In this document: positions 1 to 44,315 of the stretch, one piece after another | Numbering within the stretch: the stretch's first letter is position 1 | Layout: every line of letters begins with the position of its first letter | Origin: an uncultured Candidatus Sericytochromatia bacterium | GTDB lineage: Bacteria; Cyanobacteriota; Sericytochromatia; UBA7694 | Direction of reading: 5' to 3' | Length of the DNA stretch: 44,315 nucleotides | NCBI GenBank assembly: GCA_964598905.1 | Contig: CAZRFI010000004.1 | Coordinates: forward strand, 1-44,315 | The notes under the pieces: generated by a model | The model's database searches: none | The model's input: only the letters and a program-made list of their open reading frames with translations | Told to the model about the DNA's origin: nothing | Translations under genes and position numbers: made by a program

Positions 1-118
1 TGGGGCCCGATTCAGAATACCGCTGGCTGATTGATTGGCGCGATCGGCGTTTGGCAGAGATACACTCGTCTGTTGCCGCTGAATCACACAGCCATGATTA
101 AATTGTCAAAATTGAGGT

Positions 119-3100
119 CTATTGCTGCTCGCTCTCGGGATCAAACTTAAAGAAGACGACCTTTTTCAGGAGTTCGGGGGTGTTCAGTACGGTCAGCAAT
201 TCGGCGGTGGTGTAGCCATTGGGGTAGAGGCTCTCTTTGCCCGTCAGGCCAAAATAAATCACCTCTGAATCGCGCAACATGGCCATTTCATCGAGCATCA
301 CAGGCGCGATATCGGTCTGTTTGACGGTGCTGGGCTGGTCTGAAAAAATGGCCTTTTGGCCGACATTGGCGGCGCTCATCTGATCGGCCAGATCGCGGGC
401 CACCCCTGTGACCTGATTGGGGGCCAGGCGCACCTCGCCCGTGGCAGGATCGCTGGCCATGCCGCGCAGGGTCAAATTGAGCTGGGCAGCTATTTGCGGC
501 AAATCTGGGCTGTCGCTGGGCGGGCGTTGCCCCACCGCACCTGCTTTTTCCTGGCCCCAAGCGTTGACATTGGGCAATTGACCGGGCAACTCATGGCTAT
601 CTGGGGTAAAGGCAAAATCGGCGCTGTTGAGGTCTTCGCCGTGTTTTTCCAATTGTTTGCCATCGGCATAACTTTTGCCATAGGTCTGAAAGAGCACGGC
701 TTTTTCCCGCGGGCCGGTCCAGGCCGCTTTGTCGCGGGCCAGCAATTCTGAGAGGGTCGGCAGGCCTTCGTAGAGCGGTTGCCCCTGGCTCAGGGATTGC
801 AATTGGGCCTGTACCCGCTCGGCCGAGGCCAGGTATTCGGGCTGCAAGGCTTGCATCAATGCGGGCTGAGCGACAGCCAACTGTTCGCGGATGCGGTAAA
901 GGGGATCCAGGGTGGGGTAAAGATGGGTTCCCTGTTCCTGCAAGGCCTGTGCAGTGGCCTGGGCTTGAACAGGGGGCAGACCTGCTTGCTGGAGTTTGCT
1001 TTGCAACCAGCTCTGCAGGCCCGCTTGGGCTGCTGCGGCGACAGGGCTCTGGCGCAAGATCTCAGCCAAAAGGGCGGGACCTGCTGTTTGTACCACTTTC
1101 TGCTGAGCTGGGTCTGACAGGCTTTGCACGACTTTTCCCAAAGCCTTTGCTTCTGCTTGGGCACTGGCTTCAAACCGGGCCTGCAGAGGGGCTGGGAATT
1201 GGTCCAGGGGCGTGGGGGCTTTGGCGGTCAGGGGGTAGGTTTTTGCCTGAGGTGCTTGCGCAGCGGTGATTGTGATCGGCTGTCCGGCAGGGGGGGCATC
1301 GACCACAGCCACACGGGGAACCCGTGTTGAATCCGGGGCTGATGCCGGTGTTGCCTTGGCAGGCTGGCCTGCCGCTTTGGCTTGGGCAGCCAGCAACTCG
1401 GGCGAGCCCGTCGGCAAGGTGCGGGGCTCGGCATCATCGCTGTGAATCAAGCCCGCTGAGCCTGTGGGCAGGGTGGCTGGCCCAGTGGCATCGTCGCTTT
1501 GAGCGGCGGCTGGAGCCTTGCCTTGAGGCTGGGTGAGCGGTCCCACCGAGGGAGGGAGTGCATCTGGGACAACGGGTGGTACTTTGCCCTGGGGCTGAGT
1601 TACTGGCGGCACCGAGGGCGGACCTGCGTCTGGGGCCTGCGCCAAAGCGGCAGGGGGAGCGCTGGGGGGCGACGTCGGCTGGGCTGGCGGCTTGGGTGCA
1701 GAGGCCGAGGGTTGTGAACCAGAAGGCGGCTGTGGGCCTGAACTTGGCGCAGGTGGAACCGGGCTGTTTCCAGGCACGGGGCTGGCCAGGTGGCGGCCCG
1801 TGCTGTCGAGCACGGTCATGCGCAAGACGTCCAGATAAGAGCCCATGGCTTTTTCGGCCCCTTCGACTGAGCCAAAGTGTTTGGCCCAGATCTTGAGCGC
1901 CTGATCGGGGGTCTGGGCATTGCGGCGGGCCTCGTCAATGGCTCCTTCCATGCGGCTGATCGGGATCTCTTTGGGCACATCCTGGGGAATCTCATAACCT
2001 GGATCTTTTTGTTTGCGCTCCTGGTGCAATTGGTATTCGGGATTGGGCATTTTCTCGACCAACGAAACCCCTTGGCCCAGGGCCGCATTGGTAAAGAGCA
2101 GATCGCGTAAATCGTATTTGCCCGCTTTCCAGGCACGTGAGGCCAAGTCTTTGACCCCTTCCATCTCGACAGCCCAGTGCAGAATATACTGGTCGTGGCT
2201 GATACGCCCCGAGCGCGCGGCCAGGGGATTGCTGGCAAAAGAGTCGATCACGCCCTGCTGGGCTGCTTTGTTACTGGAGCCCCAGAGCACAGCAGCATTG
2301 CCCGCATAGGCTTCCGGTGAACGCGAACGCATGACCTGTTGCAGGCGATCATATTCGACGCGGGCCCAGGCCCCTTCGGAACTGTCCGCTTGCAATAATT
2401 GGTGATTTTTCTCTAAAAAACGGCTCACTTCATCTTCACTTTGTTTGCGTACCGCTGTCCGGGCCATCTCTTCCAGCACCTCGGGCCGTTTGCCCATGTG
2501 TTCAGGATCGGCTTTGAGCTGGGCATACGCGCTATCGACCTGTTCGTGGTAATTTTTCCACTGGCTGTCGGCCCACTCAAAACCGCGTTTGAGTTCAGCC
2601 ACTTCACCGCCTTTTGAGCCGGGTTTGGCATCGCGGGCAGCCGCAGCGGCCAAGGCCTCTTTTTGAAAGCCCCGCCAGGCCATTTCATGATCGGGGCCAA
2701 AGCCCTGGCGAATCTGGTAAAAGTCCATGTTTTTGCCATTGAAGGCCTGGGCTTCGCGTGCTTTTTCTGGCACTTGGCTGGCTTTGCTGGGCCCGGCCAG
2801 ATCGACATCGAGGAAATGGGCCGAGGTGTAGATATTCACATCGAGCAAATGCCCCGAGGCGGGGGTGATGTTGGCCAGATTGCCCAAGGCAAAGGCCAGC
2901 AATTGCATTTCGGCTTGGGCCCGTGCGGGCTCGCTCATGACTGTGGGTTGAACAATTTTGATCACCAAATCCACGTCGGCATAGACGCCCGTATAACCGG
3001 CATCTTTGGGACCACGTCCAACGTAAGGTGGGGCCAATTCTAAGCCCAGTTCTTTGGCCTTGGCCTGAACCTGATCCCAGCAGGTTTCCACTTGCCGATC

Positions 3101-6100
3101 GCGGGCCTGGTGCAATTTGCCAAAGATCTCCGGGGGCAGGAACTGGGCCAATTTGCGCACATTGTCCCAGCCGCCCACAGCTTCGTAAAATTGCATCACC
3201 ACCGCGTCCTGGGCGGGGGTGGCCGTGTCGCCCGTGGCGCTTTGTAAGTGGCTCTGCAAAAAGCCCCGGAGCTGGTTTAAATCTGTGAGCTTTTGGCCTG
3301 CCAACTCCAGATGGGGCAAATGCAGCGCCTCTTCGAGGGAGGCGTTCATGCTGCGGGTGCGGGGCAGGCTGTCTGTGCCCTGGAAGCGCTTGCCGTAGTC
3401 AATACCATCCAAGACCAGTCGGGCGGCCATGACTGTTGCCTCTTTGGCGGGAATACCCAGCCCTTCCAATTGTTTTTGGGTCTCTCCCAACCACTGTTTG
3501 CGCGTGTCGGCATCGGCTTCGGGGTGTTTGCCTGCTTTGCCCAAGACCTCATGTAAAAGGGCCTTGACTTTGCCAGATTGCTCTGGCGGTGCAGCGCTCT
3601 GCCAGGCCGATTCCAGTTGGCCCAACATGCGGTCGTGGGCCAACTGGCCAGCCTGTTCCTCGTGCAGGCCAAAACCTTTTAAGATCTGCAAATGGGCGTC
3701 GTGTTGGGCGATGGGATTGTCGCTGGGAACTTCACCCTTGAGCTGTCTTTGTTGCAGCAGGTGTTCGCCCCAGGCAGGCAGCAAGCTGCTGACGAGCTTT
3801 TGAGTCAATATTTGAGCCTCTGCTGGCGAGAGCTTTTGCGTTTGCAGGTATTTTTCGACACGCAGGCTGAGCTGGGTTTGCAAAGCGCCTTCGGGTGCAT
3901 CGTGCAACAATTCCATCGCAATTTTTTGCACCGCTTGGCCGTGGCTGCCGAGTTCTTTGGGCAGGGCCGAGGCGCTGTGTACAAAAGCGGGGGAGAGGGC
4001 ATCCAAGGCCTTGAGTTGTTCCTGGATCTTGATAAATTGGGCCTGGCCTTCGGCTTTGTTGGTCAGCAGCAGCGGTGCTGTATCGATTGCCAATTGCCGC
4101 AATTGGTGTTGCACCAAAAGCATGGCGTGGGCGGGGGAATCGACGGCCCCCAGATCGAGCAGGCGCTGGGCCTCTTTCTGGGCCAATTCAGGCAGGTTTT
4201 GCAAGTCGCCGTCCACATGCAGGGGCGATTTTTGGATCAATTGCCCCGCCACTTGGCCCCGAGCCATTTTGAGTGCCTCAGCAGCATCTTGGGCCAGCCC
4301 CTGTTTTTGCAGCATGGAGGCCAAGTCCTGGGTTTTGACTGCCACTTCAGCGGCGGTGCTGAATTCGGGATGCAAACTTGCCACGCCGCTGATCTGGGTC
4401 GCGGTTTGCACTTGGTAAGGATGCAAAAAGTCTTTCAGGCTGGCCTCAACCCGTGCTTGGGCTTCGGGAGGGAGTTTGTCAAAGGCCACAGCCGATTTAA
4501 CGCTTTTTTCGAGCGCGCTCTGATGCCCAGGGGTGCTGAGATCTTTGTTGTTGAGCAGACCCTCTTGAAAGCTGTGCACCTCTTTGACAATCTGCTCTTG
4601 GATTTTGGGATCGAGTTCGAGCCCGGCTTTCTCGGCAAGATCCTGGGTCAAGGCAAGGCCCTCGGATTGTCCCTTGAGTTTGGCATCGCTGTGCATTTTG
4701 GCCATACCGTGGGCAGTCTGGGCCCCCATCAAGAAATAATGGGTCAAATCCTGGGCATCTTTGAGGCCCTGGGGATCGTTTTTGAAATAAGCGGGCAGGG
4801 CCATTTGCGTGACCATGGTTTCAAACACCGTCCAGGTGCTGTTTTGCAAGCTCTCCAACCCCTTGATATCCCCCAAATTGGAGACGGCAAAACGGGAGGT
4901 GGTGTCTACCGCCCATTGCAGCCAGCCGTCGGCATCGCCGTACTGTTTGGCCAGTTCTGAGGCCGCTTTGGGCAATTCTTCCATGACAATATTGCGGGTC
5001 AAGCTGCGACTGGCCCGAAAGCCATAGCCCAGCAGAGGGCTCACACCCATCGCGGCAGAGTCGGCGCGGGCCAAGACATAGCTGAATTTTTGATTGCCCC
5101 GGCTGACCCAATGGCCTGCCGTCAGAATTGCCCGTCCAGCGCGGTTGCCTTCCAGGGCGGTGCGTCCGGCCCGCACCATAGACAGGGCTTGGCGAGCGGC
5201 GCTGATACCCGTGACCGAGCCTTTGGCCAAGGTCAAGGCTGTCGACATGCCCATGGTGGCGACAAACATCAGGGCTTCATCGGTGATGGCCGCCATAACG
5301 GCAATTTTAGGGTCGTTCCAATAGGCCTCGTCGCGCTGAAGTTTCGCAGCGCTGCGGGCAGCAATGCGCTCAGCGGCTGGGCCCCCTTGGGCCTTAAGCC
5401 CACTGCTGTACTGATTCAACTTTTCCAGCGTTTTGGCAGCGCTGCGGCCCTGATCATAATCCGAGCCAGGGGCATTGGCGCGTTTCATGGTTTGGGTCGA
5501 ATCAGCCACAGCCAAGGCTTGAGTCGCTTGTTTGCTGGCACTTGCATTCAATCCATCCGAGCCACCGATGCTGTAGCCAAAGACCCCTTCCAGGGCCTCT
5601 TGTTTTTCGCCTGCTGGGGCAGTGGAGCGCAGAATGGCCCGGTATTGCTCCTGTTGGGGCGCGGGCAATTGGCTGTAGGCACTTTCAGCGGCTTCAGCTT
5701 TTTGAATCTCTTTGGCCACGGCCTCGGCCAGCAGTTTTTTTGCTCCGGCAATATCCCCATCGCGGGCCATGCTGCGGGCAATGCGAGCCGCGGTGCCCAC
5801 TGCCAGTCCACCGCGCTCGACAGCCAGATTGTACCCGCTTTCGATATCATCTGTGACACGGTTTTGCAATTCCTCAAGTGCCAATTCCAATTCGGCTTTG
5901 TGGTGTTTAAACAGCTCAATCGGGTTGCTCTGGCGGCGCAATTCTTGCCAGGCTGAGCGCGATTCATCGGCTTGATTGCCGGTTTCCACCACTTTTTCGA
6001 CAGCGGCAGCCAGGGCTGCTGTGGCTGAGGCGGCTGAGGCATGGGGGTTGAGCACATAGGCCTGGTAAATGCTGATGGCCTCTTTACGCACCAGTGCCAG

Positions 6101-8806
6101 GGCGCTCGCTTTGTCTTTTTCGGGCAGGCTATTGGCCACCTTGAGGGCTGCCAGGAGACTATCGGCACTGGCGCCAGGGGTGTGTTGGGGCAGGGTCGCA
6201 GCGGCACTGAGATAGGTGGCCACTGCCTGTTTTTTCAGGCTGTCTGAGTGGGGGTTTTGGGCCAAAAGGGCAGCCATGGCTGTGACGTTTTCGGCCTGTT
6301 GGGCCTGCAAAGTGCGGATATTGGCCACAGGCCCGGCTGTCAGCGCATCGAGGCGGGCATTGTTGACCCATTCAGGGCCACCGGGCATTCCCAGCGGACT
6401 GGCTTCATAAGCTGCGACTTTGTCTTTGAGCTCTTTTTGGCGGGCCAGGAGTTTGTCCCTTTCTGGGCCGGGGGGCAGCTCTTTGAGTTGGGCTGGAATG
6501 CCACTTAATTCGGATTTTTGCTCGCCATAATGGCGCTCAGCATCGCTGTTGATGCTGCTTTCAAGCTGGGCCTGGCCTTGGCTGCGATCCAATTCGCGCT
6601 GCTGCAATTGGGCCCGGCTCTGTAAAAAGCTGCCGTTTTCGGCGCCCCAGGCGCCTTTGTCGTGCATCACCGCCCCAAGTAAACTGTGGCGCGACACGGC
6701 GGCTGCTTCCTCGCTGCGGGCCAGACTCTGTGCTGGGTTTGGTCCAGGTGGCAGGCCCAACGCTTCGGCCAGGGCTTTGGCGCGCAGCACCGCAAAATTG
6801 CTGCCGGGGGTGACATTGCCCGCCTGGGATAGGGCTTCGCCGTCGCGCATCTCCTGCATGGCCGCGGCGAGGTCTTTTTGGGCGTCGGCCAATTTTTGGT
6901 TCTGACCCGGTGTTTTGGCGTCGGCGTATTTGGCAATGGTCGCTTCAGCGGCAGAGATGCGCTGGAGCAGGTCCATGCGGCCAAATTGTTGGTAGTGTGA
7001 ATTGCCCTGGCGGCTTTTGGCTTCTGCCAGCGCAGCCTCTTGGCCGTCTTGGCCATATTTGGCCGCTTCCATATGCAAATCCCGCGAGGCTTTGCTGGCT
7101 TTTTCAACTTTGGCTTGCTGAGCTGGGCTGCCGCCGCCAATGCGATTGTTGAGCTGAATATCTGCGGCATAGGTGGCCTGGAGCTGGGCCACGTTTTTGC
7201 CATATTGGCTTAAGAGCTTCACTTCTGCCGGTGCCGTTGGGCTGCCGAGGGGATCTGGGCGCAGAATTTCGTGTTGCTCGGCTTCGAGGCCCTCCAATTC
7301 GGCTTCGAGGGCGGCCCGGCGGGCATCATGCTCGGGCAGGCTCATGCTTGGCTTGGGCAGGCCTTTGAGTTCACTCTGCAATTTGGCGATGCGATCCGCC
7401 AGGTGTTTTTGCTGATCCACGCTGTCCATCACGGGTTTGAGTAGGTCGCGGGTACTTTGCAGTACCTCTTGGCGCTGGTCTATCACACTTTGGTTGGCTT
7501 GCCACTCGGGCAGCATTTTTTCGGCCTCAGCCACGAGCTGTTGGGCGCTGTCGATCATACCCTCGGGCAGGGCCTCAGCGGTCAGGGCTCCCCCTTGCAG
7601 AGCCACGGCCTGTTTGCCACTTTGGGCTTCCACACTGGCTGCATCGAGGATGGCGTGGGCCGCTTTTTCACGCATCCCCAGAGGCGCATCGGCACCGCCA
7701 TTGACTTCGACCCGGTAAACCCGCACCTCTTTCATGGCGATAGCGGTTTGCTGAGCGGTGGCCATGGCCTTTTCACTCTTGGTCTTTTGGCTGGTGGCCT
7801 GGCTGCGCAGGCTGTCTAACTGTTTTTGCTCAGCGGGGGTCAGGCTGGGTTTGGCTTTGAGGGCCTGCATGGCCTGATCGGTGGTCTGCCACTCGCCCAG
7901 GGCTTTTTCTGCCACTTTGCGGGTATCGCGCACAGCGCCCGCATTGTGTTTTTCCCATTTTTGGCTGGCAGCGCCTTTGAGTTCATCCAGTGTCAAATTG
8001 GCGGTTTTGACCTGTTCTGGGTTCATCAGCCCGGCTTTTTGGCGCGCGGCGTTGACCGCTTTGCCAAAGCTGACGGCATAGAGCAAGGGCTGAAAGAGCG
8101 ATTGGTGTTGCTGGTCGAAATCCTGCAGCAATGAGCCCAAGCCGGCCGGGGGCGTGCCGGTCTCTTGCCATTTGGCCAGGCTTTCGGCGTTTAAACCGTA
8201 TTTTTCGCGCACGGCCGCTGGAATTTTTTGGTTGATCTCTTTTTCGAGAGTCTTGAGGGTAAAGGCCTCGGCTCCCCCCAGCTCCCTGAGCGGAGTCGAA
8301 GGGAGCGCTGTGGCAGCGGGATTGTCGCGGATTTGCAGCAAAACGCCTTGGGCCGAGCTTTGCAGGTCTTTTGCCACAGCTTGGTGGCCGGGGCTTTGCA
8401 GGGCCTGAAAATGGCGTTTGAGGGCATTGAGGAGCGTGGCTTTATCCAGACGCAAAGTGGGGATTTCGATCGCTTCTTGGCCAATCCGAATCAGCAGGGT
8501 GCTTTCGGGTTTGAGTTTTTCGACCTTGGCCACTTCTTTTAAAATTTGGCCACTGAGCTTGTCAAAATCCAGTTGATTGGCGTCGATGTTGGCGGATTCT
8601 AAGCTTTGGCCGCTGGAACTGAGCTGATCTTGGCTAAAGTCTTTGAGATCGAGTTCGATGGTCGGGGTTGCCTGAATAGCGGGCTGAGGGGGTTGGGCTG
8701 CACCTGCTGAGGGAGGCGCACTGGCTGTGTTTGGGGCATTAGGTCCGCTTGGAGGGGTTGTTAGGGGGAGCGCTTGTTGGGGGGAGTTGGGGAGTCCTTG
8801 TAACAT
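119..8806 (-). CDS. Giant (about 2,895 aa) low-complexity Q/A/L/P-rich protein. Possibly a secreted or effector-like multidomain protein. No whole-protein family recognised.
   Basis: Single uninterrupted 8.7-kb ORF (track 119..8824, which starts at a TTG). The first ATG is at 8806, with GAGGAA 6 nt upstream. Features: Pro-rich N-terminus; long Q/A/E-rich helical region; hydrophobic stretch ALMFVATMGMSTALTLA (about 5190-5310); G-x11-D-x-D motif (2969-3013); Pro-rich tract with internal repeats PPSVPPVTQPQGK/PPSVGPLTQPQGK (about 1200-1800). Confidence 0.8.
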   Translation of the reverse strand: MLQGLPNSPQQALPLTTPPSGPNAPNTASAPPSAGAAQPPQPAIQATPTIELDLKDFSQDQLSSSGQSLESANIDANQLDFDKLSGQILKEVAKVEKLKPESTLLIRIGQEAIEIPTLRLDKATLLNALKRHFQALQSPGHQAVAKDLQSSAQGVLLQIRDNPAATALPSTPLRELGGAEAFTLKTLEKEINQKIPAAVREKYGLNAESLAKWQETGTPPAGLGSLLQDFDQQHQSLFQPLLYAVSFGKAVNAARQKAGLMNPEQVKTANLTLDELKGAASQKWEKHNAGAVRDTRKVAEKALGEWQTTDQAMQALKAKPSLTPAEQKQLDSLRSQATSQKTKSEKAMATAQQTAIAMKEVRVYRVEVNGGADAPLGMREKAAHAILDAASVEAQSGKQAVALQGGALTAEALPEGMIDSAQQLVAEAEKMLPEWQANQSVIDQRQEVLQSTRDLLKPVMDSVDQQKHLADRIAKLQSELKGLPKPSMSLPEHDARRAALEAELEGLEAEQHEILRPDPLGSPTAPAEVKLLSQYGKNVAQLQATYAADIQLNNRIGGGSPAQQAKVEKASKASRDLHMEAAKYGQDGQEAALAEAKSRQGNSHYQQFGRMDLLQRISAAEATIAKYADAKTPGQNQKLADAQKDLAAAMQEMRDGEALSQAGNVTPGSNFAVLRAKALAEALGLPPGPNPAQSLARSEEAAAVSRHSLLGAVMHDKGAWGAENGSFLQSRAQLQQRELDRSQGQAQLESSINSDAERHYGEQKSELSGIPAQLKELPPGPERDKLLARQKELKDKVAAYEASPLGMPGGPEWVNNARLDALTAGPVANIRTLQAQQAENVTAMAALLAQNPHSDSLKKQAVATYLSAAATLPQHTPGASADSLLAALKVANSLPEKDKASALALVRKEAISIYQAYVLNPHASAASATAALAAAVEKVVETGNQADESRSAWQELRRQSNPIELFKHHKAELELALEELQNRVTDDIESGYNLAVERGGLAVGTAARIARSMARDGDIAGAKKLLAEAVAKEIQKAEAAESAYSQLPAPQQEQYRAILRSTAPAGEKQEALEGVFGYSIGGSDGLNASASKQATQALAVADSTQTMKRANAPGSDYDQGRSAAKTLEKLNQYSSGLKAQGGPAAERIAARSAAKLQRDEAYWNDPKIAVMAAITDEALMFVATMGMSTALTLAKGSVTGISAARQALSMVRAGRTALEGNRAGRAILTAGHWVSRGNQKFSYVLARADSAAMGVSPLLGYGFRASRSLTRNIVMEELPKAASELAKQYGDADGWLQWAVDTTSRFAVSNLGDIKGLESLQNSTWTVFETMVTQMALPAYFKNDPQGLKDAQDLTHYFLMGAQTAHGMAKMHSDAKLKGQSEGLALTQDLAEKAGLELDPKIQEQIVKEVHSFQEGLLNNKDLSTPGHQSALEKSVKSAVAFDKLPPEAQARVEASLKDFLHPYQVQTATQISGVASLHPEFSTAAEVAVKTQDLASMLQKQGLAQDAAEALKMARGQVAGQLIQKSPLHVDGDLQNLPELAQKEAQRLLDLGAVDSPAHAMLLVQHQLRQLAIDTAPLLLTNKAEGQAQFIKIQEQLKALDALSPAFVHSASALPKELGSHGQAVQKIAMELLHDAPEGALQTQLSLRVEKYLQTQKLSPAEAQILTQKLVSSLLPAWGEHLLQQRQLKGEVPSDNPIAQHDAHLQILKGFGLHEEQAGQLAHDRMLGQLESAWQSAAPPEQSGKVKALLHEVLGKAGKHPEADADTRKQWLGETQKQLEGLGIPAKEATVMAARLVLDGIDYGKRFQGTDSLPRTRSMNASLEEALHLPHLELAGQKLTDLNQLRGFLQSHLQSATGDTATPAQDAVVMQFYEAVGGWDNVRKLAQFLPPEIFGKLHQARDRQVETCWDQVQAKAKELGLELAPPYVGRGPKDAGYTGVYADVDLVIKIVQPTVMSEPARAQAEMQLLAFALGNLANITPASGHLLDVNIYTSAHFLDVDLAGPSKASQVPEKAREAQAFNGKNMDFYQIRQGFGPDHEMAWRGFQKEALAAAAARDAKPGSKGGEVAELKRGFEWADSQWKNYHEQVDSAYAQLKADPEHMGKRPEVLEEMARTAVRKQSEDEVSRFLEKNHQLLQADSSEGAWARVEYDRLQQVMRSRSPEAYAGNAAVLWGSSNKAAQQGVIDSFASNPLAARSGRISHDQYILHWAVEMEGVKDLASRAWKAGKYDLRDLLFTNAALGQGVSLVEKMPNPEYQLHQERKQKDPGYEIPQDVPKEIPISRMEGAIDEARRNAQTPDQALKIWAKHFGSVEGAEKAMGSYLDVLRMTVLDSTGRHLASPVPGNSPVPPAPSSGPQPPSGSQPSASAPKPPAQPTSPPSAPPAALAQAPDAGPPSVPPVTQPQGKVPPVVPDALPPSVGPLTQPQGKAPAAAQSDDATGPATLPTGSAGLIHSDDAEPRTLPTGSPELLAAQAKAAGQPAKATPASAPDSTRVPRVAVVDAPPAGQPITITAAQAPQAKTYPLTAKAPTPLDQFPAPLQARFEASAQAEAKALGKVVQSLSDPAQQKVVQTAGPALLAEILRQSPVAAAAQAGLQSWLQSKLQQAGLPPVQAQATAQALQEQGTHLYPTLDPLYRIREQLAVAQPALMQALQPEYLASAERVQAQLQSLSQGQPLYEGLPTLSELLARDKAAWTGPREKAVLFQTYGKSYADGKQLEKHGEDLNSADFAFTPDSHELPGQLPNVNAWGQEKAGAVGQRPPSDSPDLPQIAAQLNLTLRGMASDPATGEVRLAPNQVTGVARDLADQMSAANVGQKAIFSDQPSTVKQTDIAPVMLDEMAMLRDSEVIYFGLTGKESLYPNGYTTAELLTVLNTPELLKKVVFFKFDPESEQQ
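8270..8305 (+). repeat. Short dispersed element, copy A (GGCTCCCCCCA + GCTCCCTGAGCGGAGTCGAAGGGAG), inside the giant CDS
   Basis: Near-identical to 34599-34637 on the same strand (35 of 36 aligned nt, with a 3-nt gap). The 25-nt core also matches 44187-44211 with 2 mismatches. The core has CTCCC/GGGAG arms. Confidence 0.85.
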
Positions 8807-8840
8807 CTGTGTTTCCTCTAGCAATGGGTAATTGTGTTTT

Positions 8841-8859
8841 GGTTCAGGGAACCTGAACC
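8841..8859. other. Perfect 8-bp-arm palindrome GGTTCAGG-gaa-CCTGAACC in the leader of the giant gene
   Basis: Read directly. It lies 35-53 nt upstream of the ATG at 8806 on the coding (minus) strand. Function unknown (operator or 5' UTR hairpin). Confidence 0.4.
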
Positions 8860-9162
8860 ATCTTAATGTACCCAGTGACCTGGAATTGTAAACAAATGTT
8901 AAGGTGTTTGCGGTCGGATTGAGTATCGCCGCTATATTTAAATTTTGGCGCTTCGGTCTGAGACATAATAATGATCACACCCATCTGAATACAGCAAAGG
9001 GAATTTGCCTTGTTCTAGCTTTTTATTTAATACAGATGATTGTAGCAAAATCAGGGTGTTTGATTTTGAACCCACCGATTGATTTTAACTATCTGTATAA
9101 AACAAATATTTTATTGTCTAAAATATCTCTTTAAGAGAATGCCTTTTAAACTGGGCATTGCT

Positions 9163-10356
9163 ATGAAAATTCATGAACTGCTCTGCCAAGTGACCGAACC
9201 CGGCCAATTACTGACTTATTCTGAAATTTGCAAACGGGTCCTGGACCTGCAACCGGATGTAAAGCTTCGCAGTATTCTGCCTTCTGAACACATGCAGGGC
9301 AAGCAGAATATCTGTAAACTTTGTCATGATCAGCCCATATTTGAAAAATTAAGCCATGGTCTTTATCGGGTTTTGCCCCGTCTCCAAGCGATTCCTGTCT
9401 TGTCTATTCATGATAAATTGGCTCAAATTTTGGCCGAAAGTAGTTATCAGTACCTGAGCATTACCCAGATTCGTCAAGCGGCTCTGGTCCGTTTCCCGGA
9501 GACCCATGTACCCAGTATCATTCCGCTGGATCATACCTTGGGTGGTGCCTGCCGTCTGTGCCAGCCAAAGCCTTTGCTGGAACGCACAGAGCAAAGGGGG
9601 GTGTTTAGAGTTGTTCCCAGTACAGAACCCTCGCAGGCCTCAGATAGCCCTCTCTCGCTTGCCGTCGCTTTTCTTTATGATTATTTGAACCAGGGAAAAA
9701 CCGAAGACCTGTTTAAACCTTCTGCTCAATTACTTAAGATCATGGGGCAGATTCCTGATCTCAGCTCAAGCCAAATCGCTGTTTTAAAAACGGCATTACA
9801 TCAACGAGTGGCCATAGACATCAAGGAATTTGGCCATTTGCTTGAGTCAGAACTTTTACATGCCCGCTTGGCACTTCGGCTCTATGAGCAGGAGGGAATA
9901 GAGATCTCTCTCGCCCATTGGGCTGTTGAGGTCTGGGCCTTGGTTTTGGCTAAATTGAGTGCAACCCAGGTTTATTCAAGCTCCCCCTTTGTTCACTTGC
10001 AAGTGGCTGAACGCGATTTAAGTTGGCCCAGCCCTGTGATTGCAAGCTTAACGCTGAAATTTTTGACACCCGTTCCTTTGGATAGAAGGCTGATCTGGTT
10101 GAAAAAAAACAAACAGCGCATTGCCTTGCTGGTCGAGCCCGAGCAAGACTGTCTATTGGGGATTCGCATTGGCTTGAGATCATTCGTGCCTTCAACTTGG
10201 TCTCATTTCGCCATTTCTTCGCAGCAGATACAGCAGAATTTACCTTTGTCTGAACGTGAGAAACAGGCTTATACTTGGTTTCTCTGCGAAAACCAAGAAA
10301 ATCTTCTGCCATTTTTGGCTTGGTTGGATCAGTTCTGTGGAACAGATAAAGCTTAG
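9163..10356 (+). CDS. Hypothetical protein with two tandem N-terminal winged-helix-like modules
   Basis: ORF 9079..10356; internal ATGs at 9139 and 9163. Two repeated ~70-aa modules end in ...CKLC...GLYRVLP and ...CRLC...GVFRVVP. This resembles Mrr_N-type wHTH modules that end in G-x-Y/F-R-h (inference by eye). The C-terminal ~250 aa are unrecognised. Start codon uncertain. Confidence 0.6.
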   Translation: MKIHELLCQVTEPGQLLTYSEICKRVLDLQPDVKLRSILPSEHMQGKQNICKLCHDQPIFEKLSHGLYRVLPRLQAIPVLSIHDKLAQILAESSYQYLSITQIRQAALVRFPETHVPSIIPLDHTLGGACRLCQPKPLLERTEQRGVFRVVPSTEPSQASDSPLSLAVAFLYDYLNQGKTEDLFKPSAQLLKIMGQIPDLSSSQIAVLKTALHQRVAIDIKEFGHLLESELLHARLALRLYEQEGIEISLAHWAVEVWALVLAKLSATQVYSSSPFVHLQVAERDLSWPSPVIASLTLKFLTPVPLDRRLIWLKKNKQRIALLVEPEQDCLLGIRIGLRSFVPSTWSHFAISSQQIQQNLPLSEREKQAYTWFLCENQENLLPFLAWLDQFCGTDKA

Positions 10357-11949
10357 GGGCTAGAGTGCATATTTTCGGTATTGATGGGCGGATGAATTTC
10401 GAAATTCATGCGAATTCAATCTTTCTTTTTCCTGTTCTTCGGCAATTTGTAGCTGCAAATAGGCCAAAGCCTGATTGAAGTCTGTTTTTCGCTTCTGACT
10501 TTGAAACTGAGCCATTTTGTTGCAAGCCAATTCAATCAAGGCAATTGTTTGAGATGCAGACTCTTTTTCGTCCGGGGAGACCCACTCCAAAAGTATATTT
10601 TTCAGTTGGGGAAATGAACAGTGGCTGTATTGGGTAAAAACGGTTTCAAGCAGATGTAAGAGGGAATCACTTAAGGCGTTGAGCATTGTGGGGGGCAAAG
10701 CACAGTCAAGTACCTGTTGAAAATTAAGCGGATCTCTAAAGGCATTCAAAATAAATTCTAATTCAGGTGGAATCGTTGTTTCAAACACATCGGTATTTTC
10801 AGCTTGCGTTTGCTGAGTCGCCAGGAGTTTGGTTCCTGCAATTTTATCTTGCATCATGTCATTTTGACGCAGCATGGCGTTAAGCGGATCTGACGATACC
10901 TGTGACTTTAGATAGAGTGAAGCGCTGTCTCGTTTTTGTTTCCCTGTAAAGACATGGGCTTCTTGCCACATTTGTAGCCAGTTTTTCCCAGCCAGTCGTT
11001 TCAGCTCTTGGAGTAAGTTTTGAAAAGCTTCGGTCATCCTCTCTGCCAATTGCAAAGCTTGTTTTGCTCCCAATTTTTGAGTGTAGACATCTTTTAATTT
11101 ATTTAAAAAAACATTTTTAGGGGCATCAGCCAAAAACATGAGCTTGCGCATATTTTCAGGTTCTAATGCAAAACTGGCAGCCTGTTCTTGTTCGGCTGTT
11201 TCGCAAAAAGCGTATAAATCTGCTTTTTTATTGGGTAGTGATTTTACAAACAGCTTTTTTTCTTGCTCTTTTTTTTCTGCCTTCAGAGTATCGGGAACAA
11301 TCATCGTATTGCTCTCTTTGTTTTTAGCAATTTCCCAGGCAGCTTTGTCTTTTTGCCATTGCTCTCGCTTGAGCTGATAGCTGTGGCTCAATTCACCGGC
11401 GGGGTTGCCAAATACAATTTCGCGGTGAATAATGACACTTCGTTTGAGTAATTGAAGACTCTTGATTCCTTTAAAGGGAGCTAAAAAGTCTTGAATCACT
11501 TCTTCTTTGATTGGGACTGTAATGCTGGTTTTTTTCTGGGTTACAGGATCAATATCGGCATAGGCCACAATCGGTTTGGGTGTATTGGTAAAAGCCAAGA
11601 GAATCAAGACCAGCGCTTTTTCAATCTCCATTCCGGTCAATTTGGGTGGACGCCCTTTGATATGTTTGGCAGCAATGGCACCCATGACAAATTTGTAATT
11701 GGTATTACCCTCTATACCCAAATCTAGAAGCTTAAAATAGGCTGCAACAAGCTCTTCCTCGTGATGTATTTCTTTGTAGAGTTCATTTAAAGAACGGTAA
11801 GCCAGTTCTTTTTTTCCTGAACGGATAGCAGCTACCAGTGTATTGACATAGTGTTGGTGTTGTTTTTTAAGTTCAATGGTCGGCCCTTTGCCTTCAAGCA
11901 CCTCCATCAAGGTGAGAGAGAGTGCTTCGCGTGTGGTTGTTGTGAGTTC
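10340..11949. repeat. 1,610-bp perfect direct repeat, copy 1
   Basis: Offset to copy 2 is exactly 10,315 nt. Boundaries were read directly: identity begins at 'gaacagataaagcttagggg' and ends at 'tgtgagttc'. The encoded proteins and all shadow ORFs in the track are identical between copies. Confidence 0.95.
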
Positions 11950-11970
11950 GGGGGCGGTTAGCTGGCTCAC
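10360..11970 (-). CDS. Hypothetical 536-aa protein (duplicated gene, copy 1)
   Basis: Long ORF with ATG at 11970 and GAGG 8 nt upstream. No catalytic or family motif recognised. Identical to 20675..22279 from residue ~8 (PELTTTT...) to the stop codon. Confidence 0.7.
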   Translation of the reverse strand: MSQLTAPELTTTTREALSLTLMEVLEGKGPTIELKKQHQHYVNTLVAAIRSGKKELAYRSLNELYKEIHHEEELVAAYFKLLDLGIEGNTNYKFVMGAIAAKHIKGRPPKLTGMEIEKALVLILLAFTNTPKPIVAYADIDPVTQKKTSITVPIKEEVIQDFLAPFKGIKSLQLLKRSVIIHREIVFGNPAGELSHSYQLKREQWQKDKAAWEIAKNKESNTMIVPDTLKAEKKEQEKKLFVKSLPNKKADLYAFCETAEQEQAASFALEPENMRKLMFLADAPKNVFLNKLKDVYTQKLGAKQALQLAERMTEAFQNLLQELKRLAGKNWLQMWQEAHVFTGKQKRDSASLYLKSQVSSDPLNAMLRQNDMMQDKIAGTKLLATQQTQAENTDVFETTIPPELEFILNAFRDPLNFQQVLDCALPPTMLNALSDSLLHLLETVFTQYSHCSFPQLKNILLEWVSPDEKESASQTIALIELACNKMAQFQSQKRKTDFNQALAYLQLQIAEEQEKERLNSHEFRNSSAHQYRKYAL

Positions 11971-12306
11971 ATTTGACCTCGGTTTCGATTATCTTGTCAG
12001 CAGGGAAAGAGCAAAGCGGCTCAGAAAATGTTTATGCTTGGGATTTCATCAAAGCTGAATTAACGAATGAAAAAGACTTTATGTGTAAGATATTTAACAT
12101 ACAAATGAAAGAGAATCTGCTTAATTAACAGGTGGGCTCTTAAGAAACTTGCTAATTTCAGAGAGTTCAAGACTTGTCTTTTGAGAAGACAAGGTTTAAG
12201 GTAACGGATAAGGCTAGTAGGTTGTTTGTGTTGGGAGTTGTCATGGTCTGATTTTCATTCACACAAATTGATACTGATTTCATTAGAGTTAGAGGATTTT
12301 GCTGAC

Positions 12307-13743
12307 ATGCCAGACATTTATTATTTTGGTAGATACGATCAACGACCTTTTTGTTGGGTTTGTCGTACGCCCCCTTTTGACAAACCTTACTTTTTACAAA
12401 ATGAAAGGGATTTGGGGTTGGATTCGGAAAACCAAGTGCTGCTGAAATGCTTGCTTGAAGCTTTTCCAGAGCGCCCGACTCTCTCAGCAGTACAATCGGC
12501 TTTAAGCAGTATCAATCTAGGACCTAGCCAACTTTCCCAGAAAAAAAATTATTTGATCAATCGGTTTGATCGCGCTTTGCAAAAAATTTTAGGTTTAACA
12601 CCTCCTGGACTGGAGTTTTTCCAAGCCGGTGACCGCCGATTGATAGAATTTACACGTAGTCAACCACCTCAATTCATACCTGATATTCTGCAATTTTCTT
12701 TTGTACCACAGGACAGTTCTGAAAAGGCTCTTTTACACTTTTATCTCTTGCGTTTAGGACAATTACGATCAGCCAGTCGCTTGCTTGAGCGTTTAAATCA
12801 AGAAGTCTCTAAAGAACTTTGTCAAATTATTGAAAATGCACAACGCTTGCAGCTAATAAGTTATTTGGCAGAATTACGGCTTGAAAAGCTTAACTCCAGC
12901 CAGATACAATGTTTACTACTTTGGTTGCATGCCCTTCTTATGGATTCTGACTCGGTGTATTCTTCAGCTGGTCTCTTTCTGCGAAAGGAGATAGAACTCC
13001 TACATAAGAACATCTTAGAACACTTTTTTCATCAAAATCCACATCTGCTCTATGTTAAAACTCAAGTGCTTGTGGAAAATCCCCATTTATCCCCGCAGCA
13101 ATTGCTTCTGAAACAAACCAAAAAGCTAGCAGAATTAGAAAGAATTGAATATCAATCATTTTCTTTGAATCGTGAAAACAATCATGTTTCTTTGAGGAAA
13201 AAATTTTCATTAAACTACCTTGACCAGCCTTGTTCTGAGCCTGATTGGAATTATTGGTTGATTACTCCTCAAGAGATTTGTGAGATTGAACGACAGGCCC
13301 ATACTGTTTGGATTCTCACTTCTCATTTTATGTTTGATAATAATTTGCCATGGATCACATTTCTTGAAATGTACTGTGAAAATTTGCGCAATAATACCCG
13401 TTATGTCTATTTTTATCCCCCTGAAATTGAACATCATGCTATCTGCCTACGTGAACGCTGCTACTTTCAATTTGCGCACAATGTCCCATTGCTTATAGCC
13501 GTACCTGAATTAACTTCTATTTTTCGCTTCCAGGCTACAGAAATGGCTTTGTATGACCCCGAAGATCCTGATTCTCCATGGCATCAGGGCTATGAGTTGG
13601 ATATTTTTGACAGCCTCTCAGATTATCATCTTCCCAATGATAGTTTTCCTACTGTACACCAACGTATTCCCCCTAAACGTTTGGGGCAGATGATTCAGTG
13701 GTGTCAAGCGCATATTTACCAATTTCAAAACAACCATGTCTGA
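12307..13743 (+). CDS. Hypothetical ~478-aa protein
   Basis: ORF 12226..13743 (TTG); first ATG at 12307. The 3' end overlaps the next gene (ATGTCTGA at 13736-13743), which suggests translational coupling. Contains a CWVC motif near the N-terminus, a helical middle region, and a C-terminal alpha/beta-looking region (VWILTSHFMFD...YVYFYP). No family recognised. Confidence 0.6.
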   Translation: MPDIYYFGRYDQRPFCWVCRTPPFDKPYFLQNERDLGLDSENQVLLKCLLEAFPERPTLSAVQSALSSINLGPSQLSQKKNYLINRFDRALQKILGLTPPGLEFFQAGDRRLIEFTRSQPPQFIPDILQFSFVPQDSSEKALLHFYLLRLGQLRSASRLLERLNQEVSKELCQIIENAQRLQLISYLAELRLEKLNSSQIQCLLLWLHALLMDSDSVYSSAGLFLRKEIELLHKNILEHFFHQNPHLLYVKTQVLVENPHLSPQQLLLKQTKKLAELERIEYQSFSLNRENNHVSLRKKFSLNYLDQPCSEPDWNYWLITPQEICEIERQAHTVWILTSHFMFDNNLPWITFLEMYCENLRNNTRYVYFYPPEIEHHAICLRERCYFQFAHNVPLLIAVPELTSIFRFQATEMALYDPEDPDSPWHQGYELDIFDSLSDYHLPNDSFPTVHQRIPPKRLGQMIQWCQAHIYQFQNNHV

Positions 13744-14998
13744 ACCTTTTTCTTTTAAAAATATCAAATCCAGAGAACTCCGCGCATTGTTAGAAGCCAA
13801 TAATATTACTTTTAATGTTTGTTTTATTGTGGCTTTTGTTTATACTCTGAATTTCGGATTAGCAGCCCTGTGGTTGCCATTGTCTTTTGTTGTGAGTATG
13901 TTATTCTATGCATATTATTTTTTGCCCAAACAGATATCCGCTATTAAAATGACGGGAAATCTCCCCAATTGGCTGGGGGAAGGTTTAAATCCTTGGATTA
14001 AGAATCTTATTCTCTTTTATATACTCTCGAATTTTACTGCTTATGGGGCTCTTGAACTTCAGGGTTTTCGCTGGTTTTCCCAATCGGTGACTCATTCTCA
14101 AGTCATAACTGAAAGCCTTATTTTCTTAATGCTGGGAGGAATGTTATTTTATCTTTGGTTTCAGGGGTTACAAGGTAGTGTGCGCTCGGACCGTTGGCAA
14201 CTTTGGATGATTTATTCAGGGGTTACTATTCTCTGGATCTTTGGAATAAGCGAGTTGTGGGGCCAACCCCTGAATCACTTTTTTCCAGGCACTTTTTTTG
14301 ATCATCCTGTCTTGGCGTTGCAAATGTTGATTGGTTTTAGTTGTGTTCAATTGCTATATGCTGAAAATTGGATGCGACTCCATGCTTTTTATAAGAGTTA
14401 TTCTCAGATAAATACATTAAAAGTATTGCAACAGGCTTTTATAAGAGCTGCTGTAGGTAATCTGTGGATTCTTTCGACACCTATTTTACTTGGTTTACTT
14501 GCGAGGCAATTCATAGGGCAAACAGATCCTTTACAAAGTTTTATTGAAACTTTGAATCTCTTGAGTCAAAAAACCTGGGGCCCAGGCTTTTGGGTTTTAA
14601 TCTTCGCTATGTCCATGGCTGCTATTATTTCAACAATGGATACTTTTGCAATGGCTTGGTCTGCCTGTTTTCGGTTGAATTGGCGAAATAATTTATTACT
14701 TTATCTGTGCTCTTGTTATATTTTTTCTTTTATTCCTCTTTCTCTCAATGATTTTTATATATTGGTTTCTTTTTTGTTAAACAGTTTGGCTGGACCTATT
14801 CTTTGGCGCATTCATTACCAGCAAAACTACCCTCCAAAACGTTTTGCTTGGATTGCGATTTTGACTATCGTTCTAATTCTCATTTACCTCCCATTGGGTT
14901 TGGTCGATTGGCTAGGGTGTAGTCTTTTATTGATTTCTTTGCTGATTAGTATTCCGAAGAATAGACCTGTTGCGACCGGATTGACCAGCGACAATTAA
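13736..14998 (+). CDS. Polytopic inner-membrane protein (about 12 predicted TM segments)
   Basis: 420-aa ORF with about 12 hydrophobic 20-aa stretches. AIISTMDTFAMAW weakly recalls the solute:sodium symporter 'STADS' region (low confidence). Start overlaps the upstream gene. Confidence 0.75.
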   Translation: MSEPFSFKNIKSRELRALLEANNITFNVCFIVAFVYTLNFGLAALWLPLSFVVSMLFYAYYFLPKQISAIKMTGNLPNWLGEGLNPWIKNLILFYILSNFTAYGALELQGFRWFSQSVTHSQVITESLIFLMLGGMLFYLWFQGLQGSVRSDRWQLWMIYSGVTILWIFGISELWGQPLNHFFPGTFFDHPVLALQMLIGFSCVQLLYAENWMRLHAFYKSYSQINTLKVLQQAFIRAAVGNLWILSTPILLGLLARQFIGQTDPLQSFIETLNLLSQKTWGPGFWVLIFAMSMAAIISTMDTFAMAWSACFRLNWRNNLLLYLCSCYIFSFIPLSLNDFYILVSFLLNSLAGPILWRIHYQQNYPPKRFAWIAILTIVLILIYLPLGLVDWLGCSLLLISLLISIPKNRPVATGLTSDN

Positions 14999-15123
14999 AC
15001 GGTACAGAGTATTATCTGATAGGTTCAGAAATAAAAAAATGACCTCTATAACGACTTTTTGAAGATATGCGCTGGATTATGGCGCTTCTATCAGCTCAAC
15101 TAAACCGTCGCAACAGGTCTATT
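14961..15123. repeat. 17-bp perfect inverted repeat (AATAGACCTGTTGCGAC at 14961-14977 / GTCGCAACAGGTCTATT at 15107-15123) spanning a convergent gene junction
   Basis: Read directly. The left arm lies inside the last codons of the 420-aa CDS. The right arm lies just past the stop of the FGE-domain gene. Confidence 0.9.
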
Positions 15124-15127
15124 TTTA

Positions 15128-16234
15128 TCATGGTTTGTGAACCAAGCGAAAACCTCTAAATTTATCCGCATAAAATGGCTGTTCAGCTTTCCTATGGCCA
15201 GAGTGCGCATAATAAGCATTACTCCTCGCGTTCCCGCCGCGAATAATGCGATACTTTCCTTGAGAAGGCCCTAAGGGATTGGTTTGAGGTTCAGCTGAAT
15301 AAGTTCCTGCCCAATCCTGCACCCATTCTTCAACATTTCCATGCATATCATAAATCCCCCAGATATTGGGCTCCTTACTCGCAACTGGAGCAGTGAAAGT
15401 GGGTATTGTATTTTCTGTGTAAAGTCCTTCCTCCTTAAAAAACCCCATAGTAAATGGACATTTTTGCGCTCCATCAGGGTATTTGTACTCCGTAAAATCT
15501 CCGCAAGCGTAAGCTTTTGTAGAGCCCGCACGTGCGGCATATTCCCACTCTGCTTCTGTTAGCAGACGATAGGTACCTTCCCCTCGTTCATTTAAGCGTT
15601 TTAAAAAACTATCTTTGTAACCTTTACACGATACCGTTTTATCTGGGCCAAACTGTTCGCCAACAATATCACACCAACTCACGCCTCGTACAGGATAGTT
15701 ATCTCCGTGCCCTAGTGAATTTTCATCTATTGGTTTGGGGTGTTCTTTTCCCATGACTTCTTTCCACTGTTTTTGCGTGACTTCAGTTGTTTGAATTTGA
15801 AAACTTGATAATGTAACTTGATGTTTGGGGTAGGCAATCTGACCACCGTAAAATTTACTTTCAGCCTGATCTATCCCCATCGTAAAGCTCCCAGCAGGCA
15901 AGCTGACAAAGCTCATTCCCAAAGAGTTTGTGAACTTTGTGTTTGCTGGGGAAGGTGAATTTAATTCGCCTGTTTTATCAAGCTGACGAGACTCTGCTCT
16001 GGAATCATCTATTGGTGGGTTTGGGCCAGAAGAAGGCACCGGTTGGTCTAAACTCCCAGTAACAGGTGCCTTTGGCTGCGAGACTTGGGGAGAACTAACA
16101 GTTTCATGGGGTGAATTCACCAGCGTTTGGTCGCTATTTGGTCCCAAAGATGTGCTACAAGCACTCAACAATAAATACGTAACGAGAGCCGTTCCTGTTA
16201 AGGCTTTGCCCGAAATATGCAGGTGCTTATTCAT
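15128..16234 (-). CDS. Lipoprotein with a formylglycine-generating-enzyme (FGE-sulfatase/SUMF1) family domain
   Basis: Signal peptide plus lipobox (LLLSAC). Family motifs seen: FVSLPAGSFTMG, YPKHQVTLSSFQI..TEVTQKQW, YPVRGVSW, YRLLTEAEWEYAARAG, GIYDMHGNVEEW, IIRGG...FRGFRLV. Confidence 0.9.
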   Translation of the reverse strand: MNKHLHISGKALTGTALVTYLLLSACSTSLGPNSDQTLVNSPHETVSSPQVSQPKAPVTGSLDQPVPSSGPNPPIDDSRAESRQLDKTGELNSPSPANTKFTNSLGMSFVSLPAGSFTMGIDQAESKFYGGQIAYPKHQVTLSSFQIQTTEVTQKQWKEVMGKEHPKPIDENSLGHGDNYPVRGVSWCDIVGEQFGPDKTVSCKGYKDSFLKRLNERGEGTYRLLTEAEWEYAARAGSTKAYACGDFTEYKYPDGAQKCPFTMGFFKEEGLYTENTIPTFTAPVASKEPNIWGIYDMHGNVEEWVQDWAGTYSAEPQTNPLGPSQGKYRIIRGGNARSNAYYAHSGHRKAEQPFYADKFRGFRLVHKP

Positions 16235-16304
16235 TGATTCATTTACTCCATAGGTGTCTCCAGTATGACTGGGTTTGAGAGCCCTGTAGCAACAGGGCTA
16301 AATA

Positions 16305-17936
16305 TCAAGTGGCTGTGCCAGACACGATATTGCCAGGAGTACTAATGGCATTTCCGGCTGGATCAACCACTGTATTCTCAAGCTTGACTGCCACAACATC
16401 GCCTGGTTTGTAAAGATCTGTATTTGCAGTGGGAGGAAGCAAGAGTACGGTTTTGTGGGTCGGATCACTGGTATCAAAGACAGCGCCCCCTCCCAAACTT
16501 GCCCAAGTGACTTCGTTCAGAATTACGCCACCCGCTCGCGTCACTGTGACGATATAGTTGGCTGCTGCTGCATTACTTGTGGTCAGACCGAAACCACCAG
16601 CAACGGCCTGTGAAAAATTTCCATCCATGCCTCCGGCAATGACTGGACCTAGCGTGTAGTGTGCCATGCGCTCACTGAAGCGTACTTTAATTGCATCGCC
16701 AGAATACCCTCCATTTTCCTTGGTGTCAGCAATGATACTGGTGATAGAGGGCTTGATCTCATCACTGCGAACTTTGAACTTATAACTGTTTGTAAAATCC
16801 ATGTCCGTAAGTTTAAATTTTTTCTCGTTTGCTCCACGGGAGATTCCCGATTTGTCTTTGATGATCCCGTCGTCACGACTTAAACTGACTTGATAATCCG
16901 GTATTCTGGAAGCGTCTCGGTCTGTTGGCAGTCCTCGCTCATTATTGAAAAGGAATGTTGCTTCAGTATCGTCGTTATTCCAAATAATATGGAAGGCTGC
17001 TTTGTCCCAGATACGCGTACCCGTCAAAAGCTCACTGTCACCAGAACCTGTTAGTGTCTGTGAGGCAGAGCCGAGATCTACACTTAGTTTTTTGCTGCTG
17101 AAGGTGCGGATTTCGAAGTTATTTCTGACAGTCTCGCGATCTATGGGCTCAGAAAATTTGAGCTTGAGCGCGAAATAGGCTTGGGGATCCGTATTTCCAT
17201 TGTAATACTCAAGATCTGCTCCCCCATTAGGGGGGACATCGGATGCATTCGCTTCAGGAACCACTGAAATGACTTCGGGCTTGTCGCTAATGGCGTTATA
17301 ATCAACCCCAAAATTGGTGTTGCTGCCGTTGGTGCCGAAATCAAATCGATTAATGTTGGGATCTGCGCTTTTATTTGATTTGAGCACTTCTGTACGGTGA
17401 CGTATGACATGACCAGACTTTGTTACAACGATTTCGATCTGAACACCTGAAGGCGCGTTGTTGAACGTGAAGGTGCCACCGGCAGTCACAGTTTCAGCTT
17501 GAAAGGGGGTATTGCTGTTAAGCGATTTGACTTTTACAGAAGCCCCATCAAGGGGAATATGGGCATCGCCAAAAACTGTGCCCTGAAAAGTCGTTTTTCC
17601 GACAACCAAGATGTCTGCCGTTGCAATGGGCAGAGGTATGGGGGTTGGTGCATTTGTGATTTCGGATGTCGGTGTTGGAACTGGACTGGGTGTGGCGGTG
17701 AAAACTGCGGTTGGTGCTGGATAAGGAGTGGCTGTGGGAATGGCTGTGGGAGCCTCTGTAGGAATGACACTGGGAAGTGGCGATGAAGAAGGCATAAGCT
17801 GTGGTGTTGGTGTAGGAACCACCTCCAAAGGGCTTACCAATGGTACAGGAGAGGGCTGGGGCGTTGTCGTAACATTCATCGGTGTACAAGCACTTAATGC
17901 CGTTAAACAAGCCAGGGGTGAGATTTTTTTGAACAT
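16305..17936 (-). CDS. Surface lipoprotein: P/T-rich linker, carboxypeptidase-regulatory-like domain, SbsA-Ig/Big_5-like domains
   Basis: Lipobox LTALSAC; PT-rich linker; 'GTVFGDAHIPLDGASVKVKS...GGTFTFNN' (CarboxypepD_reg-like); 'LKFSEPIDRETVRNNF' and 'VRFSERMAHYT' (SbsA_Ig-like). Paralog of 17970..19910 and 24653..26673. Confidence 0.85.
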   Translation of the reverse strand: MFKKISPLACLTALSACTPMNVTTTPQPSPVPLVSPLEVVPTPTPQLMPSSSPLPSVIPTEAPTAIPTATPYPAPTAVFTATPSPVPTPTSEITNAPTPIPLPIATADILVVGKTTFQGTVFGDAHIPLDGASVKVKSLNSNTPFQAETVTAGGTFTFNNAPSGVQIEIVVTKSGHVIRHRTEVLKSNKSADPNINRFDFGTNGSNTNFGVDYNAISDKPEVISVVPEANASDVPPNGGADLEYYNGNTDPQAYFALKLKFSEPIDRETVRNNFEIRTFSSKKLSVDLGSASQTLTGSGDSELLTGTRIWDKAAFHIIWNNDDTEATFLFNNERGLPTDRDASRIPDYQVSLSRDDGIIKDKSGISRGANEKKFKLTDMDFTNSYKFKVRSDEIKPSITSIIADTKENGGYSGDAIKVRFSERMAHYTLGPVIAGGMDGNFSQAVAGGFGLTTSNAAAANYIVTVTRAGGVILNEVTWASLGGGAVFDTSDPTHKTVLLLPPTANTDLYKPGDVVAVKLENTVVDPAGNAISTPGNIVSGTAT

Positions 17937-17969
17937 TTTAATTTACCATATCTTCTAATTTTAAAAACA

Positions 17970-19910
17970 CTATTGGGCTGTTGCTGAAATGAGGCCAGAT
18001 ACGATGCTATTACCAGCAGGGTCAAGCACGCTGTTGGCAATGTTTACATTGACGAGATCTCCTGGTCTAAATAGATCTGTTCCCGCTGTTGGTGGCTGTA
18101 GGAGCACCGTTTGATTAGTGGTATCATCGACGTCGAAAGTCGCACTGCCTCCGAGACTGCCCCAGGTTACTTGATCCAAGATGGGGGTGCCGAGACGGGT
18201 GACTGAGATGGTGTAATTATTGGCCACGCCACTGGTTGGGAGTGAGCCAATAGCTGCAGCGGCAGCTGAAATAACCCCGCCCATACCTCCCGCAATCACC
18301 GGCCCGAGTGTGTTATACCGCATGGGTTCACTGAATCGTACTTTAATTGCATCGCCGCTGGTATTTCCATTCTCAGCGGCATTGGCATTGATCAAGAGCA
18401 CCGATGGTGCTGTTTGGTCGGATTTAATGCTGAACATATAACTGGCTTCAAAATCCCCATCGGTGAGCTTAAATTTCTTTTCTGCAGTGGATCGGGACAC
18501 GCCCGATTTATCTTTAATTTCTCCCTCTAGAACCAAGCGATAGTCAGGCAGATAGGCCTCATAGCTATCAGAGGGCAATCTGCGTCCTTCTTTAAATGCG
18601 AAAGTTACTTCAGTGTCATCACTGTTCCAAGTGATATTAAAGGCCGATTTGTTCCAAATAGGAGTGCCCGCAACGATATTGATATCTCCGCTGCCAGAGA
18701 AAACCGTGGCACCGTTGGCCACCGTCAAAGCGCTGTTTTTAAAACTGTAAAGGGCAAAACTGTTTTGAACCGTTGCACGATCCATGGGCTCGGAGAATTT
18801 GAGTACAAAGCTGGTCTCTGGAGAAACCCCACTGCCATTGCGAGCTGGGGTGGCCATGGTCACTTCTGGTTTATCACTGAGAATAAGGGCTTCCCCAGAA
18901 AAATCAAGTTGGTTGATACTTGTGCTTTTCTGGGGGTTGGATTGCAAAACAGCGACACGATTGCGAGCCGTGTACCCAGTCTTTCTGGCTACAATCTCAA
19001 TTTGTATGTCGGTGGGTGCAATATTAAACTTATAATGCCCATCTGCTCCTGTTGTCATTTGAGCTGCGAACGGAACAGCAGAATTTAAAGATTTCGCGGA
19101 GATCTGTACACCACTTAAAGGCTGGCCTGTATCCCCATAAACAGTTCCACTAAAAGAGGTTGCCTGAATGGTATCGATTAAATCAATCGCCGGTGGAGTG
19201 GACAAGGCACTGTTAGGCACATCTGCAGGGACAGCCGCAACTCCAATCGTGGTATTTTCTATTTGTTCATTCGACAATTCCAGGAAAATAGAGGGGGCAT
19301 TTACTTCCTTATAGAATTGATTGTTGAGATAGACGGCATATTTGTCTGCATTGGGTACAGCATCCCAGGATGTTTCAAGTTTGGCTGTCTGGTCGAGGTT
19401 GTAGATTTGCTTGGTGTTGAACTGTTGTATATAGGTAATGTTGTAATTGATTGTGGTTGTGTTGTTGGTCTGATTGCCATTGACCACAGTCTGGTTGCCC
19501 TGCACATTATTGGTGCTATTGGTCTGGTTCCCTGTGACAATCGTGTTCGTTTGAGTACCACTGCCTGTGTTGACCGGCTGAATAATTGTGCCATCCCCGT
19601 TTTGGCTGTTATTGACCGTTGTGTTGGTCTGATTGCCTGACCCTGTGTTCGTATTGCTGGTTTGGTTGCCAGAACCACTGTTGGTATTGTTCGTCTGAGT
19701 ACCGGTATTGGTATTGCTGCTACCAGATCCATTGTTGTTAACTTGAGTGCCAGAACCCGTATTGCTTTGTTTGGTATTTGTCTGGTTATTACTATTGGTA
19801 TTTTGGGTGGTGGGGGCATTGACCTGCACGGCCTGTTTGGCCTCTTGCACGCTGCAGGCACTGAGCATAAGCAGTGAGAGAGCCAATGTGAGGGGGGATT
19901 GTTTGAGCAT
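17970..19910 (-). CDS. Surface lipoprotein: N/T/G/S/Q low-complexity region, carboxypeptidase-regulatory-like domain and SbsA-Ig/Big_5-like domains
   Basis: Lipobox LMLSAC. About 130 aa of NTGSGTQ/GNQTN-type low complexity. 'GTVYGDTGQPLSGVQISAKS...DGHYKFN', 'LKFSEPMDRATVQNSF', 'VRFSEPMRYNT'. Confidence 0.85.
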   Translation of the reverse strand: MLKQSPLTLALSLLMLSACSVQEAKQAVQVNAPTTQNTNSNNQTNTKQSNTGSGTQVNNNGSGSSNTNTGTQTNNTNSGSGNQTSNTNTGSGNQTNTTVNNSQNGDGTIIQPVNTGSGTQTNTIVTGNQTNSTNNVQGNQTVVNGNQTNNTTTINYNITYIQQFNTKQIYNLDQTAKLETSWDAVPNADKYAVYLNNQFYKEVNAPSIFLELSNEQIENTTIGVAAVPADVPNSALSTPPAIDLIDTIQATSFSGTVYGDTGQPLSGVQISAKSLNSAVPFAAQMTTGADGHYKFNIAPTDIQIEIVARKTGYTARNRVAVLQSNPQKSTSINQLDFSGEALILSDKPEVTMATPARNGSGVSPETSFVLKFSEPMDRATVQNSFALYSFKNSALTVANGATVFSGSGDINIVAGTPIWNKSAFNITWNSDDTEVTFAFKEGRRLPSDSYEAYLPDYRLVLEGEIKDKSGVSRSTAEKKFKLTDGDFEASYMFSIKSDQTAPSVLLINANAAENGNTSGDAIKVRFSEPMRYNTLGPVIAGGMGGVISAAAAAIGSLPTSGVANNYTISVTRLGTPILDQVTWGSLGGSATFDVDDTTNQTVLLQPPTAGTDLFRPGDLVNVNIANSVLDPAGNSIVSGLISATAQ

Positions 19911-20004
19911 GGAATTTCCTTTGTACTGAATTAAGACACCTATATAAAATAATAATTTTATAGTATTAAAAAGTCAACTTATAATTTATTGACTTCAATT
20001 ATGT

Positions 20005-20048
20005 TTATCGGCAATTGTGTTGACAATTGCCGATAATTTGAACATAAT
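20005..20048 (+). promoter_or_regulatory. Sigma70-type promoter (TTGACA, 17-nt spacer, CATAAT) overlapped by a perfect 14-bp-arm palindrome (putative operator)
   Basis: TTATCGGCAATTGT-gttg-ACAATTGCCGATAA spans 20005-20036. The -35 TTGACA is at 20020-20025, the spacer is 17 nt, and the -10 CATAAT is at 20043-20048. This is 45 nt upstream of the ATG at 20093. Confidence 0.55.
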
Positions 20049-20092
20049 AAAACTATCTGAAAGATCGTCATCAGAATCAACTGTGGTTAAAC

Positions 20093-20359
20093 ATGCATAA
20101 ACGATTTCAAGTGGTGAAGGCGCAGGAACATACATTTTTGTTTAAATATGACAAAGATGCTCCTGAGCTGCTTCATATTTATGTTAGGCACCTGACAGAA
20201 ATTTCAGATGCGTTGATTGTTTTTTTCAAGCACACAACAAATACCTGGAATGTTCAACATCAACGCTTTGAATCGTTTACCGAAACGCACGGCCTTTATT
20301 GGTTTTGGAAAGACGAGGGCAAGAAGATCGTGGTTGTTATTACTTGTTTTAACCTGTAA
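20093..20359 (+). CDS. BrnT-like (DUF497-like) type II toxin candidate
   Basis: 88 aa. The pattern ...HIYVRHLTEISDALIVF...QRFESFTET..GKKIVVVITCF resembles the DUF497 pattern KHGVsFeeA..vF...ERf...G...iriISA. Sits 11 nt upstream of a CopG/BrnA-like gene. Assignment made by eye only. Confidence 0.5.
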   Translation: MHKRFQVVKAQEHTFLFKYDKDAPELLHIYVRHLTEISDALIVFFKHTTNTWNVQHQRFESFTETHGLYWFWKDEGKKIVVVITCFNL

Positions 20360-20370
20360 AGGAGGGCATT

Positions 20371-20643
20371 GTGAACAAAGACATACCTATCGCCTATGAA
20401 ATTGTAGGAGATATAGAACTCCAAGACGCCGAAGCTGCGGATATCAACGCACGTATCAATCAAGCAGAAAAAGATGTTTCAGAGGCGCGTGTGCATTTCC
20501 GCTGGGGCTCCAAGCAGGTTGTCTTGATAAAGCAAATAGCCGCTAAAATGGGTATTCCCTATCAAACATATATCAAGCAAGCTTTAATGCGTCAAGCGAT
20601 GGAAGATTTAGAAAAGCTAAAGGTGCTTGAAAACCGTTTTTAG
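20371..20643 (+). CDS. BrnA/CopG-type antitoxin candidate
   Basis: 90 aa (track start 20371). C-terminal 'VHFRWGSKQVVLIKQIAAKMGIPYQTYIKQALMRQAME' matches the hallmark '...lRl....l..lK..A...GipYQtlI' of BrnT-associated CopG antitoxins. Confidence 0.65.
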   Translation: MNKDIPIAYEIVGDIELQDAEAADINARINQAEKDVSEARVHFRWGSKQVVLIKQIAAKMGIPYQTYIKQALMRQAMEDLEKLKVLENRF

Positions 20644-20654
20644 GTGTTCAAGTA

Positions 20655-22264
20655 GAACAGATAAAGCTTAGGGGCTAGAGTGCATATTTTCGGTATTGAT
20701 GGGCGGATGAATTTCGAAATTCATGCGAATTCAATCTTTCTTTTTCCTGTTCTTCGGCAATTTGTAGCTGCAAATAGGCCAAAGCCTGATTGAAGTCTGT
20801 TTTTCGCTTCTGACTTTGAAACTGAGCCATTTTGTTGCAAGCCAATTCAATCAAGGCAATTGTTTGAGATGCAGACTCTTTTTCGTCCGGGGAGACCCAC
20901 TCCAAAAGTATATTTTTCAGTTGGGGAAATGAACAGTGGCTGTATTGGGTAAAAACGGTTTCAAGCAGATGTAAGAGGGAATCACTTAAGGCGTTGAGCA
21001 TTGTGGGGGGCAAAGCACAGTCAAGTACCTGTTGAAAATTAAGCGGATCTCTAAAGGCATTCAAAATAAATTCTAATTCAGGTGGAATCGTTGTTTCAAA
21101 CACATCGGTATTTTCAGCTTGCGTTTGCTGAGTCGCCAGGAGTTTGGTTCCTGCAATTTTATCTTGCATCATGTCATTTTGACGCAGCATGGCGTTAAGC
21201 GGATCTGACGATACCTGTGACTTTAGATAGAGTGAAGCGCTGTCTCGTTTTTGTTTCCCTGTAAAGACATGGGCTTCTTGCCACATTTGTAGCCAGTTTT
21301 TCCCAGCCAGTCGTTTCAGCTCTTGGAGTAAGTTTTGAAAAGCTTCGGTCATCCTCTCTGCCAATTGCAAAGCTTGTTTTGCTCCCAATTTTTGAGTGTA
21401 GACATCTTTTAATTTATTTAAAAAAACATTTTTAGGGGCATCAGCCAAAAACATGAGCTTGCGCATATTTTCAGGTTCTAATGCAAAACTGGCAGCCTGT
21501 TCTTGTTCGGCTGTTTCGCAAAAAGCGTATAAATCTGCTTTTTTATTGGGTAGTGATTTTACAAACAGCTTTTTTTCTTGCTCTTTTTTTTCTGCCTTCA
21601 GAGTATCGGGAACAATCATCGTATTGCTCTCTTTGTTTTTAGCAATTTCCCAGGCAGCTTTGTCTTTTTGCCATTGCTCTCGCTTGAGCTGATAGCTGTG
21701 GCTCAATTCACCGGCGGGGTTGCCAAATACAATTTCGCGGTGAATAATGACACTTCGTTTGAGTAATTGAAGACTCTTGATTCCTTTAAAGGGAGCTAAA
21801 AAGTCTTGAATCACTTCTTCTTTGATTGGGACTGTAATGCTGGTTTTTTTCTGGGTTACAGGATCAATATCGGCATAGGCCACAATCGGTTTGGGTGTAT
21901 TGGTAAAAGCCAAGAGAATCAAGACCAGCGCTTTTTCAATCTCCATTCCGGTCAATTTGGGTGGACGCCCTTTGATATGTTTGGCAGCAATGGCACCCAT
22001 GACAAATTTGTAATTGGTATTACCCTCTATACCCAAATCTAGAAGCTTAAAATAGGCTGCAACAAGCTCTTCCTCGTGATGTATTTCTTTGTAGAGTTCA
22101 TTTAAAGAACGGTAAGCCAGTTCTTTTTTTCCTGAACGGATAGCAGCTACCAGTGTATTGACATAGTGTTGGTGTTGTTTTTTAAGTTCAATGGTCGGCC
22201 CTTTGCCTTCAAGCACCTCCATCAAGGTGAGAGAGAGTGCTTCGCGTGTGGTTGTTGTGAGTTC
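20655..22264. repeat. 1,610-bp perfect direct repeat, copy 2
   Basis: See copy 1. It includes 'aacagataaagcttag', which in copy 1 forms the last codons and stop of the 425-aa ORF but is non-coding here. Confidence 0.95.
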
Positions 22265-22279
22265 AGGAGGTGCGTCCAT
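20675..22279 (-). CDS. Hypothetical 534-aa protein (duplicated gene, copy 2)
   Basis: Identical to copy 1 apart from the first ~7 residues (MDAPPEL vs MSQLTAPEL). AGGAG lies 7 nt upstream of the ATG at 22279. The start overlaps the 3' end of the upstream 217-aa ORF by 17 nt. Confidence 0.7.
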   Translation of the reverse strand: MDAPPELTTTTREALSLTLMEVLEGKGPTIELKKQHQHYVNTLVAAIRSGKKELAYRSLNELYKEIHHEEELVAAYFKLLDLGIEGNTNYKFVMGAIAAKHIKGRPPKLTGMEIEKALVLILLAFTNTPKPIVAYADIDPVTQKKTSITVPIKEEVIQDFLAPFKGIKSLQLLKRSVIIHREIVFGNPAGELSHSYQLKREQWQKDKAAWEIAKNKESNTMIVPDTLKAEKKEQEKKLFVKSLPNKKADLYAFCETAEQEQAASFALEPENMRKLMFLADAPKNVFLNKLKDVYTQKLGAKQALQLAERMTEAFQNLLQELKRLAGKNWLQMWQEAHVFTGKQKRDSASLYLKSQVSSDPLNAMLRQNDMMQDKIAGTKLLATQQTQAENTDVFETTIPPELEFILNAFRDPLNFQQVLDCALPPTMLNALSDSLLHLLETVFTQYSHCSFPQLKNILLEWVSPDEKESASQTIALIELACNKMAQFQSQKRKTDFNQALAYLQLQIAEEQEKERLNSHEFRNSSAHQYRKYAL

Positions 22280-22916
22280 GTAATAACTCCTGCTGTAATC
22301 GCTGGATTTTTTGCATGGGTGGAAAATAGCGCCAATAGGGCTGTAGCATCATTTGGCGATCGGGGCTTAAGGTTTGGAAGGCAACCAGAAATGCAAAAGC
22401 AGGCAAATGAGTGGGCAAGGCATCTTCATAAGTGATGCGTTTGATATCCAACAATTCCCATATTTGGGGTGATTGATGATATTGAACGTACCAATAGAGT
22501 GTTTCATTGGCCTGACTTGAGCATTGAAAACACAGAAACTCTTTTGAAACGACTTTTGGATTCAATCTGACAGGCGATCTACAGGGACTGAATGTACAGA
22601 GAGAGGCTGGCACAGGAATACTTTGAAAGAGAATCTGGAAAAAGGTCTGCCAAAATGTTCCGATTCCAGCCTGGGGAGCTGCATCTGGCGGGCTAAGTGA
22701 GAAATGACTGAGATATTGGCTGAAGCAGTGTACCAGGTTTTTTTTCAAGGGCTGTGAGAGATGGGGATCTGCATGTAAGAGGGCAATCAGATCTTGAAAG
22801 CCGATGGGACCATTTTCTTGGTCAATTCTTGCGATTTGTCTAAACAGGTGATTGAGTGGTTGACTGGCTTCTGCAAATTGCTGCCACTGGGGATCTTGAT
22901 AGAGTTTGATTGACAT
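22263..22916 (-). CDS. Hypothetical 217-aa protein
   Basis: ORF in an operon-like arrangement: 3-nt gap to the upstream gene and 17-nt overlap with the downstream gene. Cys pairs (CTFSPC...CFQC) might form a zinc ribbon. No family recognised. Confidence 0.55.
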   Translation of the reverse strand: MSIKLYQDPQWQQFAEASQPLNHLFRQIARIDQENGPIGFQDLIALLHADPHLSQPLKKNLVHCFSQYLSHFSLSPPDAAPQAGIGTFWQTFFQILFQSIPVPASLCTFSPCRSPVRLNPKVVSKEFLCFQCSSQANETLYWYVQYHQSPQIWELLDIKRITYEDALPTHLPAFAFLVAFQTLSPDRQMMLQPYWRYFPPMQKIQRLQQELLHGRTS

Positions 22917-22919
22917 ATT

Positions 22920-23885
22920 TCAATTGAATTGAAACGTGTGATATAAATCAAAACTGTTACCAAAGTCAGGGTAAAATTCGTATAATTCTATTTTAACCCG
23001 AACTGACCCAGATAAATTGGGATCGGTTTTTTTATAAAATATCGGTTGATACAATTGAATTGTTTTCGTGGATTCAGCACTAATTATACCTACGTTATAG
23101 CCCTCATTACTAATATTGATTTCAGCTGTTCCATTTGCTGTTTCGAGGATCTTTATTGATTTGATTCGCAGGTTGTTTGTGTCAGACTTTCCGGTGTTTT
23201 GGAAAACAAAGTCTGCATAGCCACTCTCGACGACTTTGAGCAATTCAATTTTATTGTCAATGGGATCAACGGCAAGTGTGTGCTCGAATTTCCATTCATT
23301 TCCAAAATCGTCAAAAACAGTAAAGACCAATGGAATGCTGGAAAGGCTTGGATTTAGGGCTATTTTTACTTCAAACGTATTGTCAAAAAAACGACGTTCT
23401 GTGCTTTCGAGTGTATTACTGACTTCTTGGGCCAAGATCGGATCTTTATTAGCGAGATTTTTGAGAATTTGTAGATCCGGGCTTAAAGAACTTAAGCGAA
23501 TTTTTAATTTGTTGGAAGGGGAATTGCCCATATTGACTAAAATAGGCTGTATAGAGATTGTCTCGCCTTGATTGACCGTTTGATCACCATTGCCGCCGTT
23601 ACGTCCTCTGGCTTGAAGTGTTTTGATGCTTCTCAGTTCCAGTTTGACTGAACCATCTGCAGCAGGTGGTGCAGAAATAGTGGGAGGCTGTGTTTGTGTG
23701 AGACGAGCCGAAGATGTTGGCTGTGGAGAGGGGCTGGTTTTTACCTGTGCAGGAGATATCGAGGCTCTGGCCTGAGAGACGGGGATTTTATTGACAATGG
23801 CCACATCTTGTAAAATGCCTTGAAGAGCCGAACAACCATTGCATAAGAGGGCTAAGGGAAGAACTTTGAGCAACTTAAAAAACAT
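22920..23885 (-). CDS. Lipoprotein with CARDB/Ig-like module(s)
   Basis: Signal plus lipobox (LALLCNGC); AGGAG upstream of the ATG. 'GNGDQTVNQGETISIQPILVNMGNSPSN' is paralogous to 'GNGDKRINRGETIEFAPVFQNTGKSPTN' in the next gene. The CARDB-like assignment is by eye. Confidence 0.75.
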   Translation of the reverse strand: MFFKLLKVLPLALLCNGCSALQGILQDVAIVNKIPVSQARASISPAQVKTSPSPQPTSSARLTQTQPPTISAPPAADGSVKLELRSIKTLQARGRNGGNGDQTVNQGETISIQPILVNMGNSPSNKLKIRLSSLSPDLQILKNLANKDPILAQEVSNTLESTERRFFDNTFEVKIALNPSLSSIPLVFTVFDDFGNEWKFEHTLAVDPIDNKIELLKVVESGYADFVFQNTGKSDTNNLRIKSIKILETANGTAEINISNEGYNVGIISAESTKTIQLYQPIFYKKTDPNLSGSVRVKIELYEFYPDFGNSFDLYHTFQFN

Positions 23886-23903
23886 CTGTATGACTCCTCT
23901 TTT

Positions 23904-24479
23904 TTAAGATTGAACTGTGAGCAGATACGGAAAGTTGTATGTTTGGTCCTTATCGGTGTCAATCAATTTGAATAAAACTTCAATTTGTGTCCCTGCTTGA
24001 ATTTGCGAATCCAAACGAATTTGTGGTGAATTTCGGCTGATAGGCACTTCAATCACTTCATCAGCAGGAATGGGATTGACTTTGACACCTGTTTGAAGTG
24101 GATTAATGGGGGTCACTTGGCTGTGAAAACAGGTGATACGTAGGTACATGGTATTTGTGGGAGATTTGCCTGTATTTTGAAAAACAGGCGCAAATTCTAT
24201 AGTTTCACCCCTGTTGATGCGTTTATCTCCGTTTCCAATGGTGTCACGCAAGCTGACTTTGTGGAGCAAAAGTGAATTGTTTTCATTTGCCGCTGTATTT
24301 AAGCTGGGGGGGGCAGCTTGGACCAACGGTGCTGCCGTTAGACTATTGGCGCTGTGAGTGTCAGTGCCAACCTCATTGATAATCCGGACATTTTGAACAA
24401 CCTTTTGATCCGAACACCCTGTTTGGGTTAAAAGCATCAATAAGCCCGCCGCTTGAATTCGCCCGTTGATTCTATGCAT
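23904..24479 (-). CDS. Lipoprotein with a CARDB/Ig-like module
   Basis: The track ORF extends to 24533, but the internal ATG at 24479 gives MHRINGRIQAAGLLMLLTQTGC (signal plus lipobox) and avoids overlap with the upstream mini-ORF. Confidence 0.7.
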   Translation of the reverse strand: MHRINGRIQAAGLLMLLTQTGCSDQKVVQNVRIINEVGTDTHSANSLTAAPLVQAAPPSLNTAANENNSLLLHKVSLRDTIGNGDKRINRGETIEFAPVFQNTGKSPTNTMYLRITCFHSQVTPINPLQTGVKVNPIPADEVIEVPISRNSPQIRLDSQIQAGTQIEVLFKLIDTDKDQTYNFPYLLTVQS

Positions 24480-24495
24480 GTTGAATGTCCCCGTT

Positions 24496-24633
24496 TTATT
24501 TTTTACCTTCTCCCTCGTTGATGGTTGTTCCATCTTTGAGCTGCACCACTTGGTTGACGGTCTGTTTGTTTTCGCAGCTGGTGAATAAGGGAACGGAGAA
24601 AGAACACAAGAGCAAAATCAACAATGATTTCAT
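24496..24633 (-). CDS. 45-aa mini-lipoprotein candidate (not in the ORF track)
   Basis: Hand translation gives MKSLLILLLCSFSVPLFTSCENKQTVNQVVQLKDGTTINEGEGKK*. GGAG lies 7 nt upstream of the ATG. Lipobox is FTSC. It fits the 16-19-nt gene spacing of this operon. Confidence 0.45.
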   Translation of the reverse strand: MKSLLILLLCSFSVPLFTSCENKQTVNQVVQLKDGTTINEGEGKK

Positions 24634-24652
24634 CGAAAGACTCCTAATTAAT

Positions 24653-26673
24653 TTATGAGGCATTGGCTGAGGCGGTTGCTTGCGAGCTGTTTACTAAATT
24701 GCCTGCAGGATCCATAATTGTGCTAGCAACGGTGACCTGCACAGTGTCTCCCGGTTTATAAATATCAGTACCAAAGGGCGGTAAGAGCAAAACCGTTTTA
24801 TGAGTCAAATCAGTTGTGTCGTAAACAGCACTTCCATTTAATCCACCAGGCAAATTACACCAAGACGTATTCATGATTTCTGTCCCTGCACGGATTACTT
24901 TGATCTGGTAATTACAGGCCGCTGCAGAACTTGTCGCCGCGCTGCCACCCCCTGGATAACCGGCTGGGGCTTTGGCTGCTGAACCAACGGTGTTTTCCAT
25001 ACCTCCAGCAATAGTTAGGTCTCGGGTATAATAAATCATTCGTTCGCTAAAACTCACCCGAATGGCATCTCCATTTTGCCCCCCATTTTCAGCCGTTTCC
25101 ACCTGTAATGAAGTCAGTTGTGGCGCAAGGGTATCGGGACTGACTGAGAATTTGATGCTTTCTTGGAATTTGATGCTTTCTTGATAATCTGTACCTGAAA
25201 GCTGAAAATGCAGACCGGAACGGGCAATGCCACTTTTATCTTTGATAGTACGATCCCCTCCCGCTTTAAAGACAAGCTGGTATTCAGGGGCACGGCTGGC
25301 ATCTTTGTCTGTGGGCAAGTATCTCTCTTCTTTGGGAGCAAAAGTGACCTCGGTGTCGCTCATATTCCAAAAAATATTGTAGGCAGATTTATCCCAGATT
25401 TGGGTACCACTAAAATCTGCGAGGTTCATGAGGCCTGTCAAGGTAAAATTGCTGGCTGAGGCGAGATCAACGCTCAGTTTGCGGTTACTAAAATTGCGAA
25501 TAGAGAAGGTGTTCTCGACAGACTCTGTATCCATTGGTTCAGAGAATTTGAGTACAAATGCTGTGCGTGGATCTATTTGTCCATTTGCAGATGGAAAAAC
25601 GGCAATCACCTCTGGTTGGTCGTAGAGGGCCAAAGGATGATCTACAGAACCATTGCCAAAGTCAAATTTATTGATATTTGCTAAATTTTGCGAGTTGTGT
25701 TCAATGAGTTTGAACACTTCACGGGTGGCAAAGCCATCTCTGGATGCGCGGATAGACACCAAAAGTCCTGTTATTGGGACATTGTTGATCGCATAAAAAC
25801 CATCTGTCCCTGTTATAGCTGTGGTTTGAAAAGTTTTTTCAGGATTTTGCGAGTTTACTTGAATATTAACGCCACTCAAAGGGGTTCCATTGCGATCAAA
25901 GACCTGACCTCTTAAAGTTGTAAGAAGAAAACTCTCTGTCAATGTCTTTTCCTCGCTTGTACTGGGTGCAGGCGGGAATTTGTGCTGTTGCTTGCCACTA
26001 CTGCAATTTTTTGATTCAAGCTTGTAACAGGAATGGTGACTGTGGTAGAGGTTGTTTCCTGAATTTCCTGATTATTAGAAAAGATGGTATATTTGGTCGC
26101 TCCCGACACAGCGGGCCAATTGAGCACGGATTGCGTCACTTTTTGTTCGAAGATAGTTTGATTAAAAGACGTTGTGCCATCGGATTGAGGGGCATTGGGG
26201 TTATTGTCACCAGGAATGGTTTTAGGGATATTGTTGGTTTGATTCCCATTCACCACTGCCTGATTACCTGCTACGGTGTTGTTATTTTGCGTACCCGTAA
26301 CAACATTGGTGGTCTGAATCCCACTGCCTGTGTTCACAGGCTGAACTATAGTGCCATCACCTGTCTGGGTATTGGTCACAGTGGTATTGGTTTGGGTACC
26401 TGAGCCAGTATTGGTGTTAACCGTGCTGGTTTGATCGCCTGAACCTGAATTAACGGTCTGCTCCCCAGAGCCCGTATTGGTATTGCTGCTACCTGAACCG
26501 GTGTTATTGACCTGGGTGCCAGATCCTGTATTTGATTGATTGCTCTGGTTGTTGCTGTTTTGGGTGGTGGGAGCGTTGACTTGGACAGCCTGTTTGGATT
26601 CATCCAAATTTGCAGCCATCTCTGTTTCATTGGCGTTTATCAGTGCCTGCAGTTTGGATGAATGTTTAAACAT
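24653..26673 (-). pseudogene. Disrupted paralog of the 646-aa surface lipoprotein: split into ORFs 25939..26673 and 24653..25942, with its signal-peptide segment inverted
   Basis: The 244-aa ORF aligns to the N-terminal half of 17970..19910 (ESKQAVQVNAPTTQN...). The 429-aa ORF aligns to the C-terminal half (CarboxypepD_reg plus SbsA_Ig). The two frames overlap and are both open over 25942-26072. The second ORF has no ATG, only a TTG. The N-terminus lacks a hydrophobic signal in the present orientation. Confidence 0.55.
26598..26663. repeat. Perfect 11-bp inverted repeats (ATTCATCCAAA at 26598-26608 / TTTGGATGAAT at 26653-26663) flanking a 44-bp invertible-looking segment
   Basis: Read directly. 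The 44-bp core on the + strand encodes FAAISVSLAFISAC, while the gene is on the - strand. Confidence 0.9.
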
Positions 26674-26849
26674 GAATAACTTCCTTTGAAAAAAATCTGA
26701 CTTGTTCGGGCAGGAACCGTTTTGCTAACAGGATGATTTTCTAAAATGTTTTATATAAATTATATATTTTAGATTATCAAAAAGCAAATTTATACTACAT
26801 TCGCTGACGAGAACGATGCGACATCTGAAAATAGTAAAATATGACGCGA

Positions 26850-26996
26850 TTAGCGGTCGTTTAAATCTTGCTGGGGCGGCGAGAAGCGTTTGTCAAAATT
26901 GGCCATATTTGAAGGTCGAAAGGCCTGAAGCCGCATCCAAAACAGCCAGCCCCCACCCAGCACCAGGGCCAGGGAGGCCAAAGCGAGCAAGAACAT
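26850..26996 (-). CDS. 48-aa single-TM peptide candidate (not in the ORF track)
   Basis: Hand translation gives MFLLALASLALVLGGGWLFWMRLQAFRPSNMANFDKRFSPPQQDLNDR*. It starts 15 nt after the Uma2 stop. No clear RBS. Speculative. Confidence 0.3.
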   Translation of the reverse strand: MFLLALASLALVLGGGWLFWMRLQAFRPSNMANFDKRFSPPQQDLNDR

Positions 26997-27011
26997 CAGC
27001 GCGTGCAAGGC

Positions 27012-27632
27012 TTAATCCCCAGCGGCTTCGGCAAAAATGGTGGCAAAATCAATCACCAGGGCCTGCTTGAATACAGTGACACTGACTTGGCTGTCTGAGG
27101 TATAGGTCTGGGGCCGCTGGTATTTTCCCTCTGCATTTAAAACAAAGACCATGATGGTTTCTTCATGGGGATGCACCACCCAATATTCTTTGACCCCAAA
27201 GCGCTCATAAAGATTGAGTTTTTTGACATAATCCATTGCAGCACTTCCGGGAGAGACCACTTCAATAATCCAATCAGGACTGCCTTGGCAACCCCGCCCG
27301 GTTAGTTTGAGGGGATCACAGACCACCAGAATATCGGGTTGCACAACCGTGGTTTCTTCTGCTTGCTCAGACAATTTCAGGCAGACATCCAAAGGGGCTG
27401 TGTAGACCTGACATGTTTGCCCGCGTAAGAAGGCATAAATTTGAAAAAAGAGCGCACCCTGGACAGCTTGATGAAGCCTTGATGGGGCTGGACTCCTCGC
27501 TTGAATGCCACCTTCTTTGGCGTAGGCTGTCCCTTCGATAATTTCCCAGCGTTCGCTGTCGGGCCAGCTCAAATAATCTTGATAGGTATAACACGCGTTG
27601 CTGCGCGTGGCAGGCAGCCCCATGGCGTTCAC
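27012..27632 (-). CDS. Uma2-family (DUF820) putative restriction-endonuclease-like protein
   Basis: '[20 protein letters not shown]', '[10 protein letters not shown]', '[12 protein letters not shown]...[22 protein letters not shown]' are the typical Uma2 layout and motifs. Confidence 0.85.
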
Positions 27633-27754
27633 CCCTTTTGTGTTTCTCTCCTTTTATCATCTATCAGCCATTTCTGCCTGTCAATGCCTCCACTCTGAGC
27701 TTCGCTGTGCATTTGTTACAATGGAGTCTAAGAAACAACAGAGCAAGACTTTTT

Positions 27755-27979
27755 ATGCAACAAAAAAACAATCCCCTGCACGGCATTACTTTGGAGCGTC
27801 TCCTGACCGAATTGGTGGAGCAATTTGGCTGGGAAAAATTGGGCCAGTGGATCGACATTCGCTGTTTTCAAAACAACCCGAGTATCAAATCAAGCTTGAC
27901 CTTTTTGCGCAAAACCCCCTGGGCCCGCAGCAAGGTTGAAGCACTTTATCTTGAAACCCGCCCCGACTCTGAAACCTAA
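27755..27979 (+). CDS. DUF2132 / VF530-like small protein
   Basis: From the ATG at 27755: [66 protein letters not shown]. This is the characteristic signature of the family. The track ORF (from 27638) is over-extended. Confidence 0.75.
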
Positions 27980-27995
27980 CTTAGGAGCAATTGAC

Positions 27996-28511
27996 ATGCG
28001 CTTTTTCACAACTGTTTTGGCCTGTGGACTGTCTCTGTGTCTGGCTGTTGGCCCCGTCTGGGCCGCAGAAAAAGATCCCTTTGCCCTGATGAAAAGTGAG
28101 CAATTGGGAACCCTGAAACTGGGTACGCTCCTGTCCATGCTCAAATTGCCAGCCGGCTGTGGTGAGGCCCAAAAAGATGCAGAAACCTTCTGGGGGGCCG
28201 ATGGCGCTTTGCATCAAGCTTGGAAATACAAAGCCTGTGGGCTCGAATTGGGTCTGGTGCGTGAAAAAAACACAGATCCCCAGCGCGTTTTCTCGCTCAG
28301 GCTGGTTGCCCCCAGCCGCCTCAAAACCTTGCGGGGAATTGGCATCGGTAGCACGGCCCAGGCTGTACTCAAGGCCTATGCCTCAGACTACAATCCTGCA
28401 GAGAGCCAAAAGGGCCTGACGATTGTGGCCGGAACCGTTTATGGCGGATTGATCTTTATGCTCAAACAGGGCAAGGTCAGTGAGATCTTTTGGGGGGCTG
28501 CGGCCGAGTGA
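27996..28511 (+). CDS. Secreted protein of unknown function
   Basis: ATG at 27996 with AGGAG at 27983-27987. Signal peptide MRFFTTVLACGLSLCLAVGPVWA/AE. No family recognised. Confidence 0.7.
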   Translation: MRFFTTVLACGLSLCLAVGPVWAAEKDPFALMKSEQLGTLKLGTLLSMLKLPAGCGEAQKDAETFWGADGALHQAWKYKACGLELGLVREKNTDPQRVFSLRLVAPSRLKTLRGIGIGSTAQAVLKAYASDYNPAESQKGLTIVAGTVYGGLIFMLKQGKVSEIFWGAAAE

Positions 28512-29305
28512 ACGCCTTGAGTTTGGTAGATATTGGCTTGAATCTGACCCACCGGCGCTTTGATGCCGATCGCGAAGCTGTGCTGGAGCGGGCCTTGGCT
28601 GCCGGTGTGCAACAAATGGTGCTGGCCGGCACCTGTGCTCGTAGCAGCAGTACTGCTGCTGATTACGCAGCTTTGCATTCGGGGGTGCTGTTTAGCACCG
28701 CAGGCATTCATCCCCACGATGCTGAGCGGGCCACTCCCCAAGATTTACAGACCCTGCGCAGCTTGGCCATGCGGCCCGAAGTGGTGGCGATTGGGGAGTG
28801 TGGCTTGGACTTTAACCGCGATTTTTCGCCGCGTGATGTGCAGCAGCAGGTCTTTGCGGAACAGGTCAAGCTGGCCTGCGAATTGCAAATGCCGCTGTTT
28901 TTACACGAGCGCGAAGCCCAGGCGACTTTGCTGGCGGTGCTCGACAGCTTTGGGGCGGCGCAATTGCCCCCGGTCGTGGTGCATTGTTTTACCGGCAGCG
29001 AGACCGAGTTGCAGGTCTATTTGCGGCGGGGGTATTTTATTGGCATTACGGGCTGGATCTGTGATGAGCGCAGGGGCCAGCATTTGCTCGAGATTGTCAG
29101 GCAGATTCCGCTTTCGCGCCTGATGCTCGAAACCGACGCGCCTTTTCTCACGCCCCGCGATCTGCGTCCCAAACCCCCAAGCGGGCGCAATGAACCTGCC
29201 TATTTGGCGCATATTTTGCAGACCGTGGCGCGGGCCTATGGACGCAGTGCCGAAGACGTGGCTGCCGCGACCACGGCCACCGCAACAGCCTTTTTTAAGT
29301 TATAA
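28508..29305 (+). CDS. tatD: TatD-family metal-dependent hydrolase/DNase
   Basis: 'LVDIGLNLTHRRF', 'STAGIHPHDA', 'AIGECGLDF', 'LFLHEREA', 'VVHCFTG', 'GITGWICDERRG', 'LMLETDAPFLTPRDLRPKP..GRNEP' are close to E. coli TatD motifs. The GTG at 28508 overlaps the upstream stop (GTGA). Confidence 0.9.
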   Translation: MNALSLVDIGLNLTHRRFDADREAVLERALAAGVQQMVLAGTCARSSSTAADYAALHSGVLFSTAGIHPHDAERATPQDLQTLRSLAMRPEVVAIGECGLDFNRDFSPRDVQQQVFAEQVKLACELQMPLFLHEREAQATLLAVLDSFGAAQLPPVVVHCFTGSETELQVYLRRGYFIGITGWICDERRGQHLLEIVRQIPLSRLMLETDAPFLTPRDLRPKPPSGRNEPAYLAHILQTVARAYGRSAEDVAAATTATATAFFKL

Positions 29306-29577
29306 TCAGAACAGAGCAGCTTTGCCTGTTCAGCACCTAAAAAGACAGATCGGTTACGGGTAATCCCGATCCTCTCGCTGAGAGCCTGTTCGGCCTTTGT
29401 TCTCCTTTTGCGAGACCCAGGCCAGAACCCCTGGTGACATCACACATCCCATTTTTGCCAATGGGATGCGGAAAGTCATTGGGAATTTGTCGATGCAATT
29501 CTGTCTTTGGGCCTGGCGTCCGCCTCCTGTTTTGAACCTTTTCCACAGGTTTAAAAAATTCAAAACAGGAGTTTGTT

Positions 29578-29940
29578 ATGTTTCTCAATCATCTCGATGT
29601 GCCCACCCAGGCCCTGGACGCCAGCGCAGCATTTTTCTGCGTCTATTTTGGCTTTCAGTTGTTGGTTCGCCACCCTGAGCGGGTGGTTTTAAAAGATGCG
29701 GGCGATTTTATTTTGATTCTCAACGACACAGGTCCGCTTCCGCAAGCCCAGGAAATGCATCTTGGCTTTTTGCTCGACAGCGTTGAAGCGGTTGAAGCGG
29801 TCTATGCCCAATTGCAGGCTGCCGAGCAGGTCATTGCTGTGCCACTGCAAAAAGCACAGGGACAATGCCTGTTTTATTGCCAAACACCAGGGGGCTTAAC
29901 CGTTGAGGTCGCTTGGCGCAGGCCACGCCCACGCACTTAG
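29578..29940 (+). CDS. VOC/glyoxalase-like family protein
   Basis: 120 aa. AGGAG upstream of the ATG. The pattern 'LNHLDVPT..LDASAAFF...FGF', 'HLGFLLDS.EAVEAVYAQL' and 'GGLTVEV' is typical of glyoxalase/bleomycin-resistance fold proteins. Confidence 0.7.
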   Translation: MFLNHLDVPTQALDASAAFFCVYFGFQLLVRHPERVVLKDAGDFILILNDTGPLPQAQEMHLGFLLDSVEAVEAVYAQLQAAEQVIAVPLQKAQGQCLFYCQTPGGLTVEVAWRRPRPRT

Positions 29941-30155
29941 CGCTTGGCTTTGCCTGGCTGCAGGCCGTGCATTTTGCGGATATGCGGCGTGAGCTTGTTT
30001 TTGAGCACGAGTTCGCCGCAAATCTGGCAGGCCTGGTATTTGTGAATCGTGTGGCTGTCGCGGTGCTGATTGAGCAGGTGTTTTTCGACATTGGCCCTTT
30101 GAATTGCGGATTTGCAAAAAGGGCATTTAAAATCTGGCAAAGGTGCTTGCGTCAT
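29937..30155 (-). CDS. 72-aa protein with two C2H2-type zinc-finger motifs
   Basis: CPFC-x11-H-x4-H and CQIC-x12-H-x4-H. Several overlapping ORFs exist here; this one is preferred because of the paired finger motifs. No clear RBS. Confidence 0.5.
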   Translation of the reverse strand: MTQAPLPDFKCPFCKSAIQRANVEKHLLNQHRDSHTIHKYQACQICGELVLKNKLTPHIRKMHGLQPGKAKR

Positions 30156-30205
30156 GGTGGGCTTTCTAAAAGTGAGATCGAACCCAAGCAGCTTAACAGA
30201 TTCTG

Positions 30206-30742
30206 TTAGCTCAAGGGGTAGCGATAGAGATGAAACCCTTTTTCATAATAGCCATTTAAAAATCCCTGATTGAAATTTAGGATATCTTTTGATTGGGTCA
30301 AGATACATTGAAAACCGAATTTTTTATATGCTTTAACTGCCCAATGTGCTTGGGGATGAGCCAGTAAACAGAGGCCTTTTTTTTTCCTGCGCAGTGCCTC
30401 TTCGCGGGCAAACTCCATGAAGCGATGGCCGTATCTTTTTCCCACTTGGCTTGTATCCAAGTAGAGGTAGCCGATGTAGGCATAAGGACCAAAATACTGG
30501 AGAGAAAGGGTGCCCACCGCTTGTTTTTTTTCATTAAAACCAAGGTAGAAGTCTCGGCACTGGTAGTTGCGTTCTTGCCAGTCTGTATCCACAAAATGTT
30601 CATTGAGATCTTCTGGGTGCACAAAAGAGGCATACCAATCAGCGGAGGTGCGAATCAACCTCGCTACTTGTTCCATCTCTTGGCGTTGGGCCTTTTGGAT
30701 ATGTAAAGGGTGATTTACTTGCTTGGTAATGGTCTGTGACAT
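30206..30742 (-). CDS. GNAT-family N-acetyltransferase
   Basis: 'IGYLYLDTSQVGKRYGHRFMEFAREEA' (motif A, Q/R-x-x-G-x-G/A-like) and 'AVKAYKKFGF' (motif B). Confidence 0.85.
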   Translation of the reverse strand: MSQTITKQVNHPLHIQKAQRQEMEQVARLIRTSADWYASFVHPEDLNEHFVDTDWQERNYQCRDFYLGFNEKKQAVGTLSLQYFGPYAYIGYLYLDTSQVGKRYGHRFMEFAREEALRRKKKGLCLLAHPQAHWAVKAYKKFGFQCILTQSKDILNFNQGFLNGYYEKGFHLYRYPLS

Positions 30743-30806
30743 GTTTAAGCTCCTGAGTTGAAAATAAAGTGGGGATTACTCCTTTATGATTTTGAAAATT
30801 AAAATA

Positions 30807-30838
30807 AGCAAATAATAATTAATTTGCAATTATTTGCT
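30807..30838. other. 10-bp-arm perfect inverted repeat AGCAAATAAT-n12-ATTATTTGCT in the M20/GNAT intergenic region
   Basis: Read directly. It lies downstream of the M20 stop and upstream of the GNAT start. It could be a terminator-like hairpin or an operator. Confidence 0.4.
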
Positions 30839-30934
30839 GATAATAACACAGCCAAAAAAAAATATCAACCCCAAGCGATTGTTGATAAATAGCAAAAATT
30901 GGCGTATTTTTTGGAATTTAACTAAAAATGTTGA

Positions 30935-32089
30935 TTAATAAAGTAATTGAGCGATGATTTCTGAAAAAAGATGAATCCCCATTTCGAGGAGCTCTTCCGG
31001 GAAATCGTAATCTGCACTGTGCAGAGTCAATTGTTCACCTGCTCCCAACCCAAATAAAGCACCTGGTGCAGATTGACTAAACCAACCAAAATCCTCTGAC
31101 CAGCGAAAGGGTTCGGGAGGTGCTTGTGCAATCCAACCTCTGGCTTGGGCACCGGCTCTGACCAGTTCTGTGGCCATCGGGTGATTGTGGGTTGCGGGAA
31201 AATAATCGTGCCAGCTGGTGGCACAATCTAATTGGTGTTTTTGAGCAATTTGGGTAACTTCTTCCAAAGCCATTGTGCGCAAGTCTTCTAGGGTCTGATC
31301 CTGATAGCTGCGCAAAGTGGCCATGATTGTCGCTTCACCAGGAGTAATGCCAAAAGAGGCCTCTCCCAAGCGAGCGGAGACAATCGTCAGCAGGGCAAAC
31401 TGTGCTTGGTTTTTAAATCTGTGATTGAGGGTTTCCAATTTGAGGATCATTTCAGCCATTGCCTGAGCAGGGCTTTTTCCCCGTTCTGGATAAGCTGCAT
31501 GTGATGTTGCTCCCTTTAACTCAATTTTAAGTCCGACCGAAGCAGCGGCAAAAACGTCCTCTTTGATAATGACTGCTCCGAGTGGGAACTTGGGCAGATT
31601 GTGAAGGGCAAAACAATAATCGTAGTTTAAGGCTTGAAAATGGGGGTCTTTCAAAACGGCTTGGGCCCCTTCACCGGTTTCTTCAGCGGGTTGAAAGAGC
31701 AAAATAACCCGCCCAAGCGGCGGGGGATTTTGTTTTAAAACAGGAGCCAAACCTGCCAGAATCGCCATATGTCCGTCATGGCCACATTTATGGGCAAGCC
31801 CCGCGTGGGTCGAGCGGTAGAGCAGATCGTTACTTTCTTCAATCGGCAAACCGTCCATATCTGCTCTCAGCAAAAGCGATGGGCCTATTTTTCCTGAGTC
31901 GAAGATTGCAGCCAATCCGTGTCCACCCAGTCCTGTCAGTAGTTGTTGAGGCCCGTACTGGTGCAGAAAGCTTTCGAGTATGCGGGCTGTCACTTCTTCT
32001 TGACCTGCTAGTTCGGGCTGCATGTGCAAGATGCGTCTCAAGTTGATAATTTCATCCAGATGGGGAAGTTTCTCTGAGCTCGATAACAT
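30935..32089 (-). CDS. M20-family amidohydrolase (M20D aminoacylase/hippurate-hydrolase type)
   Basis: 'LRRILHMQPELAGQEEVT', 'LLLRADMDGLPI', 'HKCGHDGHMA', 'ILLFQPAEETGEGA', 'LHNLP'. The track ORF (to 32374) runs far into the upstream gene. ATGs at 32113 and 32089 both lie just after the upstream stop at 32122; which is used is uncertain. Confidence 0.85.
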   Translation of the reverse strand: MLSSSEKLPHLDEIINLRRILHMQPELAGQEEVTARILESFLHQYGPQQLLTGLGGHGLAAIFDSGKIGPSLLLRADMDGLPIEESNDLLYRSTHAGLAHKCGHDGHMAILAGLAPVLKQNPPPLGRVILLFQPAEETGEGAQAVLKDPHFQALNYDYCFALHNLPKFPLGAVIIKEDVFAAASVGLKIELKGATSHAAYPERGKSPAQAMAEMILKLETLNHRFKNQAQFALLTIVSARLGEASFGITPGEATIMATLRSYQDQTLEDLRTMALEEVTQIAQKHQLDCATSWHDYFPATHNHPMATELVRAGAQARGWIAQAPPEPFRWSEDFGWFSQSAPGALFGLGAGEQLTLHSADYDFPEELLEMGIHLFSEIIAQLLY

Positions 32090-32121
32090 TTTTTCTCTCT
32101 TTTGCTGATTCATGAGCGATT

Positions 32122-33273
32122 TTAAACAAAGCGGTCGGTAAAGCGAATGAGCTTGCCCAGGGCACTCTGGGGCTTGGTTTGCATCTCGTGAATCAGCCCT
32201 AGCCAGCCACTTTTTTGCAATTTGGCGGCCATTTTGCGGTAGCCTTCGCCATAGATCGGGTTGGGGTCTTGGGCCAGACGCTGATGCAAGACCCCTGCCA
32301 GCGGCGTGCCATCGTTTTGGTAGACCAGGGCCGTGGCCAGATTGCAAAAACCTTCGATCTCTCTTTCGCCCCAAACATCGTTGCGTTTTTTTTCGTTGAG
32401 CCAGACATGCAAGAGTTCATGGGCCAAGACGCCCATAAACTGCAGGCGGGGCAGGCCATAGAGGATAAAAATACTGTGTTCTTGCAATTTGCCTTGGCCG
32501 AGCACTTCGCGTATCAAAGTTTTGGTAAAACCGTGGCTATTGGCGTTGCGCCCGACCCCCAGGCGCTGCTGCAGGGTACGCTGATCGGCCAAACTGACGG
32601 CGATGTACTGCGGGATATAGTCAAAACCCACGGCCTGTAATTGTTGCAGCACACTTTGGCGGGCATGTTCGATCTGGGCTGGGGTGGTAATTTCGGTCAT
32701 TTGGCAAATGCCGCAGACAATCCGGCCATCGCCGTATTTGACACCCCCTTGGGAGGTCTTTTCGGAGATCAGCCGGGCGCAGACATGGCATTGCAAGGTG
32801 GGCAGACCGCCGTGGTGGGGGTGCAATTTGTGCCCCCAGAGATCCTGGAGAAATTGTCCCACAATCGGTTGGGCACAGCCATCACAGCGGGGGGCTCTGT
32901 GTTCGGCATAACAGGCCGTGTGATAGACGTGCCCTTCGGGGTCGCGGGTATATTGGCCCGTTAACTCACCCCCACAGACTTCACACTGTTCTTGGTAATG
33001 GGCTTGGTAACAGGCCTCGTGAAGTTTTTTTCCGTCCAGGGTCAGCCACGTGGCGCCGAGGGGTTCTTGGCAATGGGCACAATTGAGCTTAAAGCGCTGC
33101 TGGCTGCAATGGGGGTGGTAGAGTTTGTTGTCTTTGAGGCGGTATTCTTCGCCCAAGGGGGCTTGGCAATGATTGCAGCAAAAACAAGCGGGATGAAACA
33201 AATGCGCTTCAGCGCGCACATATTGTTTGCCCAGCGGGGCCTGGCAGCGATTGCAGCGTTTAACCGGGGGCAC
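32122..33273 (-). CDS. LIM-type zinc-finger repeats fused to a DA1-like (HExxH) peptidase domain
   Basis: GTG start with AGAGGAAAG upstream. Several C-x2-C-x17-H-x2-C-x2-C-x2-C-x17-H-x2-C units (CNRC...HPAC..CNHC...HPHC and others). C-terminal 'AHELLHVWL' parallels the plant DA1 'HEMMHAWL' motif. Confidence 0.8.
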   Translation of the reverse strand: MPPVKRCNRCQAPLGKQYVRAEAHLFHPACFCCNHCQAPLGEEYRLKDNKLYHPHCSQQRFKLNCAHCQEPLGATWLTLDGKKLHEACYQAHYQEQCEVCGGELTGQYTRDPEGHVYHTACYAEHRAPRCDGCAQPIVGQFLQDLWGHKLHPHHGGLPTLQCHVCARLISEKTSQGGVKYGDGRIVCGICQMTEITTPAQIEHARQSVLQQLQAVGFDYIPQYIAVSLADQRTLQQRLGVGRNANSHGFTKTLIREVLGQGKLQEHSIFILYGLPRLQFMGVLAHELLHVWLNEKKRNDVWGEREIEGFCNLATALVYQNDGTPLAGVLHQRLAQDPNPIYGEGYRKMAAKLQKSGWLGLIHEMQTKPQSALGKLIRFTDRFV

Positions 33274-33461
33274 AGATCTTTCCTCTTTGCATTTTGCCTG
33301 ATCATAACAGAGTGAGCGGTTTTTTTTCCAGTTTTCTGGGTCTGATCTTCTGTCAGGTTGGATTTGAATCTCGGGGGCTTGGGTATAATAAAAAGAGTAC
33401 AGTTATTATTTTCTTTAAGGGATCAAACAAAGCGCGTCTAAGCGGCGTTTTGGGGCGAAAG

Positions 33462-34217
33462 ATGCGAGACATACAGACCATTCAGGCCGATATGAAGGCT
33501 ACGCGTGAGCAAAATTTGGCTTTGGCCAAAGAGTGTACCCTGGTGGCCCAGGGCTTTTTGCTAGAGGCCCAGCGCCAAGGTTTTGCGGATCCAAAGCCGC
33601 TCAAACAAGCTGCCCATTATTTTCTCAAGGCCCTCGAACGCCACCACCGCCACCTCGATGCCTATCTGGGGCTGGCCTTTCTCTCGGCTTTGCTTAATCA
33701 ATACGACAAAGCCAAACAATTGCTCGAACAGGCCAAGGCGATCAATCCCGATGACAAACGCATTGCACCTTTGGAACATGAAGTGTCCCGTTTGATTGAA
33801 ATTGGTGTTGACCCGCGTGCCGAAGCCCGTGCGATGATGGCGCGCTTGAAAAAGAAACGCGAGGCCGCCAAGGCCGAACGCGAGATGCCGCTTTCGAAGG
33901 TGGGGAGTCTGCGCTCACAGTACGAAGACGAAGACGCACTGCTGGAACGTTTTAAGAAACGGCGTGAACAGAGCGATGGGGCCATCAGTGGGCTTGAAAG
34001 TGTCAGATTGCTGTTTGAAGATTCTGAGCAGACGGCTGATTGTACGGCTGATTGTGATGACGAGGATTATGATGACGAGGATTATGATGACGATGCTGAC
34101 AATCTCGATGAAACAGGGGATGACGCGCTTCCCCTGCAACCTGAGGACTTGTCTGGATTTTCGGCTGAATTTTCGGCCGAATTTGAAATGATAGATTTTG
34201 ATGGAGAGGATGATTAA
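33462..34217 (+). CDS. Small TPR-like protein with a K/R/E-rich helix and a highly acidic tail
   Basis: ATG at 33462 (the track ORF starts earlier). 'AAHYFLKALERHHRHLDAYLGLAFLSALLNQYDKAKQLLEQAKAINPDD' fits the TPR consensus. Tail is DCDDEDYDDEDYDDDADNLDETGDD. The stop lies 5 nt before the likely start of the giant gene. Confidence 0.65.
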   Translation: MRDIQTIQADMKATREQNLALAKECTLVAQGFLLEAQRQGFADPKPLKQAAHYFLKALERHHRHLDAYLGLAFLSALLNQYDKAKQLLEQAKAINPDDKRIAPLEHEVSRLIEIGVDPRAEARAMMARLKKKREAAKAEREMPLSKVGSLRSQYEDEDALLERFKKRREQSDGAISGLESVRLLFEDSEQTADCTADCDDEDYDDEDYDDDADNLDETGDDALPLQPEDLSGFSAEFSAEFEMIDFDGEDD

Positions 34218-34221
34218 CAGG

Positions 34222-37200
34222 ATGCGTATTGAAGGCAGCCGACTGATAACAGATCAAAACAGCCTGGTTAAAAACGACCAAAACCAAGTAACGGGGGTCA
34301 AAACACCCCAGGGCAAAGAAGTGGCTGTCACCGATGCCAGCAAATTGCCCGCTCAAGTCGCCAAAGGCGATTTATTTGTCAAGGTCGGCAATCAGGTGGT
34401 GCAGCTCACCCTGAGTGAACCCGCTTCCCGCGCCGAATTGCTGGACGCCCTCTACCAGGCGATTGGCGAAGTGCCAGCCGAAGAAATGCAGCTCAAAGAG
34501 GGGCTGATCAACACCTATCTCAACGCCGCCAAGGGCCAGGGCAATGTGCCCACCGGCAGTGCCTTGGCCACCCGTGTGGCTGAACTTGAGCAGAAACTGG
34601 CTCCCCCCACTCGCTCCCTGAGCGGAGCCGAAGGGAGTGAGTACCCGCCTAAAACCGAAGCACATGCGCCTCCCCCCCGAAATCCTTTGACCGAGGCCTT
34701 TACCAAATACCTGGCGGCACACCACCCTGGTCTGCGGGTCGAAATGGCCCATATTGAACATGCCTTGCACGATATCCACACTGGCCTCCACGATCCCAAA
34801 CAGGCGGGCAAGCTCGTGGAAGGACTGGGGCAGTTGATTATCTCGATGGAACATTCAGGGGAACATTTTCCTCAGATCAAAGAGGCCATTGAGCACAGCC
34901 TTCAGCCCATGCTTGCCAAAATGGATCAAAACCCCAAAACCAAGGCCCTCAAGAGCATCATTGAAAAAACCTTCTTTGATCCCAAAAGTGCCGCAGATTC
35001 CATGGGCCGGATCAAACATTTGGCGGTCTTGCTCAATGGCAAAGCTGAGCTCAAAGACATGCGTGCCGTGTTTGAGGTGCTCAATACCTATGGGGGTGAG
35101 ATCAAAGCGCTGCTGCCCGAAAACTCCCGCCAGGCCATCGAAAAGCTCGAACTGCGTTTTGGGGCTGAATTGCCCAAGATCGTCAAAAGTTTCTTGCCAA
35201 TGATGGAAAACGCCGACTTCTCCAAAGCGGTGCTCAAATTTGTCTTTGCCTCCGACAATATTGGCCGCACAGCGGCAGTCATGAACTTTATGAACGCCGT
35301 TGGCAAAACCGTGCTCAAAGACAGCCCGAGCTTTAATGCCGTGGCCAAATTCCTCAAGATGGATACCTACGAGGAAGCGGCCTGGGGCAAAGCGCTGAAG
35401 TCCACAGCTCTGCCCTCCGAACGCGGCGCGGCGATGGTGGAATTGGCCAAAATCTACCAGATGAAAGCCGCCCAATTTGCGCTTGAAAGTGGCTCACTGC
35501 AGATGTCCGACGAGGTCTTTGCACGCATGGGCATCGCCAAACCAGCGGGCAAAACCGGCGAAGAAGCGGCTGCGCTGATGCAAAAAGACGCGCAAAAACT
35601 GATGGCTGCTATGGGTCTCAACGAGCCCGAGGCCTTCTTGGCGATGATGAAAAAATTCGATGGCGATGCAGCCCAGGCCGGTCTGGATATTCCCAGCAGG
35701 ATGGCCGCTGAGGTCGCAGATACCATGGGCAAAATGGGCGCTACAACGTCCAAAGAGGCGATTGACCTGATGGGAGCCCTCGGGGCCAAAAATGGCGAAG
35801 AGGCAGTCAAGTTTATCGAAGAACTGGGCCTCAAAGGCCAACCTGCAAGTGAGACCCTGGCGCTCTTAAACCAATTTGCGCCCAAAAAAGCCGAAGAAAT
35901 TCTGCACCTGATGCACGAGCTCAAAACCCCCGATCTCAAGCAGACCTTGGCGAAAATCAAGGACCTGGGTGTGAGCAATGGCGAAGACGCGGCGAAGATT
36001 CTCAAGACCCTGGGGGTTGAAAGTGTCGAAGACGCAAGCCAAATCATGAAAAAATTGGGTGCATCTTCGCTCGCAGAAGCCGCAGAGCTGATGACCCAAC
36101 TCGGGGCAAAAACCCCCGATGAAGCCGTTGCCTTGATCAAAAAACTGGCCCCCAATATGCCCAAAGCCCAATTGCTCAAAACCTTGCAAGAACTCAATGT
36201 CGATGGCAAAGGCGCTTTGCGCCTGATGGAAAAAATGGGCGCCACTGATCTTGTGCAAGTTTACAGTCTGTTTAAGCAGGTCGGCGCCAAAACCGCCGAT
36301 GAGGTGCTTGAACAGTTTACCCGCTTGCAGTCGATGGGTGACTTTAAGGGTCGCAACATACAAACCGCCCAGGAAGCAAGCCATTTCCTGTCCAACAAAG
36401 GCATCAACAAACCCGAAGACCTGGCCAAAGCCCTGGGCGGTATCAGCGCTTCGGATGCTGTTTCGGTGATGAAACGCCTGGGAGCGAAAAATATCCTGGC
36501 AGCTGAAGAGGCCCTCAAGCAATTGGAGCCTTTTGGGATTAAAAATGGCAATGATGCTGTCAAGCTGATCGACCAACTCAAGCTTGGCAATGCCCGCGAA
36601 GCGGCAGAGATGATGCAAAAGCTGGGGGCCACCAGTTCAGACGATCTGGGTGCACTCTTGGCCAAGTTGGGCCTGTCAGACAATCCCAAACCGGCAGAAG
36701 CTGCCGTTGAGCTGTTGGGCAAACTCAAAGCCACAGGCATGAAAGCCGCTGATGTCGTCGCTGCGATGGACAAACTCAAGATCGCCTCACCCGAGCAGGC
36801 CGAAAAACTGGTCTCTAAACTGGGTGTGAGTAATCTGGGGGATGCTGCCAGTGCGATGCAGCGCCTGGGTTTTGGCAATGTCGAAACCGCGATTGAACAG
36901 ATGGGCCGCCTCGGTGTGAAAAATGCCGACGAAGCCGTCGCCCTGCTCAAAACCCTGGAGGTCAGCTCGGTCTCTGATGCGCTCAAACAGGTCGAAACCC
37001 TGGGGGTGGGCACCGCCAAAGAGGTGCCTGAGACCCTGGCCAAATTGGGGGTGAAATCTGTCGAGGAGGCTACAGCTCTGACCAAGACCCTCAAGCTCGA
37101 TTCGGTCGCCACCATGCTCAAAGAGGCCGAAAAACTGGGGGTCAAAGCCAAAGAACTGCCCGACATTCTCGCCCGCCTCGGGCTCGATAATGCCGATCAG

Positions 37201-40200
37201 GCCGCGAAGGCCCTGACCGATCTCAAGGCCCCCGATGTCAAAACAGCGATGGCCTTAATGGACAAGGCCCACGCCAAGAATGTCACTGAAGCCCTCGGCA
37301 TGATGGCCGAACTCAAGGTTGGCAGCCTTGATGAAGCGGCGGGCCTGGGCGGAAAATACGCAGGCACGGTCGGTGAGAGTATGCGTGCAATCGATGCCAT
37401 GGGTGAAAAAGTCAGCCCCGAGACCCGCGAGGCCATGAAAGGTCTGTTGACCAAAATTGTGGCCGAGCACCCGGATATGACCGCCAAGGAAGTCAGTGAG
37501 ACCCTGGTGGCCCTGGAAAAACTCGGCCTGCAAAATGCCGACAATGCCCTCTCCGTTCTCGCCCATATGCCCCCCGATGTTGCCGCCAAAATGCTCAAGA
37601 CCAAACAGGGACTCAACGTGCTCGTGCATGTGGCCGACAAAGTTGCACCGTTTTTGCTCGAAAAAATGACCCGTGCCGGGGAATCCGCAGGCAAAGCGAT
37701 GTTGACCCTGGCACCGCGCTTGGCTTCGTCTGTGATGAAGGTGGTGCCCGCCATTGGCGCCTATCCCGCAGCCAAAGATGCCGTGCGTTTGAACACGATT
37801 GCCATGACCGGCAGTTTTACCGATGAGAAAGGGGTCACCACGGCTTACCCCAATCGCGAAGTGCGGGCCTTGGCACTGCTCGGATCGACCACCAATGGGG
37901 CAGATGCGCTTTTGGCCATGGTCGAAGGCGCTGGCATTGGCAATGTGGCGCTGCCTCTGCAATTGGGCCTGGCAGCCGGTTCACTTACGCTCGATCTGAT
38001 GGTGGAGTATTACAAAGACCACCCCGAAGAAATGTCTCCCCAGTTCAAAGGGGCGATCAAAGCGGCCACAATGATGGCCAGTTTCGTCAATCCCCAGGCT
38101 GTGACCTTTGCCAAAGAGCAATATGGGGCTCAGGACTTTGGCGATCGCATGGGTCTGCTCTACGATGGACTCAAAGAGGCGGGGCTGCAAGGGGATCACC
38201 TCACCAATGCGATCAAACTCGCCATTCATGCCACCAAAGACCCCGGTGATCTCGACAAGGCGATTGTCGCTTTGGGCAAAAAGAGCAAAGATATGGCCGT
38301 GAGTGCTGCGACATGGGCCTTTGAAACGGGCAAAGCCAAGCTCGGCCAATTGGCTGGCTGGGTGGGAGAGACCAAGGCCTATGAGATGGCGGTGGATTTG
38401 GTTAAGCAGGGCAAAGCAGGTGCTGCTGACCTGATCTCAGCCTTTGGCAAGACCAAAGCTGTGAGCATGATGGTCGATCTGGTCAAGTCTGGCGCAGTTA
38501 AAATGGCTGACCTGGCCAAAGGTTTTGAAAAACTGGCAGCTGATGAAATCGTGCTCTTTACTGAATGTATGATCGATGCTGGAAAACAGCTGGGCAAGGG
38601 CCTGGCCGAGGTCGGCAAAGACATGGCAGATATGGCTCTCAAGCTCGGAGACAAAGCGCTGCAGAGCAAAATGATGCAGGGCATTCTGACCTTTGCCCAA
38701 AACAACGCGGTCTATTATGGTGAAATGGCCAAATATGCCATCAAAAGCTTTGTCGAAAGTGGCATTGATGTCGCGGATACGATTGTAGACTTTGCCGCCA
38801 AAGGGGGAGCGGCGGCGGCTGACCTCGTCAATCGGGGCCTGACAGCCATCGACCAATCCAAATTGGGTGAGGTCGGCAAAAAAGCCTATCAGGCAATTAA
38901 AACGGGGATTGAGGGCTTTCTCAATCCGGTGCTCAAAAATGCCGATGAGGTCGCCCAACTTGCTCAAAAACTGGGCCTGAGTCCCGATGCTGCAGCCGGG
39001 CTGCGCAAAGTTATTGGGCATCTCGACCCCGAAGATGTCGGCCCAGCTCTCAAAGCTCTTGAAAAAGTCGGGGCTGAACATATCGACGACGTGCTGCGGG
39101 TGATGTCGTATCTGCCTGCGGGTGTGGTTTCTAAAGCGTTTAAATATGCGCCAGGAATTATGACCGACTTCTCGACCATGCTGGTCAAGGCCGTCAGCAG
39201 CAAACTCGGCAAAGCAGCGCTGAAGTCTCCCGAATTGCTGGCCAAAATGGCGGGTAAAATTGGCGCAGGCCTGGGCAAAGCCATTCCTGCTGTTGGGATT
39301 GCCATTTCTGCCTATGATACGGGGCGCTGTGCTTCGATTTTTGCCACAGGCAATGGTTTTGATTTATTTACCCTTGAAACAAAAGAGTATAAAAGTGCCC
39401 ATGCGCGGGGGTTGGCCGCGATGTTGACTCTGACCAATGGAGCCGATACCATTTTGGGCATTGCTGATTTTATCCCCGGTGTGAATGCCGGTTCCGTGGC
39501 TGCTGGCGTGGGTCTTGCTGTGACCAGCACCGTGCTCGACATCACCATGGACTATATTGAAGATAATCCGGGTGCAATTTACGAAGAGCCCTTGGCTTCT
39601 TTCCGTTCGACGATTGAAATTGGCTCGATGGCGGCAGCGGCGGCCATGGGGGCTCCAGCCTTGTACAAAATGATCAAACTCTACGGCGCCAGTGCTGAAG
39701 ATGCGGGCAAAGCGGTTGCTCAGGCCTTGATCCGCAGTACCAAAAATCCAATAGATATTGGTAAGACCATGGATGAATTGCATAAGATGATAGAGCGCGA
39801 TTCCGGCGTATTTTTTGGTGATGATATGGTTCGGGGCATGTTTAAAGAATTAAAGGCCCAAGGAGTCACCTTTAAAGAGCTGATGAACCCATCGGGCAGG
39901 CCCAATCCCTATGAGGGAGGGGGAACCTTGCCTCCTCTCAAGAATCTTTCAGTTGATTTGCTCATGAATAATCTCAAAGGGGGTTGGACCACTGACGAGG
40001 AGTTTGATTACCTCGATCAGATCGCTGAAGTTGCTCCCAATTCCAGCCGGGTTAAAATGCTGGACCGGATCTTGGGAGACTTCATTGTGGGTGACCGCTC
40101 AGAGCAATTGATTACCAAGCTCTTGCCCAAAGATTCAGCCGAATTAAACAAGGTCTTGCGCCAGCTCAGCAACGAGAAATTGGCCAATTTGGGCTCGCTG

Positions 40201-41346
40201 CTCAGCGATAACCAAACCCGCCTTAACGATATCTTCAGGCGAATTGCCGATACCGACTCTGAAGAGAAATTCAGGGCCTTTACCAAAAATCTCTCGGTCG
40301 ATCAGCTCGACAAAGCAGCCACAGCCATGATTGGGGCCGGGGGCCGACTCAGCGACAATGAGCGCTTTATGCTCTTTGAACGGGCCGTGGCCAAAGGCAA
40401 TTTTGAATTGATGGACAAAATGCTCAATGGTACAGGTGGCATGGGCCGTGTGACCGACAAAGCCACACAACAGAAAATGATTGGCCTGCTCTCCAAAGAC
40501 ATCAATAATTTCATGAGCCTCTTGGGCGGATCTGCCAATACCAAAGCTGGGAAGATTTCCTCTTGGGTGCTGGCGTATGGCTCTCAAAGCCAGATTGATC
40601 AGGTCTTCCAGAATGTCAACAACACGTATAAGTCCTGGTTTGGCAATGGTGGAGAAATTGTCAAACGGGCGATCGACTTTGCCCGCAGCAATGGCATGCA
40701 GCCTTCAGAGCTGAGTGGCAAACTCTCTTTGCCCACACTTAAGGCGATGGTGGGCAATCTCAACGGCACCTGGACCAAGATGTTTGGCGATTACAAGAGC
40801 AATATGGAGTATGTCGGTTATTTGGCCCAGATGACCGACGTCAATGGCAAAGCTGAGATCGTCAAAAACCTGATGGACGGCTGGACACCGGGTGAAGCGG
40901 AGGCCCTGATCGAGAAGATCTATGCCGAGACCACCGATCCCAAACAGTTCACCCAATTGATCGACAAAGTCGGCCCCGAACGCATTGCGACTGAAATGGG
41001 CGATGACAGCCTGTCTTATTCCGACCGCGTGCGTGTGGGCCGGATTATGGCCTTTGTGGTTGAGCGTTATCAGGGGGCCCACAGCAGCACGGGGCGCGCA
41101 GGCAAAGACGTGCTCAAAGCGATTATGGGCACCTGGAGCAATATGAGCATTATGACCGACGATTTTATCGAACACATGGTCACACAGCTCGAAAAAGACG
41201 GCAAATTGGGCCAATTGCGCAGTGTGGGTCGTGACACCATCGATCTGATGATCGACTGGGCCAATGATGCCTTCAGAGACGGCAATGTAATGGATTTGGA
41301 TGCCTCCACCGAGGCGGCATTGACCAAATTGCGAGCCCAGCGCTAA
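34222..41346 (+). CDS. Giant (about 2,375 aa) repeat protein: about 35-40 tandem 15-residue helical repeats, then two copies of a hydrophobic ~110-aa module and a helical C-terminal region
   Basis: Uninterrupted 7.1-kb ORF (track from 34198). The ATG at 34222 has GGAGAGGA about 12 nt upstream and follows the upstream stop. Repeats are of the type LGVKNADEAVALLKT/LGVESVEDASQIMKK. Duplicated module with PA[IV]G...TNGAD...LD[LI].[VM].Y..D.P. No family recognised. Confidence 0.85.
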   Translation: MRIEGSRLITDQNSLVKNDQNQVTGVKTPQGKEVAVTDASKLPAQVAKGDLFVKVGNQVVQLTLSEPASRAELLDALYQAIGEVPAEEMQLKEGLINTYLNAAKGQGNVPTGSALATRVAELEQKLAPPTRSLSGAEGSEYPPKTEAHAPPPRNPLTEAFTKYLAAHHPGLRVEMAHIEHALHDIHTGLHDPKQAGKLVEGLGQLIISMEHSGEHFPQIKEAIEHSLQPMLAKMDQNPKTKALKSIIEKTFFDPKSAADSMGRIKHLAVLLNGKAELKDMRAVFEVLNTYGGEIKALLPENSRQAIEKLELRFGAELPKIVKSFLPMMENADFSKAVLKFVFASDNIGRTAAVMNFMNAVGKTVLKDSPSFNAVAKFLKMDTYEEAAWGKALKSTALPSERGAAMVELAKIYQMKAAQFALESGSLQMSDEVFARMGIAKPAGKTGEEAAALMQKDAQKLMAAMGLNEPEAFLAMMKKFDGDAAQAGLDIPSRMAAEVADTMGKMGATTSKEAIDLMGALGAKNGEEAVKFIEELGLKGQPASETLALLNQFAPKKAEEILHLMHELKTPDLKQTLAKIKDLGVSNGEDAAKILKTLGVESVEDASQIMKKLGASSLAEAAELMTQLGAKTPDEAVALIKKLAPNMPKAQLLKTLQELNVDGKGALRLMEKMGATDLVQVYSLFKQVGAKTADEVLEQFTRLQSMGDFKGRNIQTAQEASHFLSNKGINKPEDLAKALGGISASDAVSVMKRLGAKNILAAEEALKQLEPFGIKNGNDAVKLIDQLKLGNAREAAEMMQKLGATSSDDLGALLAKLGLSDNPKPAEAAVELLGKLKATGMKAADVVAAMDKLKIASPEQAEKLVSKLGVSNLGDAASAMQRLGFGNVETAIEQMGRLGVKNADEAVALLKTLEVSSVSDALKQVETLGVGTAKEVPETLAKLGVKSVEEATALTKTLKLDSVATMLKEAEKLGVKAKELPDILARLGLDNADQAAKALTDLKAPDVKTAMALMDKAHAKNVTEALGMMAELKVGSLDEAAGLGGKYAGTVGESMRAIDAMGEKVSPETREAMKGLLTKIVAEHPDMTAKEVSETLVALEKLGLQNADNALSVLAHMPPDVAAKMLKTKQGLNVLVHVADKVAPFLLEKMTRAGESAGKAMLTLAPRLASSVMKVVPAIGAYPAAKDAVRLNTIAMTGSFTDEKGVTTAYPNREVRALALLGSTTNGADALLAMVEGAGIGNVALPLQLGLAAGSLTLDLMVEYYKDHPEEMSPQFKGAIKAATMMASFVNPQAVTFAKEQYGAQDFGDRMGLLYDGLKEAGLQGDHLTNAIKLAIHATKDPGDLDKAIVALGKKSKDMAVSAATWAFETGKAKLGQLAGWVGETKAYEMAVDLVKQGKAGAADLISAFGKTKAVSMMVDLVKSGAVKMADLAKGFEKLAADEIVLFTECMIDAGKQLGKGLAEVGKDMADMALKLGDKALQSKMMQGILTFAQNNAVYYGEMAKYAIKSFVESGIDVADTIVDFAAKGGAAAADLVNRGLTAIDQSKLGEVGKKAYQAIKTGIEGFLNPVLKNADEVAQLAQKLGLSPDAAAGLRKVIGHLDPEDVGPALKALEKVGAEHIDDVLRVMSYLPAGVVSKAFKYAPGIMTDFSTMLVKAVSSKLGKAALKSPELLAKMAGKIGAGLGKAIPAVGIAISAYDTGRCASIFATGNGFDLFTLETKEYKSAHARGLAAMLTLTNGADTILGIADFIPGVNAGSVAAGVGLAVTSTVLDITMDYIEDNPGAIYEEPLASFRSTIEIGSMAAAAAMGAPALYKMIKLYGASAEDAGKAVAQALIRSTKNPIDIGKTMDELHKMIERDSGVFFGDDMVRGMFKELKAQGVTFKELMNPSGRPNPYEGGGTLPPLKNLSVDLLMNNLKGGWTTDEEFDYLDQIAEVAPNSSRVKMLDRILGDFIVGDRSEQLITKLLPKDSAELNKVLRQLSNEKLANLGSLLSDNQTRLNDIFRRIADTDSEEKFRAFTKNLSVDQLDKAATAMIGAGGRLSDNERFMLFERAVAKGNFELMDKMLNGTGGMGRVTDKATQQKMIGLLSKDINNFMSLLGGSANTKAGKISSWVLAYGSQSQIDQVFQNVNNTYKSWFGNGGEIVKRAIDFARSNGMQPSELSGKLSLPTLKAMVGNLNGTWTKMFGDYKSNMEYVGYLAQMTDVNGKAEIVKNLMDGWTPGEAEALIEKIYAETTDPKQFTQLIDKVGPERIATEMGDDSLSYSDRVRVGRIMAFVVERYQGAHSSTGRAGKDVLKAIMGTWSNMSIMTDDFIEHMVTQLEKDGKLGQLRSVGRDTIDLMIDWANDAFRDGNVMDLDASTEAALTKLRAQR
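34599..34637 (+). repeat. Short dispersed element, copy B (GGCTCCCCCCA-ctc-GCTCCCTGAGCGGAGCCGAAGGGAG), inside the second giant CDS
   Basis: See copy A. It is on the same chromosomal strand, so its orientation relative to the host ORF is opposite. Confidence 0.85.
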
Positions 41347-41354
41347 AACGAGCT

Positions 41355-41390
41355 AAAAAAGGGAGAAAGCCTTTCGGCCTTCTCCCTTTG
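41355..41390. terminator. Bidirectional rho-independent terminator between convergent genes
   Basis: AAAAAAGGGAGAAAGCC-tttc-GGCCTTCTCCCTTT. 13 of 14 stem positions pair. An A-run lies 5' and a T-run 3'. It sits between the stops at 41346 (+) and 41407 (-). Confidence 0.7.
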
Positions 41391-41406
41391 AAAGTGTTTA
41401 AAGGGC

Positions 41407-42306
41407 TTAGAGCAAGTCTTCGAGATCAGAGACCAGTTCGCGTTGGGCCAAATTGAAGTATTTGCTCCAATTTCCCTCGTCGAGGTTGGCATGGAAGGCC
41501 TGAACTGTCTCTTTGGAAAAATGTTTGAGTTTTGTGGGATCTGTTTCTGCATAGCCTTCGGTGCCCGTCTGGTAATAGTCCACGGCTTTGAGAAAGTCTT
41601 TGAGGTCTTTGTCGGGCATTTTGCGGGCAATCATACCCACTGCTTTGTCTAAATCACCCGTATAACGCGGTGCTGCTTTAATCTGATCGGATAGGCCCTT
41701 TAAGGTTTCGACACCTTTGCCTGTGATTAAAAGCTTGCGCACAAAGGCGCCTTTTTCAGCGGCGTTGCTGAGACCCGTTGCGCCTTTGGCCTCTAAAGCG
41801 GCAATCACAGCTTTGTGTTGGCCCGGTGGGCGGGCATTTTGCAAATTGGAGATCAGATCGACAACATCTGCGGCTTTGAGCTGGGAGAGTTTGTTGAAAT
41901 CAAAGGGAAAGACCCCCGCTTCTTTGATAAATCCCTCTTGGCGCAGATAGGCCAGACTCGCATTGGCGCCTGCTTTTTTGAGCAAATTGGCAAATTCAGC
42001 CCGGTCAGCCGGAGCGGTTGAGTGGGCGTATTGGCGCAAAAGGGCCCCCGCCTCTTCGCTTTTTCCGGCCTGTTTCAAGGCCTCAAAACGGGCTTCGGGA
42101 GTCGCTTGTGAGCGATCTGTTGTCGGCAACGTTAGCGAGCTTGCACTGGAGCCTGCTGGCAAATGGCGAAATTGTACCTGTTCTTGGGGCGGGCTTGGCG
42201 CTGGGGCCGAAGGGGGGACGGACATTGGGGGCGGTGGCGCAGGCGCTTGCACACGGCTTGCTGCGGGTGCCGCTGTTGGTTGAGTCTGTTTAATGCCATC
42301 TAACAT
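41407..42306 (-). CDS. Hypothetical 299-aa protein with a Pro-rich N-terminus
   Basis: Clean ORF convergent with the giant gene. The N-terminal ~60 aa are P/A/S-rich and the remainder looks helical. No family recognised. Confidence 0.65.
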   Translation of the reverse strand: MLDGIKQTQPTAAPAASRVQAPAPPPPMSVPPSAPAPSPPQEQVQFRHLPAGSSASSLTLPTTDRSQATPEARFEALKQAGKSEEAGALLRQYAHSTAPADRAEFANLLKKAGANASLAYLRQEGFIKEAGVFPFDFNKLSQLKAADVVDLISNLQNARPPGQHKAVIAALEAKGATGLSNAAEKGAFVRKLLITGKGVETLKGLSDQIKAAPRYTGDLDKAVGMIARKMPDKDLKDFLKAVDYYQTGTEGYAETDPTKLKHFSKETVQAFHANLDEGNWSKYFNLAQRELVSDLEDLL

Positions 42307-42465
42307 CTGTTTTACCCAGGATCCCCATGAAAGATTGATTTTTGTCCACCACTTCCCTTATTATACCCTGCAATAGGCTGGAGCTTGCTGCTGAATTGCT
42401 CTGCCAAGTAAACCTAGATTTGCCGGGCCTTTTGGGGCTGGGTGTTTGAGCAAAGGAAATGTGCC

Positions 42466-42714
42466 ATGGATTGTTTGCCCACTTCGCATGAATGGTCTGC
42501 CCGCACCCGCTGGGAGTTTGTCAAAGAGCACCTTGAAGCTCTGCGTTGGCATCTGGAAGCCTTGGAGCAGGCCCAGCAAAAAGGCGCATCTGCGCTCAGT
42601 GCTGAGCGCATCCATTTGCAAGAACTCTGCCAGCGGGGGGTGGAAGCCCACTCCCTGCTGGAAAGTCTGGCACTTTTGCCTGTGGAGACCTTAGACCGTT
42701 TGGCGGAAAGCTGA
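42466..42714 (+). CDS. Small (82-aa) helical or coiled-coil protein candidate
   Basis: ATG at 42466 with AAGGAA upstream. Sequence EWSARTRWEFVKEHLEALRWHLEALEQAQQKG... Competing antisense ORFs exist in this GC-rich stretch. Confidence 0.4.
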   Translation: MDCLPTSHEWSARTRWEFVKEHLEALRWHLEALEQAQQKGASALSAERIHLQELCQRGVEAHSLLESLALLPVETLDRLAES

Positions 42715-42729
42715 ATTTGTCTTTCGGGG

Positions 42730-43359
42730 CTATTTCTTGAGGCCAAACATGCGCAACAGTTTGTCGAAGAAACCCTCTTTTTTGGCCGGACGCGGCGTGG
42801 GCTTCGGTTCTGCCTTGGTTTCTACTTTGGGTTCCGGCTGTGTTTCTCGGGTGGTTTCTGCGACAAACGAAGGCAGAGAGACCAAATCCGGTTTGCTGGC
42901 AACCACAGGTTCTGGCTCGGGCGCATAAACAGGTTCTGGCTCGGGCGCATAAACAGGTTCTGGCTCGGGCACATAAACAGGTTCTGGCTCGGGCACATAA
43001 ACAGGTTCTGGCTCGGGCACATAAACAGGTTCTGGCTCGGGCGCATAAACAGGTTCTGGCTCGGGTACATAAACAGGCTCGGGTGTTGCCACCGGAACCT
43101 CTGGGGTGACGGGAGCTGCCGCGTCTTGTTTTGCGAGTTCTAAGACGGTTCCACAGGCATGGCACTCTGTCACCAGGACAGACTTTATTTCTGCGTTACA
43201 GGCTGGGCAATTGTAGGTTTTATCCCCTTTGAGATCCACCGCGGACCACACTTGTGTGGGCTGGGCATTGAGATCCCCGCCGCACATCATACAGACGGGC
43301 ATCACTTCAAAGCCGGGAGGTACGGGGTTATTACAATGGGGACACACTTTTTCTGCCAT
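42730..43359 (-). CDS. Double zinc-ribbon protein with a PEPEPVY(A/V) x7 repeat linker and a C-terminal amphipathic helix
   Basis: ATG at 43359 (MAEKVCPHCNN...). Cys pairs: CPHC...CMMC and CPAC...CHAC. Seven PEPEPVY[AV] units. The C-terminus KKEGFFDKLLRMFGLKK resembles MinD/FtsA-type membrane-targeting helices. Confidence 0.8.
   Translation of the reverse strand: MAEKVCPHCNNPVPPGFEVMPVCMMCGGDLNAQPTQVWSAVDLKGDKTYNCPACNAEIKSVLVTECHACGTVLELAKQDAAAPVTPEVPVATPEPVYVPEPEPVYAPEPEPVYVPEPEPVYVPEPEPVYVPEPEPVYAPEPEPVYAPEPEPVVASKPDLVSLPSFVAETTRETQPEPKVETKAEPKPTPRPAKKEGFFDKLLRMFGLKK
42907..43074. repeat. 24-bp tandem repeat x7 (AGGTTCTGGCTCGGGCRCATAAAC), coding
   Basis: Read directly. Units differ only at 1-2 positions (gcgc, gcac or gtac). 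A partial eighth unit follows. Confidence 0.95.
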
Positions 43360-43470
43360 GAAATATCTACCTTTAGAATTGCAATATTCGTGAATTGTAT
43401 CACTTTTCAGATCCAGGCAAAATAACATGGGTTAAAATGCCTATAAACAAATTGTCTTTGGAGAAAAACA

Positions 43471-44187
43471 ATGACTGATAAGCGAATTGCTGTGGTAACG
43501 GGTGGCAATCGGGGGATTGGCTTGGAAATTTGCCGACAATTGGCCCGTCGGGAAGATGTGCACGTGGTTCTCACCAGTCGGGATATCGCCAAAGGCCAAG
43601 CCGCTGTGCAGCAATTGGCGGCAGAAGGCTTGGAAGTCAGCCTGTTTCAATTGGAGGCCACCTCCGCTTCAGATATTGCAGCCTTGGCCCAATGGTTGGA
43701 GCAGACCTATGGCCGGGTTGATATTTTGGTCAATAACGCGGGTGTGCTGCTCGATCAGCAACGCGGTCAGGGCAGTGTCTTTTCCGCAGAAATCGACACC
43801 CTTAAAGAGACCATGGACAACAATGTCTATGGCCCGCTGCTGCTTTGCCAAGCTCTGGTGCCACTCATGAAAAAAAATGGCTATGGCCGGATTGTGAATG
43901 TCTCCAGCGGCATGGGCCAGCTCGGTGATATGGGGGGCGGTTATACGGCCTATCGCTTTTCCAAGGTCTCACTCAATGCCTTGACCCGGATTTTGGCCGC
44001 AGAATTGCACGAGAGCCCCATTCTCGTCAACAGCATGTGCCCCGGTTGGGTCAAGACAGATATGGGGGGCCCCAGCGCCAATCGCTCGGTTGAACAGGGA
44101 GCAGACACCGCTGCCTGGCTGGCCTGCTTGCCCAATGATGGCCCGAGTGGAATGTTTTTTCGGGACCGCAGTCCCATTTCTTGGTAG
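43471..44187 (+). CDS. Short-chain dehydrogenase/reductase (carbonyl-reductase-like SDR)
   Basis: 'VVTGGNRGIGLEI' (TGxxxGxG), 'NNAGV', 'VSSGMG', 'YRFSKVSLNAL' (YxxxK), 'PGWVKTDM'. Confidence 0.9.
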   Translation: MTDKRIAVVTGGNRGIGLEICRQLARREDVHVVLTSRDIAKGQAAVQQLAAEGLEVSLFQLEATSASDIAALAQWLEQTYGRVDILVNNAGVLLDQQRGQGSVFSAEIDTLKETMDNNVYGPLLLCQALVPLMKKNGYGRIVNVSSGMGQLGDMGGGYTAYRFSKVSLNALTRILAAELHESPILVNSMCPGWVKTDMGGPSANRSVEQGADTAAWLACLPNDGPSGMFFRDRSPISW

Positions 44188-44220
44188 CTCGCTGAGCGGA
44201 GTCGAAGGCAGGAGTCGAAG
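44187..44220 (+). repeat. Short dispersed element, copy C (GCTCGCTGAGCGGAGTCGAAGGCAG followed by a second GGAGTCGAAG), intergenic
   Basis: 23 of 25 nt identical to the core of copy A. It starts at the last base of the SDR stop codon. Confidence 0.7.
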
Positions 44221-44315
44221 CCAGCTTTGTTTGAGAACTAAATCCTGTTAGCTTCGCCTCCGGCTGTCTTGCCCCGTAGGGCTCGTTTCTCGCCGACGGT
44301 TCAAGCTCCTTCGGC

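What the first reader, a model, noticed from the sequence alone, without database searches (positions are those of the whole stretch)
26598..26663. Lipoprotein signal-peptide segment is inverted between perfect 11-bp inverted repeats, a possible export ON/OFF switch
What the sequence shows:
- The 244-aa ORF (25939..26673, minus strand) is a clear paralog of the 646-aa lipoprotein gene. Compare ...ESKQAVQVNAPTTQN with ...EAKQAVQVNAPTTQN.
- Its N-terminus, MFKHSSKLQALINANETEMAANLDES, has no hydrophobic signal.
- The 44 bp at 26609-26652 are flanked by ATTCATCCAAA (26598-26608) and its exact reverse complement TTTGGATGAAT (26653-26663).
- Read on the opposite (+) strand, those 44 bp encode FAAISVSLAFISAC.

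Consequence of flipping the segment:
- The frame is preserved and the gene would read MFKHSSKFAAISVSLAFISACSLDESKQAVQVN.
- That is a canonical signal peptide plus lipobox (ISAC). It aligns with the paralog's MLKQSPLTLALSLLMLSACSVQEAKQAVQVN.
- At the DNA level, the flipped segment restores the 13-nt match CTGCAGGCACTGA with the paralog.
- Both orientations are stop-free. For 15 codons this is not significant on its own.

Interpretation (inference): either a short-inverted-repeat-mediated invertible switch that toggles export and lipidation of a surface protein, or a one-off inversion in a decaying paralog. No recombinase gene is recognisable in the window.
Basis: partly seen in the sequence, partly recalled or inferred. 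Interest (0 to 1): 0.75.

Follow-up and report, generated by a model that had tools for sequence, protein, structure and literature searches.

The report
Inverted signal peptide in broken lipoprotein gene
A 44-base piece of DNA that should encode the export signal of a surface lipoprotein sits backwards between two 11-base inverted repeats, but the same gene also carries a frameshift, so this looks like a one-off replication accident in a dying gene copy, not a working on/off switch.

Summary
Perfect 11-bp inverted repeats (26598-26608 and 26653-26663) bracket 44 bp. Flipped in place, these 44 bp turn MFKHSSKLQALINANETEMAANLDES into MFKHSSKFAAISVSLAFISAC|SLDES. That is a rule-conforming lipoprotein signal peptide, and its Cys falls in the same alignment column as in every homologue.

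The "switch" reading is not supported:
- The 244-aa ORF is only the front of a 673-aa gene. A 1-nt deletion near 25975 splits it from the 429-aa ORF at 24653-25942.
- The gene also has a perfect 18-bp tandem duplication and a weakened promoter match.
- The syntenic orthologue (697 aa) and the 646-aa paralogue are intact and have no repeats around their signal peptides.
- Only the inverted form appears in the three assemblies that carry this allele.
- No other copy of the repeat and no recombinase lie in the 44 kb.
- 11-bp inverted repeats are at chance frequency in this window.

Amino-acid changes cluster in the right arm. This fits a single template-switch event (inverted-repeat spacer inversion with arm homogenisation), a known mutation class. 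dN/dS of 0.12 says inactivation is recent.

Verdict: a real inversion, most likely a fixed pseudogenising lesion in a redundant paralogue within a strain-variable island. Reads were not available, so low-level flipping cannot be excluded.

The parts
26598..26608 (.). Inverted-repeat arm ATTCATCCAAA. On the gene (-) strand this is the promoter-distal arm, codons L-D-E-S just after the lipobox position.
   Evidence: Three of its four codons differ in amino acid from the paralogue, while the 17 flanking codons have none.
26609..26652 (+). 44-bp spacer. On the + strand, opposite to the gene, it reads FAAISVSLAFISAC, the h-region plus lipobox of the lipoprotein signal peptide. On the gene strand it reads LQALINANETEMAAN.
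   Evidence: A 13-nt identity to the paralogue's lipobox region is restored by flipping. AISVSL is shared with the signal peptide of homologue P0006.
26653..26663 (.). Inverted-repeat arm TTTGGATGAAT. On the gene strand this is ATTCATCCAAA, codons H-S-S-K of the signal-peptide n-region.
   Evidence: Together with a further 5-bp inner pairing it forms a DNA hairpin of -17.9 kcal/mol, z = -4.7.
25939..26673 (-). 244-aa ORF. It is the N-terminal fragment of the broken lipoprotein gene: disrupted signal peptide, N/T/G/S/Q-rich linker and first domain.
25970..25980 (-). Site of a 1-nt deletion relative to the orthologue (AAAT-TCCCGCC). It shifts the frame and creates the TGA at 25941-25939.
   Evidence: Adding one C restores a continuous 673-aa protein that aligns end to end with P0002.
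24653..25942 (-). 429-aa ORF. It is the out-of-frame C-terminal remainder of the same gene, with CarboxypepD_reg and Big_5 domains.
25148..25183 (-). Perfect 18-bp tandem duplication (QESIKF QESIKF), absent from the orthologue.
26760..26788 (-). Stretch homologous to the TTGACT-17-TATTAT promoter-like site of the intact paralogue and orthologue. Here it reads TTTGCT-17-ATATAA and no longer passes the consensus scan.
   Evidence: This is a consensus match only.

Best explanation
The gene at 24653-26673 (-) is a recently inactivated copy of a surface-lipoprotein family. One of its lesions is a true in-place inversion of the 44 bp that encode the hydrophobic core and lipobox of its signal peptide.

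The inversion most likely arose once, without a recombinase. During replication the nascent strand switched template at a short hairpin-forming inverted repeat and switched back. This inverted the spacer and, in the same event, made the arms perfectly complementary. This is the known "IR spacer inversion with arm homogenisation", also called hairpin minute inversion.

Consequence: the product has no h-region and no lipobox Cys, so it cannot be exported by Sec or lipidated by Lgt/Lsp. A separate 1-nt deletion cuts the protein after about 232 in-frame residues. The gene is therefore dead in either orientation. The intact 646-aa paralogue 6 kb away makes it redundant.

Shown: the inversion, the frameshift, the intact orthologue and paralogue, and fixation of the inverted form in all available assemblies. 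Inferred: the template-switch mechanism, the single event, and the order of the lesions.
For: Inversion is real and the flipped form is ancestral:
- The flipped peptide aligns column for column with the signal peptides of all homologues and passes the lipoprotein rule.
- It is very rare under simulation.

The gene is broken independently of the inversion:
- A 1-nt deletion relative to the orthologue.
- An 18-bp perfect duplication.
- The promoter-like site that scores 10 of 12 in the paralogue and orthologue fails here.

Comparison with relatives:
- The syntenic orthologue P0002 (L003, GCA_051715345.1) is an uninterrupted 697 aa with a signal peptide.
- No inverted repeat of 8 bp or more flanks the signal peptide in the orthologue, two paralogues or P0006.

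No sign of a dedicated system:
- The arm sequence occurs nowhere else in the window.
- Pattern scans of 185,579 genomes and the JGI metagenomes gave only unrelated hits.
- No recombinase domain was found in the 20 larger ORFs scanned against Pfam; the two giant ORFs (2901 and 2382 aa), several ORFs between 28490 and 33273 and all small ORFs were not scanned here.

Orientation data:
- The OFF form and the frameshift are identical in the NCBI contig, ENA ERZ27284381 and Logan SRR16110281.
- The ON protein is not in the collection.

Support for the mechanism:
- The hairpin folds at -17.9 kcal/mol, z = -4.7.
- Amino-acid changes cluster in the right arm, 3 of 4 codons against 0 of 17 flanking codons (hypergeometric p about 0.003, post hoc). 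This is what arm homogenisation predicts.
- Precedent in the literature: PMC8604942 and chloroplast small inversions of 4-50 bp (PMC12371153).

Timing and setting:
- dN/dS of 0.12 against the orthologue, like the neighbouring genes (0.06-0.29), shows the gene was constrained until recently.
- The gene lies in a strain-variable, low-GC island that other strains lack entirely.
Against: - All assemblies with this allele come from one strain and perhaps one sample. "Fixed" therefore means consensus only, and minor ON subpopulations would be invisible.
- No direct ancestor with the ON orientation was found, so polarity rests on paralogues and an orthologue whose 5' end is mosaic.
- The positions after the Cys vary across the wider family, so the substitution cluster in the arm could be ordinary divergence.
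- A 44-bp spacer is far longer than the 2-5 bp spacer inversions documented in yeast coding DNA.
- Perfect arms, frame preservation, no stop in either orientation and a surface-lipoprotein target are also what a real intragenic inverton would show. A validated 57-bp recoding inverton exists in Bacteroides.
Confidence: 0.72

Rival explanations
1. Programmed or high-frequency reversible switch. The 66-bp element is a recoding intragenic inverton. An invertase encoded elsewhere flips it, or it flips at high rate without an enzyme. This toggles the protein between an exported, lipidated form and a cytoplasmic, inactive form.
For: - Perfect arms, preserved frame and no stop in either orientation.
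- The target is a surface lipoprotein of a multi-paralogue family in a variable island, typical phase-variation territory.
- Short recoding intragenic invertons (57 bp) have been PCR-validated in Bacteroides thetaiotaomicron.
- Invertases can act in trans, so the absence of one from 44 kb is weak evidence.
Against: - A fixed frameshift makes the ON state non-functional.
- Only OFF is seen.
- The repeats are not conserved in the orthologue or paralogues.
- There is no second site in the window or in public collections.
- No recombinase was found.
- The repeat length is at chance level.
- Staying stop-free after flipping is expected 59% of the time.
Confidence: 0.12
2. Selected inactivation. After the frameshift, a truncated lipoprotein (lipid anchor plus low-complexity linker) was harmful, or the surface protein was a target of phage, predator or host. 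Loss of export through the inversion was therefore favoured and not neutral.
For: - Several independent recent lesions sit in one gene, while dN/dS shows past constraint.
- The island is lost completely in other strains.
Against: There is no direct evidence. Several lesions are equally expected from neutral decay of a redundant copy. The order of the lesions is unknown.
Confidence: 0.08
3. Assembly or library artefact. The inversion does not exist in the organism's DNA.
For: Inverted repeats can generate chimeric, strand-switched reads during library preparation (own knowledge).
Against: - Three assemblies made with different assemblers agree base for base across the site: the NCBI contig, MEGAHIT k139 and Logan.
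- 11-bp arms are shorter than any k-mer used, so an assembler cannot flip the segment.
- An artefact would have to dominate the consensus.
Confidence: 0.03

Closest known systems
Inverted-repeat spacer inversion by DNA-polymerase template switching (quasipalindrome mutagenesis; Abraham & Hazkani-Covo 2021, PMC8604942), and hairpin-mediated "minute inversions" of chloroplast DNA (Kelchner & Wendel 1996, cited in PMC12371153)
   Same: [quoted passage not shown] The spacer is the exact reverse complement of the homologous sequence. The region can form a hairpin. No recombinase is needed. The event can homogenise the arms at the same time. The 44-bp spacer lies within the 4-50 bp range of chloroplast small inversions.
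   Different: The spacer is about ten times longer than those seen in yeast coding DNA (2-5 bp). It lies in a bacterial coding sequence and removes a whole functional module (h-region plus lipobox), not just one or two residues. Chloroplast cases are mostly non-coding.
Recoding intragenic invertons (Chanin et al., bioRxiv 10.1101/2023.03.11.532203; for example the 57-bp inverton in BT0375)
   Same: The repeat-flanked segment lies wholly inside a coding sequence, is of similar size, and recodes without a stop when flipped.
   Different: The defining evidence, both orientations in one population, is lacking here. The host gene is frameshifted. The repeats are not conserved, and no invertase repertoire is known for this organism.
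Lipoprotein phase variation by site-specific inversion in Mollicutes (Ureaplasma MBA/UU172, PMC3047005; Mycoplasma agalactiae Vpma/Xer1, PMC2268961)
   Same: DNA inversion with a breakpoint inside the 5' coding region decides whether a surface protein is joined to a signal peptide and lipid anchor.
   Different: Those systems swap one expression site among several oppositely oriented genes over hundreds to thousands of bp. They use conserved 21-nt or longer sites and Xer-like recombinases. Here a single gene's own signal peptide is flipped, the paralogues are co-oriented, and no shared site or recombinase is present.

Membership tests
Bacterial lipoprotein (Lgt/Lsp substrate) | N-terminal signal peptide with K/R in the n-region, an uncharged h-region and a lipobox [LVI..][AST..][GAS]C, with the Cys at position 15-35 | tested here: not met
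   The present (OFF) sequence has no Cys in its first 35 residues and a mean hydropathy of 0.21 over the segment. The flipped (ON) sequence passes with Cys21 and a hydropathy of 2.14. The homologues have the signal peptide.
IR spacer inversion / hairpin minute inversion (template switching) | Perfect or near-perfect short inverted-repeat arms directly flanking the changed segment | tested here: met
   11/11 complementary arms with a 44-bp spacer.
IR spacer inversion / hairpin minute inversion (template switching) | The spacer equals the reverse complement of the ancestral or homologous sequence | tested here: met
   The flipped spacer restores the family signal peptide, the Cys column, a 13-nt identity with the paralogue and AISVSL as in P0006. 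The direct ancestor was not available.
IR spacer inversion / hairpin minute inversion (template switching) | Single-strand hairpin potential above background | tested here: met
   DNA fold of -17.9 kcal/mol against -8.05 +/- 2.09 for shuffles. The region was chosen because of the repeat, so this is partly circular.
IR spacer inversion / hairpin minute inversion (template switching) | Arose during replication without a recombinase | not testable with these tools
   There is only indirect support: no recombinase in the window and a substitution cluster in one arm.
Intragenic inverton (phase-variable, recoding) | Repeat-flanked segment entirely within a coding sequence, recoding without a stop on inversion | tested here: met
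Intragenic inverton (phase-variable, recoding) | Both orientations present in reads of one population | not testable with these tools
   No read access. At consensus level only OFF is seen in three assemblies, and the exact ON protein is absent from the collection.
Intragenic inverton (phase-variable, recoding) | Host gene otherwise functional, so that switching has a phenotype | tested here: not met
   A 1-nt deletion frameshift is present in all assemblies.
Intragenic inverton (phase-variable, recoding) | Repeats conserved at orthologous or paralogous loci, or recurring at other loci | tested here: not met
Mollicute-type lipoprotein inversion systems (vsa/vpma/MBA) | Several oppositely oriented family genes sharing a recombination site, with an adjacent Xer-like recombinase | tested here: not met
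   All family genes in the window are on the - strand. There is no shared site and no recombinase.
Pseudogene | Disrupted reading frame relative to intact orthologues | tested here: met

The most novel reading that the evidence does not exclude
The 66-bp element is a live intragenic inverton that turns Sec export and lipidation of a surface protein on and off by flipping only the h-region and lipobox of its signal peptide. It would flip either through a trans-acting invertase or through unusually frequent hairpin-driven template switching. The frameshift would then be a recent lesion in this one strain. This would be a new way to phase-vary a protein: changing where it goes in the cell, not whether it is made.
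Probability: 0.1. Interest if true: 0.7.

Novelty: new member of a known kind. Interest (0 to 1): 0.3.

Why it matters
As it stands, this is an unusually clean natural example of a long (44-bp) inverted-repeat spacer inversion inside a bacterial coding sequence. One mutational event deletes the function of a whole signal peptide while leaving the ORF open.

This matters in practice. Gene callers and annotation pipelines will report an intact-looking 244-aa "hypothetical protein". Inverton finders that rely on repeats plus frame preservation will flag such sites as candidate switches. The case shows that these two criteria are not enough.

If reads were to show both orientations, it would instead be the first switch known to act by inverting a signal peptide.

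Tried and rejected
1. ON orientation in public data.
- Exact look-up of the flipped 244-aa protein: not in the collection.
- Word-seeded search with the ON N-terminal 60 aa: no candidates. This result is uninformative, because the tool also failed to recover the window's own protein, which shares 38 identical residues with the query.
- Scans of genome contigs and metagenome contigs for ATTCATCCAAA-N30-60-TTTGGATGAAT gave 11 and 18 hits. All are unrelated sequences (hairpins or chance), and none is homologous to this locus.

2. Other strains.
- Look-ups of the 429-aa and 209-aa ORFs failed because the start codon or start call differs.
- The 321-aa neighbour occurs only in the same samples.
- The VF530-like neighbour revealed nine loci from other samples, but these strains lack the whole island. 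Homology ends at 26917, so they say nothing about orientation.

3. Family survey for other members without a signal peptide. The few candidates look like truncated or mis-started gene calls.

4. Organism identity. No paper mentions the accessions. The window has no rRNA, tRNA or Rfam hit. The taxon remains unknown.

5. Programmed frameshifting at the ORF junction was rejected. Homology to the orthologue switches frame 13 codons before the stop, at a 1-nt gap.

6. Chance resemblance without any inversion was rejected by the simulation and the alignments.

Full report
**1. What is there**

On the minus strand the ORF 26673-25939 begins ATG TTT AAA CAT TCA TCC AAA | CTG CAG GCA CTG ATA AAC GCC AAT GAA ACA GAG ATG GCT GCA AA | T TTG GAT GAA TCC AAA CAG.
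- The arms ATTCATCCAAA (gene-strand copy at 26663-26653) and TTTGGATGAAT (26608-26598) are perfect reverse complements, separated by 44 bp.
- Flipping the 44 bp in place keeps the frame. It changes MFKHSSK-LQALINANETEMAAN-LDESKQAVQVN into MFKHSSK-FAAISVSLAFISACS-LDESKQAVQVN.
- The flipped form passes a PROSITE-PS51257-style lipoprotein rule: K3 and K7, an uncharged h-region, F-I-S-A-C, Cys21. The present form has no Cys in its first 35 residues.

**2. Is it more than chance?**

- The repeat alone: the window holds four perfect 11-bp inverted repeats with spacers of 40-134 bp. A rough expectation is 44 kb x 150 / 4^11, about 1.6.
- Frame preservation without a stop: 59% of 13,089 codon-aligned 44-nt segments in the window's ORFs stay stop-free when flipped.

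The combination is significant.
- Only 5 of 13,086 other segments give a hydrophobic peptide (Kyte-Doolittle mean of at least 1.8) ending in a lipobox-like motif.
- Here this happens at the N-terminus of a protein whose eight database homologues and two in-window paralogues all start with a lipoprotein signal peptide.
- In a joint alignment the flipped form places its Cys in the family's Cys column.
- It shares AISVSL with the signal peptide of the distant homologue P0006.
- It regains a 13-nt identity, TCAGTGCCTGCAG, with the 646-aa paralogue.

The inversion is therefore real, and the flipped orientation is the ancestral one.

**3. The gene is broken in other ways**

- Frameshift. The 244-aa ORF is not a gene. 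In another frame the sequence continues into the 429-aa ORF 25942-24653, which carries the CarboxypepD_reg and Big_5 domains of the family. DNA alignment with the orthologue shows a single 1-nt gap at AAAT-TCCCGCC, about 25975. Adding one C gives a 673-aa protein that aligns over 97% of its length with the best hit P0002 (697 aa, 70% identity). Homology changes frame 13 codons before the stop, so this is a mutational indel and not programmed frameshifting.
- Duplication. A perfect 18-bp tandem duplication (QESIKF QESIKF, 25148-25183) is absent from P0002.
- Promoter. The promoter-like site TTGACT-17-TATTAT upstream of the intact paralogue and of the orthologue is TTTGCT-17-ATATAA at the homologous place here. 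It no longer passes the scan. This is consensus evidence only.

**4. Relatives**

- P0002 is encoded at the syntenic position (TatD, 171-aa and VF530 genes on one side; 44/194/321-aa genes on the other) in GCA_051715345.1 and in two Logan assemblies. It is uninterrupted and has the signal peptide MPKQSPFALALSLCLLSAC.
- Its 5' 468 nt, its promoter and an upstream toxin-antitoxin pair match the window's 646-aa paralogue (86%) and not the broken gene, so the family is mosaic.
- None of the other 5' ends has an inverted repeat of 8 bp or more around the signal peptide. This covers the orthologue, the 646-aa and 543-aa paralogues and P0006.
- An exhaustive profile search finds 184 representatives at E <= 1e-30. 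Most have a recognisable N-terminal signal peptide or lipobox. The exceptions look like fragments or mis-called starts.

**5. Orientation data**

- The exact 244-aa (OFF, frameshifted) protein occurs in the NCBI contig (the window), in ENA ERZ27284381 (MEGAHIT k139 contig, 1 mismatch in 14.7 kb) and in Logan SRR16110281 (100% identical).
- Its 90% cluster has one member, and the exact ON sequence is absent from about 15 billion proteins.
- The neighbouring 321-aa protein is found only in the same samples.
- Other strains, found through the conserved VF530-like gene in eight further samples, lack the whole lipoprotein island. Homology stops at 26917.
- The consensus state is therefore OFF wherever this allele exists, but that is one strain. 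Minor subpopulations cannot be seen without reads.

**6. No sign of a dedicated inversion system**

- The arm sequence has no other exact copy in the window.
- The pair pattern with a 30-60 nt gap finds only unrelated sequences in 185,579 reference genomes and in the JGI metagenomes.
- Pfam finds no serine or tyrosine recombinase or transposase among the 20 larger ORFs scanned. The two giant ORFs (2901 and 2382 aa), the ORFs at 28490-29305, 30206-30742, 30935-32374 and 32122-33273, and all small ORFs were not scanned here; stored Pfam hits for four of those genes on the near-identical contig L001 show TatD, acetyltransferase, peptidase M20 and LIM/DA1-like domains only.

**7. Mechanism (inference)**

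- The region folds as single-stranded DNA into an 11-bp stem extended by a 5-bp inner pairing (TGCAG/CTGCA). The free energy is -17.9 kcal/mol against -8.05 +/- 2.09 for shuffles.
- Template switching of a polymerase at short inverted repeats is known to invert the spacer and to homogenise the arms in one event. [quoted passage not shown]
- Hairpin-associated small inversions of 4-50 bp are pervasive in chloroplast DNA (PMC12371153).
- One detail here fits arm homogenisation. Compared with the paralogue, the four codons of the arm after the Cys (LDES against VQEA) carry 5 nucleotide and 3 amino-acid changes. The 17 flanking codons carry only synonymous changes (hypergeometric p about 0.003). 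This test is post hoc, and the positions vary in more distant relatives.
- On this reading the perfect repeat is at least partly a product of the accident, not an evolved recombination site.

**8. Timing and context**

- dN/dS between the repaired gene and P0002 is 0.12, within the range of its neighbours (0.06-0.29). The gene was under purifying selection for most of its history, and the lesions are recent.
- The gene lies in a 42.9% GC island between 53-58% GC flanks.
- The island holds an intact close paralogue and a 1613-bp direct repeat that is 99.94% identical.
- Other strains lack the island.
- Redundancy and accessory status make decay of one copy unsurprising.

**9. Comparison with known systems**

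The closest known kind is the inverted-repeat spacer inversion, or hairpin minute inversion. All its testable defining features are met.

It resembles a recoding intragenic inverton. A 57-bp example has been validated in Bacteroides (bioRxiv 10.1101/2023.03.11.532203). However:
- the defining observation, both orientations in one population, could not be tested;
- two supporting expectations, a functional host gene and conserved or recurrent repeats, were tested and not met.

It is functionally reminiscent of Mollicute lipoprotein inversion systems (PMC3047005; PMC2268961). It lacks their architecture: several oppositely oriented genes, shared sites and a Xer-type recombinase.

**10. Verdict**

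- The switch interpretation is not supported but is not excluded (about 0.1).
- The best explanation is a one-off, recombinase-independent inversion that, together with a frameshift, has recently pseudogenised a redundant lipoprotein paralogue (about 0.7).
- Interest is modest. It is a clean example of a known mutation class, and a cautionary case for inverton prediction from sequence alone.

Noticed in passing
window 10337-11949 and 20652-22264: A 1613-bp direct repeat, 99.94% identical, covering the 536-aa and 534-aa genes of unknown function. It brackets 8.7 kb that holds the intact 646-aa and 543-aa lipoprotein paralogues and an FGE-sulfatase-domain lipoprotein. The relative L003 has a single copy, so this is a recent segmental duplication or insertion.
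   Followed up: partly
window about 8940-26916; boundary at 26917: A low-GC island (42.9% against 53-58% in the flanks) that carries all the lipoprotein genes. In eight other samples, strains with an identical VF530-like gene go straight from Uma2/VF530 to a 550-567-aa gene and a giant gene, with no island. Homology ends exactly at 26917. The Uma2 gene itself (27011-27677) is a presence/absence polymorphism.
   Followed up: partly
L003 9282-10468 against window 20632-19443: The orthologue's toxin-antitoxin pair, promoter and first 468 nt match the window's 646-aa paralogue (86%), while the rest of that gene matches the broken gene (77%). This indicates gene conversion or unequal recombination among family members.
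   Followed up: partly
L003 13935-16938 against window 22263-22916: The relative has a 548-aa CsgG/LpoB-like gene and a 378-aa gene between the 321-aa and 534-aa genes. The window has only a 217-aa ORF there, so part of the presumed operon is deleted.
   Followed up: no
window 32122-33273 (-): A bacterial protein with LIM zinc-finger and DA1-like peptidase domains, an architecture typical of plants and other eukaryotes. It is 97% conserved in the relative.
   Followed up: no
window 119-8824 (-) and 34198-41346 (+): Giant ORFs of 2901 and 2382 aa; the 2382-aa gene has no stored Pfam hit on the near-identical contig L001, and neither ORF was scanned against Pfam here. Both are conserved next to the island in related strains.
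   Followed up: no
window 26594-26689 (+): The inversion creates a 31-codon + strand mini-ORF (TTG start) reading MDSSKFAAISVSLAFISACSLDECLNMNNFL, which is a lipoprotein-like signal peptide on the wrong strand. There is no ribosome-binding site and no evidence that it is used (read from the sequence).
   Followed up: no
window 20093-20643 (+): A small gene pair (88 and 90 aa; the second is a weak CopG-antitoxin match) sits upstream of the 646-aa paralogue. It is conserved upstream of the orthologue in L003.
   Followed up: no
window 42905-43077: A 24-nt tandem repeat encoding PEPEPVY(A/V) in a double-zinc-ribbon protein.
   Followed up: no
L040 5785-7299: An IS605 OrfB / Cas12f-like TnpB gene is inserted next to TatD in some related strains but not in the window.
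   Followed up: no
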